From assembly GCA_963785845.1 (NCBI GenBank), contig CAWAWP010000003.1, forward strand, positions 413,324 to 477,323: DNA of 64,000 bases. Reading direction: 5' to 3'. The stretch comes from an uncultured Chloroflexia bacterium (GTDB lineage: Bacteria > Chloroflexota > Ktedonobacteria > Ktedonobacterales > JADMIN01). The notes under the pieces are model-generated. The model was given only the letters and a program-made list of their open reading frames with translations. It had not been told where the DNA came from and searched no databases. The position numbers and the translations under genes are program-made. Each line of letters begins with the position of its first letter. The first letter of the stretch is position 1. Shown here in pieces: positions 1 to 64,000 of this stretch.

Positions 1-1
1 G

Positions 2-115
2 GCGGCGATGCTCCGCGAGCTGGCGGGCGTGCTGGGCCTGCGCCTGGATACGAGCGGCGTGACGAGCACGCTGCCCCCAGCCGCAGAAGCGGCGAGCACG
101 GCGCAGGGGGTGTGA
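2..115 (+). CDS. 3' end of an unidentified gene entering from the left window edge
   Basis: Frame is open from the window edge to TGA at 113-115 (AAMLRELAGVLGLRLDTSGVTSTLPPAAEAASTAQGV*). No family recognised. Confidence 0.3.
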   Translation, partial: AAMLRELAGVLGLRLDTSGVTSTLPPAAEAASTAQGV

Positions 116-177
116 GCGTACCTGGCGATACAGTCTGCTCACGCCAGTAGCGAGCGCTCATATCAGGGCGAACAGCT

Positions 178-699
178 ATGGATGCAGAGAGCGAACAAGC
201 GTTAGGCACAGAGCAGCTGGTGGGCAACAACGCCATACTCCGTGGCGCGTATCGCTACCTGCTGTGGCGCACCTGGAACTCCGCCCTGCCGAACGTGCTC
301 TGGGTGCTGCTCAACCCAAGTACAGCAGATGCACACGTTGCTGATCCGACACTGCGCCGGTGCATGGCATTCAGCCGAGGTTGGGGATATGGCGGACTGG
401 AAATCGCCAACTTGTTCGCCTACCGCACCGCCTATCCCCACGAGTTGCGAGCGGCGCTCGACCCGGTTGGACGCGAAAATGATCGCTTCCTCAGCGCGGC
501 GGTGATGCGCGCACCACTGATCGTCGCCGCGTGGGGAGCGCATGGCACGCACCGAGCGCGCGACCGATTCGTGCTGGCGCTGCTCGCGCGCCACGCAACG
601 CCGCAGTGCCTGGGCACCACGAAGAACGGTAGCCCCCGGCACCCGCTCTATGTCGCGGGCGCCACGCTGTTGCAGCCATACGCACAGATGGCGTCATAG
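178..699 (+). CDS. DUF1643 domain-containing protein
   Basis: 173-aa ORF. The blocks YRYLLWRTW, LWVLLNPSTAD, DPTLRRC, EIANLFAYR, AAWG and KNGSPRHPLY match my memory of the DUF1643 family. Confidence 0.75.
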   Translation: MDAESEQALGTEQLVGNNAILRGAYRYLLWRTWNSALPNVLWVLLNPSTADAHVADPTLRRCMAFSRGWGYGGLEIANLFAYRTAYPHELRAALDPVGRENDRFLSAAVMRAPLIVAAWGAHGTHRARDRFVLALLARHATPQCLGTTKNGSPRHPLYVAGATLLQPYAQMAS

Positions 700-754
700 C
701 GCGGACCGTGGTGAGGCGATCGACCGGCTCGTGTGCGGGCGTGTGGCTGGGCGC

Positions 755-1066
755 TTAGAACTCGGCGGAGGTAAGATCGGGGCTGCGCCGCGTCAAGCCA
801 ACGAAGAAGTTGACGAGGAGCGCCGCGCCGAAGACGCCCATCGAGCAGGCGAAGAAGCTGCCGAGAGTGTAGGAGAGGCCGTCGATGCTCGGATGCGTAT
901 TCTGGACATAGAGGTAGATCGCGGCGGCAACGACGAGATCGCCCACGATGCCGGCGGGGATGGCGAGCAGGCGCGCACGTGGGCCGGTCATGATCGTCGC
1001 GACGAAGAGTCCGCCAGGGAGCGCGAAGATGGCGGCAATGATCAACAGGACGAGATTCGTATCCAT
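755..1066 (-). CDS. small integral membrane protein (about 3 TM), unknown function
   Basis: ORF 755..1144 trimmed to the internal ATG (MDTNLVLLIIAAIFALPGGLF...). Three hydrophobic helices. No family recognised. Confidence 0.5.
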   Translation of the reverse strand: MDTNLVLLIIAAIFALPGGLFVATIMTGPRARLLAIPAGIVGDLVVAAAIYLYVQNTHPSIDGLSYTLGSFFACSMGVFGAALLVNFFVGLTRRSPDLTSAEF

Positions 1067-1368
1067 GGTGGGGCGAACCTTTCGAGCGAAATGCTGGTGA
1101 TGCTCCGCGGGAGTACGCGGCTCGCTGGGCGATACGCGCAACATGATCGCCCTCTATTGTACTCGGCCCATCGCGGCTGTGCTACCCTCGGCATGACTTG
1201 TTGCGGTTTTTTTGAGCGTGGCATAGGCGTTGCAGGACGGGGTGTGGTGACGCCTCGGCGCGTACCCTCTCTGCGCGGGTGTGTGGCGGCCAGCGCGCGC
1301 GATGCGTCTTGAATTGCGGATCACTGCGCGTGGTTGCCACCATGCGCGAGCGCGTTTAGCTGCGAGGG

Positions 1369-2241
1369 ATGCGGATCAGTGGTATGGGGCGGCGCGGGGT
1401 GGAGGCGATGGTGGCGATGTATACTGATTTCTCGGGATTGACCGCGGGAAGGATGCGATCCGTGCGGCGTGTGCTGCGATTGGGCGCCAAAATACGCGGT
1501 GAAGACGTGACGAGCGTGGCTGCGCGCTATCGCGGGGTCGGCGGCCCCGCCGGCAAGCTCGTCGGCGTCCGGCTACTCCCCGCGAGCGGCGAGGTCTGGC
1601 TGCGGCTAGAGCGGCGACGGCCAGGGTCGCGCATGCCGTGGAAGCATCAAATTTGGACGCTGGCGCTCAACGCGAAGCAGGCGCCGACCCCTACTCCCGA
1701 CGCCATCGAGCTCTTGCCTGATATGCGCGTCTCGTGCCACGACGGCTATATCGGTCGACTCGAAGGCATCACCATCGACGCTGGGGCGGGGCTGGCGATG
1801 GAGTTGCTGGTGCACGTGCGCAACGATGTGCTGGCGGATGTGGACCTGCCTACCAGTCCCCTCGCGCCGTTGCTGTCTTCGGCGGGCAAGCATCTCTTGC
1901 TGGCGCCGCGTATGGCGACGGCGACCAAGCGCGTACAGAGTGCCTTGCCGTTCTTCGGCCCCGATCTGGCGCTGCATCTCGATGCGAGCGTCGAGCAGAT
2001 CGCGTCGGGTAGCATACTGCGGCGCGACGAGGACATCGCCGCGGACATCTACGCCATGCTCGACGCTAATCGCGCCTTCGATCCGTACACGGCGGGCATT
2101 AGCGTGAGTGTGGTGGACGGCGATGTGGTGCTGACGGGGCGTGTGCCCGCGGCGCGGCTGCGGGCCTCCATCGAGCAGGACGTCTGGCACGTGCCGGGTG
2201 TCTTCGCCGTCCACAACGAACTGCGCGTGAACGGGCGCTAG
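1369..2241 (+). CDS. BON domain-containing protein
   Basis: The C-terminal ~65 aa (DIAADIYAMLDANRAF..ISVSVVDGDVVLTGRVP..VWHVPGVFAVHNELRV) are a typical BON domain. The start codon is uncertain. Confidence 0.6.
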   Translation: MRISGMGRRGVEAMVAMYTDFSGLTAGRMRSVRRVLRLGAKIRGEDVTSVAARYRGVGGPAGKLVGVRLLPASGEVWLRLERRRPGSRMPWKHQIWTLALNAKQAPTPTPDAIELLPDMRVSCHDGYIGRLEGITIDAGAGLAMELLVHVRNDVLADVDLPTSPLAPLLSSAGKHLLLAPRMATATKRVQSALPFFGPDLALHLDASVEQIASGSILRRDEDIAADIYAMLDANRAFDPYTAGISVSVVDGDVVLTGRVPAARLRASIEQDVWHVPGVFAVHNELRVNGR

Positions 2242-2362
2242 CCACTGCCGAGACGGATGATCCGCCGCCAGTTCCCCGGTTCAAGATGTGCCCTAGTATT
2301 CCCTGATATTCCCTCTTGACCCCGATAGGATTTGCGGGTACTATTCACATACCGACTGGCAT

Positions 2363-2372
2363 GTATATATAC
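2363..2372. promoter_or_regulatory. AT-rich perfect palindrome GTATATATAC upstream of the TetR gene (possible -10 element or operator)
   Basis: A 10-nt perfect palindrome in a locally AT-rich patch about 35 nt upstream of the TetR start. Function is inferred from position only. Confidence 0.25.
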
Positions 2373-2405
2373 TTACGAGTATCCACGAGGAATATGAGGT
2401 CCGCA

Positions 2406-3023
2406 ATGCCCAGGCCGAAACAAGCCGATCCGTTGGCGCGTCGCCAGATCTTGGCGGCGGCGCTCACCGTCTTCAGTCGCACGGGATACGCGGGAACCAC
2501 GCTCGACGACATCACCGCCGAGGCTAACCTCAGCAAGGGCGCCATCTACTGGTATTTCGACAATAAGGCCGACCTCTTCGCCACATTGCTCGGCGAGCGG
2601 GCCAGCATCTTCTCTGAGTTGCTGGAGGACGCCGCCAAGCGCGCATCGAGTCCGTTGGGTGGCCTGGAGGCGATGTGGCAACGGTGGATGCAGGCGCTGG
2701 AGGATGATCCCGGCTACCAGGCGTATGCCCGCCTCGCGCACCTGCGGGTGGAGGTCGCCGACGAGCCCGCAAAGAGCATGGAGGCGCGGCGCACCGAAGA
2801 GCGGCGGGCGCAGGCGTTGGTGACGGAGTGGCTGCTCTCGGCCATCGCGGCGCGCGAATTGCCGTCGGGCCTCGACGTCGAGGCGGCGGCGCTGGCTTTT
2901 GTGGGCATCGGGAGTGGATTGGTGCGCGCCTGGCTCCTGGTGCCCGAGACGTTTTCGCCGCGTGGCATCGCACCGCGCATCTGGCGCATGCTGGTGGCGG
3001 GTTGGAGAGGGGCGCAGGCATGA
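2406..3023 (+). CDS. TetR/AcrR family transcriptional regulator
   Basis: N-terminal HTH block RRQILAAALTVFSRTGYAGTTLDDITAEANLSKGAIYWYFDNKADLF is canonical TetR_N. Start set at MPRPK (GAGG about 7 nt upstream). Confidence 0.85.
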   Translation: MPRPKQADPLARRQILAAALTVFSRTGYAGTTLDDITAEANLSKGAIYWYFDNKADLFATLLGERASIFSELLEDAAKRASSPLGGLEAMWQRWMQALEDDPGYQAYARLAHLRVEVADEPAKSMEARRTEERRAQALVTEWLLSAIAARELPSGLDVEAAALAFVGIGSGLVRAWLLVPETFSPRGIAPRIWRMLVAGWRGAQA

Positions 3024-3709
3024 TCGAGCGAGTTCAGGCGCACGAGCGCCGATCGACAGACCGGGAGGCCACGATGGACCAGGAGACGGCGATCGAGCTG
3101 CTGCGCGAACGCTATGCGCACGGCGGCGTGCCACTCGAAGAATTTCGCCGAGTGATGGGCAAACTGCTCGTCACCACCGATCCGGCGGAGTGCCAGGCGC
3201 TGCTCGACGAGTTGCCGCCCGCTTCGCCGGAGATCGCCGAATCGCCGGGAGCCGACGAAGGCGATAGGCCGCATAACGTCGTGCACTATGCGCCCGGCAC
3301 GGGGCGAGGCTCGTCGCGCCCGACGACGAACGCCAACGCGCATCGCATTATGGCGGTGTTCGGGTCGGTCAATCGCAGCGACGCGCTGTGGGACCTCGGC
3401 CCAGAGACGCAGGCGACGGCGCTCTTCGGCGAGGTGACGCTCGACGTGCGCATGGCGCGGATGGTCGAGGGCGAGAATATCTTGCGCGTGCAGGCGATTT
3501 TCGGCGAGGTGCGGGTGACGATCCCTGAGGGGATGGACGTGACGATCCACAGTTCGGCGCAGTTCGGCGAGGTCTCGACGCCACGCAACATCGGCGGCGA
3601 CAGTGCGCGGCGGGATCTGTCCAGAGACGTGCCCGCGCCTTTGGCTGGCCGGCGGCTGGTGATTTACGCTAACGCGACGTTTGGAGAGGTGAGCCTGCGC
3701 ACAGTGTAA
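3020..3709 (+). CDS. DUF1707/SHOCT-like plus LiaF-like C-terminal domain protein (cell-envelope stress family)
   Basis: The ATGA overlap with the TetR stop suggests translational coupling. The N-terminus ETAIELLRERYAHGGVPLEEFRRVMGKLL is SHOCT-like. The C-terminus has repeated FGEV(T/R/S) beta-strand motifs as in the LiaF C-terminal domain. Confidence 0.65.
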   Translation: MIERVQAHERRSTDREATMDQETAIELLRERYAHGGVPLEEFRRVMGKLLVTTDPAECQALLDELPPASPEIAESPGADEGDRPHNVVHYAPGTGRGSSRPTTNANAHRIMAVFGSVNRSDALWDLGPETQATALFGEVTLDVRMARMVEGENILRVQAIFGEVRVTIPEGMDVTIHSSAQFGEVSTPRNIGGDSARRDLSRDVPAPLAGRRLVIYANATFGEVSLRTV

Positions 3710-3871
3710 CGGCTTGCCACACGTGCCCCTAGCCCTTCGCAACGGCGTCGCGCGGCGTCTCGTGGCGCATGCGCTGGCTGTGAGGCGCCACACTTCGCCT
3801 CCTCGTAAGCTCCCGCGTATAATACCTCGCGGGAATGCGTGGACGGAGCCGCACCGCGTGCGGGGGGCGAG

Positions 3872-5245
3872 ATGGCGAACCTTGTCGGGCAGTCGCTTGG
3901 GCAATATCGCGTGCTGTCGCTGATCGGCCAGGGAGGCATGGCGCGCGTCTTCCAGGCATATCAGCAGTCGCTGGCGCGCTACGTGGCGATCAAGGCGATC
4001 GCGGTGAAGGTGGACGGCAAGCGAGACGAGGGATTCGTACAGCGCTTCAGCAACGAGGCGCGGCTCGTCGCGCGGATGACGCACTCGAACATCGTGCCGG
4101 TCCATGACTTCGGGGAGGACAAGGGCTGGGCGTACATCGTCATGGAGTATATCTCCGGCGGGACGGTGCGCGATCGGCTGGCGCAGGCGGAGACGCAACG
4201 CACGCGGATGGACCTGGGCACGTCGCTGGACCTGATGGCGCAGGCGGCGCTGGCCCTTGAATGCGCCCACAGCAACGGCGTGATCCACCGCGATGTTAAG
4301 CCGGCGAATATGCTGCTGCGCACGAGCGATCATCTGCTGCTCTCGGACTTCGGCATCGCGGCGATCCTCGAAGCGAACGTGGCGTTCGCCCGGAGCGGGG
4401 GCAACGCCGGTACACCGCAATACATGGCGCCAGAACAGGGCATGCCGAACGCGGTGATCGACGCGCGCACCGATATCTATGCGCTCGGCGTGGTGCTCTT
4501 CCAGTGTGTGACCGGGCGGCTGCCCTTCTTCGCCGATTCGCCGACGGCAACGGTGTTGAAGCATATGAACGAGCCGCCACCGCCGCCGGGCGCGCTGGTC
4601 GCGGGCCTGCCGCCGCGGGTGGAACGGATCATCCTGCGGGCGATGGAGAAGCATCCGAACGCGCGCTATCAGCGGGCACGCGACATGGCGGAGGAGCTGA
4701 AAGAGGCGGCGGCTGAGGTGCGCCGGATGGGCCGGCCATCGGGTCCGACGGTGCGCCGCGACGGTGAGCCGCCGCCGATCGCGCCGCGGGTGCCGCTGGC
4801 ACCGCGTGGGACGCCGGGTGCGCCGGGGACGTGCTTTCGCTGCGGCGCGGCCAATGCGCCGGAGAATCGCTTCTGCACGGCCTGTGGCTACGACCTCTCG
4901 GGGACGCGTGGGCAGGTCGATCGCTTCCTCGCGCCGAATGGGCGACCTTTGCACTGCCGCCTGACGGTGCGGACTGGCCCAATGGTGGGCAACGTGTACG
5001 TCCTGCACCAGGACGTGACGACGGTCGGTCGCACGACGGAGAACGACGTGACGATCGTCGATTGGTCTGTCTCGCGGCACCACGCGCGCCTCGTCTTCCA
5101 CCAGGGCCAGTGGTTCGCAGAGGACCTGGGCAGCGCCAATGGCACGTACGTCAATGGCGAACTGGTGCGCGCACCCGTGCTGCTAACGCCGGGCTGCGAA
5201 ATGCGACTGGGCGACGACGTCTTGACCTTCGATCTGATTAGCTGA
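3872..5245 (+). CDS. Ser/Thr protein kinase with C-terminal zinc-ribbon and FHA domain
   Basis: Kinase motifs GQGGMARVF, AIK, HRDVKPANMLL, DFGIA and APE. This is followed by CFRCGAANAPENRFCTACG (zinc ribbon) and an FHA domain (TVGRTTENDVTI..VSRHHARL..DLGSANGTYVNG). Confidence 0.9.
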   Translation: MANLVGQSLGQYRVLSLIGQGGMARVFQAYQQSLARYVAIKAIAVKVDGKRDEGFVQRFSNEARLVARMTHSNIVPVHDFGEDKGWAYIVMEYISGGTVRDRLAQAETQRTRMDLGTSLDLMAQAALALECAHSNGVIHRDVKPANMLLRTSDHLLLSDFGIAAILEANVAFARSGGNAGTPQYMAPEQGMPNAVIDARTDIYALGVVLFQCVTGRLPFFADSPTATVLKHMNEPPPPPGALVAGLPPRVERIILRAMEKHPNARYQRARDMAEELKEAAAEVRRMGRPSGPTVRRDGEPPPIAPRVPLAPRGTPGAPGTCFRCGAANAPENRFCTACGYDLSGTRGQVDRFLAPNGRPLHCRLTVRTGPMVGNVYVLHQDVTTVGRTTENDVTIVDWSVSRHHARLVFHQGQWFAEDLGSANGTYVNGELVRAPVLLTPGCEMRLGDDVLTFDLIS

Positions 5246-5339
5246 GGGGCGTACCTCACCCCTGGCGCCTTCCCCTTGGGAGTCTGGGCCGCGACCGGTG
5301 CTGCTGGGCACGCAGGGAATTGCGCACCAGCGGGAGCCT

Positions 5340-6113
5340 TCACGCCGCCGCGAAGGGGAGGCTGAGGCAGGTGAGGGCGGCCTCGGCTTTCTGCATCTCG
5401 GAAATGTCGAGGGTGCGAATGCTGTGGCCGCGGGCGACGAGTAGCTCTGTGGTGCGGGGAAAGCCGGTGGGGTGCAGGGTGGTGGCGCCAACGCGGAGCG
5501 TGTTGGCGGCGTAGGGCTCGTCGGCGGCGACGGGGAGCAGCTCGTAGCCGGCGAAGGGCGCGAGGTCGAGCCAGGCGGGGTTGATAAGCAGTAGGCCAGC
5601 GCCAAGGGAGGTGGCGGCGGATTTGAGGTGCAGACAGCCAGTGACGGCCACGGCGTGGACGCGGTAGCCGTACGGGGCGAGGAGATCGCGGAGCTGGGCG
5701 ATGCCCGCGGCGTTGCTGCGTCCGCCGGAGCCGACGTAGAGGTCGCGGTCGATGTGCAGGACATCGCCGCCGTCGAGTGTGGCGGGTGCGGTGATGGTGA
5801 GAAGGGGGCGATGTGGGCGCAACGCCTCGGCGACGCTGGCGACCTCAGGCCGACGGCTGGCGGCGCCGGGGCGGGTGATCACGGCGACCTCATCCAGGAG
5901 GATGGCGGCGTCTTCGACGAAGGTGGCGTCGGGTAAGTCAGGCTCGGGTGGCAGGGCGACCACTTCAATGCCGAGATCGCGGAGGCAGGCGACGTACGCG
6001 GTGTGCTGCGCCAACGCGCGCTCGGCGTCGATCGGTTCGCGTTCGAGATAGGTGAGCTCGCAGCGGGCGATGGCGGCGGTCGGCGGGCGCACGAGAGCGG
6101 TGAGGCTTGGCAT
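5340..6113 (-). CDS. dimethylarginine dimethylaminohydrolase-like (amidinotransferase superfamily) protein
   Basis: Blocks DATFVEDAAILLDEVAVITRPGAASRRPE, LDGGDVLHIDRDLYVGSGGRSN, HLKSAAT and the C-terminal TCLSL (catalytic Cys context) fit DDAH. Trimmed to an ATG; the track start is TTG. Confidence 0.75.
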   Translation of the reverse strand: MPSLTALVRPPTAAIARCELTYLEREPIDAERALAQHTAYVACLRDLGIEVVALPPEPDLPDATFVEDAAILLDEVAVITRPGAASRRPEVASVAEALRPHRPLLTITAPATLDGGDVLHIDRDLYVGSGGRSNAAGIAQLRDLLAPYGYRVHAVAVTGCLHLKSAATSLGAGLLLINPAWLDLAPFAGYELLPVAADEPYAANTLRVGATTLHPTGFPRTTELLVARGHSIRTLDISEMQKAEAALTCLSLPFAAA

Positions 6114-6145
6114 GGCGGGCTTTGTCCTTTCGCGTCGCGCTGTCG

Positions 6146-7402
6146 TCAAGGAACGAGGGTGGTGCTGGCCCCGCTCGCAAACTGCCAGATGACGCCGTTG
6201 TCTGGTCCGGCGCTATAGAGGACCGTGGCGTAGGGATTGATGGAGCCGAGGGCGATCCAGGCGCTGGCGCCCGCTGGAAGCCGGTAGAGCGCGGGTGTGT
6301 CGCCCTGGGAAAGGATCGCCAGCAGCGAGCCATCCCGGGCGATGCCAAAGATCTGCGTCCAGTAGACGAAGCTGTCCACCGGGATTGGGGCGACGGTGGC
6401 ATCGGAGCGAATCTGCCAGGTCGCGCCGCTATCGATGCTGCAGCGCAGCGCGATCTGCTCATCGGTCGGCGCGGCATCATAATCGATGCCACAGATCGTC
6501 CAATCGCCGGCGCCGGTGGGAATCGCGGCGACGAATCCCTCATTGTTCTGGCGGATCTGCGTAAAGGTCAGGCCGCCGTCGGTTGACTTCCACAGTGTTT
6601 TGCCCTGGTCGCCGCCGCTCTGCACGATGAGCGCGCCGTTCGCCGGGTTGAGCCAGAGGGTGTTGAGGTCCGCGCCGATTTTCGTGCCGAGTGGCTTCCA
6701 GGTGGTCATGCCATCGGTGCTCGACCAGAGCAGCGCCGTCTGCGGGCCGCCTTGGGGTACTTCGCGCAGCGCGTAGGTGACGCCCTGCCGCGTGGCCATC
6801 TGGAGCATGCCATAAGGCGTGGTCGCCGGTAAGAGCCGCCAGCTCGCGCCGCCGTCCCTGGTGGCGTAGTCGAGGTAGCTGGTGGGATCGGGACCGCCAG
6901 CGCCGCCGGCTTGCGGGCGAAACGCGAGCACCGCTACGGCGACGCTCGGATCGAAGCTGTCGACGACGATCTGGCATTCGTTGCGGTCTAGGGCGACGGG
7001 GACATCGGTTTGTCGGAGCCAGTGGGCGCCACGGTCGCTCGTGCGCCAGACCTGCGCGGGAACGCCCTGCGCCGTCGGGCCGGATTGATCGTCGCTGGAT
7101 GGCTGGCAGAGGTAGGCCGTGCTGCCGTCGCTCGGCGCGACAAAGGCGGGCCTTGGCGCGGGCGGCAGCATCGCGGCGGGTTGCCACGAGAGCGGCTTGC
7201 TGACGAGGGTGACGAACGTCGCGGCGGGTAGCGGCGTGACGCTCGCTACGGTGCTCGACGTTGGCGACGAGTGAACGGTCGGTACGGCCCGTGTAGAGGC
7301 GCAACCGGCCAGCAGGAGGAGCAGGAGGAGCGCAGGCATGCCGGTGCGCGCACGGTATCGGGTGGAGCGGCGGTCGGGTGTACGCAGGGGGGTGATGGTC
7401 AT
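6146..7402 (-). CDS. secreted lipoprotein with BNR/Asp-box repeats (sialidase-like or Ycf48-like beta-propeller)
   Basis: Signal peptide with lipobox LLLLLLLAGC. Five Asp-box motifs: TSDRGAHW, TRDGGASW, STDGMTTW, STDGGLTF and SIDSGATW. Confidence 0.7.
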   Translation of the reverse strand: MTITPLRTPDRRSTRYRARTGMPALLLLLLLAGCASTRAVPTVHSSPTSSTVASVTPLPAATFVTLVSKPLSWQPAAMLPPAPRPAFVAPSDGSTAYLCQPSSDDQSGPTAQGVPAQVWRTSDRGAHWLRQTDVPVALDRNECQIVVDSFDPSVAVAVLAFRPQAGGAGGPDPTSYLDYATRDGGASWRLLPATTPYGMLQMATRQGVTYALREVPQGGPQTALLWSSTDGMTTWKPLGTKIGADLNTLWLNPANGALIVQSGGDQGKTLWKSTDGGLTFTQIRQNNEGFVAAIPTGAGDWTICGIDYDAAPTDEQIALRCSIDSGATWQIRSDATVAPIPVDSFVYWTQIFGIARDGSLLAILSQGDTPALYRLPAGASAWIALGSINPYATVLYSAGPDNGVIWQFASGASTTLVP

Positions 7403-7603
7403 TCCGCGCTCCGGCGCTCTCGGATGCGATGGAACGGGCGCCTCACGCGTGGAGACGCCCGTTCTTGGGATGGGAGAGGCGCTGCAAGTGTACCAGACGC
7501 ACCGTCGCTTGCCTACCGCTGTGATCGGCGGTGTGGTCGTCGACCCTCGCGGCTGTTCCGTCTGCGACTGGGCCAGCCGCGAGCGCGCCGCGATACTTGC
7601 CGG

Positions 7604-9091
7604 CTAGACACAGCCCACCAGATCGGGGAGGCACGCGCCATCCTTCGTGGTGATCTGCACCGTTTTGATGTTGGAGAACTGCGTGAGCGTGCGCGTGAGC
7701 TGATTGCGCAGGATGGCGGCGCCGGTATCGCCGAGGCCGGCAAGGTCACGGCAGAACTGCACGGTTGCGGTTCCGGCCTCCGTCTGCGTGCGGTCCCAGT
7801 TCAGCTTGATTGTGAAGTCGGCGCCGTTGCAGGTAGAGGTCCCACTCAGCGCTCCCGCTAACTCCGAATACATCCCCTGCGCCTTCTCACTCGCCGTCGG
7901 GCCGGCGATAAGCTGGCTTATGGCGTAGGTCGCCACGCCGAGGTCGGGAGAGGTACGGTTCACGGCGAAGAGCTTGGTTGGCGCGGCGTCGGTGTCGGGG
8001 TGCTTCGCGAAGTAGACCACGATCGGATACCCCGCCTGCATAGGTTTGAGGCAGGCGTCTTGGGTGGACAGGTCACCGAAGCAATGGCCGCCTTTGTTGA
8101 CGATGGCCACGCGCACAATGTTTGAGAACTGCGTCAGGGTCGCCCTAAGTTCCGCGAGGATGCGCGCGTCGTCGCCGATGCCGCCGGAGTGGGTTGCCCG
8201 GCAGAAGCGCAGGGTCGCCGTTCCCTCCTCGGGTGTGGTGCCGCGCGCGTCCAGCGTGATGGTGAAGTCGGCCCCGTTGCAGTCCGAGGCGTCGGTTTTG
8301 TCGAGGACGTGGGTCAGGTCGGTGAAGTAGCCCGCCGCCGCCTCCGTCGCGGTCGGCCCGGCGATGAGCTGCTGCACCGCGTAGGTGGCGACACCCAGAT
8401 CGGGCGCGGTGCGCTGCACGGGGAACACGGCGTTGAAGTCGTTATCCGTCGCTGGGTGCTTCGAGAAGTAGACCTTGACCGGATAGCCCGCCGGTTGCGT
8501 GCCGTTCAAGCAGAGGTTGAGGCCGCTGAGATCGCCGAAGCAGCCACCCTGGTAGTTGAGGATGACGGCGTTCTTGATCTCGGCGAACTGCAGCAGCGTG
8601 GAGGTGAGCATCGCCGACATGCGGGGGCCGTCGAGGTCGCCGGGAATGTCGACCCGGCGGCAGAACTGGAGCGTCGCCGTTGCGGTTTCGGCCTTGCTGC
8701 CCCGGTGGTCAAGCGTCAGGTCGAAGTCGCGGAACTCGCCCGCGCAGACAGATTGCAGCGCGAGCTGGCCGTCGAAGGGTGAGTAGTAGCCCTGCGCACG
8801 CTCGTCGCCGGTCGGGCCCTTCAGCGTCTCTTGCAGGGCGAAGGTGGCGCGCGCCTGCGTCGTGGTCGCCGTGGTCGTGCGCGTGACGGGGAAGACGGCG
8901 ACGGGGTTGCTCTCTGAGTCAGGATGCTTGGCGAAATAGACGTTGACTGTTGTGCCGGTTGGTGACGCGGTGGCGCCGGGCCCCGCACTACTGCTGCCGC
9001 CGCAAGCCGTGACGAGCAGCGCTAGCAGCGTCAACGCGGCGCTGGCGAGCACGAACCCGCTGCGACCGTCACGCCGAAATGATGTTTCCAT
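7604..9091 (-). CDS. lipoprotein with three tandem GerMN-like domains
   Basis: Lipobox LLVTACGG. Three ~150-aa repeats each start (V/I)xVYF(A/S)KHP and contain GP(T)..E..GY, TLxFC, TLTQF(S/A)xI and GGxCFGDL. Start set at METSF (AGGAG upstream). Confidence 0.6.
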   Translation of the reverse strand: METSFRRDGRSGFVLASAALTLLALLVTACGGSSSAGPGATASPTGTTVNVYFAKHPDSESNPVAVFPVTRTTTATTTQARATFALQETLKGPTGDERAQGYYSPFDGQLALQSVCAGEFRDFDLTLDHRGSKAETATATLQFCRRVDIPGDLDGPRMSAMLTSTLLQFAEIKNAVILNYQGGCFGDLSGLNLCLNGTQPAGYPVKVYFSKHPATDNDFNAVFPVQRTAPDLGVATYAVQQLIAGPTATEAAAGYFTDLTHVLDKTDASDCNGADFTITLDARGTTPEEGTATLRFCRATHSGGIGDDARILAELRATLTQFSNIVRVAIVNKGGHCFGDLSTQDACLKPMQAGYPIVVYFAKHPDTDAAPTKLFAVNRTSPDLGVATYAISQLIAGPTASEKAQGMYSELAGALSGTSTCNGADFTIKLNWDRTQTEAGTATVQFCRDLAGLGDTGAAILRNQLTRTLTQFSNIKTVQITTKDGACLPDLVGCV

Positions 9092-9510
9092 GGCTTTACG
9101 CTCCTGATCAGGTGAGTCTGCCCATTCACTGGGGTAAACGCGGCGTGGCGAATCCGTGCGCTCGAAGTGTGACGGCGGCACTGTAATACAACGAAGCGTG
9201 CGATCTGGTCACAAATGTGCTGTGGCTCGTCACGGCATGGTTACAAACCTACCTGCGATGGAGTGTTCATACGCGCACGACTGGTTTGTTCTGATGCCGT
9301 GAGTTCGTGGCGCTAAGGAGAGATGTGCTTGTGAGGGGAGAATGCGCCTGCTTCTCGCGTTAGCGGAAGAGGTAGCGGCGGAGATTCTGTCTGCTACGAA
9401 TGCCCTTTGCATGGGGCGACGCTAAGAACGCTGTGCCCAATGAGTGCTCCACTATCATTCCTCGAACGAGCATCCGAAGGGAAGCGCGCACTGATGAAAG
9501 GGGGACAGAG

Positions 9511-10776
9511 ATGTCCCGGATCAGCATGTTTGGCCCGCGGTGGGCAGCCAGCGCAGCGGCGATCGGGCTAACGCTCGTGCTTGCCGCGTGTGGCGGCAGT
9601 TCGTCGGGCGGCATTTCGGCGACTTCTACGCCGGTTGCGACGCCTTCTCCGACGCCGTCTACGACGTGGCGGATAGTCGCCAGCCCTATGCAGTCGGGGG
9701 CGATTACGAGTGAATTGCAGGGACTGAGCGCGGCCGCAGCCACCGATGTGTGGGCTGTGGGCTATTACACGTATCCTTCTGTGCTATCACCGCAGCAGGG
9801 TCCACCGGGAAAAGGGCCGATCATCGAGAGGTGGGACGGCGCGGCGTGGCAGATCGTCACCGGCCCAACCACTGACGTGCTGCAGGACGTTACGGTGGTC
9901 TCAGCGAACGACGTCTGGGCAGTTGGGGGAGAGATCAACTACGGCTCCGCTGGTTCTCAGGTGTACACGCCGTTGATTGAACATTGGAACGGCACGGCGT
10001 GGGCGGTGGTGTCGACTCCGAAGACGAACGCCAACGCGATTGACCTGTACGCGGTGGCGGCGACTGGCGCGAACGATGTGTGGGCGGTAGGCGAGACGGA
10101 TCAGGGCAGTCAGCACATCGGGACCCCGTTGATCGAGCGATGGAACGGCACGGCATGGAGTCTCGTCGCCAGCCCGGCGCAACCAGCGAACGCAGATGCG
10201 GGGCTGACCGCGATCACCGCGATACCGGGCACCAATCAACTCTGGGCGGTTGGCGGGTCGCGCAGCAGAACGTCGCCGGCCTACCCGCAAGCCTTGATCG
10301 AACGCTGGAACGGCAGCGCCTGGCAGGTGGTGCAGGGACCAGCATTACCCACCGGCGCGTTTGGCCTGGAACTGCACGGGGTGATGGCGCTCTCGGCGAC
10401 CGATGCGTGGGCGGTCGGCGACTATACGGCGAGCAACCATACCATTCGCACTTTGACCGTCCATTGGGATGGCACGTCGTGGCAGACGGTCGCTAGCCCG
10501 GACACGTGGGGCAGCCTGACGAGCGTAGCGGCGGCGCGGTCTGGCGATGTGCGCGCGGTGGGCTACACGACAAGCGGAGACGGCAATACGCAGACGGCGC
10601 TGGTGGAGCAGTGGAACGGCACGTCCTGGCTGAGCATCACGCCGCCGACGCCGAGCGGTAGTCAATGGAGCACCTTGCACGACGTGGCGAGTGACGGCGC
10701 GGGCGGCTTCTGGGCGGTCGGCTCGTGGCGCGACGCCAGCGGCAACGATCAGGCGTTCATCGAGCGCTGCCCATAG
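9511..10776 (+). CDS. predicted 7-bladed beta-propeller lipoprotein, paralog 1
   Basis: Lipobox LVLAACGG and a Pro/Thr linker. Seven repeats of the form (D/N)xWAVG..(15-20 aa)..PLIE(R/H)WNGTAW. Ends in FIERCP*. Confidence 0.7.
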   Translation: MSRISMFGPRWAASAAAIGLTLVLAACGGSSSGGISATSTPVATPSPTPSTTWRIVASPMQSGAITSELQGLSAAAATDVWAVGYYTYPSVLSPQQGPPGKGPIIERWDGAAWQIVTGPTTDVLQDVTVVSANDVWAVGGEINYGSAGSQVYTPLIEHWNGTAWAVVSTPKTNANAIDLYAVAATGANDVWAVGETDQGSQHIGTPLIERWNGTAWSLVASPAQPANADAGLTAITAIPGTNQLWAVGGSRSRTSPAYPQALIERWNGSAWQVVQGPALPTGAFGLELHGVMALSATDAWAVGDYTASNHTIRTLTVHWDGTSWQTVASPDTWGSLTSVAAARSGDVRAVGYTTSGDGNTQTALVEQWNGTSWLSITPPTPSGSQWSTLHDVASDGAGGFWAVGSWRDASGNDQAFIERCP

Positions 10777-10942
10777 CATGTTGAGATGTGGCGCTGAGGA
10801 TCGGATGCGACTGCGAGATGGCCGATGCCTCAACGCCACCCTGAGTGGAGTGCGTACAGGAGCCGCACGCAGATACACGTGCGCTTACCTCGGCACGAGT
10901 CGATGAGCGCCGTGGCGTGCGGCAGCGGAAGGGCGGACAGCA

Positions 10943-12180
10943 ATGTCCAATCAATTCATGCAACTCGCGCGTCGGAGCGCGAGCGCGCTAACCCTGGCAC
11001 TGGCGCTCGTTGCCGCTGGCTGTAGCGTAAGCTCTTCGACGAATTCCCAACCCACCGCGACGCCCGCTGCACCAGCGTCACCGACGCCGTCCTCGACGTG
11101 GCGGCTCGTGCAAACCCCGTCAACGCCGGGGCGTGACGACGGTCGGTTTCTCGGCATAGGTGCGGCTCCGCCCGCTGGCGTCTGGGCGGTCGGGACTGCA
11201 GGCCTAGGCGCGGTGATTGAGCGCTGGGATGGCACCGCGTGGCAGATCGTCACCAGTCCAACGACTGACATTCCGCGAGATATTGCGGTGGTGTCGCAGA
11301 GTGACGTGTGGGCGGTCGAGAGGAGATTGGCGCAGCTCGTTCGCCTGGACTTGCAGCCTTTCGAACCGTTGATCGAACATTGGAACGGTTCGCAATGGGC
11401 GATTGTCCCAAGCCCTGAGACCCATGCGAATTTCCGCTGAACTTGATTCCGTCGTGGCCGTAACGTCTAACAACGTGTGGGCAATAGGGCAGATGAACGT
11501 GGTCGTCGGCGAAGACGAATTCACGGTGCCGCTGATCGAACGATGGAACGGCGCAGCGTGGAGTGTCGTTGCCAGCCCAGCACGACCCCAAAATACGGAT
11601 AGTTTTCTGCGCTCAATTGCCGCCGTCCCTGGCACCAATCAACTCTGGGCAGTGGGATATTCGACTACCAGGGATGCGCCTGCGAGCGACCACGCGCTAA
11701 TTGAGCGCTGGAACGGCAGTGCATGGCAGGTGGTTCCGAATCCAACGATGCCTACGGGGGCGTTTGAAGATACGATCAATGGGGTCGTGGCGTTCTCCTC
11801 TACGGATGCCTGGGCAGTCGGCGCCTATGAAAGCAGCGATTTCGTCACGCACACCTTGATCGCGCATTGGGATGGCACAAAATGGCAACTCGCCCCCAGC
11901 CCTGACGTGTGGGGCGACCTCATGAGTGTGGCAGCCTCGGGTCCGAGCGATGTGCGTGCGGTAGGGTACATCCAGTATGGCGACGGCACAACCACTACGG
12001 CGCTGGTGGAGCAGTGGGACGGCACAGCCTGGCACGTGGCGACGCCAGCAGTTACGAGCTGGTAGTCGAACAAGTTTCTTGCTCGACGTGGCGACTGACG
12101 GCTCTGGAACGTTCTGGGCGGTTGGCTCGTGGCTCGAGGGCAATGGCACTGAACATCGGTTGATGGAGCGTTGCCCGTAG
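10943..12180 (+). pseudogene. decayed middle copy of the propeller lipoprotein family (multiple frameshifts)
   Basis: Homology to the flanking paralogs runs through three different frames (track ORFs 10943..11440, 11403..12065, 11977..12180). It still ends in MERCP*. An internal scrambled blade (VWAVERRLAQLVRLDLQPFEPLIEHWNG) suggests further indels. Confidence 0.65.
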
Positions 12181-12276
12181 GGTCGCGCCCTGGCATTGTT
12201 TGCATGAACGTACCCGCTCTGCGGAAGCGGATGGAATGAGGTTCGCGGCGGGCGCGTGGCGAAGGGAAGGACAATC

Positions 12277-13521
12277 ATGTCCCGTCACATAGTGTATCCA
12301 CCAAGGCGTTTGGCTTGCGCGTTGGCGCTCGGTGTAGCGCTGGTGGTCGCCGGGTGTAGCGGTAGTTCTTCAACGCCGAGCGCTACGGTGTTGCCCACGG
12401 CAACGCCGACGCCCTCGCTGACATGGCGGCTGGTGGAGAGTCCACCGGCGCCAGAGGCGATTACGAGTGAATTGCAGGGTGTGAGTGCGGTTTCGCCCTC
12501 AGACGTCTGGGCGGTCGGGAATTTCAGGTATCTCAGTCCTCACGCGAACCTTTCGCTGCCGGGGAAGAATCCTCTGATCGAGCGTTGGGACGGCACCGCG
12601 TGGCAGTTTGTCTATGGTCCGCCCACCGATATACTCCACGACGTGGCAGTGGTGTCGGCGAACGACATCTGGGCAGTCGGCGGCGAGATCAACTTCGGCA
12701 ACACCGCATCTGTCGTGTACACGCCGTTGATCGAGCACTGGAACGGCGTGGAGTGGGCGGTTGTGCCGCCCCCTGACGCGCATTCCTCTGTGCTCCAACT
12801 GACCTCTGTTGCGGCGATCTCCGCCAACGATGTTTGGGCGGTTGGCGAACGGACGAATAACCAATTCATGGCGCAACCGCTCATCGAACGGTGGGACGGG
12901 AAAGTCTGGAGCGTTGTAGACAACCCAGCGCAGCCAGCCAATACCGAGACTAGCCTGAGCGCCATCACCGCGATTCCTGGCACGAACCAACTCTGGGCCT
13001 TGGGCGAGTCTTGGAGCCAGAAGAGTAACTCGGGCCAAGCGTTGATCGAGCGATGGAACGGCAGCGCATGGCAGATCATCGCGAACCCCGCGTTGCCTAG
13101 CGGAGCAAAGGATCTGCGCTTGAATGGTGTCGTGGCACTGTCTGCTACGGATGCGTGGGCGGTTGGCGGCTACACGGCGAGTGATAAGACCCAGAAGGCG
13201 TACGTCGCCCACTGGGACGGGACATCGTGGAAGGTGGTCTCAAGCCCGGATGTCACAGGGGGGTTGGTCGGTGTGGCGGCGGCGAACGCGAATGACGTGC
13301 GCGCTGTCGGGTCCACCACAAGTAGCACTGGAACGACTGTCCCGTTGATCGAGCAGTGGAACGGGCTGGCGTGGCAGGTCGCTACAAGTCCCACGCCGAG
13401 CGGCGCGGGTTCGAGCAGCCTTAGCGATGTGACGAGTGATGGCGCGGGTGGCTTCTGGGCGGTCGGCTCTTACGCCGACAGCAATAAGAACGCGCAGGCG
13501 TTCATCGAGCGCTGCCCGTAA
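12277..13521 (+). CDS. predicted 7-bladed beta-propeller lipoprotein, paralog 3
   Basis: Lipobox LVVAGCSG. Same seven WAVG/IE(R/H)WNG blades as paralog 1 and the same FIERCP* end. The ATGTCCCG start context is shared with the other two copies. Confidence 0.7.
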   Translation: MSRHIVYPPRRLACALALGVALVVAGCSGSSSTPSATVLPTATPTPSLTWRLVESPPAPEAITSELQGVSAVSPSDVWAVGNFRYLSPHANLSLPGKNPLIERWDGTAWQFVYGPPTDILHDVAVVSANDIWAVGGEINFGNTASVVYTPLIEHWNGVEWAVVPPPDAHSSVLQLTSVAAISANDVWAVGERTNNQFMAQPLIERWDGKVWSVVDNPAQPANTETSLSAITAIPGTNQLWALGESWSQKSNSGQALIERWNGSAWQIIANPALPSGAKDLRLNGVVALSATDAWAVGGYTASDKTQKAYVAHWDGTSWKVVSSPDVTGGLVGVAAANANDVRAVGSTTSSTGTTVPLIEQWNGLAWQVATSPTPSGAGSSSLSDVTSDGAGGFWAVGSYADSNKNAQAFIERCP

Positions 13522-13586
13522 GCTAGCTGGCAGTGTGCGGCCGGGAACGAGGATGGGTGGCCATCACGCTCCCGGTCGCGCTGCTG

Positions 13587-16841
<3,255 letters not shown>

Positions 16842-17008
16842 GCAAAAGCACTCTATGTCTCTACGGGCGGCGGGCGCCCGGAAGGCTGTGGTGAGGTGAT
16901 CCGGCTGGGATCGCCACGGTGCAGTATAGCGCGCGTCCCACGCGCGACGGCACCAAGCAGGAAGAACGGGCGCACACGGTCAGCCCGCTGGTGCGCCCTT
17001 GACCCTCT

Positions 17009-17038
17009 ATTATAGAACGCCTGTACGAGCGGCGTCAA
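17009..17038 (-). promoter_or_regulatory. candidate uvrA promoter (TTGACG-18-TATAAT) with an imperfect SOS-like box in the spacer
   Basis: The minus strand reads TTGACGccgctcGTACaggcGTTCTATAAT. GTAC-N4-GTTC is one mismatch from GAAC-N4-GTTC. It lies about 170 nt upstream of the uvrA ATG. Confidence 0.4.
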
Positions 17039-17091
17039 GCTGAGCGGCTGGCGAGTTGGGGGAGGCGGTGCCGGTCAAGACGACTGAGTCG

Positions 17092-17595
17092 CTAGTCGTG
17101 GCCGCGGGTGCGGAGGTAGCGGAGTTTGAGGCGGATCAGGCGCACACGGGTGGCGACGCCGGTGAGCGGTCTGCGACGGCTGCCGATGTCGACGACGTCG
17201 TGCGAGTCATCGGTCGGGGTGGTGTCTCGCCAACGCCGGCCGGAGGTGGGACGAGGGGTTATCCCGCGAAATCGGTCCCTCCAGTCGAGCGCAAAGCCCA
17301 GGAGGATGAAGAAGAAGCCGGCGAGGGCCAATATGCCATTGAGGGAGAGCCAGTTGCCGATCAGGTAGATCTGCTGTTCGTTGTGGTAGTACGTGAGGCC
17401 GGCGGCGGCGAGGACGAGCACTACGCCGAGGAGCAGCAGGATCTCGGTGCGACTGAGGGGAAGGCTCCAGCCGAAGCGGGGGCGACGGCGCGGGCGGTTG
17501 AAGGAGCGCACACGGTCGGTGACACTGGTGCGGGTGTCGGTGCGATCCATGTTGCGCAGGATTTCTTCGATCTCACGTTGATATTTGCTGGGCAT
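17092..17595 (-). CDS. hypothetical membrane protein (2-3 TM)
   Basis: ORF trimmed to MPSKYQREIEEILRNM. Central hydrophobic helices and Arg-rich termini. No family recognised. Confidence 0.5.
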   Translation of the reverse strand: MPSKYQREIEEILRNMDRTDTRTSVTDRVRSFNRPRRRPRFGWSLPLSRTEILLLLGVVLVLAAAGLTYYHNEQQIYLIGNWLSLNGILALAGFFFILLGFALDWRDRFRGITPRPTSGRRWRDTTPTDDSHDVVDIGSRRRPLTGVATRVRLIRLKLRYLRTRGHD

Positions 17596-17804
17596 GCCCC
17601 ACCCCCTGGCGAACGAACCTGCTGGCCCTTGCATTATCGCACGCCGCGGCGCTGCCGCGTGGCTGAAGTATAGCGCATGGCTTGGCACGCAACAAGGCGT
17701 GTGACATCGCCTTCCGTGGCGTGCTCATCCGCTGTAGTAGCATGACGCGTACCGGGAAAAGGCGTCGCGGGAGGCGAATATGCCGCGTTGCCGCCGCGGC
17801 GCGA

Positions 17805-18665
17805 TTACACCCTGGTCAGCGTGGACATGAGCGAGGTCTTCAGCGCGAAGAGTGCCATGAGCTCAAGGACGGCGAGGAGCAGGGCGACGCTGAAGAGCGG
17901 GAAGAATTGGCGGAGGGTCTCGAAGCGCCCGACGCGGTTGGTGAGGCCGAGGAGGAAGACGATGTTGACGAGGCTGAGGGCCATGACGAGCCCGAATGAA
18001 CTGAGGATGGCGATGGGGTAGAGCAGGATCGGCGCCGTGGTGACGACGGCGAGGAAGGCGATCAGCAGCACTGGCAGCATTACGGCGAGTTGGCGCAGGT
18101 TGCGGAAGCTAGCGACCGTGGTTTCTTCGCGCCAGATCAGCGTATTGGCGACGGGCACGATGACGGCGCACATTGCCACGCCGGTGCCGAGGCCAGTGAT
18201 CAGGCGGAGGGTGTTGAACGGCTGGTAGAGATGCGGCAGGCCGAGATCGAGGAAGAAGGAGTTGAAGCCGTCTTCGGCCATGAAGAGGACGGCGAGGGCC
18301 AGCACGACGAAGGCCCATTTGCCGGGGAAGCGGCTGGCGCGCAGGCGACCGAGGGCGAGCAGCGTGAAGAAGGTGGCGGCGAAGCCGAGGTAGATGCCGG
18401 TGTTGCGCGAGCAGAGCGGCAACTGCTGGCCATCGATGAAGAACGAGTGTTGAGCCGCTTGGGCGCAGATGCCGCCGTCCAGCGCGCGGAGGCGCTCGAT
18501 CAGGGTCGCGCCGGGGAAGAAGACTAATCCGCTGAGGACGACGACGTAGGCGGCGGCGAGGGCGAGGAGCAGCCAGTCGCGCGGGCCGAGGCGCGCCAGC
18601 CAGCCTGCGCGAGGCTGCGGACTGGTGGCAGGGGACGCTACGCGCTCAAGCTGTTCGAGACTCAT
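17805..18665 (-). CDS. DUF2085 family membrane protein
   Basis: GGICAQAAQHSFFIDGQQLPLCSRNTGIYLGF matches the Cys-containing DUF2085 signature, followed by multiple TM helices. Start set at MSLEQ (GAGGGAAGG upstream). Confidence 0.65.
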   Translation of the reverse strand: MSLEQLERVASPATSPQPRAGWLARLGPRDWLLLALAAAYVVVLSGLVFFPGATLIERLRALDGGICAQAAQHSFFIDGQQLPLCSRNTGIYLGFAATFFTLLALGRLRASRFPGKWAFVVLALAVLFMAEDGFNSFFLDLGLPHLYQPFNTLRLITGLGTGVAMCAVIVPVANTLIWREETTVASFRNLRQLAVMLPVLLIAFLAVVTTAPILLYPIAILSSFGLVMALSLVNIVFLLGLTNRVGRFETLRQFFPLFSVALLLAVLELMALFALKTSLMSTLTRV

Positions 18666-18768
18666 CGCCTTCCCTCGAAGATTCGCCAAGGAGGGCCGGC
18701 GCCGCACCGCCCGCAGGTGAGCATAGCATATCGCGGCCGCGGCCTGGGCGCGGTAGCCGGAGGGGGTA

Positions 18769-19266
18769 CTACGCCGGCAGGGACGAGCCGCCCCAGAGGG
18801 TGATGCTGCTGGTGAAGTAATCGAAGTAGCCAAGCTGCGCGCCCGTCGGTGACCACGCGAACTCGGGGGTGCCGTCACTTTCGAGGGATGCGTCGGCCCG
18901 CGTCAGGGCGGAAACGACGCCGATCTGCGCGCCATTCGCGGTACTGAAGAGCGTGATACGCTTCTTCGCCGTGCCCTGGGCCACCGCACCGGGCAGGATG
19001 GCGGCGACCACCTTGCCGTCCGGACGGTAAGTGTGCGAGGCGACGGGCGACGCGGACGGCTGCGTTGCGCTGCTGGTCGACATCGCGGCGTGCGCAAGCT
19101 CACGCAATGCGTTCAGCCGGCGCTCGCGATCCGTCTGTTCGCGCGCGGGGACGCCAGCGTCGCTCGACGCGTGTCGCCTCGTGTCGCCGTCCTTCACTAC
19201 GCTATCCTCCGGCGCATGTAGCTTGCTCGCGTGGGGTGCGCCAACGTCCGCTTGACCGTTGAGCAC
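18769..19266 (-). CDS. hypothetical protein
   Basis: 165-aa ORF directly downstream of the deacetylase gene. No signal peptide or recognised domain. Coding status is uncertain. Confidence 0.35.
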   Translation of the reverse strand: MLNGQADVGAPHASKLHAPEDSVVKDGDTRRHASSDAGVPAREQTDRERRLNALRELAHAAMSTSSATQPSASPVASHTYRPDGKVVAAILPGAVAQGTAKKRITLFSTANGAQIGVVSALTRADASLESDGTPEFAWSPTGAQLGYFDYFTSSITLWGGSSLPA

Positions 19267-19275
19267 CAGGCGATT

Positions 19276-20535
19276 TTACACCCAGGAGGAAGGCGTGGGG
19301 CGCAGCGCGGTCGGCGTGGCCGTGGGAGGCGTATCCGTCGGCGAGGGCGTCGGGGTGTCTGTGGCGGTCGGGGTATCCGTCGCCGTTGGAGAGGGCGTCG
19401 CGGTGGGCGTCGGCGTCGCGCCGGGGGTGGCATGGGGCTGCGGCAGGCCGAGCAGTTGGGGAATCGTCACTGGGAGCAGGCCGCGCTGCTTGAGGCCCTT
19501 GATGATCTGGGGCAGCGCCTGCGCCGTCTGCCAGCGGAAGATTGGGCCGTCGTGCATGAGGATGATCGAGCCGCCATGCGCCGAGCCGAGGACGCGGCTG
19601 ACGATGGTGGAGACGCCGGGGGCGGACCAGTCGACGGGGTCGACGTTCCAGTTGATGGTGGTGAGGCCATAGCCGTGCGCCTGTGCGAGCACGGCGCTGT
19701 TGTAGTCGCCGTAGGGCGGGCGCCAGTAGGGCAGGCAGTAGTTCGCGCCGAGGATCTGATGGATGGCGTTGGCGGTCGCGCCGAGCTGCCACTGGCGGCT
19801 GGCGGCGCTGATGGTGGACATGGCGGGATGATCCCAGGTGTGGATGCCGATGCCGAAGCCGTCGGCGGCGGCACGCTTCACGAAGGCGGGATATTGCACG
19901 ACGTGGACGCCGAGGACGAAGAATGTGGCGACGGTGTGGGTGCTTTCGAGGGTGGACATGATGCTCGACGTGTAGTCTGGGCTTGGGCCGTCGTCGAAGG
20001 TGAGGGCGACCTCGTTCTTCGAGGCGCCGGAGTCGATCACGCCGCTGTAGGGATGGAGGCTGCCAGAGGCGCAGCCGGTGGTGACGCCGTTGACCACGCC
20101 GGGGCCGCCGCCGGAGACGGGCGTGGCCTTTGGCGCGCCGCCGGGTCCGAGCTCGCTCGCGGTGGGCGTGGCAGTAGCCGTCGAGGTCGCGGTGGCGGTG
20201 GAGGTCGCAGTGGAGGTCGCGGTATAGGTTGGCGCAGTGGTCTGCGTTGCCGTGGCGGTGGGCGCCTGGGAAGCGAGGAATGGCAGCGGCAGCACGCCAA
20301 CCGCGGCGAGGGTGCTGCTGGCACCAACGATCAGCACACAGAGAAGCGCCAGCGCGAGCCAGAGGATGCGACGGCGGCGTGGGCGCAGCGCGTGCAGCGG
20401 ACGCGTGATGGGGGCACGTGAGGGGGCGGCGGCGGCGATGACGGGCTGCTCGGCTTCCGTGCGCTCGCTGGGGGAGGCGTCACCGGGAGGCGCGTCCAGC
20501 GCGTCATGCGTGTCATGCGTGTCTTCAGTTTCCAC
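19276..20535 (-). CDS. polysaccharide deacetylase (NodB homology domain) with N-terminal TM and C-terminal Pro/Thr tail
   Basis: VALTFDDGPSPDYT, IGIHTWDHP and ILMHDG are NodB motifs. The tail is PTPTATPSPTATDTPTATDTPTPSPT. Confidence 0.85.
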   Translation of the reverse strand: METEDTHDTHDALDAPPGDASPSERTEAEQPVIAAAAPSRAPITRPLHALRPRRRRILWLALALLCVLIVGASSTLAAVGVLPLPFLASQAPTATATQTTAPTYTATSTATSTATATSTATATPTASELGPGGAPKATPVSGGGPGVVNGVTTGCASGSLHPYSGVIDSGASKNEVALTFDDGPSPDYTSSIMSTLESTHTVATFFVLGVHVVQYPAFVKRAAADGFGIGIHTWDHPAMSTISAASRQWQLGATANAIHQILGANYCLPYWRPPYGDYNSAVLAQAHGYGLTTINWNVDPVDWSAPGVSTIVSRVLGSAHGGSIILMHDGPIFRWQTAQALPQIIKGLKQRGLLPVTIPQLLGLPQPHATPGATPTPTATPSPTATDTPTATDTPTPSPTDTPPTATPTALRPTPSSWV

Positions 20536-20635
20536 CGCCGCACCCCGATTCCCTACACCTTGGACGCTACAGTGGTGTGACGAGGGAAGGGTATGCGCGT
20601 AACTCAGCTATAGCGTGGTGTGGCGCGGGTCACAC

Positions 20636-21376
20636 TCAGCCCAGGCCAGGAAGCGCGAAGTGGCTGTTGAGGAAGAAGAGCCAGTTGAAGTAGATCACCA
20701 CGCCCATCAGTATTAGCAGGCCGCCGGTGAGCAACTCGATGGTGCGCATGTGCGGTGTGAGGCGCTTGAGGAAGGGGGCGATGCGGTCGAAGGCAATGCC
20801 GAGCGCGAGGAACGGTACGCCGAGGCCAAGCGAGTAGACGGCGAGGAGCAGCACGCCGCCACTCAGGGTATGCGCCTGCGCGGCGAGGACGAGGATGCCG
20901 GCGAGGACCGGGCCGATGCAGGGAGTCCAGCCGAGGGCGAAGACGAGGCCGATCAGATACGAGGCGGGGTAGCTGGTCTCGACGGCGCGCACGGTGAAGC
21001 GGCGCTCGCGATTGAGGAAGGGAAGCTGGACGGCGCTGGCGATGTAGAGCCCAAAGAGGATCAGCACGAGACCACCGAGCTGCCGCAGGAAGGGCGCGTG
21101 ATCGCTGAAGAAGGAGCCAAGCTGGCTGGCGGTGGCGCCAAGGGCGATGAAAGCGGTGGTGAAGCCGCCAACGAAGGCGAGGGCGTGGCGCGTGGTGGTG
21201 GCGCGCAGCGCGGCACGGGCGCCGCGGTCCAGTGTGCCGGACTGCCAGACAGCGGGGCCGACGAGGCGGGCAACGTAGGCGGGGGTGAGCGGCAGAACGC
21301 AGGGCGAGAGGAAGGAAAGCAAACCCGCCGCGAACGCGCTGAGGATGCCGAGCAGGCTGACGCTGGCGGGAGTCAT
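20636..21376 (-). CDS. ccdA: cytochrome c-type biogenesis / thiol-disulfide transfer protein CcdA
   Basis: Trimmed to MTPASVSLLGILSAFAAGLLSFLSPCVLPL (CcdA/DsbD Cys motif). Six TM helices. The upstream 115 codons of the track ORF are Arg/Pro-rich and unlikely to be coding. Confidence 0.8.
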   Translation of the reverse strand: MTPASVSLLGILSAFAAGLLSFLSPCVLPLTPAYVARLVGPAVWQSGTLDRGARAALRATTTRHALAFVGGFTTAFIALGATASQLGSFFSDHAPFLRQLGGLVLILFGLYIASAVQLPFLNRERRFTVRAVETSYPASYLIGLVFALGWTPCIGPVLAGILVLAAQAHTLSGGVLLLAVYSLGLGVPFLALGIAFDRIAPFLKRLTPHMRTIELLTGGLLILMGVVIYFNWLFFLNSHFALPGLG

Positions 21377-21653
21377 TGGCTGGACGCTCCTGAGTGGGAA
21401 AGCGGATCGCGGCGCGCGCGAGTGATGGTGGTAGGGGATCGATCGCGGCACGGAAGCGCCGTCGTACCGACTGCCGACCGCCTCGCGCGAAGCTGCTCGA
21501 CGCGGCGCGGGGCTCCCGTGCCTGGCAGGCGGATCGCGGCAGGGGCCGTCGAACGCATGGGGCTTCAGCGGCCGCACCGCGTACGCGGGCACGCCTGCGC
21601 CACGATCCCTATCGTACGGCAATTTCGCGCGGGCGTCTATTGGCCTCGCGGCG

Positions 21654-23423
21654 CTACGCCTCGCGGACGGTGACGGCGAGGATGTCGGGCGCGCGGCGCA
21701 GCAGCACCGGCGCGATGACACGACTGGCGATCTGGTGCAGCGCGGCGCCGTAGATGACGGCGAGTGGCAGGCTAGCGGCGAACCATTCGCGATGGTCGAG
21801 GGCCAGGGGGAGCAGCAGCGCCAGCGCGACGGGGATCAATAGGATGACGGTGACGCCGAGGCTGACCATCGAGATGATCGCGCGGAGGCAGCCGTTCTCG
21901 CTGGAGACGGTGCTGGTTTCGCCCATACGCATCTGGCGCCAGCGGAAGGGGAAAAGCACCGAGGTGACGTTGCCGCAGCCGAGCATGGTGAGGATCGCGG
22001 CGAAGGCAGCGGCCAGCGCCAGCGGCACATATGCCCAGCCGCCAGTGATCGCCGCGGTGATCAGCGTCAGCGCGACGCCGAGGGTCGCCGCCAGCCCGCC
22101 GACGAAGAGGTTTTTGCCCCAGAGGATGTCGAGCGGCCTGACGGGGAAGAGGAAGAGCGTCTGGAGGCCCTGGCGATCCATGCCGAGCGCGTTGAGGCCG
22201 TATGAGAGCACGACGATCAGCGAGGTCAGCGGCGCGATCAGCACGTACTCGGGTCCGCCGGCGACTCTAGAGCCGTCGTAGCCGTTGCCAAGGACGATCG
22301 GCGCGAGCACGACGAATGAGGCGATGACTACGCTGATCAGCGAGGCTTTGAGCTGCGGGTCGCGCCAGAGGTAGCGCAGGTCTTTGGCGGCGATGGCGAG
22401 CGCGACGTTGGAGATCACGCGGGGCCGGCGCGCCGGCTGAACGGCACGAGCGGCGGGGCGCGCAGCGGCAGCTTCGGAGGGGGCGCTGCCGCGGCGGCGA
22501 GCACGCGAGGTTCCCGCGCCGGAGCTTTCGGCGCTGGTGATGCCACGGTCGAGGATCACCGCCCAGATGGTGAGCAGGATCGGGATCAGCGCGAGCGAGC
22601 CGGCGAGCCAGGGCAGCGCGCCAAGGGGATCGCCGCTATTGGCGGTAACGATCGCCTGGGCGGCCATACCAGGCGGCGTCCATTTGAGGTAGGTGTCGAG
22701 GTGGAATGAGGCGAGCAGAACGTTGGGGTCTGGCGACGTGCCGGGCGTGCCGATGTTGCCGGAGCCGAGCAGCCGTGGAAATATCTGGCCGCTGAGCGAG
22801 CAGATCGAACCGAGCACCGCGAAGACGATTACGGTGAGATCGCGGAAGCGTCGCGAGCGGAGCAGACCCATCAGCGCGGCGAGGATCAACTGGCTGAAGC
22901 CGACGGTGTGCACGTAGGCGACGACCAGCGCAACGGCGGTGATGACGGCGGCGACGGGCGTGACGCTCCAGCCGATGAAGATGGCGACGTAGAGCGCGAT
23001 GAGAAAGATGGAACCGAGGTCGAGCAAGGTGGAAAGCACCAGGCTGACCATTTGCTCGCCGCGGGTCAGCGGGTACATTTGCAGCTTGGTGACGTCGAGG
23101 CCCTCGTTGAGGGAATATTGCAGCAATGGCAGCAACGCCCAGAGCATGTAGAGCAGGATGAGGACGGCGAAGAGCACCTGCGTCGCGGCGGGGCGCGCCA
23201 GATCGGTGTAGGCGATGACGCTGGCGAAGGCGGCTGCCCCGGCTGCGGGAATCAAGAAGAGCAGCCCGATGATCAGCCCGACGAGCTGGCCTTTGCTACG
23301 GGTGAAGCGGCGCAGGGTGAGCTTGAAGCGCAGCCAGAGCAGCGTGCGCACATGCGCGGGATGGATGGCGAAATTGGCGGCGTTCAAGGCGCGACGTGGC
23401 GTGGCGGGGACTATTCCAGCCAA
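21654..23423 (-). CDS. multi-pass ABC transporter permease (ABC-2-like)
   Basis: 589 aa with more than 10 hydrophobic helices. It overlaps the upstream ATPase gene by 13 nt, which fits an operon. Confidence 0.65.
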   Translation of the reverse strand: MAGIVPATPRRALNAANFAIHPAHVRTLLWLRFKLTLRRFTRSKGQLVGLIIGLLFLIPAAGAAAFASVIAYTDLARPAATQVLFAVLILLYMLWALLPLLQYSLNEGLDVTKLQMYPLTRGEQMVSLVLSTLLDLGSIFLIALYVAIFIGWSVTPVAAVITAVALVVAYVHTVGFSQLILAALMGLLRSRRFRDLTVIVFAVLGSICSLSGQIFPRLLGSGNIGTPGTSPDPNVLLASFHLDTYLKWTPPGMAAQAIVTANSGDPLGALPWLAGSLALIPILLTIWAVILDRGITSAESSGAGTSRARRRGSAPSEAAAARPAARAVQPARRPRVISNVALAIAAKDLRYLWRDPQLKASLISVVIASFVVLAPIVLGNGYDGSRVAGGPEYVLIAPLTSLIVVLSYGLNALGMDRQGLQTLFLFPVRPLDILWGKNLFVGGLAATLGVALTLITAAITGGWAYVPLALAAAFAAILTMLGCGNVTSVLFPFRWRQMRMGETSTVSSENGCLRAIISMVSLGVTVILLIPVALALLLPLALDHREWFAASLPLAVIYGAALHQIASRVIAPVLLRRAPDILAVTVREA

Positions 23424-24250
23424 TCGAGACCTCCCTCGCGGGTGTTGGCGCCGATCAGTTGGAGGAAGATGTCTTCGAGGCTGCGGTTGGCGGAGCCGGC
23501 ACGCTGGCGCAGCTCATCGAGCGTGCCTTCGGCGACGAGCGCGCCTTGATTGATGATGCCAACGCGGGTGCAGAGACGCTCGACGACTTCCATGATGTGC
23601 GAGCTGAAGAAGATCGTCGTGCCGGAGGCGGTGAGGTCGCGCAGGATGTCGCGGATGACGCGGGAACTGATCGGGTCGATCCCCTCGAATGGCTCATCGA
23701 GGAAGAGCACCTGCGGACGATGGATCAGCGCGGCGGCGAGGGCGACTTTCTTGCGCATGCCGACCGAGTAGTCGACGACGAGCTTGTTGGCGTCGTCGGC
23801 GAGCATCAGCACGCGGAGCAGCGATTCGGTGCGGTGGCGGACCTCGTCGCGGGGGATGTCGTAGAGGCGCCCGGCGAACTCGATCAGTTCGCGACCCGAG
23901 AGCCGTTCGTAGAGGTTGAGTTGTTCGGGGAGCACGCCCATCTTCGCCTTGGCGGCGAGCGGATCGCGCCAGACGTCCACGCCGCCGACGTAGGCCGCGC
24001 CGTAGGTGGGGCGCAGCAAGCCGACGAGCATCTTGATGGTGGTGGATTTGCCGGCGCCGTTGGGGCCGAGGAAGCCGAAGAACTCGCCGCGACGCACGAC
24101 GAGGCTGAGTCCGTTGACGGCGACCTTCTGGCCGAAGGTTTTGGTGAGGCCCCAGGTGGCGATGGCAGCGTCGGGCGGGAACGCGGGCGCGACGGGCGCG
24201 GCGGGATAGGGCGCCGGCACGCCCGCGGGTGTCTGAGGTGGCGTCGTCAC
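23411..24250 (-). CDS. ABC transporter ATP-binding protein
   Basis: Walker A GPNGAGKST, a signature-like YSVGMRKK, Walker B LFLDEP and an H-loop SSH. GTG start at 24250 preceded by GGAG. Confidence 0.9.
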   Translation of the reverse strand: MTTPPQTPAGVPAPYPAAPVAPAFPPDAAIATWGLTKTFGQKVAVNGLSLVVRRGEFFGFLGPNGAGKSTTIKMLVGLLRPTYGAAYVGGVDVWRDPLAAKAKMGVLPEQLNLYERLSGRELIEFAGRLYDIPRDEVRHRTESLLRVLMLADDANKLVVDYSVGMRKKVALAAALIHRPQVLFLDEPFEGIDPISSRVIRDILRDLTASGTTIFFSSHIMEVVERLCTRVGIINQGALVAEGTLDELRQRAGSANRSLEDIFLQLIGANTREGGLDWLE

Positions 24251-24470
24251 AGCGGTCTCCTCAAGAAGTACGAACCCGTTGATGAGGCGTGTCTGCACGG
24301 CACGTGGAGCATTGTAGCATCCCCAAACGGAGCGCACCCTGGCTACCGCACTCGTCTCGTGGCAATCTACGGGCGGTGAGGGGTGCGTGTTGCGGCGAGG
24401 ATGCCAGCACTCCCGCTCTGCGTGGAGCACCAGGTTTGGGCATTGGCGCTGCGAGAGTGCTGGTTAGGTG

Positions 24471-24806
24471 CTAGCGAGGCAGCCGTTGCATTTCGCGCTC
24501 GATCTCGCCCTCGGTGATCTGGTTGCCGCGATAGGTGGTATAGCCGTGCATGACGATACCGATGCCCCAGAATCCGATGACCCAAACGGGCCAGAAGTAG
24601 CCTGACCCAGTGAATGCCCAGATCAACACCAACATGGTGTTGACGAGCAGGTAGACCACCAGGTGCACTTTGAAGTCGTTCTTCTCACGGATGCGCTGGA
24701 TGGCGAGTTGGCGCTGCTGCATGGTGTCGGGCGCGGTTGGCGGTTGCTCTGGCGGGGTATACGTAGGTGTCGGTTGCATTGGAGCCTCCTGTGGCGGCGG
24801 ATCCAC
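24471..24806 (-). CDS. 2TM domain-containing protein
   Basis: NDFKVHLVVYLLVNTMLVLIWAFTGSGYFWPVWVIGFWGIGIVMHGY matches the 2TM domain pattern. The N-terminus is Pro-rich. Confidence 0.6.
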   Translation of the reverse strand: MDPPPQEAPMQPTPTYTPPEQPPTAPDTMQQRQLAIQRIREKNDFKVHLVVYLLVNTMLVLIWAFTGSGYFWPVWVIGFWGIGIVMHGYTTYRGNQITEGEIEREMQRLPR

Positions 24807-25015
24807 GCCGCCTCACGGCTGATCGCTCCATAAGCGGCTGAGCCGTTGACGAACTGAGGGATCTCGCGCATCTTGGCGCGCTCTCCCCTCACTCCCGCTT
24901 TCTACCGCGGCGGTGTCTCAGGGGCATCGCGCACAGGGGGATGCGGCTCCCGGCGCGGTCACACTCCCGTGCAATCTTGGAGCGTCAGATGGTCGCCGCC
25001 CGACGCCTTCCGTCC

Positions 25016-26623
25016 TTACATGCGGAAGACGCCGAAGCGGGTCTCGGGGATCGGGGCGTTGAGGGCGGCGGCGATGCCGAGGGCGAGCGTCGCGCGCGTC
25101 TCTAGCGGGTCGAGGATGCCGTCGTCCCAGAGGCGCGCGGTGCTGTAGTAGGGGCTGCCCTCCTGCTCGTACTTCGCCAGGATCGGCGCCTTGAACGCGT
25201 CTTGCTCCTTGGGCGACATCGTCTTGCCGCGCGCCTCAAGACCATCCATGCGAACGGTGAGCAGCGTATTCGCCGCCTGCTCGCCGCCCATGACCGAGAT
25301 GCGCGCGTTGGGCCACATCCAGAGCTGGCGGGGGCCATAGGCGCGACCGCACATGCCGTAATTGCCCGCGCCGAAGGAGCCGCCGAGGATCACGGTGAAT
25401 TTGGGCACGGCGGCGTTGGCGACGGCCATCACCATCTTGGCGCCGTCTCTGGCGATGCCGCCGTTTTCGTATTGCTTGCCGACCATGAAGCCGGTGATGT
25501 TCTGCAGAAAGACCAGGGGCGTCTTGCGCTGGCAGCAGAGCTCGATGAAGTGCGCCGCTTTCAGCGCGCTCTCGGAGAAGAGGATGCCGTTGTTGGCGAC
25601 GATGCCGACGGGGTAGCCCATCAGCCGGGCGAAGCCACAGACCAGCGTGGTGCCGTAGAGTTCCTTGAACTCGTGGAAACGGCTACCATCCACCAACCGC
25701 GCGATGATCTCACGGACGTCGAACGATTTGCGCGGGTCGCGCGGGATGATGCCGTAGAGGTCGCGCGCATCGTACTTCGGCGGCTCCGGCGGCAGCACGT
25801 CCCAGGGATAGTCTTTGCGGCGATTGAGGTTGCTGACGATCGAGCGGACGATGGCGAGCGCGTGGAGATCGTTGAGCGCGAGGTGATCGCTGACGCCGGA
25901 GCGCCGCGTGTGCACGTCCGCGCCGCCGAGATCTTCGGCGCTGACTTCTTCGCCGGTCGCGGCCTTTACCAGCGGCGGGCCCGCGAGGAAGATCGTGCCG
26001 GTGCCGCGGACGATCACCGTCTCGTCGGCCATGGCGGGGATGTAGGCGCCGCCGGCGGTGCAGGAGCCCATGACGGCGGCGATCTGCGGGATGCCTTTGG
26101 CGGACATCTGCGCCTCGTTGTAGAAGATGCGCCCGAAGTGCTCGCGGTCGGGAAAGACATCGGCTTGGAGCGGCAGGAACGCTCCGCCGGAATCGACGAG
26201 GTAGATGCAGGGGAGGCCGTTCTGCTCGGCGATCTCCTGGGCACGCAGGTGCTTTTTGACGGTGATGGGGAAGTAGGTGCCGCCCTTGACGGTGGCGTCG
26301 TTGGCGATGATCATGCACTCTTGCCCCTCGACCACGCCGATGCCGGTGACGATGCCGGCGGCGGGGGCGTCGCCGTCGTACATCTCCCAGGCGGCAAGCG
26401 GATTGAATTCGAGGAAAGGCGTCTCAGGGTCGCAGAGGCGCTCGATGCGCTCGCGCGGGAGCAGCTTTTCGCGGGCACGATGCTTGGCGATGGCCGCGTC
26501 GCCGCCGCCCTGGCGCGCCAGTTCGACGCGCGCGCGCAACTCGGCGACCAACCCCTCGAAGGTGGCGCGGTTCTCCAGATACTCGGGGCTGGCATGATTG
26601 ATGTGGGATTCGAGCACGGCCAT
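25016..26623 (-). CDS. acyl-CoA carboxylase carboxyltransferase beta subunit (methylcrotonoyl-CoA carboxylase beta-like)
   Basis: Full-length similarity by eye to MccB/PccB: [52 protein letters not shown] and [11 protein letters not shown]. Start set at MAVLES. Confidence 0.9.
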
Positions 26624-26823
26624 TCGCAGGTCACTCCTTCGTGACGGGTTTGGGATTTGACTACAGAGGACAGTGCGGGCACGGAGAGCAGCGGAGAGGT
26701 ACATTCCTAAAGAGTATCGCACGGCGAGCGGTGTGTCGTGCGGCGAGGCTTTGCGGGTGATGGCACCGCTCTACTGGGAAGCGCGGCAGGACGTGCGGCT
26801 GCGCGGCACGAAGGAGCACGACG

Positions 26824-27264
26824 ATGGGACGCTACAAGTCGGCGCAGGCGGTGTTTCGCGGCGGGATGCGCTTCGACATCACCGGCAACTCTGGGCATAC
26901 TCTGACGGTGGATACGCCGGTGGAGGAGGGTGGCGAGAACGCGGGATTCAGCCCGATCGAGCTGCTGCTGCTGGGTCTGGCGGGCTGCACCGGCATGGAT
27001 GTGATCTCGATCCTGAAGAAGAAGCGGCAGGAGGTGACGGGCTACGAGGTCAACGTCCACGGCACGCGCCGCGCCGAGCACCCGATGACCTACGAGCAGA
27101 TCACCGTCGAGCACGTCGTCACCGGCCACCACATCGATCCCGCGGCGGTGGCGCATGCCATCGAGCTCTCATCCTCGAAGTACTGTGGCGTGAGCAACAC
27201 GCTGAACAAGACGGCGACGATCGTGGAGAGCTATCGCATCGTCGAGGCCGAGGCGACAAAGTAG
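26824..27264 (+). CDS. OsmC family peroxiredoxin-like protein
   Basis: ENAGFSPIELLLLGLAGCTGMDV and SSKYCGVSNTL are the two OsmC Cys motifs. Confidence 0.9.
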   Translation: MGRYKSAQAVFRGGMRFDITGNSGHTLTVDTPVEEGGENAGFSPIELLLLGLAGCTGMDVISILKKKRQEVTGYEVNVHGTRRAEHPMTYEQITVEHVVTGHHIDPAAVAHAIELSSSKYCGVSNTLNKTATIVESYRIVEAEATK

Positions 27265-27432
27265 CGCGAGCGCGCTATGTCTCGCACGGGATAGTGGCCG
27301 GGGTCAGCGCGTCACGCCTAAGAAGCAGCGATCAGCGGACACCTTCGGGCACGATCGCGCTCACCAACACCTGACCGATTTCGTCAACATCCAGTCCTGC
27401 GCGCATTGCTTGTGCTTGTCCTAAACGCGTTC

Positions 27433-27849
27433 TTAGGCTTGTGCGCGAACCCGCTGCCGCGCGGCATTCGTCCCGGCGATGCTCGCCACGAGCGCCAGCG
27501 CGACGGCCGGTGCGAAGAATACGCCGATGCTGAGCAGGGCGAGCAGCGACGTACAAGAAAGCAGGGCGGTGCACGTCCACAGCAAGACCAGCAACGGGCG
27601 ACAACGGACAGGCTGTGCACGTCGCGAAGAGGGCGACGCCGAGTGATGACACGCCAAACAGCACGATGGCGAGCGAGAGACTTGCCAGTCCCTGCTCTTG
27701 CACGAGGCTGATGGGGAAGCAGCCAGACCGCTATCGGGCAGGAAAGTGTCGATACACTGCGTGCCGAGCGGGGCGAAGAGGGCGATGCCGAGCGCGACCA
27801 AGCCAAGCACCCCAGCGAGCGCGCCGGTAACAGGTTCGAGTAGCCACAT
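27433..27849 (-). CDS. hypothetical membrane protein, possibly frameshifted
   Basis: TM-like segments lie at both ends of this frame. The hydrophobic middle part appears in another frame instead (track ORF 27332..27703). Confidence 0.3.
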   Translation of the reverse strand: MWLLEPVTGALAGVLGLVALGIALFAPLGTQCIDTFLPDSGLAASPSASCKSRDWQVSRSPSCCLACHHSASPSSRRAQPVRCRPLLVLLWTCTALLSCTSLLALLSIGVFFAPAVALALVASIAGTNAARQRVRAQA

Positions 27850-28169
27850 CGGAGCACCCTCCCTCGGGCTGAGTCTCTCAAGCAACGCTCAGCGTCCGCT
27901 CGTCACTTAGGCAGTTTACTGCGCCGCCCGAAGGGGCAACCGCTTTGCGTGAGCAGCGGCAGAATGCGAAAACGTGGTGGCGCACTGTGGTGCGGCGTGC
28001 GGGCATGATTGCGTACACGGGGACGCCAAGTCATCGCTACGAGTCACGGTGGCCTCCGCGGCGTGGTGCATTGACACTCAGGCGCTATGCCCAAAGCAGG
28101 CGAAGCCGCACCGCATTCTGACTGCACGCCGCAAATAACGCGAGCGCTGGCGTGGCAATGGCCGAACGA

Positions 28170-28199
28170 TTGGACATGCACTGGCGCATAGAGTAAAAT
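28170..28199 (+). promoter_or_regulatory. candidate promoter TTGGAC-18-TAAAAT upstream of tRNA-Gln/glmU
   Basis: Sigma-70-like hexamers in an AT-richer patch about 125 nt upstream of the tRNA. Confidence 0.35.
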
Positions 28200-28324
28200 G
28201 AACCACGAGAGCCTTGTTTCCCAGAGGGTACCAGAGGTGCGTAGACTGCGCCCATGGGACACGGGACCGCGGGCGATCGAGAATCGGTTGCTTGTCGCGA
28301 GTGGGCTTGAAGCCTTGCTTTCAT

Positions 28325-28398
28325 TCGGGCGTGGCCAAGCGGTAAGGCAGTGGACTTTGGATCCACCATCCCAGGTTCGAATCCTGGCGCCCGAGCCA
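28325..28398 (+). tRNA. tRNA-Gln (anticodon UUG), CCA encoded
   Basis: Manual cloverleaf: acceptor TCGGGCG/CGCCCGA, D arm GCC-AAGCGGTAA-GGC, anticodon arm GTGGA-CTTTGGA-TCCAC, T arm CCAGG-TTCGAAT-CCTGG, then G-CCA. Confidence 0.9.
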
Positions 28399-28465
28399 CC
28401 TCTCTGCCACCTGTAGTTCATTTTTCGAGGAGCGGTTCTTCCTGAGTACGCGTCGTATCGGTGTC

Positions 28466-30091
28466 GTGGTGCTGGCCGCCGGCAAGGGAACGCGCATGCG
28501 TTCGCGCTTCCCCAAAGTCACGCATGCGCTCGGCGGCCGGCCAATGCTCGAACATGTGCTGCGCGTCGCGCACGAAGCGGTGGCGGGCAGTTCAGCGGAC
28601 CCCGCGCCCGCGACGCCTTCTGACCCCCCAGCCGACGCGGAGGATCATAGTACCTCGGGCGCCGCACGGTCGCCTACTCCGTATGTCGTCATCGTCGGCC
28701 ACGAGCACGAGCAGGTGCGTGCCGCCGTGCGCTGGATGCCACCCGACGCCACGCTGGTCTACGTCACGCAGGAGCCACAATGCGGCACCGGCGATGCCGT
28801 CCGTCATGCCGAAGCAGCGTTGCGCGCCGCGGAACCCGCGCCCGAGACCATCCTCGTGCTCTATGGCGACACGCCGCTCGTGCGCCCCGAGACGCTGCGC
28901 GCCCTGCTCGCGCGCCACCACGAGACCGGCGCGGCGCTGACCATCCTCACCGGCTTCGCGCCAGACCCCGACGGCTACGGGCGCATCATCCGTGATAAAG
29001 ACAACCAGATCAGCGGCATCGTCGAGGCTCGCCATGCCTCGGCAGAGGTCTTGCGAGTCGCCGAGATTAACTCCGGAGTGTGTTGCTTCGACGCCGCCTG
29101 GCTCTGGCCGCATCTGTCCGGACTTGCGCCCCACGAGAACGGCGAATTCTACCTCACCGATCTCGTCGGCATCGCCCTCGACGAGGGCCGCCACGTCGCC
29201 AGCGCCGAAGCGCAGTATGAGGAGACCATGGGCATCAACGACCGCGTTCAACTTGCCGAGGCCGAGGGCGTATTGCGCCGTCGTCTCCTGCAGGCGCTGA
29301 TGCGCTCGGGCGTCACCATCGAAGACCCTGCGTCGACCTATGTAGACGCCGGCGTCCGTGTCGGCGCCGATACCATCCTGCGGCCAGGGACCACGCTGCG
29401 CGGTGACACCGTGATCGGCGAGGGCTGCGAGATCGGCCCCAACAGTCTCGTGCGCGATAGCCTGATTGGCGATGGCTGCCGCGTGCTCGCCTCCTGGGTC
29501 GAGAGCGCCGTCATGGAGGCTGGTTCGCGCGTCGGCCCGATGAGTCACCTGCGCCCTGGCGCGCGGCTCCTGGCCGGCGCTCAGCTCGGCAATTTCGCCG
29601 AGGTCAAGAACGCCACCATTGGCGAGCGTGTGCACATGCATCATTTCAGCTACGTCGGCGATGCTACGGTCGGCGCGGAGGCGAACATCGGCGCCGGCGC
29701 GATCACGATGAACTTCGACGGTCGCGAAAAGCATCACACGGAGATCGGGGAGCGCGCGTTCATCGGCTCCGACACGCTCTTGCGCGCCCCTGTGACCGTC
29801 GGCGACGGTGCGGCGACCGGCGGTGGCGCGGTGGTTACACGCGATGTGCCGCCCGGCAAACTGGTCGTCGGCATGCCCGCGCGCCAGATCCGGCGCGTCG
29901 CATCGGCAGCGTCGGCAACCACACCGCCCGGGAGCGTGACGGAGCGCGCCGCTCTCACGTCACGTATGCAACAGGCGCACGAGGCGCAATTGGCACCACG
30001 CGGCGAACCACCCGGCGAACCACCCGAAGAACGTGCATCCTCACCGGCCCAGCGAGACGAAGATCCCGCCGCGCCGGAGACGATGGAGTAG
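28466..30091 (+). CDS. glmU: bifunctional UDP-N-acetylglucosamine pyrophosphorylase / glucosamine-1-phosphate N-acetyltransferase
   Basis: LAAGKGTRM, LYGDTPL and a long left-handed beta-helix hexapeptide region. The true start may be up to 24 nt upstream (CTG 28442 after GAGGAG). There is an N-terminal low-complexity insert and a ~60-aa acidic/Pro C-terminal tail. Confidence 0.9.
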   Translation: MVLAAGKGTRMRSRFPKVTHALGGRPMLEHVLRVAHEAVAGSSADPAPATPSDPPADAEDHSTSGAARSPTPYVVIVGHEHEQVRAAVRWMPPDATLVYVTQEPQCGTGDAVRHAEAALRAAEPAPETILVLYGDTPLVRPETLRALLARHHETGAALTILTGFAPDPDGYGRIIRDKDNQISGIVEARHASAEVLRVAEINSGVCCFDAAWLWPHLSGLAPHENGEFYLTDLVGIALDEGRHVASAEAQYEETMGINDRVQLAEAEGVLRRRLLQALMRSGVTIEDPASTYVDAGVRVGADTILRPGTTLRGDTVIGEGCEIGPNSLVRDSLIGDGCRVLASWVESAVMEAGSRVGPMSHLRPGARLLAGAQLGNFAEVKNATIGERVHMHHFSYVGDATVGAEANIGAGAITMNFDGREKHHTEIGERAFIGSDTLLRAPVTVGDGAATGGGAVVTRDVPPGKLVVGMPARQIRRVASAASATTPPGSVTERAALTSRMQQAHEAQLAPRGEPPGEPPEERASSPAQRDEDPAAPETME

Positions 30092-30099
30092 CAAGCGTA

Positions 30100-31818
30100 A
30101 TGGACGATCCTGGTTGGTCGAGTCACTTTCTTTCGAGCCTCGCCTCTGCCGCCCACCCCTTCACCGGCAGCGATTGGCTCCTCTTGATCGCGCTGCTGAT
30201 CGCGCTGTTCTTCGCGGGCTTCTCCGCGGCCGCCGAGACGGCGCTCACCTCTGTCAATCGGCTGCGCATCCGTAACGACGCCGAGGAGGGCGACAGCGCT
30301 GCCGCGCGCATCCTGCGCCTGATTGAGAAGCCGGAACGCTTCCTGTCGGCGATCCTGGTTACCAGCAACGTCGCCGTCATCACCGCTTCCACGGTCGCCA
30401 CGATCCTCGCCATCAATCTCTTCGGCGACACGGGCGGCTTCGTCTCTACGATCGTGCTTTCGCTGATCGTGTTGATTTTCTGCGAGATTACCCCCAAGAC
30501 CTGGGCGGTGCAGGCACCGGAGCGCCGCGCGCGCATCTTCATCGGCCCGGTGGAGATTCTCAGCCGCGTGTTGGGTCCGCTGGTGCGGGTGCTGATGTTC
30601 CTTACCAATGGTCTGGTACGGCTCCTCGGCGGCGAAACCGTCAAGCGCGGCCCATTCGTCACCGAGGACGAACTACGCCTGCTGGTGGAGGTTGGCGAAC
30701 AAGAGGGCGTGCTCGAAGAAGAAGAGCGCGAGATGATCCACAACGTCTTCGAGCTGGCCGACACCGCGGTCCGTGAGGTGATGGTGCCGCGCCCCGACAT
30801 GATCACCGTCGAGGCCGACGCCACGCTCGACGACGCCATGAAGATCATCGTCGAGGGCGGCCAATCGCGCATTCCCGTCTACTCCGACTCGATCGACGAT
30901 ATCATCGGCGTGCTCTATGCCAAAGACCTGCTCCGCGTCCTCACGCTCCACGAGCGCCCGCCGTCGGTGCGCTCGCTCGTGCGACAGGCATACTTCGTCC
31001 CTGAATCCAAGCGCCTGGACGATCTGTTGCGCGAGATGCAGCAGCAGCGCGTCCACATGGCGATCGTCGTCGACGAGTATGGCTCGGTCGCCGGCCTCGT
31101 CACCATCGAAGACCTGGTGGAACAGATCATCGGGGACATCCAGGATGAATATGACCGCGAGGAACAGCTCTTCGAGCGCATCAGCGACAACGAGTTCATT
31201 GTCGACGCGAAGATCAGCCTCGACGAACTCGACGAACTGCTCGACGCCAAGCTCGCCAGTGAGGACTACGAAACGCTCGGTGGGCTGATCTACGCCAAGC
31301 TCGACAAGATCCCTTCCGCGGGCGATACCGTCTCGCAGGGCGACCTTACTTTCACCGTTCTAGGCACCAAAGGGCGCCGCGTCACCAAAGTGCGTGTCGT
31401 CCGCGTGACCCCCGGCGCGCCCACGGATGCTGGCGACGCCGCGGCAACCGACGAAGATCATCTTCCGCACGCACCCAACGACACACCTCCCAGCCACGAT
31501 GCGGAGACGCACAACGATGATCACGCGGACGGCAGCGGCACCCGCGCCCTGCTCGCCGCGCATGATGAGCGTGAGCGCGCGGCAAGGCCCGAGTACCTCG
31601 GCTTCACCTCACCGCCGCACTTCGAACTGACAGCCGAGCCCCTCTCCCCTGCGCTCGATGCGCCGCTAGACATGTCGTCCGACACGCCGCCCGATGTGCC
31701 GCCCGATGTATCACCCGCTGCGCCAGCCGCGCGCGAAGAAACGCTCTCGCGTCCGGCACGCCCGCGCGCGTCCGCCCATCACGCTCAGGGACGCGCTGGA
31801 GCGCCGCGACGCCGCTGA
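30100..31818 (+). CDS. CNNM/TlyC-family protein (DUF21 + CBS pair + CorC_HlyC) with long Pro/Asp-rich C-terminal tail
   Basis: N-terminal DUF21 TM helices, CBS-pair region (VMVPRPDM..IPVY..IIGVLYAKDLL) and CorC_HlyC region (DELDELL..YETLGGLIY). About 130 aa of low-complexity tail. Confidence 0.85.
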   Translation: MDDPGWSSHFLSSLASAAHPFTGSDWLLLIALLIALFFAGFSAAAETALTSVNRLRIRNDAEEGDSAAARILRLIEKPERFLSAILVTSNVAVITASTVATILAINLFGDTGGFVSTIVLSLIVLIFCEITPKTWAVQAPERRARIFIGPVEILSRVLGPLVRVLMFLTNGLVRLLGGETVKRGPFVTEDELRLLVEVGEQEGVLEEEEREMIHNVFELADTAVREVMVPRPDMITVEADATLDDAMKIIVEGGQSRIPVYSDSIDDIIGVLYAKDLLRVLTLHERPPSVRSLVRQAYFVPESKRLDDLLREMQQQRVHMAIVVDEYGSVAGLVTIEDLVEQIIGDIQDEYDREEQLFERISDNEFIVDAKISLDELDELLDAKLASEDYETLGGLIYAKLDKIPSAGDTVSQGDLTFTVLGTKGRRVTKVRVVRVTPGAPTDAGDAAATDEDHLPHAPNDTPPSHDAETHNDDHADGSGTRALLAAHDERERAARPEYLGFTSPPHFELTAEPLSPALDAPLDMSSDTPPDVPPDVSPAAPAAREETLSRPARPRASAHHAQGRAGAPRRR

Positions 31819-32638
31819 TGCCGACCGTGGCGTGGCGGACTTGACACTAGTGCCCGTTGCATGTATGCTTGTTGCAATATTTACGTATGGAAGCGCGATG
31901 TATGTGATGGGAAAGTGGACGGCGTGGCGTGTTCGTGTACACTCGCGCCGCGAACAGGATAGCTTGTCTGCGATTATGTCGCCTAATTTCTGGCGACGTC
32001 GCCGGCGCAAGGAGAGCGAGAGATGTTACCACGAAATCCGCACCGCCGCGTAGCGCGCAGACCCTAAGCGTGGCGCGAATCGCCTATTGCTCAGCGTTCC
32101 GCGCAATTCGCGGTGTCGCTGGCGCATGGGTTGCTCACATTACGTCGCGAAACCCGCGGCGAGGCGCGCGACTTTCATGCCGCGACATGCGACAACACGT
32201 GTTGAGATGCGGGCGGAGCGCTTCGCGGCGATTTCATAGTGCTACCGCGGGGAAAGCGCCGGTACTTCTTGCGGGAATCTTCGTTGTAATTGGTGACACG
32301 GAGCGCGAACCGCTTGCTCGCCAAGGAACCACACGCCGCGAATCCGTCTTCGCGGTGACACGGAAGGTGGCGCGAGATGGGGACACGCGCCGTCGATCTG
32401 AGACTACGCATCGGTCTTATTTGCGGGATTGCACACGGCGAACGACCAGGCACGAAGACAGGATGCACGGCTGTAGTCGCCAACCTGTCCCTCCCTCCCT
32501 CACTAGAGGAGCGTGCGATGGGGGAGTCGTCGCAGAAAAGCCGGCGAATCGCGCTTCTGGATGGAGTCAGCGGTACGCGGAGCTTCAGGCAGGGAGGCGC
32601 GGCACGTTGCCACGCATCTCAGTGAGGAGGGGGTAGCT

Positions 32639-33022
32639 ATGCTCGTGCTACGGAGGAAGGCCGGCGAGGCCATCGTCTTAAACGGCGTCATTACCATTCA
32701 CGTGCTGGCGGTTGAGGGCGAACGGGTGAAACTGGGCATCAGCGCGCCACCAGAGGTCGTCATCGTGCGCTCGGAACTGCTCGAAGGCCAGGGCATCCTG
32801 CCCGCGACGCCGCCGCCGGCGATGCCACCGTCAGGGCCGCGCGAGCCGAACCGCCCACCACGCGAACCGGACGGCGAACCCGGCAATGGTTTCGAGGAGG
32901 GTTCCGGGCAGCACCGCGACCCGAACGCATCGAACGGCTCGGCACGTTTCAAGCCGCGCAACAGCACGACGGACGGCAACCCACTGCCTTTTCGCCCTAA
33001 CTCTATCCGCTACGGGCCATAG
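32639..33022 (+). CDS. csrA: carbon storage regulator CsrA with ~70-aa low-complexity C-terminal extension
   Basis: MLVLRRKAGEAIVLNGVITIHVLAVEGERVKLGISAPPEVVIVRSEL aligns by eye along its whole length with CsrA (MLVL.RK..E.I......I.V.AVEG..VKLGI.AP). GAGGAGGGGG RBS. The extension is defined only by the first stop codon. Confidence 0.8.
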   Translation: MLVLRRKAGEAIVLNGVITIHVLAVEGERVKLGISAPPEVVIVRSELLEGQGILPATPPPAMPPSGPREPNRPPREPDGEPGNGFEEGSGQHRDPNASNGSARFKPRNSTTDGNPLPFRPNSIRYGP

Positions 33023-33396
33023 TCGGACCGCATCCGCTTGGGGCGGACCTAACCGCCGGCTGCTTCCCACCTAACCCCAGCAAGCTCCTAGAGGGGGACG
33101 AGCCCCCATGGGGGTCCCGCCGCCGCCTTCCCTGCGCGGGAAGGAGAGCCGGACGGGAGGGGGAGCCGAAAGCGCCAGGGTGGCAACCGTAAGGACCCAA
33201 ACGCAAGCGGTGTCAGACGGCCGCTGCCCGCGCGGTTTACAGGCATCACCCTTCGCATCTTGGCGAGACGTGCCTCGCTGTCGCGCGAGCGCCATTGCGG
33301 CTTGCTTACCCCCGGTACATTGCTGAGTACTACTGATGGCTGATAGCGCGTATTTGTAGTGCGCACTTGCGCGCCCTCTGCGAAAGGCCGAGCGCG

Positions 33397-34044
33397 ATGC
33401 GGGACGAGCGCCAGATGGTGACGGCTCAGACGCTGGGCGACGCCTGGCTGCGAGTGGCCGCGCGCATCCTCGACGACGGCGGGGCTTCGCACTACGATGG
33501 GCTGCCGATTGTCGAGCTTGCGCACGTAACCCTCGACATCGCCGCGCCCGATCCGCGCGACGCGATCATCGCCGAACATGGTAATCCCGAGCGCCTGGCA
33601 TGGATGCATGCCAATTTCACCGACCATGCGCGCGTCGCTGAGTTGGGGCAGGCCGAGAGCTACGCCACGCGGCTCTACGACTACGAGCGCAGTGGTCGCG
33701 ATCAGATCGCCTGGGTGATCGAGCGGCTGCAGAGCGATCCGGCCTCGCGTTCGGCGACGATCACTACATTTCAGCCGTTGACCGACACCAGCTATATTCC
33801 CTGCGTGAGCCTGCTCGACTTCTGGATGCCGAACGGCGCGCTGGAGCTCGTCGTGTATGCGCACAGCATCGACTTCGGGACCAAGGGATACGGCAATCTC
33901 GTCGAGTTGGCGGAGATTCAGACGCGGGTCGCCGCAGCGCTCGACGTACCCCTCGGGCGGCTGACGCTGATCGTCAAGTCCGCACACATCTACGCGCCAG
34001 AAGTCGAGGCGATGACCGCGTTGGTGGCCGCCTTGCACGAGTAG
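33397..34044 (+). CDS. thymidylate synthase family protein (short, archaeal-like form)
   Basis: About 215 aa. Motifs GDAWLRVAARILDDG, ATITTFQP, YIPCVSLLDFW (Cys in the ThyA catalytic context), SIDFGTKGYGNL and KSAHIY. The start (33397 or 33415) is uncertain. Confidence 0.65.
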   Translation: MRDERQMVTAQTLGDAWLRVAARILDDGGASHYDGLPIVELAHVTLDIAAPDPRDAIIAEHGNPERLAWMHANFTDHARVAELGQAESYATRLYDYERSGRDQIAWVIERLQSDPASRSATITTFQPLTDTSYIPCVSLLDFWMPNGALELVVYAHSIDFGTKGYGNLVELAEIQTRVAAALDVPLGRLTLIVKSAHIYAPEVEAMTALVAALHE

Positions 34045-34160
34045 CGCGCGTGGTCCGAGCGCTAGGGCGACCGCACGGGGCCCCGCGGGTGGCGGTGTCG
34101 CTCGGCGGCAAGCGGCCTCGCTCGGCGCACCAAAGGCGCAACGTCTACGCGCTTTGGATT

Positions 34161-35822
34161 CTAGGATTCGTCGCCCTCGTCGTCGGCATCGTCTCCGTCA
34201 CCCGCGCGGCGCGCACGTTCCACATCGCCACGGTACATGTCTGAAAGCGCCTCGTGCAGCCGCTCGATCCCCGACCCCCGGAGGACGTATACTGGCAGCC
34301 CCGCGGCTCGCGCGGCGTCGATGCGCTCTGGTTGCGTGCGATACAGGCTCTTTAGGGCGAGCACGGCGTCGGCCTCGCGCACGTCGCGGCTGATGATCAC
34401 CGGCAACCCTAGATCACGGATGGCCTGTTCGAGCCGCGTACGGTTGATGCCAATCGGGTAGACGCGGCGCATGCGAAAGAGCGACGCTGGCGGAGCCGCC
34501 TCGTTGTCGTCTGCATCCGCTGGGTTGCCCAGTGTGCCGCGGGCTAGCTCTGGGTCGAGCCAGCGCCCGCCCGGACCCTCGACCGGCTCGCGGGGGGTAT
34601 CGGCCTCCCACCATGCCGATGCGGGACGCGGCCCCATAAGCGCCGAGCCTCGCGTGCGGCGCGGCGGGAGCATTTCTTCGCGACTCACCGGGAGTTCGCG
34701 GCTGGGCAAGCCGACTCCATCGGCCCGCGCCGCGCGCGGCGCCCGCTCCACCCATCGGCGGATGGTGCCATTTGGTTGGCGCTCGCGCATCTCTCGTTGA
34801 GGCGCCTCGCCACGCAGCAGATCGTCCACGGCCTCGGCCACATCATGGTGGATGCCGACGAGATGGCGCTCCTCCTGCTCGACGAGGACATCGAAGGTGG
34901 GGGGCTGCTTGCGTTCGAGCACCGTCTTCTGCGTGCCCCGCCGCCGCGCCTCCTCGTCCCCCAACGTCACCGCCTGGATGCCTCCCACCAGGTCCGATAA
35001 CGTCGGGTTCGCCAGCAGGTTGTCCAGCGTCCGCCCATGCGCCGTCCCCACCAACTGCACCCCGCGCTCGGCGATCGTCCGCGCCGCCTGCGCCTCCAAC
35101 TCCGTGCCGATCTCGTCGATCACCACCACCTCGGGCATGTGGTTCTCCACCGCCTCGATCATCACCGCATGCTGCTCCGCCGGCCGCGCCACCTGCATGC
35201 GCCGCGCCCGCCCGATCCCCGGATGCGCCACGTCGCCGTCTCCGGCGATCTCGTTGCTGGTGTCCACCACCACCACGCGCTTGCCCAACTCGTCGGCCAG
35301 CACCCGCGCCGCCTCGCGCAGCAGCGTCGTCTTGCCCACGCCGGGCCGCCCCAGGATCAGGATGCTGCGCCCCTGCTCCACCACGTCGCGGATCAGCGCC
35401 ACCGTGCCGCGCACCGCGCGCCCCACCCGGCAGGTCAGCCCGACCACGGCGCCGCGCCGGTTGCGCAGCGCGCTGATGCGGTGCAGCGTCCCCCCAATCC
35501 CTGCCCGGTTGTCCTCGCCAAACGCCCCAATATGACTCACCGTGAACGCAAGGTCTTCTTCGGTGACGAGATCGTTGGTAAGGTCTACCGCTCCATCGGG
35601 GAAACGCGCCTCTGGCAAACGGCCGAGATCAAGCACGATTTCGAGGAGGTTGACGACCGGTCGCTGGTGCAGCGCTTCACGCACACGCGGCGGGAGTACG
35701 GCGAGCAGTGTGTCGAGGTCGTCGGTGATGACGATCTCTTCGGCGTCTCGCGGTGAGCCGGATGACGAGAGGCCAGCGGGGCCGCGTGGTGTGACACCGC
35801 CTGACGTTGGGGGTCGCGACAT
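34161..35822 (-). CDS. AAA ATPase with C-terminal R3H-like region (Ycf45 / SpoIIIAA-like)
   Basis: Walker A GRPGVGKTT and Walker B VVVIDEIG. Blocks TAHG, DNRAGIGGTLHRIS and VTLGDEEARRRGTQKTVLER are typical of the ycf45-like family. Start set at MSRPP. Confidence 0.8.
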   Translation of the reverse strand: MSRPPTSGGVTPRGPAGLSSSGSPRDAEEIVITDDLDTLLAVLPPRVREALHQRPVVNLLEIVLDLGRLPEARFPDGAVDLTNDLVTEEDLAFTVSHIGAFGEDNRAGIGGTLHRISALRNRRGAVVGLTCRVGRAVRGTVALIRDVVEQGRSILILGRPGVGKTTLLREAARVLADELGKRVVVVDTSNEIAGDGDVAHPGIGRARRMQVARPAEQHAVMIEAVENHMPEVVVIDEIGTELEAQAARTIAERGVQLVGTAHGRTLDNLLANPTLSDLVGGIQAVTLGDEEARRRGTQKTVLERKQPPTFDVLVEQEERHLVGIHHDVAEAVDDLLRGEAPQREMRERQPNGTIRRWVERAPRAARADGVGLPSRELPVSREEMLPPRRTRGSALMGPRPASAWWEADTPREPVEGPGGRWLDPELARGTLGNPADADDNEAAPPASLFRMRRVYPIGINRTRLEQAIRDLGLPVIISRDVREADAVLALKSLYRTQPERIDAARAAGLPVYVLRGSGIERLHEALSDMYRGDVERARRAGDGDDADDEGDES

Positions 35823-35951
35823 TCCTCTACCTTTTTGGCCCGCAAAGGGCTGCGCATGGCGTCGGTTGCAGACAACGGGTGAGATGTGGAACAGCAAGAG
35901 GGCGGGACGGGAAGCCGGTTAGGCTGTTCTCCCATCCCGCCCCATGCGGAA

Positions 35952-36008
35952 GGTTGCTGTTGCGGAATCTGAACGACTCGCATAAGAGAGAATTATCTCG
36001 ATTTTGCC
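35952..36008 (-). repeat. 3' flank of the 23S processing stem (inverted repeat partner of 39241..39291)
   Basis: The reverse complement ggcaaaatcgagataattctctcttatgcgagtcgttcag... is about 85% identical to the plus-strand sequence at 39241..39291. The two pre-rRNA flanks can therefore pair, as for an RNase III-type stem. Confidence 0.6.
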
Positions 36009-36064
36009 GGGCGAGCGAGCCCAGGATAGCCCGTATGCGGCGCGACATCTCGGCTGGCGAATGG

Positions 36065-39187
<3,123 letters not shown>

Positions 39188-39240
39188 CGCCAGCAGAGAT
39201 GCGTACCACCTACGATGCGATCTTGGAACTCGCTCGCTTC

Positions 39241-39291
39241 GGCAAAATCGAAATAATTCTCTCTATATGCGATTGTTCAGGTGCAACAGCC
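39241..39291 (-). repeat. 5' flank of the 23S processing stem in the 16S-23S spacer
   Basis: See 35952..36008. The ~290-nt spacer (39188..39480) contains no tRNA-like T-arm or acceptor pattern. Confidence 0.6.
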
Positions 39292-39479
39292 CAGTCTTTA
39301 CAACTGGAGAGTGAGAAACAGCAAACATAAGCAGCAGTTTCGAGCGCAACAGCCTTCAAAGCGGGACCTTGCGATGTGTCAAAGGCGATGTCGCTGTACA
39401 CGACATCGATCGACCTGGGAGCTGATCGGTGTCGGGCCGGACTCGACGAGCGAGCCGGAGACGAACCGATGTGTATCCC

Positions 39480-40990
<1,511 letters not shown>

Positions 40991-41274
40991 TTTGTTACTT
41001 ACGAGAGTTGCCCGCACTTGCGTGCGCGACACCTCTTGCGTTTACGCCCTGTGTTTACGAGTCGTTACGACTCAAATGAACCGCAAAGGTTGAACTCAAA
41101 AGACGCTCGCCTTACGACGAGACGCCTCAACGTGAGCCCGCTTCGACGCTTGCTGCGTCGATCCCGATGCTTGCGCTGCTGCTTCTCACTCTTCAGATGT
41201 CAAGGTGCTGAGCCTCGCAAGGAGCCGTTTTCGGCTGCACTTGCATTTGCGCCCCGTTTTGAGGCGACCTCCTG

Positions 41275-41303
41275 AGCTTACCACGACTTGGTAGTCGTGT
41301 CAA
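41275..41303 (-). promoter_or_regulatory. candidate rRNA operon promoter TTGACA-17-TAAGCT with AT-rich upstream patch
   Basis: The minus strand reads agaattgaaaattggcactagtacctgTTGACAcgactaccaagtcgtggTAAGCT, about 290 nt upstream of the 16S 5' end. Confidence 0.45.
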
Positions 41304-41642
41304 CAGGTACTAGTGCCAATTTTCAATTCTCGCGGCTTCGCCCCATGCGCGCGGCGCCTCGTGGCACACGTAGCTCATTCTGGGACATGTCGTGAGAGCG
41401 AAAGGGAGGTGGCTCGCCCGTTTGAGAGGCGACGCTGCACCCTCGCAGCACCTGTTGCGCTTCGGTACATCCCTAGAGACGCAGTATGTTCGTGCGGCGT
41501 CACAGGACTTTTCTCGAGTCGCCCAATTGGTCATCGTCAGACCATTTGCGGAGGCGGAGGAGAGTATGCCACAGCGCGGGTGCTGGCGTCAAGGGCAATC
41601 GCGCGCGACTTTGCAAAGTCGGTCCGACGCGCGGCAAGTCGA

Positions 41643-42587
41643 TTACACGCCGTCGTGCGCCGGTGTTTTACGGTACGTCGGCTTGCCGAGATGACCGTCG
41701 CGTTCGCGTTGCGCGAGCAGGTGGACTCGGTCGTAAACCTGGTCACAGAAGCGGGCGACGCGCTCGAAGACGAGCTGCCGTTCGACGTCTTTGGTGACGG
41801 CGTGATAGGAGTGTTCGAGCACGAGCAGGGCCTTCTCTTCTGTGCCGATGCGCTCGAAGGTTTCGAGTCCGTCACGCAGGGGGACGACGTGATCGCGGCG
41901 CGCACACACGACGAGCGTGGGGCAGGCCACTTGTGGCAACGCTTCGTGGAGGTTGGGCAAGGCCGCGAGCAGGCTCACTACGGTGGAGGTTGCCGTCCAG
42001 GTGTAGGCATTGCGCACATAGCGTTGGCGTGCGCCATGGCGGTCGCGGACGTCTTCGGGTCCGGCTGGTACGTAGGGGACGAAGCGTTTGACCGCGCGCA
42101 GGAGGTGCAACACGTTGGTGGAGAGGCGCAGCGGCGGGCAGAGCGCGGCAACCCCGGCGACGTTCGGCTCCGCGGCGGCAACCGCCAGGCCGACAGAGGC
42201 GCCCATGGAGTGGCCGATCAGCACCACACGTTCGCCGCGGTCAATCGCGCGCTGGGCTTCGTCGCGGACGTGGTTGAACCAATCGTCCCAGCCGTGTTCG
42301 GCGAAGTCGCGCGCGGAGGTGCCGTGGCCGGGCAGCAAGAGGGTCTTGGCCGAGTAGCCGAGTCCATGAAGGTGCTGTTCAAGCTCCCACATATCTACCG
42401 GCTCGCCGTTGAAGCCGTGTACGAGGAGGCAGCGCACGTTGCTCCGGCTGATCTCACGGGAAGCAGGTGCGCGGTCGAGGCGATGGGCGGGTTTGGCCGA
42501 GCGCACCTGCGGATTGGCAGACTCTACGCGCTCGGCGCCTTCGCCCTCCGACGTCTGGCGCGCCGACGGCTCCGCTGTGTAGGTCAT
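41643..42587 (-). CDS. alpha/beta hydrolase (esterase/lipase-like)
   Basis: HGFNGEP, LPGHG and the nucleophile elbow GHSMGASVG. The C-terminal H lies in the LEHSYH context. Confidence 0.85.
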   Translation of the reverse strand: MTYTAEPSARQTSEGEGAERVESANPQVRSAKPAHRLDRAPASREISRSNVRCLLVHGFNGEPVDMWELEQHLHGLGYSAKTLLLPGHGTSARDFAEHGWDDWFNHVRDEAQRAIDRGERVVLIGHSMGASVGLAVAAAEPNVAGVAALCPPLRLSTNVLHLLRAVKRFVPYVPAGPEDVRDRHGARQRYVRNAYTWTATSTVVSLLAALPNLHEALPQVACPTLVVCARRDHVVPLRDGLETFERIGTEEKALLVLEHSYHAVTKDVERQLVFERVARFCDQVYDRVHLLAQRERDGHLGKPTYRKTPAHDGV

Positions 42588-42621
42588 GTGCGCAATCCAT
42601 TCCTTGTCATGCTGGAGGCGC

Positions 42622-44307
42622 TCAGGCGCTCCGCTTGAAGTTCAGTGTACCCTGCCCACGCAACCGCGGCAGGGGCCTTCCGCGCCGCCACCAGCGCAGA
42701 CCAAGGTACCCCAGGGCTGGCCCGAAGGCGACGAACGCGCGCAGGCCGTAGACGCCGGCGGCGTAGAGCGGCAGGAAGGCGTAGAGCGTTGCCGCGCCCC
42801 CGGCGAGCAGCAGCGTGGCGATGGTCAGTTCGCCCGCGGGCAGGAGTGCCACGAGGGCTACGCCCCAGGTGGCATACCAGGGCCAGAACCATACGCTCGC
42901 CGCGGTCACATAGGCGAAGAGCGCCCACGCCCACGCCCGGAGCATGCCTTCGAGGCTGGTGGCCCGGGGGAATTGGCTCAGCCAGACGGCGAGGAATATG
43001 AGGATACCGGCAAGTTTCAGGCCGGTTTGCACGAGCGATGCTGCCGCGCCGGAGCTGACGCCAAAGGCGCCGAGGAGCGCACGCAGGGGCCATTGGGCCA
43101 CTTCGAGCAGGGAGTTGTCGAGCTGTTGCGCCGGCGGCGAGGCGGCGATGGCCCCCAACGTCCGCGGGCCGTCCCAGTAGGGCAGGGCGGTCAGCACGAC
43201 GACGGCGAGGACGAGCGCGAGCCGCCAGGAAAGCGCGGCGAGGATGCGTTGGGTCGTCTCGCCCTGGCGGCGCAGCTGATGGACGATCAGCGCGAGATAG
43301 AAGGGTAGCAGGGCCAAGAGTACGTATTTGGTGGCGATGGACAAACCGAAGGCCAGCAGCGCTGGGATCTCGTGGCCGCGAACCAGCCAGTAGATGCCCA
43401 GCAGGGCGAAGGTCAAGAGCACGGCGTCGTTGTGGGCGCTGGCACAGAATTCGAGCAGACAGAGCGGGTTCCAGGCGTAGAGCAGGGTACCCCAGAGCCG
43501 GCGGCGCGGCGCGAGGCGACCGAGGATGCCCCAGATCAGCGCGGAGTTGGCGAGATGCGCGGCCAGCCCTAGCAGCTTGAAGAGGGCGACATAGGTTGCC
43601 AGCGCGCCGCCGAGCGCCTGCGCGAGCAATGTCAGCCCGCTGGAGAGCAGCAGCCACGCGGGACCGTAGACGGAGCGTGTGTTGCGCCAGAAGACCAGCG
43701 AGAGGAAGGGATCGCGCGGGAAGTCGGAGGGGGTGGCGATCAGCGGGTTGGCATGGTGGAGCACGGCGATGCGGCCGTAGAGGATGTAGCTGAAGACGTC
43801 GCCGGAGGGTAGCGTGGGCAGCAGCGCGCAGGTGAGGCCCAACAGCGCGGCACCGCCCAGCACACAGGCGTAGGCTGTGCCCTCGGCGACGCGCACGCGG
43901 CGACTGCGCGCGAGAGCGACGGCGGCAGCGCAACTGGCGGCGACGAGCAGCGCGGCAAAGAGCGCCAAAGCGGGCCAGCCACGCTCGGCGGAGATGTTGG
44001 CCCCCACCTGGGCGTCGCCGAAGAGCAGACGTGCTGGCGCGAGCAGCCACGGCCAGACGCGCGCCAACGGCGAGAGCGCCTGCGTGACGCCACCGAGCGG
44101 GGCTACCGCGACAAGCGCCAGGAAACAGAGCTCCACGATCGCCAGCGGGGCGAGCAGTGGAGTGAGCGGAGCGATGGCACGGGGCAGATGGTTGGCAAGG
44201 GGTGAGGGGAGCACGCGACGTGACGAAGGGGGGAGACGCGCCGCCCGCGGAGCCTTCGTGGGCGTCTGCCGGGGGTGCGGGCGTCGCCTGCGCGCCATTG
44301 CCGTCAC
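42622..44307 (-). CDS. polytopic GT-C-like membrane glycosyltransferase (DUF2029-like)
   Basis: More than 10 TM helices. The loop YILYGRIAVLHHANPLIATPSDFPRDPF..SVYGPAW resembles the mannosyltransferase/DUF2029 family. ATGA overlap with the upstream gene. Preferred over the Arg-rich alternative frame 42584..44371. Confidence 0.55.
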   Translation of the reverse strand: MTAMARRRRPHPRQTPTKAPRAARLPPSSRRVLPSPLANHLPRAIAPLTPLLAPLAIVELCFLALVAVAPLGGVTQALSPLARVWPWLLAPARLLFGDAQVGANISAERGWPALALFAALLVAASCAAAVALARSRRVRVAEGTAYACVLGGAALLGLTCALLPTLPSGDVFSYILYGRIAVLHHANPLIATPSDFPRDPFLSLVFWRNTRSVYGPAWLLLSSGLTLLAQALGGALATYVALFKLLGLAAHLANSALIWGILGRLAPRRRLWGTLLYAWNPLCLLEFCASAHNDAVLLTFALLGIYWLVRGHEIPALLAFGLSIATKYVLLALLPFYLALIVHQLRRQGETTQRILAALSWRLALVLAVVVLTALPYWDGPRTLGAIAASPPAQQLDNSLLEVAQWPLRALLGAFGVSSGAAASLVQTGLKLAGILIFLAVWLSQFPRATSLEGMLRAWAWALFAYVTAASVWFWPWYATWGVALVALLPAGELTIATLLLAGGAATLYAFLPLYAAGVYGLRAFVAFGPALGYLGLRWWRRGRPLPRLRGQGTLNFKRSA

Positions 44308-46007
44308 CGGTCGCCCATCGAGGGGGGACGCTGCGGCCAGGCCGAGTCAAGGTCTGGCCAGGGCTCGCCACCCGCCGGGGGGAGCGAGCGTGGACCGGTG
44401 GGCGGCAGCGACCGCGAACTCACCGGCGGAACGGAACGTGGGCCGTTTAGCGGCACGGATGGCGTTGGACTCGCTGGGCGCGAGCGGCCAGGTATGGTCG
44501 TATCCGCGGTCCAGAGGGGCTCGTCGACCTGCACCGATTGCGAGCGCGGCACCTCGCGCGGCCAGAGTGGTGTGCCGAGCGGCTGGCCGGGTGGCAGGGG
44601 CCGCGCGACGCTCCCTGGCACACCTGGCAGGAGGGCTGCTCCACTGGGACTGGGCTGCGCCGCGACTGGCTGGAACGCCTGCCGCGACGACTGGCCGACG
44701 GCGACTTTGGCAGCGCCCATACGCCGCCAAACGGCATAGGCGAAGGCGGCCATCGTGGCGAATTCGGTCACGCCGACGAGGATGCGGTCGAGCACGCCGA
44801 CGCTTTGCACCCAGATGAATTGGGAGAGGGTCGCGGCGGTCGCGAGGTAGAGCACCGAGAGCACCGGCCAGCGCCAGAAGCCGGCGACGCGATCGTGCAT
44901 CGAGGAGAACTCCCAGATCAGCAGGAAGATGAATGGTTCGAGGTAGTAGTAGGGCCAGTTGGTCTTGCTGAGCATGGGTACGGCGAGCGCGGCGATTGTG
45001 GCGACCGCCCAGGCTTCGCGACTATAGGCGGAGACGCGCCCACGGAGAGCCGCCAGTGCGGCGACGATCACCAGGAAGATCACCACGGCCGGCATGTCGA
45101 GCCGCCGCGCCAGGGTATCGAGCGTGTGGCGAATGCCGGTGGCGTTGTCGGGCGCCGCGAAGAGCGCCCAGATCGAGTTGCCGCCGATGATCGCGGTGCC
45201 GCGCCATGTCAGGAAAGCGTAGGTGGCGTTGGCGCGATCGACGAGAAAGAACGGCGCGATGCCGACGATGGCTACGGCAGCAGCGATACCGCCGAAGCGG
45301 GCCAGCGAGCGCCATTCACGCGCGACCAGCAGGAGGACGCCGAGCGCCAGCAGCGGCATCAGCGCCGTCGTGCGGGTGAGGACGGCGAGACCGGCCAAGA
45401 GACCGGCAAGCCCCTCGTGCCGCGCCTGGAACGCGAGCAGCGCCGCGACGAGGAAACAGAGCATCAGCGGCTGTTCGATGTGATACCAGGGGCTGTAGGA
45501 TTGCCAGGTCAGCGGCGACAACACCACCAGCGAATAGGCCAAGAAGCGTTGGGCGTCGGGCATCTGCGGGTAGAAGGTGCGCAACGCGCGGAGGACGAGG
45601 TAGCCGAGGAGCGGGACGAGGAGGGTGAAAGGCAGCGAGACGAAGGTGATCTGCTCGCCGAAGTTCGCCGCGAAGCCGACCGCACGCGCCAGGCCGAGCA
45701 GCGGCGCCATCAAGAAGATGCTGAGCGGGGGGTTGTAGTTGGGATAGCCGCCGCTGGCATGCACGGCATACATCTGGAAGGGCTGGCCGCGCAGAATGTA
45801 GTCTGCCGAGCGGAAGAAGAAGTTGGTGAGGTCACTGTCCGCAGCAGTTTTGACGAGGCGCGTGCCGCGGACGATGGACTCGCCGCCAATCAGCAACGAG
45901 ACAATCGTCACCAGCGGGTAGGCCCAGCTCGGCACGCGAATGGCTGCCGCGCGCTCTGACGCTCCCACCGCAGCGGACCGTGCCGCGCTCGCCGGATCCT
46001 GTCTCAC
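44304..46007 (-). CDS. polytopic GT-C-like membrane glycosyltransferase (DUF2029-like) with Pro-rich C-terminal tail
   Basis: DLTNFFFRSADYILRGQPFQMYAVHASGGYPNYNPPLSIFLMAP followed by many TM helices. The C-terminal ~130 aa are Pro/Ser/Gly-rich. Confidence 0.6.
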   Translation of the reverse strand: MRQDPASAARSAAVGASERAAAIRVPSWAYPLVTIVSLLIGGESIVRGTRLVKTAADSDLTNFFFRSADYILRGQPFQMYAVHASGGYPNYNPPLSIFLMAPLLGLARAVGFAANFGEQITFVSLPFTLLVPLLGYLVLRALRTFYPQMPDAQRFLAYSLVVLSPLTWQSYSPWYHIEQPLMLCFLVAALLAFQARHEGLAGLLAGLAVLTRTTALMPLLALGVLLLVAREWRSLARFGGIAAAVAIVGIAPFFLVDRANATYAFLTWRGTAIIGGNSIWALFAAPDNATGIRHTLDTLARRLDMPAVVIFLVIVAALAALRGRVSAYSREAWAVATIAALAVPMLSKTNWPYYYLEPFIFLLIWEFSSMHDRVAGFWRWPVLSVLYLATAATLSQFIWVQSVGVLDRILVGVTEFATMAAFAYAVWRRMGAAKVAVGQSSRQAFQPVAAQPSPSGAALLPGVPGSVARPLPPGQPLGTPLWPREVPRSQSVQVDEPLWTADTTIPGRSRPASPTPSVPLNGPRSVPPVSSRSLPPTGPRSLPPAGGEPWPDLDSAWPQRPPSMGDR

Positions 46008-46240
46008 TGAGTCCGCTCCTCATCGGCTGACCGCCGCCCACACCACCACACGAGCCGCCCGAACCTGCCGCGGTCCGAGTTCATCGCCCGACGCCATCGC
46101 GGACGATCATTACGCCGTGAACCGCAGAGAACGGGCCATGTGCTGAGGAGTGTACCATGCGTGTGGCCTCCTGCCTATCGCCATGCACCCATGCGCCCAT
46201 GCCGACGGGCGAGCGCCACGACGAGCGCTACACGACGGTC

Positions 46241-46813
46241 TTAGAATTGGCGCAATTGGGGGAGGGATGGCAGACGTTGCGCCAGCGAGCGCCGCCAGGC
46301 GGCACGGACCTCGCGGCCCGCGAGCCAGAGCGTGAGCGCCACGCCCGCGGCGATCCAGACGAGCCAGGCGAGCCAGGCGATGGAGCCAGGGCCAGGGGCA
46401 AGCAACAGCGCGACGAGGTCGGGGAAGGCGTGCATGAACTGCGTGCCGACGGCGGGGCGGAGGCCGGGCGAGAGGAGGATGAAGATCACGGTTGTGGCGC
46501 TTGCCAATAGCGCGGCGCGGAGCCCATCGGCCCAGCTCAGGCCGACGCCGAAGATCAGGGGACGAGCACGCCGCTGCTCGTAGACGGCGACGCGATTGAG
46601 GATGTGCGCCGTGAGGTCTGGCGGCTCGACGATGGGCGCTTCTGTGGTGGAGGCGGCGCAGATCGCTTCGAGGATGGCGAGGTCGTGGCGGCAGCCTTCG
46701 CAGGTAGCGAGATGCGCGTCGAGGCGCGCGGTCCACTGGGCATCTAGCCGCCGGTCGACGCGGAGCTGGAGTAATTCAGTGACGCGTGCGCAGGTAAGGT
46801 CGTAAGTTGGCAC
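46241..46813 (-). CDS. anti-sigma factor (zf-HC2 type) with C-terminal TM segments
   Basis: CARVTELLQLRVDRRLD..HLATCEGCRHDL is the zf-HC2 motif. GTG start 4 nt after the sigma stop. The upstream part of the track ORF overlaps the sigma gene and was trimmed. Confidence 0.7.
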   Translation of the reverse strand: MPTYDLTCARVTELLQLRVDRRLDAQWTARLDAHLATCEGCRHDLAILEAICAASTTEAPIVEPPDLTAHILNRVAVYEQRRARPLIFGVGLSWADGLRAALLASATTVIFILLSPGLRPAVGTQFMHAFPDLVALLLAPGPGSIAWLAWLVWIAAGVALTLWLAGREVRAAWRRSLAQRLPSLPQLRQF

Positions 46814-46817
46814 GGTA

Positions 46818-47606
46818 TCATCCGTCTCCGTGTTGGGGCGATTGTCGGCCAGCGTCAAGTTGATCGAGGACGCTTCGCAGGCTCGCGCCGAGGCCCTCGC
46901 GCACGTCTCCCAGGTTTTCGAGCCGCTCTTTGAGCATCGCGCGCGCCCTGAAGAGGTGGGTCTTGACGGTGCCGATTGGCACACGCATGACCTCGGCGAT
47001 CTCTTCGTAGCTGAGCTCTTGCAGGTGGCGCAGGACGACGACGACGCGATACTTCTGCGGCAGCTTGGCGATCTCGCCGCGTACGGTCTCGCGCATCTCG
47101 TGCTCGGCGTCGAGCGCGGTGGCGGCGCTCTGGGTGCGCTCTGGGCGGTTTTCGCGGGCGGAGGCTGCGCTCAGCTCAGCGTGAAGGGTGGCATCACGGC
47201 GTCGGTGGGCGACGAGCCGCAGACAGTAGTTGTAGGCGATGCGATAGAGCCAGGTGGCGAAGCGGGCGTCGCCGCGGAAGCCGCGAAGCCCTTGCCACGC
47301 GGCGAGAAAGACTTCTTGCGTGGCTTCGCTGGCTTCTTCGGGATCGCGGAGCATGCGCAACGCCAGCGCGTAAACCTGTCGCTGATGATCGCGGACGATG
47401 GCGGCGAAGGCGTCTTGATCGCCGGAACGGGCGCGCTCGATCAACGCGCGCTCTGCTTCGATGGTGTCGGCGAGGGCGTCTGTCGCCGGCAGCGCGGCGG
47501 GCGCGACGCGTTCGAGGCCGCGAAGGTGCGCGATGGTTTGGGCGGAGGCGTTGTGCAGCATGTCGATTTGGAGTGCGAACCTATCGACAAGGTTTCGCGG
47601 ATCCAC
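46818..47606 (-). CDS. ECF-type RNA polymerase sigma-70 factor
   Basis: Region 2 (DAFAAIVRDHQRQVYALALRML..DPEEASEATQEVFLAAW..FATWLYRIAYN) and region 4 (VVVLRHLQELSYEEIAEVMRVPIGTVKTHLFRAR). The start may be the internal MLHNAS. Confidence 0.9.
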   Translation of the reverse strand: MDPRNLVDRFALQIDMLHNASAQTIAHLRGLERVAPAALPATDALADTIEAERALIERARSGDQDAFAAIVRDHQRQVYALALRMLRDPEEASEATQEVFLAAWQGLRGFRGDARFATWLYRIAYNYCLRLVAHRRRDATLHAELSAASARENRPERTQSAATALDAEHEMRETVRGEIAKLPQKYRVVVVLRHLQELSYEEIAEVMRVPIGTVKTHLFRARAMLKERLENLGDVREGLGASLRSVLDQLDAGRQSPQHGDG

Positions 47607-47765
47607 GGCGGCTCTCGTTCTCGGACTTGGTGAATAGATGCGACGCGCTGAAACACCAGCGCAGGAACACGGCTCTTAGCAAGTATTATACAGGTGCGGC
47701 AAGAACACAAGCTCGGCGATCCCGCGACGCGGCGAGAGCCGGGGTGAGCATAGAAGGAGCTCGCC

Positions 47766-48266
47766 GTGAACGACCTGGCCGTGGTGGGGTTGGAATGGCT
47801 CGGCGCGCTGGCGCTGTTTCTCGGCTTCATCTTGCTGGTGCGCTTGCTGGATCACCGCGAGCGTATGACGATGATCGAGCGGGGGCTGCTCGACCGGCTA
47901 GAAGGCGATCCGCTGCGCCCGCCGCGTGGCTCGGCGATGCTGCGCGGGGGCATGATTACGGCGATGGTGGGGTTGGTGGTGACGCTTGGGTTGTATACGC
48001 TCGGCTACCTGCTGCCCGCGCCATTCAGCGCGGTTCCCGGGCGCGTCGGACCGTGGCTGCTGCCGGGGCTGATCCCGCTGGCGGTGGGGCTGGCACTGGT
48101 CGCTAGCTATTACCTCTCGCCACCACGCCAGCGCGAACGGGACGGAAATGAGCCTCAGCACGAGGCGTCGAACGCCGAGGATGGGCGCAGGCCAGACCTG
48201 CGGGTAGTCGATCCACACCAACCGAGCGACCGCCGCCCGCACCGCGAGGATGCGGCCAACGGGTGA
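47766..48266 (+). CDS. hypothetical membrane protein (3 TM) divergent from the sigma operon
   Basis: 166-aa ORF with three clear hydrophobic helices and a charged C-terminal tail. No family recognised with confidence. Confidence 0.5.
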   Translation: MNDLAVVGLEWLGALALFLGFILLVRLLDHRERMTMIERGLLDRLEGDPLRPPRGSAMLRGGMITAMVGLVVTLGLYTLGYLLPAPFSAVPGRVGPWLLPGLIPLAVGLALVASYYLSPPRQRERDGNEPQHEASNAEDGRRPDLRVVDPHQPSDRRPHREDAANG

Positions 48267-48655
48267 GGCGGCGCGCGGACACGTTGGCCTCGACGCTGCA
48301 TATGCCTGGGCTTCTCCCTCAGAGCACGAGATGCTGGCGCTGACGGAATTTCCGTTTTCTTCCGCTTTTTCATGTCGATGCGGGAGGCGATCCGCTGAAT
48401 TCAAGGCGAATGTAGCGGAAAGGGGACACTCCAAGCGGAAATTGCGAGAGGATGTGGAGTGGAGGAGAAAGCGGCGATGTGTGCTCTCCACGCTCCCACG
48501 TGTTGATCGCCGTCGATTGGGTGACGCGAGGTGACGTGGGAGGTGGTGGAGAGACGGTAGGCCAGCGCAGTACCGGGACGCGCTACAAGTTCACACCACG
48601 CGGTCGCGCTATGAGGGATGCGCTACAGAGGTGTGGCTACGAGAGGGCGACACAG

Positions 48656-48669
48656 AGAACATATGTTCT
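48656..48669. promoter_or_regulatory. perfect Cheo-type SOS (LexA) box AGAACATATGTTCT, overlapping the predicted start of a minus-strand promoter (TTGCGC-17-TATACT, 48676..48704)
   Basis: 14-nt perfect palindrome whose central 12 nt equal the idealised Gram-positive LexA operator GAACATATGTTC. The promoter hexamers were read directly on the minus strand. Confidence 0.5.
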
Positions 48670-48905
48670 GTTCGTAGTATAGCACGGGATGCGCTCGAGC
48701 GCAACCGGCGCGTGGATGCGGGCGGAGATGTGAGCGAGCGCGGCGGGTGACGTCCGCCGGACGCTGCACAGGCGAGCGCGGGTGGCTGGCGGCGGGCGCG
48801 GAGGCAGAGGGCATCTCTCGATGCCGTCCGAGAAGCGATGCGGCTGCTATTTAAGAGGGCACGAGAGGGCAGGGGCGGGCGATGGAGTACCCTCGGGACG
48901 CCTGC

Positions 48906-49295
48906 TCACCAATCCAGCTTGGTTAGCTGGATCAAATTGCCGCAGGTGTCATCTACCATGGCGATCGTCGAGGCGGTCACTTTGGTTGGCGGCATGGTGA
49001 ACTTCGCGCCCAAGGCCGACATCCGCTCGTACTCGGCCTGAACATCGTCCACGGAGAACATGGCGGCGGGCTGTCCTTGTTCAAACGTCGCCTGCTGGTA
49101 GGCTTTTGCCGCGGGGCTTGAATTTCCGGCGAGTTGCAGTTCCGTCCCGTCGGGATCCTCCGGCGACACGACAGTTAGCCAGCGATACGGTCCGTTCGTA
49201 AAGTCGGCCTTCTTCACGAAACCTAGCACGTCGGTGTAGAATCGCAGGGCTTTTTCCTGGTCGTCGACGTACACGCTGGTGAGTTTGATCTTCAT
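48906..49295 (-). CDS. VOC (glyoxalase/bleomycin resistance) family protein
   Basis: 129 aa. VYVDDQEKALRFYTDVLGF..., ...PDGTELQL... and ...VDDTCGNLIQL fit the paired beta-alpha-beta-beta-beta VOC pattern. Confidence 0.85.
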   Translation of the reverse strand: MKIKLTSVYVDDQEKALRFYTDVLGFVKKADFTNGPYRWLTVVSPEDPDGTELQLAGNSSPAAKAYQQATFEQGQPAAMFSVDDVQAEYERMSALGAKFTMPPTKVTASTIAMVDDTCGNLIQLTKLDW

Positions 49296-49637
49296 TGATG
49301 TTCCTCTCCTCGTTACCTGTGAGCGCCTTGTCGCGGCGTGTGGAGTGACGGAAATGGTTGCCGACCACCGCTACATTTGCCTTCCGGGAGGGCAAATCGT
49401 GGTGGCCCGCGCACGGCGATCTAAGACTACCACCGGGAACTCGGCTCGACCAATCGTCCTGCCGCCGGTCGTCACGCCGAGCGCCAGCGCAAGCACTCGT
49501 CCGGCGTCGTGGGTGACAGGTTCGGCATTTCCGCTGCCGCGCCCCACGCTACCTGTGGTCGCGCTACCTGCTATAATGCGGCGGACCCGGCTGATGGACG
49601 CTGTGGTTCGGTCGCTTTTCAGCGGAGGCAGTGCGGC

Positions 49638-50318
49638 ATGCGAGCGCATCCACGCGTCGCCATCGACGGCGGGGCAGGCGTCGGCAAGAGCACGGTTGGT
49701 GAACGCTTGGCGCGGCGTCTCGGCACTCCCTACGTCGATACCGGGGCGTTTTATCGCACGCTGACGGCGCTGGCGCTGGAGTCGGGTGTGGCACCGGATG
49801 ACGCCGGCACGCTGCAACAGCTTGCGGAGACGATGCCGATCACCATCGTGCCGCCCACCGCGACCGAGGCCGATGGCCGCCAATATACCGTGCTGGTGGG
49901 CGGTAGGGACATGACGCCGCTGCTGCGAACCCCGGCGGTTGAGGCAGCGGTGTCGCGCGTCTCGATTCATCCAGGGGTGCGGGCGGCGCTGATCCGCCGC
50001 ATGCGCGAACTGGCGGACGAACGCGGCGTGGTGATGGTCGGGCGAGACATTGGCACGGTGGTGCTGCCCGACGCGGACCTGAAGATCTCGCTGGTGACGT
50101 CGGCGGACGAACGGGCGAATCGCCGCCACGCCGATCTGGTGGCGAAGTACGGCGATGCGGCTCCCCCGCTGGAAACGGTGCGGCGTGAGATCGAGCAGCG
50201 CGACGCCATCGACGCGCCGAATATGCTGGTCGCGCCGGATGCGCGGACGATCGACAACACGGCGCTGCAGGCCGATGACGTGGTGCGGCGTATCGAGGCG
50301 TATTTGCGCGAGCTGTGA
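49638..50318 (+). CDS. cmk: cytidylate kinase
   Basis: VAIDGGAGVGKSTVGERLARRLGTPYVDTGAFYR and VMVGRDIGTVVLPDADLKI are Cmk motifs. Trimmed to the ATG at 49638. A TATAAT hexamer lies at 49572..49577 upstream. Confidence 0.9.
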   Translation: MRAHPRVAIDGGAGVGKSTVGERLARRLGTPYVDTGAFYRTLTALALESGVAPDDAGTLQQLAETMPITIVPPTATEADGRQYTVLVGGRDMTPLLRTPAVEAAVSRVSIHPGVRAALIRRMRELADERGVVMVGRDIGTVVLPDADLKISLVTSADERANRRHADLVAKYGDAAPPLETVRREIEQRDAIDAPNMLVAPDARTIDNTALQADDVVRRIEAYLREL

Positions 50319-50401
50319 GCGCCGTTGTGATCGCCGGCAGTGTCGCGGTCGCGAGCAGTGGGGATGACGAGGACGAACGCTCGCACGGTGGGAGGGCCGC
50401 T

Positions 50402-51133
50402 ATGGCTGGCAAGCAAACGAACGAGGGTAAGGCCTGGCGTCCGTTTTATGAGGGACTGCGGATCGTGGCGCGGCTCGCTTTGCCGACGTTCACGCGTATC
50501 CGCGTGGAGGGGCTAGAGAACGTGCCCCGGCGCGGCCCGGTAATCCTGGCGATGAACCACATCCACTGGCTCGACATTCCGGTGGCGTCGGTGCGGGTGC
50601 CGCGGGTGACGCACTATATGGCGAAGATCGAACTGTTCAATATTCCAATATTGGGCTGGATGTTGCGGCGCGGAGGCGCTTTCCCGGTGCGGCGCGGCGA
50701 GGGCGACCGCGAGGCGCTACGCACAGCCGAGCGCTTGTTAAGCCAGGGTGAGGCGGTAGTGATCTTCCCCGAGGGGCACCGCAGCGATCTCGGTCCGCTG
50801 ATTGAGGCGCATCCCGGCGTGGCGCTGATCGCGCTGCGAGGCAACGCGCCGATCGTGCCGGTGGCGATCTCGGGGACGCGGGACGTGTTTAGGCATAAGG
50901 GATTGTTCTTCTGGGCGCCGAGAGTGACGGTGCGCTATGGCACGCCGTTCACGCTTGCCAGCGAGAGTAAACGCAGCCGCGAAAGTCTGGCGGAGGCGAC
51001 GGACCGCATCATGTACGCGATCGCGGCGTTGTTGCCGCCAGAGCAGCGCGGGGCGTATGCGTCGCCGCGGCAGCCGTCCACCGTCGAGGGAGCTGCGGAA
51101 TCTACGGATCGCGGCGCTGAGGTGCCGCGGTAG
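50402..51133 (+). CDS. plsC: 1-acyl-sn-glycerol-3-phosphate acyltransferase
   Basis: The HX4D motif NHIHWLD and FPEGHRS are acyltransferase blocks I and III. Start set at MAGKQT. Confidence 0.85.
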   Translation: MAGKQTNEGKAWRPFYEGLRIVARLALPTFTRIRVEGLENVPRRGPVILAMNHIHWLDIPVASVRVPRVTHYMAKIELFNIPILGWMLRRGGAFPVRRGEGDREALRTAERLLSQGEAVVIFPEGHRSDLGPLIEAHPGVALIALRGNAPIVPVAISGTRDVFRHKGLFFWAPRVTVRYGTPFTLASESKRSRESLAEATDRIMYAIAALLPPEQRGAYASPRQPSTVEGAAESTDRGAEVPR

Positions 51134-51242
51134 GGCGAGGGGAGTCGGGAGCGGGAGTGCCGGGGCGGCAACGGCAAGGACTCACACGCAAGCGGTATCA
51201 GCTAGCTCGCCCATCTGGCCGCGAGAGCAGAAAGTGCCTGTG

Positions 51243-51821
51243 ATGCGCGCAGCGGTGATCGTGGCCTTTGCGTTAGTGGTCGGCTTTGCGCTCTGGGAGA
51301 GCCGCTCACGCCACGGCGCTGAGGCAGAGAGCTTCGAGCGAGGCGCGTTTGATCGCGGGAGCACGCTGCTGATCGCCGTGGTGTTTTCGCTGGGCTTTGT
51401 GCTGCTGCCCACGTCGCTCGCGCTCAGCGCGTGGGGCATTGGCGCGACGAGCATCACGTTGGTGGTCGCGTGGATCGGCATCGTGATCATGCTGCTGGGG
51501 ATCGCGTTGCGCGTCTGGGCCAACCAAACGCTTGGCCGCTTCTTCACTCGGACGCTGCGTGTCACGGCGGAGCAGCGCGTCGTACGCGACGGTCCCTATC
51601 GACTGGTGCGCCATCCCGGCTACCTGGGAGACATCTTGTTATGGATCGGCGCCGCACTGGCGACGCTGAACTGGCTCGTCGTCGTGATCCTCACGGTGAC
51701 GGCGGTTCTGGCCTATAGCTATCGCATTCGTGTTGAGGAGGCGATGTTGCAGGAGGCGCTAGGGGACACGTACCGCGCGTATATGCGACACACCTGGCGT
51801 CTCGTGCCGCTGGTCTACTGA
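51243..51821 (+). CDS. isoprenylcysteine carboxyl methyltransferase (ICMT)/phospholipid methyltransferase family membrane protein
   Basis: GPYRLVRHPGYLGDILLWIG and RIRVEEAML are ICMT-family motifs. 4-5 TM helices. Trimmed to MRAAVIV. Confidence 0.8.
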   Translation: MRAAVIVAFALVVGFALWESRSRHGAEAESFERGAFDRGSTLLIAVVFSLGFVLLPTSLALSAWGIGATSITLVVAWIGIVIMLLGIALRVWANQTLGRFFTRTLRVTAEQRVVRDGPYRLVRHPGYLGDILLWIGAALATLNWLVVVILTVTAVLAYSYRIRVEEAMLQEALGDTYRAYMRHTWRLVPLVY

Positions 51822-51835
51822 GCGATGATTGCTGG

Positions 51836-52306
51836 TCAGCGGCCAAGGATGTGGAGGAGGTGCGGCAGGTAGACGAAGAAGGCGACGATCACGGCGATGA
51901 TGGCACTGAGCAGCACGGCGCCGGCGGCGACATCTTTGGCCATGCGGGCGAGAGGATGGTATTCGCGGGTGGCGAGATCGACGACGGCTTCGGCGACGGT
52001 GTTGATCATCTCGGCGACGAGGACGGTGCCGATGGCGAGGAAGACGATGGCGAACTCGTCGGGCGTGATGTGGAGGGCGAGGCCGAGGGCGATGGCGAGC
52101 AATGCGGCGGCGAAATGGACACGCATGTTGCGCTGGGTTCGCAGCGCCTGCCAGAGTCCGTTGCCGGCGTAGACGAAGCTGCGGAGAAAGCCAGGGCGCG
52201 GGGGGATCGCTGGCGGCGCGGGGGGATCGGCGGCAAGCGCGCGCTGGACTGGGGACGGGCGCTGCGCCTGCCCGGAATGTTGATCCTCCAGATCATAGGT
52301 CTTCAT
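51836..52306 (-). CDS. dgkA: diacylglycerol/undecaprenol kinase
   Basis: NMRVHF, VLVAEMINTVAEAVVDL and AKDVAAGAVLL are DgkA motifs. Adjacent to ybeY, as in many Gram-positive genomes. Confidence 0.85.
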   Translation of the reverse strand: MKTYDLEDQHSGQAQRPSPVQRALAADPPAPPAIPPRPGFLRSFVYAGNGLWQALRTQRNMRVHFAAALLAIALGLALHITPDEFAIVFLAIGTVLVAEMINTVAEAVVDLATREYHPLARMAKDVAAGAVLLSAIIAVIVAFFVYLPHLLHILGR

Positions 52307-52339
52307 ACGCTACTCGCTTGCTTGTGATGGCGGCGATTG

Positions 52340-53203
52340 CTAGTCGGCAATGCCCGCCGCGCGCAAAACGGCTTCTTGATGCGCCACCATCGCCTGATAG
52401 CCAGCGTCGGTGGTGTCGTCGTAGCCAACGAGGTGCAACACGCCATGTGACAGGAGATAGGCGAGCTCGCGGGCGGGACTGTGCGCGGCCTCGGCGGCCT
52501 GTCGCTGGAGGGCGTCACGCGAGAGGGCGATGTCGCCGAGGTGCAGATGCTCGTCTTCGGGCGTGAGAAAGGGATCGCCACTGTCGAGGTCGTCGTCTAG
52601 CTCGTCCAAGGCGTCCAGGTCGTCCAGGTCATCGAGAGGCAGGGCGTCACCGTTGAAGGCGCTTTCATCCGTGTCATCCGCGGAGTACTCCAGTGCGCTT
52701 AGATCGGATAGATCGTCGTCTAGATCTTCGTCTTCGAGCGCGGCGTCTCGCTGCCAGAGTTGATCGGGAGGGGCGTCGACGAGTGGGGCGTCGAGCAGCG
52801 GGAAGGAGAGCACGTCGGTCGGCTCGTCGTTGCCGCGATACTCGCGATTGAGCGCTCGCAGGCCGTCGTCTCCGGTGAGCAAGAGGCTGAGCTCGACGGG
52901 TTCGCCGATGCCTACGCGGGCGAGGGTCAAGGCGACGATACGCCGGAGTGCGGCGTCGTCGAGCCCGAAGACAGCCTCGTCCAGCGCCTCGGGCGGCTCG
53001 TAGGCCACGGCTAGTATGAGGCGCTCTTCGATGTGGCGTGCATCCTCCGGCAAGTCGGTAGTCAGGGCATGCCTTCTTTCAAGGATAGTGTGCGGGTGTA
53101 CGGCGTCAGGAGACGGTCGTCCGCCGGACGCCTCTACGCGCTGCGACGTCTGCCTCGGAAGTGGCGTTTCGGCCTGAGAAAGCCTCGGAGCGGACGTTGG
53201 CAT
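52340..53203 (-). CDS. ybeY: rRNA maturation endoribonuclease YbeY with ~80-aa acidic insertion
   Basis: LNREYRGNDEPTDVLSFPL and the C-terminal SHGVLHLVGYDD (the HGxLHLxGYDH zinc motif, last H replaced by D). An Asp/Leu-rich insert lies between them. The N-terminal extent is uncertain. Confidence 0.8.
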   Translation of the reverse strand: MPTSAPRLSQAETPLPRQTSQRVEASGGRPSPDAVHPHTILERRHALTTDLPEDARHIEERLILAVAYEPPEALDEAVFGLDDAALRRIVALTLARVGIGEPVELSLLLTGDDGLRALNREYRGNDEPTDVLSFPLLDAPLVDAPPDQLWQRDAALEDEDLDDDLSDLSALEYSADDTDESAFNGDALPLDDLDDLDALDELDDDLDSGDPFLTPEDEHLHLGDIALSRDALQRQAAEAAHSPARELAYLLSHGVLHLVGYDDTTDAGYQAMVAHQEAVLRAAGIAD

Positions 53204-53277
53204 CTGCCCTACATTCTACGACTTCACGATAGCTGTCGTCTGGGCACTTGCGACCCGCTGTGGCTTTCGCCAGGATG

Positions 53278-54771
53278 CTATGGGCGACGCGGAGCGTTCG
53301 GCGGAGGCGGTCCGTACCGCGGGTCGCGGGGCGGTTGGCCTGGCTGGATGGCGCGTTGGCGCGCGAGGGTGCGCCGGTCGCGGCCAGCCTGGACGGCGCG
53401 GGCACGGGCGAGGGCCATCGCGGCGGCGCGCTCGCGGATCAGGCGGTTGCGGCGAAGCTGGCTGCTTATTATGAAGAAGCCGACGACGACGACGATCAGC
53501 CCGGCGAGGATGGCGAAGACCAGCGAGGTCCAGTCGTGCGCGACGGCGACGGTGGCGGAGCCGGTGGTGGGATAGGCGAATCCGTGCTGGTCAAGCACCT
53601 GCACGGTGACGTGGAAGTTGCCGTTGTTCTTGAATGACTTTGTGACGGTGGGTGCGGTAGTCGTCTTGGTGCTGCCATCGCCAAAGGTCCAGACGTAGGT
53701 TGTGGGCGTCGAGGGCGCCAATTGCCCGCCCGGCGCACTCCCAGGAGGCGCGCCGGAGGTGTCACTTGGCGTTGGAGTCGCGGGCATGGTCACCTGCGCG
53801 GTGAAGGTGACGGCATCGCCAGTGCTGGCCGATGTGGCGCTGGTGTCGAGCGCGACGGTGGGGAGTTGCTGCACGACCTCGACGTCGAAATACTTGACGG
53901 TCTGCGCGCCGGTTTTCTTGTCGGTGACGACCAGGGTGATGACGCTGGTGAGCGCGGGATTTTGGCTGACGAGATAGGCGCTGAAGGAATGGGACGCGCG
54001 GGGATCGCTCGACGTGGTGTAGTCGGCGAAGTTCCAGTAATAGGTGAGCTGTGAGCCGTCGGCAGCGTGCGAGCCGCTGGCGTCGAAGGCGATCGGCGTC
54101 TTGGGGTCGGTGATCACGGCGCTGGCCGAGGCGACGGCAACGGGCGGCGTCGGCGGCGCGGCGGCGATTACGGTGAGCGTGGCGCTGTCGAAATCGTTAT
54201 CCCACGCGCCGTTACTCTGCACCTGCGAAAAGATGGTGTACGTTCCTGGCTTGGTGAAGGTGTGCGTGGCGCTGATGCCACTTGCCGTGCCGCCGTCGCC
54301 GAAATCCCACCGCCACTGCAGGCCGCTAATGAACGCGGGGGTCAGCCCCATGTTGCTCAGATCCTCTTTGAACGCGACGGGCTGACCGGCAACGTAGTCG
54401 CTGGCGAAGAATCCGGTGATGGGCGTCTCAAGGGTTCCGCCTGGCTTGGGGCGCAGGGTGGATGGCTGATTGTTGGCGAGCATGGTAGGGGTGTTCACCA
54501 ACCCGCAGGCAAGCGCTGAGGACGCGGAGGAGCTCAGCAGGGGCGAGAACGCACCGGCGACGGCGGCGCAGAGGGCCAACGCCAGCAGCAGTTGCGCGCG
54601 TCTGCCATGCAGGATATGTCGCCACAGCACACGCCAGCGAGCCGCCCCGACTTTCTCGCCTCGCATGAGTTCCGCCTCCTCGCGTTCCACGCTCGCGGTA
54701 TCGCTCCGGCGCCGCTGTGGCGACTCCGCCGTGTGCGCCTCTGGCGCGATTATGCCGAGCGGTGTGCGCAT
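53278..54771 (-). CDS. membrane-anchored protein with three PKD-like domains
   Basis: W(R)WDFGDGGTASG..HTFTKPGTYT, YYWNFADYTTSS and YVWTFGDGSTKTT..KSFKNNGNFHVTV. N-terminal signal/TM and a C-terminal TM followed by an Arg-rich tail. Confidence 0.75.
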   Translation of the reverse strand: MRTPLGIIAPEAHTAESPQRRRSDTASVEREEAELMRGEKVGAARWRVLWRHILHGRRAQLLLALALCAAVAGAFSPLLSSSASSALACGLVNTPTMLANNQPSTLRPKPGGTLETPITGFFASDYVAGQPVAFKEDLSNMGLTPAFISGLQWRWDFGDGGTASGISATHTFTKPGTYTIFSQVQSNGAWDNDFDSATLTVIAAAPPTPPVAVASASAVITDPKTPIAFDASGSHAADGSQLTYYWNFADYTTSSDPRASHSFSAYLVSQNPALTSVITLVVTDKKTGAQTVKYFDVEVVQQLPTVALDTSATSASTGDAVTFTAQVTMPATPTPSDTSGAPPGSAPGGQLAPSTPTTYVWTFGDGSTKTTTAPTVTKSFKNNGNFHVTVQVLDQHGFAYPTTGSATVAVAHDWTSLVFAILAGLIVVVVGFFIISSQLRRNRLIRERAAAMALARARAVQAGRDRRTLARQRAIQPGQPPRDPRYGPPPPNAPRRP

Positions 54772-55014
54772 TGTCGAGGATGTGGGCGGAAGGTACGATG
54801 GCCGCGCGACGCGATTTTACAGATGCGCGCCACCGCTTTACAGATGCGCCACAGCGCACAGGCGCACACCATGCTCCATGTGTGGAGAACGATGCGCGCC
54901 TGTAGGCGTTTGTGCTGTCGGGTGCCGCGAACGCCCACGCAGCTTCGGCGCAAACGGCGAGGGGATCGCGGGGAGGCTGTTCGTGACCCTGCCGCGATCC
55001 CTTCAAGTGCTGCG

Positions 55015-56340
55015 CTAGTTGCGGGTGCTGCGCTGCGACTCAGACTTGGAGTAGCGGCTGAGCAGCTTCTGCGCGGTGTTGCGGTCGACACCGAGGCGCT
55101 CGGCGACGGCGGGGACGAGCACACTGGAGGCGATGGTCTTCTTGCCGCTGGAGGCACGCAGCTCGCGCATGACGTCGGCGATCGACTCGGCGACGTTGGG
55201 CGGCAGCGGCTCGTTGAGCGTGCGATTGAGCGTGCCAAGCTCGTTGGGACGGTGGACGGAGCGGCGCGGGCCGGAGGTGCCGGTCATCGCCTCGGCATCG
55301 CTCATCTCGTAGGGCTGGCTGGCGGCGGCGAGGTCGGCGCCGAAGAGTGTCGCAGGGCGCCGCGGGGCGGGCGCGAAGCTGACGGCGTCGCTGGCGGGCA
55401 CACCGGCGGTCCCCTGGACATCGGCGTCGAAGAGCAGCGACGGCTGCGCCATGTTGGCGCGCGCTCCGGTTGGCGCGGTGTGCGTGGCCGGGGTCGCTGC
55501 GGCGGCGTGGTTGCTGAAGGTCATCCCGCCACGACCAGACGCGGCAAGCTCGCGGCCCGCGGAGGGCGTGAAAGTCGGGTATTGGATGACGTTGTGCGCG
55601 CTGCCGCTATCCGCGGGCGAGGCGGTGGTGGCGTCGACTGCCGGCATCTCGCCACTGTCGGTGGCCGATTGGCCTTCGCTCGTGGAGTCGTCTTTGCGGC
55701 CAAAAGCGGCGCGCGCCTGGACACGAGCGGCGGCGGCGGTGGCGGCCATGCCTTTGAGTTGCGCGGCGCGGATGCGGGCATTGGCCTCGGCGCGGGCGGC
55801 CTTGAGTTCCGCCTCTTGCTGGGTGCGGAGCAGCTGCTCGGCATGGCTCTCCTGGATCTGCTGGAGGGTGCGGCCGGTGCGCGTCGGCTGGACGATTGCC
55901 CAGAAGAGGCCCCAGAACGGCGGCGCGACAGCGACCAGCACCATGGTGATGGAGATGTTGGCTGACTGCAACTGTGGCCAGATGTTATAGATCCATTGGT
56001 CGGTGTTGAAGGCGTGGAAGGAGATGCTGCGATAGGCGAGAGAGTTCCAGGTGGTGATGCCGGTCGCGATCAGCAGGCCGAGGCCGCAGAAGAGAGCCTG
56101 GATCCTGTGACCCTGGCCCCAGTGCCACGGCGCGAGTACCGAGAAGAGATAGGCCATGCCGACCAGGCCGACGGAGACGAAGGTCCAGAGGGCGAAGAAG
56201 CCCGCCTGCACAAGCGGCTCGGTGTTCGGCGGCTTTGCGCCGTCGGTGTAGACGTAGAAGTTGAAGATGCCGTCGGGGATGTAGAGGATGACGGGGAAGA
56301 TGTAATACAGCCGCGTGAGCCAGCGCGGCAGCGGAAGCAC
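55015..56340 (-). CDS. hypothetical membrane protein: N-terminal 4-5 TM, Ala/Arg/Gln coiled-coil, C-terminal HTH-like segment
   Basis: 441-aa ORF. TM region with YIPDGIFNFYVY, then AEQLLRTQQEAELKAARAEANARIRAAQLKG, and a C-terminus AVAERLGVDRNTAQKLLSRY. It vaguely recalls DUF2637-type proteins (unverified). Confidence 0.55.
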   Translation of the reverse strand: MLPLPRWLTRLYYIFPVILYIPDGIFNFYVYTDGAKPPNTEPLVQAGFFALWTFVSVGLVGMAYLFSVLAPWHWGQGHRIQALFCGLGLLIATGITTWNSLAYRSISFHAFNTDQWIYNIWPQLQSANISITMVLVAVAPPFWGLFWAIVQPTRTGRTLQQIQESHAEQLLRTQQEAELKAARAEANARIRAAQLKGMAATAAAARVQARAAFGRKDDSTSEGQSATDSGEMPAVDATTASPADSGSAHNVIQYPTFTPSAGRELAASGRGGMTFSNHAAAATPATHTAPTGARANMAQPSLLFDADVQGTAGVPASDAVSFAPAPRRPATLFGADLAAASQPYEMSDAEAMTGTSGPRRSVHRPNELGTLNRTLNEPLPPNVAESIADVMRELRASSGKKTIASSVLVPAVAERLGVDRNTAQKLLSRYSKSESQRSTRN

Positions 56341-57179
56341 TTTCTCGCTATCCTGAGCGCGTATTCACCTCAGCGGGCGCACTTTCATTCGCAGCGGGCG
56401 CGCTTGCAGCGCGCGTCGTCATCTCGGCAACTCGTGCCATACGTGGTCTACCTCCATGCCGTGTCGGCGCCCGCGAAGCCCGCGGGCATTCGTGCTGTAT
56501 GCCGCTAGCGTGAGACGGTTGCCGCCGCCTAGTTCGTGCTCAGCGCGACGGTCGCCTCGTGCTAGTCGTTACCACACCTGTCGGAAGCGCGCCCTCGGAG
56601 TCCACCGCTTATCCACAGATTTTGCGCGGCGCTCCGGCTTTGGGTGCGTAAACAGGAAGCGATGGGAGAGTACCCAAGCGTGCACGCGCTGTAAAGGGGG
56701 CTGGATGGGCTAGCTTGGCATCGCAAATTGTCGAGTTGCTGGCCGACCTCCTCGATGGAGGTCGCAAAAACGGTGATGAGTAGGAGGAAGGGCCTACACT
56801 GCCTGCCCGATCTGGCTAGCAATTTGCGGAGTGCGCGCTAGGTCGTAACTGTGCCGACCGCCTGGTGAAACACCAGCGCTGTGAGGCATTCCATGAGGAT
56901 TCTAGAGGATTTGTGGCAAGCGCACGGGCAGACAAAGTGCCTCAATGAGCGATCTGTGGGCGACTTGTGGGAAACGCGTGTGCAAATCCGTTCTTTGGGC
57001 GTAAAACTCGTGGGGCAGGTCACCCTAACGGGCTAGGCCGTCTGGTCACCGAGCGGCTGCTCCCGAGCTTCGCGGAGTTCGGCCCGATAGTTGCGTCAAC
57101 GAAAAGGGAGTGCTGCTGAGGCGTCGTACGGGAGATCACGGAGGGTGGCGGAGCACGAAACAGAAGGCGAGAAGCGGCT

Positions 57180-57611
57180 ATGGCGATGGTGCTGGTAGTT
57201 GACGACGATACGGATATCCGCGCGACGGTGCGCGCGGCGCTCGAAGACGTGGGACATACGGTGCGCGAGGCGCGCGACGGCGCTGAGGCGATGACACTGC
57301 TGCGCGACGTGCCGGCGCGATTGGTGGCGCTGATCGATCTGCGCATGCCCAACGTGGACGGCTTCGCGCTACTGCACATGGTAAGCGAAGATTGGGAGTT
57401 GTCACGCCGGCACGCGTACGTGATCCTCAGTGCCGACACGCTTTCGCTACCAGTGGTGCGGGCGCTGCGATCGGCGACGGTGGTGGGAAGCGTCACCAAG
57501 CCGTTCGAACTCGATACGCTGCTGCAGGCGGTGGATGAGGCGGCGAGTTCGCTCGACGAGGGTGCGGATGGGGGCACGAATACCGGTACGACAAGCGAGA
57601 TCGGTGAGTAG
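57180..57611 (+). CDS. single-domain response regulator (CheY-like receiver)
   Basis: VLVVDDDTDIR..., LIDLRMPNVDG (phospho-acceptor Asp context) and ...GSVTKPF (conserved Lys). Confidence 0.9.
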   Translation: MAMVLVVDDDTDIRATVRAALEDVGHTVREARDGAEAMTLLRDVPARLVALIDLRMPNVDGFALLHMVSEDWELSRRHAYVILSADTLSLPVVRALRSATVVGSVTKPFELDTLLQAVDEAASSLDEGADGGTNTGTTSEIGE

Positions 57612-58233
57612 TGCGGCGGTTGGTTGGCGTGACGGTGCTGGCGCCGCACGCCGGATAGAGTGCCCTCCTGGGCTGAAGGTCTGTGACTCACCGCGACACG
57701 CGCGGTGTACTACCCCATCGTCGTCGGGTGCTGTGGTTGCGCGGCTGATGCCAGGCTGAGCGTCAGAGGCGCATCCTGAGGCCGCGCACGCGACGCACGC
57801 GATGCAGCACACAATGCACTGGCTAACCACCCAACCGCGATGGGTCTCGCAGACTACAGCCATTGAGCGATCAGTGGAGTCGTTGCGGAGAGGGGCGTTC
57901 TCCTGTCGGCGGCATTGGATGCACCCCAGCGCCAACCTGCCGATCTTGGCATGCCAAGTGCTGCCAAGCAGCCGCGACGCGCGACCATCGCTTGCGTGGA
58001 GAAAACCCGCGAGCGCTGCCGTGGTCCGTGGCCATGACCAGTGGCCGCACGGTAGGGACTAGACACAAGCAGCCCGCACCCGCTATCATGCGGCCAGTCC
58101 GTTCGCGCTTCCTCAGATATCGCCTGGCGGTGGGCCGCGCACGTCGCCTCCCACTGAAGGCATGACCTTGCCGGTCTCGGCGGGGCGCTCGCCGTACCGC
58201 GCGCTCGGAGAAGAGTTCAAGGGGAACGCGCCA

Positions 58234-59106
58234 ATGAAGCTCTCGCGCCGACTTGCCCCGCTCATGGCCGTATCGCTGTGCCTCGCCTTCGCGTCGTGTG
58301 ATGCGATCTCCAGCACCAACAGCACTAGCGTCACGCCCGCGCCCACCGTCACCACGCCGCACCGCGACGCGATCTTCGTGCAATATTGCGCCGACGACAC
58401 CGGCAGCTATCCGCGAGCGGATTTCTTCCTGGCGAACAAGCTGGTCGCCTCCAGCCTCGGCCAGTCTGTGGCAGCGAACTCCGACGGCCTTCAGGCCTAC
58501 GCCACCGCGATCACCAGTGATACCTACAATCCATCGAATACGCTGGCGCCGTTTGTGATCCCGGCGATCGCCGCGTACCCCTCACTGCCGACGCCGCTGC
58601 CGACGCCGCCAAATGACAATCCAGTCTCGTACTCCGCCACGGCGACGACGGTCGCCAATCAGAATAACGCTGGCATCACCAGCTACAACGACGCCGTCGC
58701 GCAGACCACCGCGCAGGTCAAAGCCGTGGAGACTCAGGTGACGACCGATGCGAAGCGCCTGGCGAACTGGAATCCCAAGATCGACTCCAAGGCCACCAGC
58801 GTTTGGGGCTGCCTGCAACTGGCGCGGCAGCGCTTCGCCACGCAAAGCGGCACGAAGTACCTGATCATCGCCTCGGATATGCAGAACAACACCAGCGTGG
58901 ACTACACATCCGATTTCACCGCGCACCAATACCTCAAAGGCGTCAATGTCAGCGTGATCTATTACGTCTGCCAGAACGGGGCGGGCGCTTGCCAGAGCCT
59001 GCAGAATCAGTGGACGCATGTCTTCACCGCATCGGGCGCGAAGTCGGTGAAGTTCAACGATCCCGCCCAGTCCGACGCGCTGGGCAACCTGTTCGGAGGT
59101 GCATGA
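58234..59106 (+). CDS. lipoprotein with vWA-like (MIDAS-containing) fold
   Basis: Lipobox LAFASC. Candidate MIDAS residues in vWA order: IFVQYCADDTGSY (DxTxS), KATSVWGCLQLARQRF (Thr), YLIIASDMQNN (Asp) and GVNVSVIYYV. A Pro-rich/coiled insert lies in the middle. Confidence 0.55.
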   Translation: MKLSRRLAPLMAVSLCLAFASCDAISSTNSTSVTPAPTVTTPHRDAIFVQYCADDTGSYPRADFFLANKLVASSLGQSVAANSDGLQAYATAITSDTYNPSNTLAPFVIPAIAAYPSLPTPLPTPPNDNPVSYSATATTVANQNNAGITSYNDAVAQTTAQVKAVETQVTTDAKRLANWNPKIDSKATSVWGCLQLARQRFATQSGTKYLIIASDMQNNTSVDYTSDFTAHQYLKGVNVSVIYYVCQNGAGACQSLQNQWTHVFTASGAKSVKFNDPAQSDALGNLFGGA

Positions 59107-59107
59107 G

Positions 59108-61240
59108 ATGCCAGACTTTTTGACTCCCGGACTCATCGCTATCATCGCTGCCGTGGTCGTGGCGTTGCTGCTGATCGCCGTGTCGCCGCAGAGCATCGCC
59201 GACGCCTTCGGCCAGGTCTTCCAGTTGCTGAGCCGGCTGGTCGCCGCGGTGGCGGGTGAGGCGGAGCTAGGCGCCACCACGCTCTTTGGCGTGCTTGGGG
59301 GCGTTTTCAACGCGCGCCCGCCTAAACCCGCGACTGCGCCTAGCCCTTCGTCCACCGCGGTGACGCCCGCCGCGACGCCCGGCGCTGCGCCGAGTTCCGC
59401 GCCCTCTACGCAGCCCGCGCCAGCCTCGGGCGCGCAACCCGCCGCGCAAGACGAGAACACGGAACTGCCGTTTTCGTGGATCGCCGAGACGGTCTTCACA
59501 CGGTTGCTCTACCTCGCCACTGTGGCGATCATCGTCGCCTCGGACTTCGTCTTCGCCATCTTGCGCTTGCAAGCGGTGCTCTTCCCTTCGCTGCAACCGC
59601 CGATCACGGATCTCGCCTTTCTCAGTCTGCTGACCGGCGCACTCTTCGTCTCCATCGTCCTTCTGACCGGCGCGCTAACACTTGATTTTCTCGACATCCT
59701 GCCGCAACCGGTGCGTCTCTTCCCCACGCTGCGCGAAAACATGCGCCGGCTGCTGCTCTTCATCTCCGTTCTCAGTCTGGTGCTCGCGCTGGTGGTCGTC
59801 GGCGCGCTGTTCTTGCAGGGTCAGTTGCTCAGCTCGCTCTCCGAGACGGCCCCGGTGGCCGCAGTCGCGCTGGCGGCACTGCTCGGCATTTTGCAGGTGC
59901 TGGTGGTCTTCCTTGGCGCCTGGGGCGCGGTGCGCGGCCTGGCGATTATCCTCGCGCTGATCGGTGGGGTGATCGGCATCGTCCTGCATCTCATCGCCGT
60001 CGTCCTCGAATGGCTCTCCGAGGCGCTTGATCTCATTGGCACATCGGTCATCGCCGATATCATCTGGGGCATCGCCGCCGTCTTCGGGCGCAAACGCCCC
60101 GGCGAGCGCATCCAGCGCACGGCTCTGTTGACCAACGTCCTCTCGGTGGTCGGCTATGGCGACCGTAGCAGCACCTTCACCGCCGGCCTCGTGCAGGACG
60201 TGCTGAGCATGTACGGGCGGGCGGGCTTGCTGGCCGTCGGCACCTACGCGCAGGAGCCTGCCGTGCTCTCCGACGTGCAAGAGCGCTTTGGCCGCCTCGG
60301 CGTCAACAATATCAGCCCGATCCTGCCGCACGACTCCGATCCGCTTGGCTCGCTGAAGAGCCAGGTGCTCCGCGCCTACAAGGGCAAGCGCGCCACCAAC
60401 AAGATGCTGCTGTGGATCGTCGACGGCGAGCTGGCGACGCAGAGTGTCGATACGCTGGCGCAGATAAAGCGTTCGATGTCTGACCTCTCGATCACCGTGC
60501 TCTGCCTGCTGCCGCCAGGTGGCATCAAAGGGACGGAGCCGTTCAGCCGACTCAAGCAGCTCGCCACGCGCGACCAACACGCACAGAGCGTCATCGCCAC
60601 GACGATCATGGTGGACGACCGTTCGCCGATGTATCGCATCCTCGGCGAACCCAATGCCGATCGGCTCGTGGCACGCAGCCTCTCTGGCATGCTGCTGGCG
60701 CCGCTGCACAACACGGCCAATCCGTCGTTCGTCAACGTGGTGCGCGCGCTCAACGAAGCGGGACAGGCGTTCTCCGCGCTGGCGGTGGATTCCGCGGGTA
60801 TCGTTACCACCGATGGCACGGGGAGCGGCAATCGCACCACTGGCAGCGGCAGCGTCTCGCCCGAGTTGGCCCAGGAGCGCACGCAACAACTGGCGACACG
60901 CCTGCTCACCGGCACCAGCTCGACCACGGTGCAGCAGGGGCCGACGAGGAATCAGCCCGCGCTCTACCTCAACTTCATCGTGCCGATCTCGGCGAGGAGC
61001 CCCGAGGCCGCCGACTACCGCGGCAACATCAGCAACTGGCTTGCGGATCACTACTCGATCTATCTCTACGGCGTCGTCGATGGCGAGGGCGTCGATCTTT
61101 CGGACAAGAACCCTGGCTCGCAGGGCGACCGCTACACGCAGGTGGGCGTGCTCTACGGCCTCGGCGATACGCCGCCGCAGACATCGACGGCTCCCGAACA
61201 AGCGTCCGCGCAGCCCCGCGTGGTGGACGCGGGCAACTAG
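59108..61240 (+). CDS. polytopic membrane protein with C-terminal degenerate FtsZ/tubulin-like domain
   Basis: The ATG lies 9 nt after GGAGG and directly after the upstream stop (59104..59106). About 7 TM helices plus a Pro/Ala linker. The C-terminal ~380 aa align by eye with FtsZ block by block (see finding), but the G-rich GTP loops are replaced. Confidence 0.55.
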   Translation: MPDFLTPGLIAIIAAVVVALLLIAVSPQSIADAFGQVFQLLSRLVAAVAGEAELGATTLFGVLGGVFNARPPKPATAPSPSSTAVTPAATPGAAPSSAPSTQPAPASGAQPAAQDENTELPFSWIAETVFTRLLYLATVAIIVASDFVFAILRLQAVLFPSLQPPITDLAFLSLLTGALFVSIVLLTGALTLDFLDILPQPVRLFPTLRENMRRLLLFISVLSLVLALVVVGALFLQGQLLSSLSETAPVAAVALAALLGILQVLVVFLGAWGAVRGLAIILALIGGVIGIVLHLIAVVLEWLSEALDLIGTSVIADIIWGIAAVFGRKRPGERIQRTALLTNVLSVVGYGDRSSTFTAGLVQDVLSMYGRAGLLAVGTYAQEPAVLSDVQERFGRLGVNNISPILPHDSDPLGSLKSQVLRAYKGKRATNKMLLWIVDGELATQSVDTLAQIKRSMSDLSITVLCLLPPGGIKGTEPFSRLKQLATRDQHAQSVIATTIMVDDRSPMYRILGEPNADRLVARSLSGMLLAPLHNTANPSFVNVVRALNEAGQAFSALAVDSAGIVTTDGTGSGNRTTGSGSVSPELAQERTQQLATRLLTGTSSTTVQQGPTRNQPALYLNFIVPISARSPEAADYRGNISNWLADHYSIYLYGVVDGEGVDLSDKNPGSQGDRYTQVGVLYGLGDTPPQTSTAPEQASAQPRVVDAGN

Positions 61241-61527
61241 CGCTAGCACTTCGCGGCTTACCGTGGGCGACTCTCGACGTGAACGCGTCCTGAGCCGCCC
61301 ATACGTGCGCGCAGACGCGGGCTATCTCTGCACACTCGGCACGGATTCTGCTGCGCGTGATGCGCTACTCTGGCAACGTCATCAGTTGTGGCGCGGAGGG
61401 TTCATGGGGCGTGTAGGTGGAGAGTCGGCGGAACATGTGTCCGCGGTGGCGGCATCGACTCGCCGGAAGCCCGCGAGCTGGACGTTCTCTCGCGGCGGGC
61501 GGCCGCTCCGCGCCGGAGCCGCCACTA

Positions 61528-64000
61528 ATGGGCATCCTGACGGCGACGCTGGATGCCCTGGCCGATCCTGTCATCGTCTATGACCTCAACGACCGTATAC
61601 TCTTCACCAACGCCGCGGCGCGCGGCGCGATGGCCCCGCAATCGTCGGGGGAGTATTTCGAGCGCCCGCTGGCGGGACGCGCGGCGGCGCTCTCGCCGCG
61701 AACCGCCGCCGGAGAGCCGCTCGCCGAGCATGACTGGCCATTGCGCCGTGCCCAACGCGGCGAGGTGCTGACCGGCGAGCACGCCGTCGAGCTACGACTC
61801 ACGGGAGCAGACGGCGTCGAGCTGTGGGTCAGCCAGAGCGCGTCGCCCGTGCGCGATGCGACGGGGGCGTTGGTCGGCGTCGTCACCGTGACGCGCGACA
61901 TCACCGCGACCCACCGCGCGCAACAGGCGGAGGCTGAGCGCGCCGCCGACCTCTCGGCGATTATCGAGACGATACCTGATGCGGTGGCCGTCTACTCCGC
62001 GGACGGCAGGGTGCTCCACGCCAACGCCGCGTTCAACGAGCTCTTTGAATTGGAGCGCATTGCGGGCTTCTTCGCACAGTCGGTGGAGGAGCGCCGCCGC
62101 CTGTTGGATGTGCGCAGCTCGGAGGACGTCCCCGTCCATCAGGATCAATCGACTTATGCACGTGTGCTGCGCGGCGAGACGGTGAAGGGGGCGACCGCGG
62201 TCGACGTCCGCATACGGCGCCCGACTGGCGAGGATGTGCTGCTCAACGTGGTCGGCAGCCCCGTGCGCGATGCCAGCGGACGCGTCAGCAAGGCCGTGAT
62301 GGTCTACCGCGACACGACGGAGCGGCGGCGCATCGGTATGGATCATGTGCGCCAGCGGCGCGAGCTCGAAGCGATCCTCGACACCGTGACCGACGGCGTG
62401 GCGCTCTTCGACGCGGAGGGGCAGTTGGTGCGGACCAACGCCGCGGGCATGCGCCTCTTCGGCCTGGGAGAGCGCAGATCGGAGGACGCGGGGCAGTCGT
62501 CGCAGGTCGAGCGAGCGCAACTCCTGGGGCTGCGCGACGAGCAGGGCGAGTTGTTCACCGAGGAGAGCTGGCCGTTGAGCCGCTTGCTGCGCGGCGAGGC
62601 GCTCACCGGCGAGCACTCTTTCGACGTGATCCGGCAGCATCCGGACGGGCGCGAGGCGTACCTCAACATCGAGGGGGTGCCGATGCGCGACGCGGAGGGG
62701 CAGATCGTCGGGGCGGTGGCGGTGGCCCGCGATGTGAGCGAGCGCCGCCGCCTGGAGCGGCGCACCCGCGAGGCGCTCGACGCCCTGCTGGAAATGGCGC
62801 AGGCGCTGGTATCGGGCGAGTCTGCCCCTCGCAAGGCGGGGTTGCAGTCGCTGCGGGTCGTCGCGCGGAGGCTGGGGGAACTGATCCGCAGTGTGCTCGA
62901 CTGCGAGCGCGTCGCCATCACTGCCGTGGAGCCGGGGCGCGGGACGACGCAGGTGCTGGCGGTGATCGGCCTGACGCCGGAGCAGGACGCGCACCTCTGG
63001 GCAAACCTGCCGCATGAGAGCCGCCTGAGCGACACGGTCGATCCGCAGTCGTTGGCGCGCTTGCGAGCGGGCGAGGTGCTCACCGCCGACCTGGGCGAGG
63101 AAGGCCTCGACGACCCGAAAAATCCGTATCGGGCGCGATCGGTGCTGGTGGCGCCAGGGCTGCTGCGCGGCCAGTTGCTCAGCGTGCTGACGGTGGACTA
63201 TGGGAGCAAGCCGCACGAGTACCCCATCAGTGAGCAGGCGCTTGCCGGCGCAGTCGCTCAACTGATGACGCTGGTGATCGAACGCGAGCGGCTGGTGCGC
63301 GAACGCGCCGAGGCGCGGGCGAGCGCGCTGGCGCTGCAAGAGTCCAATCGCCGCATGGACGAGTTCATGAGCATCGTCAGCCACGAGTTGAAGACGCCGC
63401 TGACGACGATCAAAGCCAACGTGCAACTGGCGCGCCGCCGCGCCGCGCGTAGTGTCGAGCGCGCCAAACAGGGGGGCGCCGGCGATGGCGCGGAGAGCGA
63501 GGTGATGCACACGCTGCTGACGCGGACCGAATCGGCGGTCAACCGGCAGGAGCGCCTGGTGAACGATCTCCTCGACGTCTCGCGCATTCAGACTGGCAAG
63601 CTGGTGCTGCGCGTCGAGTCGATCGATCTGGCGGAGGTGGTGCGCGATGTTGTGGAAGAGCAGCGGCTGGCCGCGCCGTCGCGCGTGATCTCGCTGGCCG
63701 CGCCAGAAGGGCCGCTGCGCGTGTGGGCGGACGCCGACCGCATCCGGCAGGTGATCACCAATTACGTGAACAACGCCGTGAAGTATTCGGCGGAGGCCGA
63801 CGCGGTGTCGGTGCGGCTGGCGCGCGAGGACGCAGTGGCACGGCTCGACGTACACGACCTGGGACCCGGCATCCCCGCCGAGGAACACCCGCACATCTGG
63901 GAGCGCTTCCACCGCGTCGCGGGGATCGAGCACCGCAGCGGCTCCGGCGTCGGGCTGGGGCTGGGCCTCTATATCAGCCGCGAGATCGTCGAGTTGCACG
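61528..64000 (+). CDS. sensor histidine kinase (3 PAS-like + GAF-like + HisKA + HATPase_c), 3' end outside the window
   Basis: I translated this frame manually; it has no stop before the window edge, so it is absent from the ORF track. Three PAS-like units end in ..PVRDA(T/S)G..V..(T/Y)RD(I/T)T. HisKA is FMSIVSHELKTPL and the G2 box is GSGVGLGLGLYISREIV. Confidence 0.9.
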   Translation, partial: MGILTATLDALADPVIVYDLNDRILFTNAAARGAMAPQSSGEYFERPLAGRAAALSPRTAAGEPLAEHDWPLRRAQRGEVLTGEHAVELRLTGADGVELWVSQSASPVRDATGALVGVVTVTRDITATHRAQQAEAERAADLSAIIETIPDAVAVYSADGRVLHANAAFNELFELERIAGFFAQSVEERRRLLDVRSSEDVPVHQDQSTYARVLRGETVKGATAVDVRIRRPTGEDVLLNVVGSPVRDASGRVSKAVMVYRDTTERRRIGMDHVRQRRELEAILDTVTDGVALFDAEGQLVRTNAAGMRLFGLGERRSEDAGQSSQVERAQLLGLRDEQGELFTEESWPLSRLLRGEALTGEHSFDVIRQHPDGREAYLNIEGVPMRDAEGQIVGAVAVARDVSERRRLERRTREALDALLEMAQALVSGESAPRKAGLQSLRVVARRLGELIRSVLDCERVAITAVEPGRGTTQVLAVIGLTPEQDAHLWANLPHESRLSDTVDPQSLARLRAGEVLTADLGEEGLDDPKNPYRARSVLVAPGLLRGQLLSVLTVDYGSKPHEYPISEQALAGAVAQLMTLVIERERLVRERAEARASALALQESNRRMDEFMSIVSHELKTPLTTIKANVQLARRRAARSVERAKQGGAGDGAESEVMHTLLTRTESAVNRQERLVNDLLDVSRIQTGKLVLRVESIDLAEVVRDVVEEQRLAAPSRVISLAAPEGPLRVWADADRIRQVITNYVNNAVKYSAEADAVSVRLAREDAVARLDVHDLGPGIPAEEHPHIWERFHRVAGIEHRSGSGVGLGLGLYISREIVELH

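Follow-up and report, generated by a model that had tools for sequence, protein, structure and literature searches.

A conserved gene pair in Ktedonobacterales encoding a vWA-fold lipoprotein and a membrane protein with a predicted tubulin/FtsZ-type domain

Two adjacent genes, hereafter gene 1 and gene 2, lie on the forward strand of the window (the whole 64 kb stretch of DNA analysed here), between a response regulator gene and a histidine kinase gene.

57180..57611, + strand: receiver-only response regulator, upstream neighbour (Pfam Response_reg, 6e-17)
58060..58089, + strand: promoter-like site TAGACA-18-TATCAT, downstream of the receiver gene and ahead of gene 1 (consensus match only, 10/12 positions)
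58234..59106, + strand: gene 1, 290-aa lipoprotein with a vWA fold (ORF, AF2 model, Foldseek)
59095..59110, + strand: coupling junction, with the SD GGAGG (59095-59099), the gene 1 stop TGA (59104-59106), and the gene 2 ATG (59108-59110)
59108..61240, + strand: gene 2, 710-aa polytopic membrane protein with a C-terminal tubulin/FtsZ-fold domain (ORF, alignment, AF2, Foldseek)
61417..64000, + strand: PAS/GAF histidine kinase, downstream neighbour, running off the window (Pfam PAS, GAF, HisKA, HATPase_c)

Gene 1 extends from the ATG at 58234 to the stop at 59104-59106, and gene 2 from the ATG at 59108 to the stop at 61238-61240. Gene 2 could alternatively start at an in-frame GTG (59099), but the ATG is favoured since gene 2 homologues begin with MPDF. 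At the junction (ggaggtgcaTGAgATG), GGAGG lies 8 nt ahead of the gene 2 ATG. A preliminary description of this DNA had noted that gene 2 begins right after the gene 1 stop and that the two genes look coupled. The junction GGAGGtgcaTGAgATG was confirmed, and its arrangement is kept in six homologous loci (L001-L004, L006, and L007). There, the SD (GGAGG in five, GGGGG in L007; consensus tt[ct]gg[ag]gg) lies within the conserved C-terminal L-F-G-G codons of gene 1 and is followed by the gene 1 stop and, 1-4 nt later, by the gene 2 ATG. The same junction in seven loci, including the window, indicates that translational coupling is conserved and not due to chance. Judging from its consensus match, the promoter-like site could possibly be the pair's own promoter. 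The flanking receiver and kinase, also pointed out previously, were both confirmed by Pfam, but neither is conserved along with the pair. Synteny of the kinase is limited to the closest relative (L002), and among the other loci a receiver occurs only in L009, as an independent recurrence in which a different receiver gene lies ahead of a distant gene 2 homologue.

The pair itself is conserved: in 13 of the 17 distinct loci, very distant ones among them, a gene 1 homologue lies immediately upstream of a gene 2 homologue. One of the other loci has two divergent gene 1 paralogues and one has a remnant. The homologous loci have GC contents of 46% to 61%, and the window has ~65%. The gene 2 tubulin-like family comprises 139 clusters, all uncharacterised, whose named members belong to the Ktedonobacterales, and the 97 gene 1 homologues are all annotated as "hypothetical". 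Searches of Pfam, NCBIfam, PADLOC, and PDB sequences returned no match for either protein. The pair had not been recognised as a described system, and no description of the family was found in the literature searched.

Gene 1 contains the following features.

58234..58299, + strand: signal peptide and lipobox (…LAFAS-C22; sequence reading, homologue conservation)
58393..58407, + strand: MIDAS-like loop 1, D54-D-T56-G-S58 (conservation; after strand E47-54 in the model)
58621..58764, + strand: 48-residue helix, residues 130-177, inserted in the vWA fold (model)
58795-58800 and 58876-58878, + strand: MIDAS-like partner positions T188, S189, and D215 (conservation)

The signal peptide (MKLSRRLAPLMAVSLCLAFAS-C22) ends at a lipobox cysteine that is kept in 45/46 gene 1 homologues, with LLLAAC/LLLAGC as the family consensus. 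The AF2 model of gene 1 had a pLDDT of 88.6 and a pTM of 0.81. When it was compared with PDB structures by Foldseek, the matches at E <= 1e-3, as well as almost all of the rest of the list, were vWA-fold domains, namely those of Rpn10, TFIIH p44, the integrin I domain, the Sec23/24 trunk, ArnB, and BatB. The vWA fold proposed in the preliminary description was thus borne out at the level of structure, while the vWA profiles PF00092 and PF13519 gave no match even at E <= 1-10. Loop 1, which sits directly behind the first beta strand of the model, and its partner positions carry the DxTxS...T...D residues noted earlier, and these are mostly conserved among the 46 homologues (D54, 44/46; T56, 41/46; S58, 32/46; T188, 40/46; S189, 41/46; D215, 39/46). 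Gene 1 resembles vWA and integrin I-domain adhesins in its fold, in the Asp/Thr/Ser residues at the three MIDAS loop positions, and in its extracytoplasmic location. However, it has no Pfam vWA match, has DxTxS instead of DxSxS with a variable third position, and carries a lipid anchor and the helical insertion, which was modelled with a mean pLDDT of ~90 or more over most of its length. One gene 1 homologue was named "coiled-coil protein SlyX" by JGI. The homologue alignment also revealed four conserved cysteines, which probably form two disulfides.

Gene 2 is composed of a membrane domain and a soluble C-terminal domain.

59108..60085, + strand: membrane domain, residues 1-326, ~7 TM helices (alignment, hydropathy)
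59312..59470, + strand: Pro/Ala/Ser-rich disordered linker, residues 69-121 (pLDDT ~32; variable in the homologue alignment)
60125..61177, + strand: tubulin/FtsZ-fold domain, residues ~340-690 (model secondary structure, Foldseek, hhalign)
60146..60172, + strand: T1-loop position V-G349-Y-G351-D-R-S-S, where FtsZ has GGGGGN (hhalign register)
60413..60436, + strand: T4-loop position W436-I-V-D439-G-E-L-A, where the tubulin signature has GGGTGTG (hhalign register)
60707..60736, + strand: T7-loop position H534-N-T-A-N538-P-S-F541-V-N, compared with FtsZ N207-V-D209-F-A-D212 (hhalign register)

Hydropathy placed TM segments at residues ~6-25, 128-150, 166-190, 214-236, 248-272, and 277-300 and, more weakly, at 306-325. 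A soluble part of ~370 aa (~340 to 710) comes after them. This agrees with the ~7 TM helices and ~380 soluble residues estimated previously. Assuming a cytoplasmic C-terminal domain, 13 K/R residues lie inside and one outside, which favours that orientation, and gene 2 would accordingly have its N-terminus out and its C-terminus in. The linker varies in length among homologues, reaching ~250 aa, and is Tyr/Ser/Gly/Asn-rich in one clade. The AF2 model of gene 2, built on 26 sequences, had an overall pLDDT of 68.9 and was poor in the TM part, where one helix spans 77 residues, whereas the soluble domain mostly had a pLDDT of 75-90.

The soluble domain was modelled with the FtsZ-type element order S1-H1-S2-H2-(S3)-H3-S4-H4-S5-H5-S6-H6-H7-H8-S7-H9-S8-H10-S9-S10. 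Tubulin, gamma-tubulin, FtsZ, and TubZ accounted for all of its best 29 PDB matches by Foldseek (E 1e-7 to 2e-3, probability 1.00, TM-score on the target 0.39-0.60), with 284-432 aligned columns and, apart from a single match, at least 364. SRP GTPases, as the next fold, matched only partially (E >= 3e-3). In a viral structure library, the best match was phage tubulin. The FtsZ/tubulin fold anticipated in the preliminary description was therefore supported by the structure comparison, at an RMSD to tubulin of ~7 A and an identity to the canonical superfamily of ~10%, but the profiles PF00091, PF12327, and PF13809 gave no match even at E <= 1-10. Using hhalign, a 142-sequence family profile was aligned with a 10-sequence FtsZ alignment, yielding one collinear alignment of family columns 1-343 with FtsZ 11-310 (score 23.25, P=0.019, probability 2.5%). 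Shuffled FtsZ profiles scored 13-14 +/- 2.5 and only 1/80 reached the real score, suggesting a weak profile-profile signal above chance. The register is the same as that of the FtsZ block alignment made earlier by eye, which thus stands in its order but with little statistical strength; a comparison with a single FtsZ sequence gave nothing significant.

The nucleotide loops have diverged throughout the family, as the earlier reading of T1 and T4 in this one protein had indicated. Among 109 non-redundant members, G349 and G351 at the T1 position are kept in 63% and 75%, and D439 at the T4 position in 71%. A GGGTGSG-type motif was absent from all 136 members checked. At the T7 position, Asn and Phe are retained and both acidic residues are gone across the family; N538 is conserved at 83%, and H534, N538, and F541 are invariant in the homologue alignment. 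Few parts of the soluble domain are better conserved than the loops at these three positions. The loss of the glycine-rich T1/T4 loops and the acidic T7 residues implies that the domain is most likely a pseudo-GTPase, which would not bind GTP.

Gene 2 thus shares with FtsZ, tubulin, TubZ, and PhuZ the predicted two-domain fold and element order, the G-x-G at T1, and the Asn/Phe at T7, but lacks the T4 signature, the acidic T7 residues, and any Pfam match. It is also an integral membrane protein, whereas those proteins are soluble and tethered by adaptors. Both alpha/beta-tubulin and BtubA/B are paralogue pairs. A similar situation is found in L006, L007, L009, and L011, where a soluble paralogue of the tubulin-like domain lies directly downstream of the TM-fused gene. 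The clade of these soluble paralogues is sister to that of the TM-fused proteins, including the one in the window, and this relationship, together with the side-by-side position of the genes, suggests heterotypic pairing. Unlike the known pairs, one partner is an integral membrane protein and neither carries GTP motifs; the window has no soluble paralogue. A TM fusion is also known from the SSO1376-type crenarchaeal FtsZ-like protein, in which the tubulin-superfamily domain is joined to N-terminal TM helices (PMC2875224). However, that protein belongs to another phylum, retains its GTP-binding motifs (PMC2875224), and has no reported vWA lipoprotein partner.

Our preferred reading, which we hold tentatively and at a little under even confidence, is that the pair forms a translationally coupled unit for a two-protein, envelope-spanning complex of a vWA lipoprotein and a membrane-bound pseudo-tubulin. 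Several other readings were considered.

Monoderm type IV secretion and conjugation systems include, among their membrane parts, a VirB6-type polytopic protein and a VirD4/TraD coupling ATPase. In five loci of a distant branch (L022, L023, L025, L026, and L027), the pair heads a mobile-element cassette of tightly spaced or overlapping genes, followed by a conserved small 3-TM protein, a P-loop ATPase, and Replic_Relax, with serine recombinase and excisionase genes nearby. The ATPase, with Walker A at residues 31-61, is TraD/VirD4-like (SXT_TraD, 1.2e-14). In L001, TnpB and DDE transposase genes adjoin the pair. The window pair could hence derive from, or be what is left on the chromosome of, a DNA-transfer apparatus of a mobile element, and still take part in conjugation-related traffic. 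In that apparatus, gene 2 would take the VirB6-type place as membrane channel or anchor and gene 1 would be an adhesin or receptor at the surface; the window copy might, for instance, act as a receptor, exclude the entry of related elements, or help them. We consider this unlikely. VirB6/TrbL, VirB4, and other T4SS models were unmatched, and the cassette ATPase has no TM anchor. The window protein belongs to another clade than the mobile-element type, one whose sister lineages have the soluble paralogue instead. Its context is ordinary chromosomal (cmk, acyltransferase, DAG kinase, ECF sigma factor, histidine kinase), with no ATPase, relaxase, or recombinase near the pair within the 64 kb window.

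The most conserved motifs of gene 2, DFVFAILRLQAVLFP and LTGALTLDF, are both in the membrane domain, which also holds, within or close to the membrane, the invariant residues E127, D146, R153, Q155, D193, and R203. The main activity could thus reside in this domain, as a transporter, channel, or membrane enzyme. The tubulin-like part would then be no more than a Rossmann-type module in the cytoplasm with a regulatory or ligand-binding role, and gene 1 would be a substrate-binding or accessory lipoprotein. The pocket-lining loops, conserved with new residues, would fit a different ligand. However, no transporter or channel family was matched, Foldseek matches to channels were weak and partial (E >= 9e-3, probability 0.5-0.7), and stand-alone soluble paralogues are more easily explained by protein-protein assembly, so we regard this reading as rather doubtful.

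Tubulin-like and vWA proteins are already known to share a membrane theme in the FtsZl1 operons, which were described together with vWA genes by Makarova and Koonin in 2010 (PMC2875224) and reinterpreted by Kaur et al. in 2020 (PMC7159879) as conflict systems that centre on a GAP1-N2 GTPase and include tubulin proteins and membrane proteins with an extracellular vWA domain. As in our pair, a highly diverged tubulin-superfamily protein is encoded beside a secreted or membrane-bound vWA protein, and a membrane-associated complex is predicted. By analogy, the pair could be a minimal anti-phage or anti-plasmid system in which the outer vWA protein senses invasion and the membrane protein is the effector, consistent with the patchy distribution of the family, its partial location on mobile elements, and a STAND NTPase gene near the pair in L024. 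This is improbable in our estimation. PADLOC gave no match, and the P-loop GTPase, protein kinases, and OmpA or FNIII proteins that FtsZl1 operons usually add do not accompany the pair, nor does an adjacent MoxR or enzymatic effector. FtsZl1 keeps its GGGTG(S/T)G loop, lacks a canonical C-terminal domain, and has a coiled coil and a helical domain; in gene 2, the signature and the coiled coil are missing, a full two-domain fold is predicted and fused to ~7 TM helices, and Tubulin_2 (PF13809) is unmatched.

An active, GTP-dependent FtsZ-like polymer forming a membrane-bound filament is very improbable, since the complete predicted fold and the residual T1 and T7 residues are offset by a T4 signature missing in 136/136 members, a T1 of GYGDRSS, and replaced T7 acidic residues. 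It is just as improbable that the tubulin likeness is an artefact of a shallow alignment and the domain a generic alpha/beta fold unrelated to FtsZ/tubulin: the 26 sequences, TM-scores of ~0.5, RMSD, and missing profile match would allow it, but the best 29 matches fall in one superfamily, near full-length over both domains, the next-best fold is partial with an E-value at least 1000-fold worse, the viral library agrees, and the structure-free hhalign comparison gives the same collinear register and beats 79/80 shuffles.

Returning to the envelope-spanning complex, a trans-envelope scaffold had been suggested in the preliminary description, and a nucleotide-independent scaffold of this kind is the most likely role we infer for the pair. 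The gene 1 protein, lipid-anchored on the outer face of the membrane, would bind an external partner, probably via a metal ion. The two proteins would interact physically, although gene 2 has very short extracytoplasmic loops, which counts against a clear contact surface for gene 1. The complete two-domain fold of gene 2 would be fixed in the cytoplasm under the membrane as a docking or oligomerisation module, so that gene 2 would couple outside binding to an internal platform recruiting partners through tubulin-type contact surfaces. The partner of this platform could be gene 2 itself or, in sister lineages, the soluble paralogue; in the mobile-element branch, it is plausibly the TM-less VirD4/TraD-like ATPase. 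Through this undescribed, conserved pair, the cell surface may thus be connected to a docking platform inside the cell.

The pair consists of two genes on the same strand, both with codon bias as in real genes (third-position GC of 0.81 in gene 1 and 0.84 in gene 2; window average GC ~0.65):

58234..59106, + strand: gene 1, 290 aa, with a K/R-rich hydrophobic signal peptide ending LAFAS-C22
59108..61240, + strand: gene 2, 710 aa, its ATG one base past the gene 1 TGA
58060-58089, between the receiver gene and gene 1: promoter-like site, weak evidence

In the window, GGAGG lies 8 nt upstream of the gene 2 ATG. The same junction layout, a stop followed by an ATG within 1-4 nt, was found in six homologous loci, with a purine-rich run resembling a Shine-Dalgarno (SD) sequence at each junction (GGAGG in five, GGGGG in L007). 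The SD of gene 2 sits within the codons for the conserved C-terminal L-F-G-G of gene 1 (window 59087-59099; equivalent sites in L001-L004, L006, and L007), so that conservation of this peptide motif goes hand in hand with that of the ribosome-binding site. The preliminary description had proposed translational coupling from the window junction; since the layout recurs in six homologous loci, the predicted coupling is a conserved trait of the pair. Promoter and terminator scans around the pair gave nothing decisive.

Neither protein matched any entry in Pfam, NCBIfam, PADLOC, or the PDB sequence set, and a profile search with the soluble domain of gene 2 gave no family match either. The models named in the preliminary description were not matched by gene 2 (PF00091 Tubulin, PF12327 FtsZ_C, PF13809 Tubulin_2) or by gene 1 (PF00092, PF13519, and related vWA models), no Pfam family being hit at E <= 1; judged by sequence, gene 2 falls outside the tubulin and FtsZ families as Pfam defines them. 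Ten distant gene 2 family members searched against Pfam at E <= 10 hit nothing tubulin-like. Searches of PDB sequences returned no tubulin/FtsZ chain, only marginal unrelated matches (E 2.4-8.9; a HAMP-domain protein at E 0.08). A word-indexed protein search retrieved 33 homologues of gene 2 (the closest 76% identical) and 97 of gene 1, all annotated as hypothetical, and only three proteins with the profile of the mobile-element branch, the distant loci described below. The protein collection contains the exact gene 1 product; that of gene 2 did not come up, and it may have been missed among TM-rich candidates or never called as a gene in the source assembly. Taxon labels among the homologues of both proteins, as well as the single label from cluster look-ups of 20 distant members, were Ktedonobacterales only. 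When the soluble domain was used as an HMM in an exhaustive search, 139 clusters (50% identity) were recovered at E <= 1e-3, which fall into two architectures, ~7 TM helices plus the domain (680-1030 aa) or a soluble form (360-510 aa).

The AlphaFold2 model of gene 1, built with 38 homologues, had a pLDDT of 88.6 and a pTM of 0.81. In a Foldseek search of the PDB, all matches at E <= 1e-3, and nearly all others listed, had a vWA fold (E between 4e-5 and 2e-3, with TM-scores on target reaching 0.61), including Rpn10, TFIIH p44, integrin I domains, the Sec23/24 trunk, ArnB, factor B, and BatB. The vWA-like character suspected from sequence was thus recovered from the predicted structure, which carries a 48-residue helix (130-177) inserted in the fold. 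In vWA domains, the MIDAS motif DxSxS...T...D coordinates a metal ion. In the gene 1 model, D54-x-T56-x-S58 after beta1, T188-S189 before helix H191-201, and D215 after beta4 occupy the three putative MIDAS loop positions. Across 46 sequences these residues were conserved at 70-96% (D54 44/46, T56 41/46, S58 32/46, T188 40/46, S189 41/46, D215 39/46); in the mobile-element branch the motif has decayed. With its predicted signal peptide (K/R-rich N-region, hydrophobic core, lipobox LAFAS-C22; family consensus LLAAC/LLAGC) and a lipobox Cys present in 45 of 46 homologues, gene 1 qualifies as a predicted bacterial lipoprotein. Four further conserved cysteines (C52, C193, C246, and C253) would fit an oxidising, extracytoplasmic location.

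The FtsZ/tubulin superfamily fold comprises a Rossmann-type nucleotide-binding domain, the core helix H7, and a four-stranded C-terminal domain. The AlphaFold2 model of gene 2, built with 26 homologues, had a pLDDT of 68.9 overall and mostly 75-90 over residues 340-690, and its strands and helices come in the same order as in FtsZ, where six beta-alpha units lead into a long core helix, which a loop and a short helix separate from S7-H9-S8-H10-S9-S10. The first 29 Foldseek matches in the PDB were all tubulin, gamma-tubulin, FtsZ, or TubZ (E 1e-7 to 2e-3, probability 1.00), with 284-432 aligned columns (at least 364 in 28 of the 29) covering nearly whole targets and a TM-score on target of 0.39-0.60, highest for FtsZ at 0.60. 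The next fold in the list, SRP GTPases, appeared at E >= 3e-3 with partial coverage, and phage tubulin was the best match in the viral library. These searches bear out the earlier suggestion that the soluble part is FtsZ/tubulin-like, and the predicted model solidly supports a two-domain FtsZ/tubulin fold.

We tentatively favour, at a little under even chances, the reading that the pair forms an envelope-spanning complex with a vWA domain outside, a 7-TM core, and a GTP-independent tubulin-fold platform inside. Conservation of the pair was assessed in 17 distinct loci by local hmmsearch with profiles of both proteins:

Window, L001-L004, L006, L007, L022-L027 (13 of 17 loci): gene 1 homologue directly upstream of gene 2, same strand
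L008: truncated gene 1 remnant
L011/L012: two gene 1 paralogues, divergent
L005 (gene 2 frameshifted), L009/L010: no gene 1 homologue

The synteny that the preliminary description had proposed as a check holds in 13 of the 17 loci. The GC content of the loci ranges from 46% to 61% (window ~65%), so the association of the two genes is old. A link to the flanking regulators did not survive this comparison: the PAS kinase is syntenic solely in L002, the closest relative (75% identical), and a receiver recurs solely in L009, and both were rejected as members of the module. It should be noted that two unrelated loci have a receiver-only response regulator immediately ahead of the module (L009 5261-5650 and window 57180-57611), with no gene 1 between receiver and gene 2 homologue in L009; this may be coincidence, as can happen in genomes rich in regulators, or point to a loose regulatory connection.

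In four loci, the gene directly after the gene 2 homologue encodes a soluble, TM-less paralogue of its tubulin-like domain (385-468 aa):

L006, about 9862-11301: soluble paralogue
L007, 10612-12018: soluble paralogue
L009, 8442-9689: soluble paralogue
L011, 6001-7158: soluble paralogue

Some of these proteins end in a tail rich in Pro, Ala, and Glu. A rough NJ tree places them in a clade of their own, sister to the TM-fused clade that includes the window protein; the soluble and TM-fused forms comprise roughly equal numbers of clusters. Within the 64-kb window, no second copy or soluble paralogue was found.

Several further features were seen in these loci. L011 carries two tandem vWA lipoprotein paralogues (632-2811, - strand; 306 and 307 aa), divergent from the tubulin-like genes, with unannotated genes of 496 aa and 753 aa downstream. 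L005, L007, and L008 are three contigs of MAG MFD00822.bin.2.150, each with a gene 2 homologue; the copies share long identical internal stretches and differ at their ends (that of L005 frameshifted, that of L008 with the gene 1 remnant only), which could reflect recent duplication with gene conversion, an assembly artefact, or a MAG that mixes strains. On the L009 contig, which carries a distant homologue, a gyrase A gene (12429-14367) is split by an intein (Pfam DNA_topoisoIV, Intein_splicing, DNA_topoisoIV). In the window, the pair is neighboured by the receiver, the PAS kinase, a membrane/HTH protein, and a PKD protein. Nearby features are:

42625-46019, - strand: two adjoining large polytopic proteins, possibly glycosyl- or mannosyltransferases, that weakly match GT87 and PIG-U-like models
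53281-54816, - strand: protein with several PKD domains
55015-56340, - strand: 441-aa protein, multi-TM at its N-terminus, with a long helical and low-complexity middle rich in Ala, Gln, and Arg; its C-terminus matches HTH_23 weakly (E=0.0019), and the other loci have no homologue of it

The first two of these make up an envelope-related neighbourhood.

In the mobile-element branch (L022, L023, L025, L026, and L027), five conserved genes form a cassette that begins with the pair, in the order gene 1, gene 2, small 3-TM protein, P-loop ATPase, Replic_Relax protein:

L022, 4979-11494: cassette
L023, 6135-11045: cassette
L025, 6080-12662: cassette
L026, 5990-12802: cassette
L027, 6183-11791: cassette

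The small 3-TM protein (125-143 aa) is homologous across loci. The ATPase has its Walker A motif at residues 31-61, lacks a TM anchor, and is similar to TraD/VirD4 coupling proteins (SXT_TraD 1.2e-14; TrwB_AAD_bind, TraG-D_C, DUF87, and AAA_10 match weakly). The Replic_Relax protein is separate, or fused to the ATPase in L025 and L027, and serine-recombinase and excisionase genes lie near the cassettes. The cassette has the look of a so far undescribed module by which an integrative element would transfer DNA. This context bears on the possibility that the pair is a conjugation-related remnant or receptor, which we consider unlikely; the coupling ATPase and relaxase-type gene present in these five distant relatives are absent from the window. 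A mobile-element context was rejected for the window copy, whose neighbours are housekeeping genes.

By hydropathy, the TM segments of gene 2 span residues ~6-25, 128-150, 166-190, 214-236, 248-272, 277-300, and 306-325. If the C-terminal domain is cytoplasmic, a manual count places 13 Lys/Arg in the inside loops (including RLFPTLRENMRR and RKRPGERIQR) and one in the outside loops, and the outward loops are very short; we infer this topology from the sequence. The strongest conservation in gene 2 lies in the TM domain, where E127, D146, R153, D193, and R203 are invariant. This pattern would also suit a transporter with a regulatory domain, an improbable alternative in our judgement.

The closest described counterpart is the FtsZl1 family (Makarova & Koonin 2010, PMC2875224). 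Its genes occur together with those for vWA proteins, a P-loop GTPase, kinases, and OmpA proteins, and in the protein itself a coiled coil and a helical domain come after an FtsZl1 domain whose GTP loop is intact. As in FtsZl1 systems, a vWA-domain protein is encoded in the same operon, here at fold level only, and the adjacency is conserved. However, the likeness is limited to the theme of a tubulin-like protein plus vWA at the membrane. Unlike FtsZl1, gene 2 has no GTP loop, combines seven TM helices with a full tubulin fold, and does not match PF13809, and the pair lacks the coiled coil and the GTPase partners. No associated P-loop GTPase, protein kinase, or OmpA-family gene was found for the window pair, nor in the other loci. 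FtsZl1 systems were later interpreted as GAP1-N2 GTPase conflict systems that contain tubulin-domain proteins and membrane proteins with extracellular vWA domains (PMC7159879). That the pair is a minimal conflict system is, however, quite improbable, as no PADLOC anti-phage defence model matched either protein at E <= 1. A literature search found no paper describing the gene 1/gene 2 family.

At the sequence level, a family profile of 142 gene 2 domain sequences (Neff 7.7) was compared by hhalign with an alignment of 10 FtsZ sequences (PDB-checked E. coli FtsZ and nine bacterial/archaeal FtsZ genes from a plasmid collection). This yielded one collinear local alignment of 272 columns (family 1-343, FtsZ 11-310), a weak match (score 23.25, P=0.019, probability 2.5%) in the register proposed by eye in the preliminary description. 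Eighty shuffled FtsZ profiles scored 13-14 +/- 2.5, one of them reaching the real score. With a narrower comparison, 14 domain sequences aligned to the single E. coli FtsZ, hhalign gave no significant match, and the weak signal emerged with the broader family profile and the 10-sequence FtsZ alignment. The register is as follows:

T1: family VVGYGDRSS, FtsZ VIGVGGGGG
S4/T4: family LLWIVDG, FtsZ MVFIAAGMGGGTGTG
S5: family LSITVLC, FtsZ ILTVAVV
S6: family TTIMVDD, FtsZ SLITIPND
T7/H8: family NTANPSFVNVVRALNEAG, FtsZ LMNVDFADVRTVMSEMG
S8: family LYLNFIVP, FtsZ VLVNITAG

The sequence signal appears real but weak, and the proposed homology to FtsZ rests mainly on the predicted fold.

In tubulins, loop T4 bears the signature [SAG]GGTG[SAT]G, loop T1 is rich in glycine, and the T7 loop NxDxxD/E activates GTP hydrolysis in the adjacent subunit. 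The loss of the glycine-rich T1 and T4 loops, first seen in the window protein, proved family-wide, with a GGGTGSG-type motif in 0/136 members. Gene 2 has VGYGDRSS at the T1 position, WIVDGELA at T4, and N538-P-S-F-V-N at T7, where 83% of family members keep the Asn but neither acidic residue remains; relative to FtsZ, N207 and F210 are retained and D209 and D212 replaced. As the T4 signature is absent and the T7 acidic residues are replaced, canonical GTP binding and hydrolysis are unlikely, and the domain is best described as a putative pseudo-GTPase. Counted over 109 non-redundant members, the best-kept positions were G349 and G351 (T1 position), D439 (T4 position), S506/P507, G513, N538 (T7 position, 83%), P626 (95%), G659, and G661, suggesting that the pocket-lining and inter-subunit-surface loops are still under selection, as would be expected if they serve in contacts or docking. 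An active GTPase domain is accordingly hard to credit given these replacements, and so, given the uniform Foldseek matches and the weak hhalign signal, is a tubulin likeness produced by modelling artefact.

In the envelope-spanning complex that we favour, gene 1 would provide a metal-dependent vWA binding module on the outer side, the 7-TM part of gene 2 a conserved core through the membrane, and its tubulin-fold platform a GTP-independent surface that would assemble with itself or with the soluble paralogue; in the mobile-element branch, this platform may dock the TM-less coupling ATPase. More speculatively, and doubtful as it stands, the gene 2 family could be a nucleotide-independent, membrane-integral tubulin branch that was born as the docking platform of an unrecognised conjugative machine and later domesticated on the chromosome. 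Such a machine, belonging to Ktedonobacteria-like soil bacteria, would comprise the vWA lipoprotein, the 7TM pseudo-tubulin, the small TM protein, the TM-less VirD4-like ATPase, and Replic_Relax. After domestication, the membrane-fixed subunit and the soluble paralogue might pair like alpha/beta-tubulin, giving a surface-controlled submembrane assembly.

The only named members of the family are Ktedonobacterales, a group that forms branched filaments in culture and in which, to our knowledge, no conjugation machinery has been described; the TraD/VirD4-like ATPase and Replic_Relax in the sister branch point to an uncharacterised DNA-transfer module. The well-studied tubulin/FtsZ proteins that we know of are all soluble GTPases that reach membranes via adaptors. 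If our reading is true, the family would differ in three ways, with a tubulin fold in a polytopic membrane protein, the nucleotide machinery shed, and an extracytoplasmic vWA lipoprotein as partner. It would then extend the known range of the tubulin superfamily, offer a simple and concrete version of the long-predicted 'vWA plus tubulin-like' membrane systems, and provide a natural test of which tubulin functions, such as contacts and scaffolding, survive without GTP.
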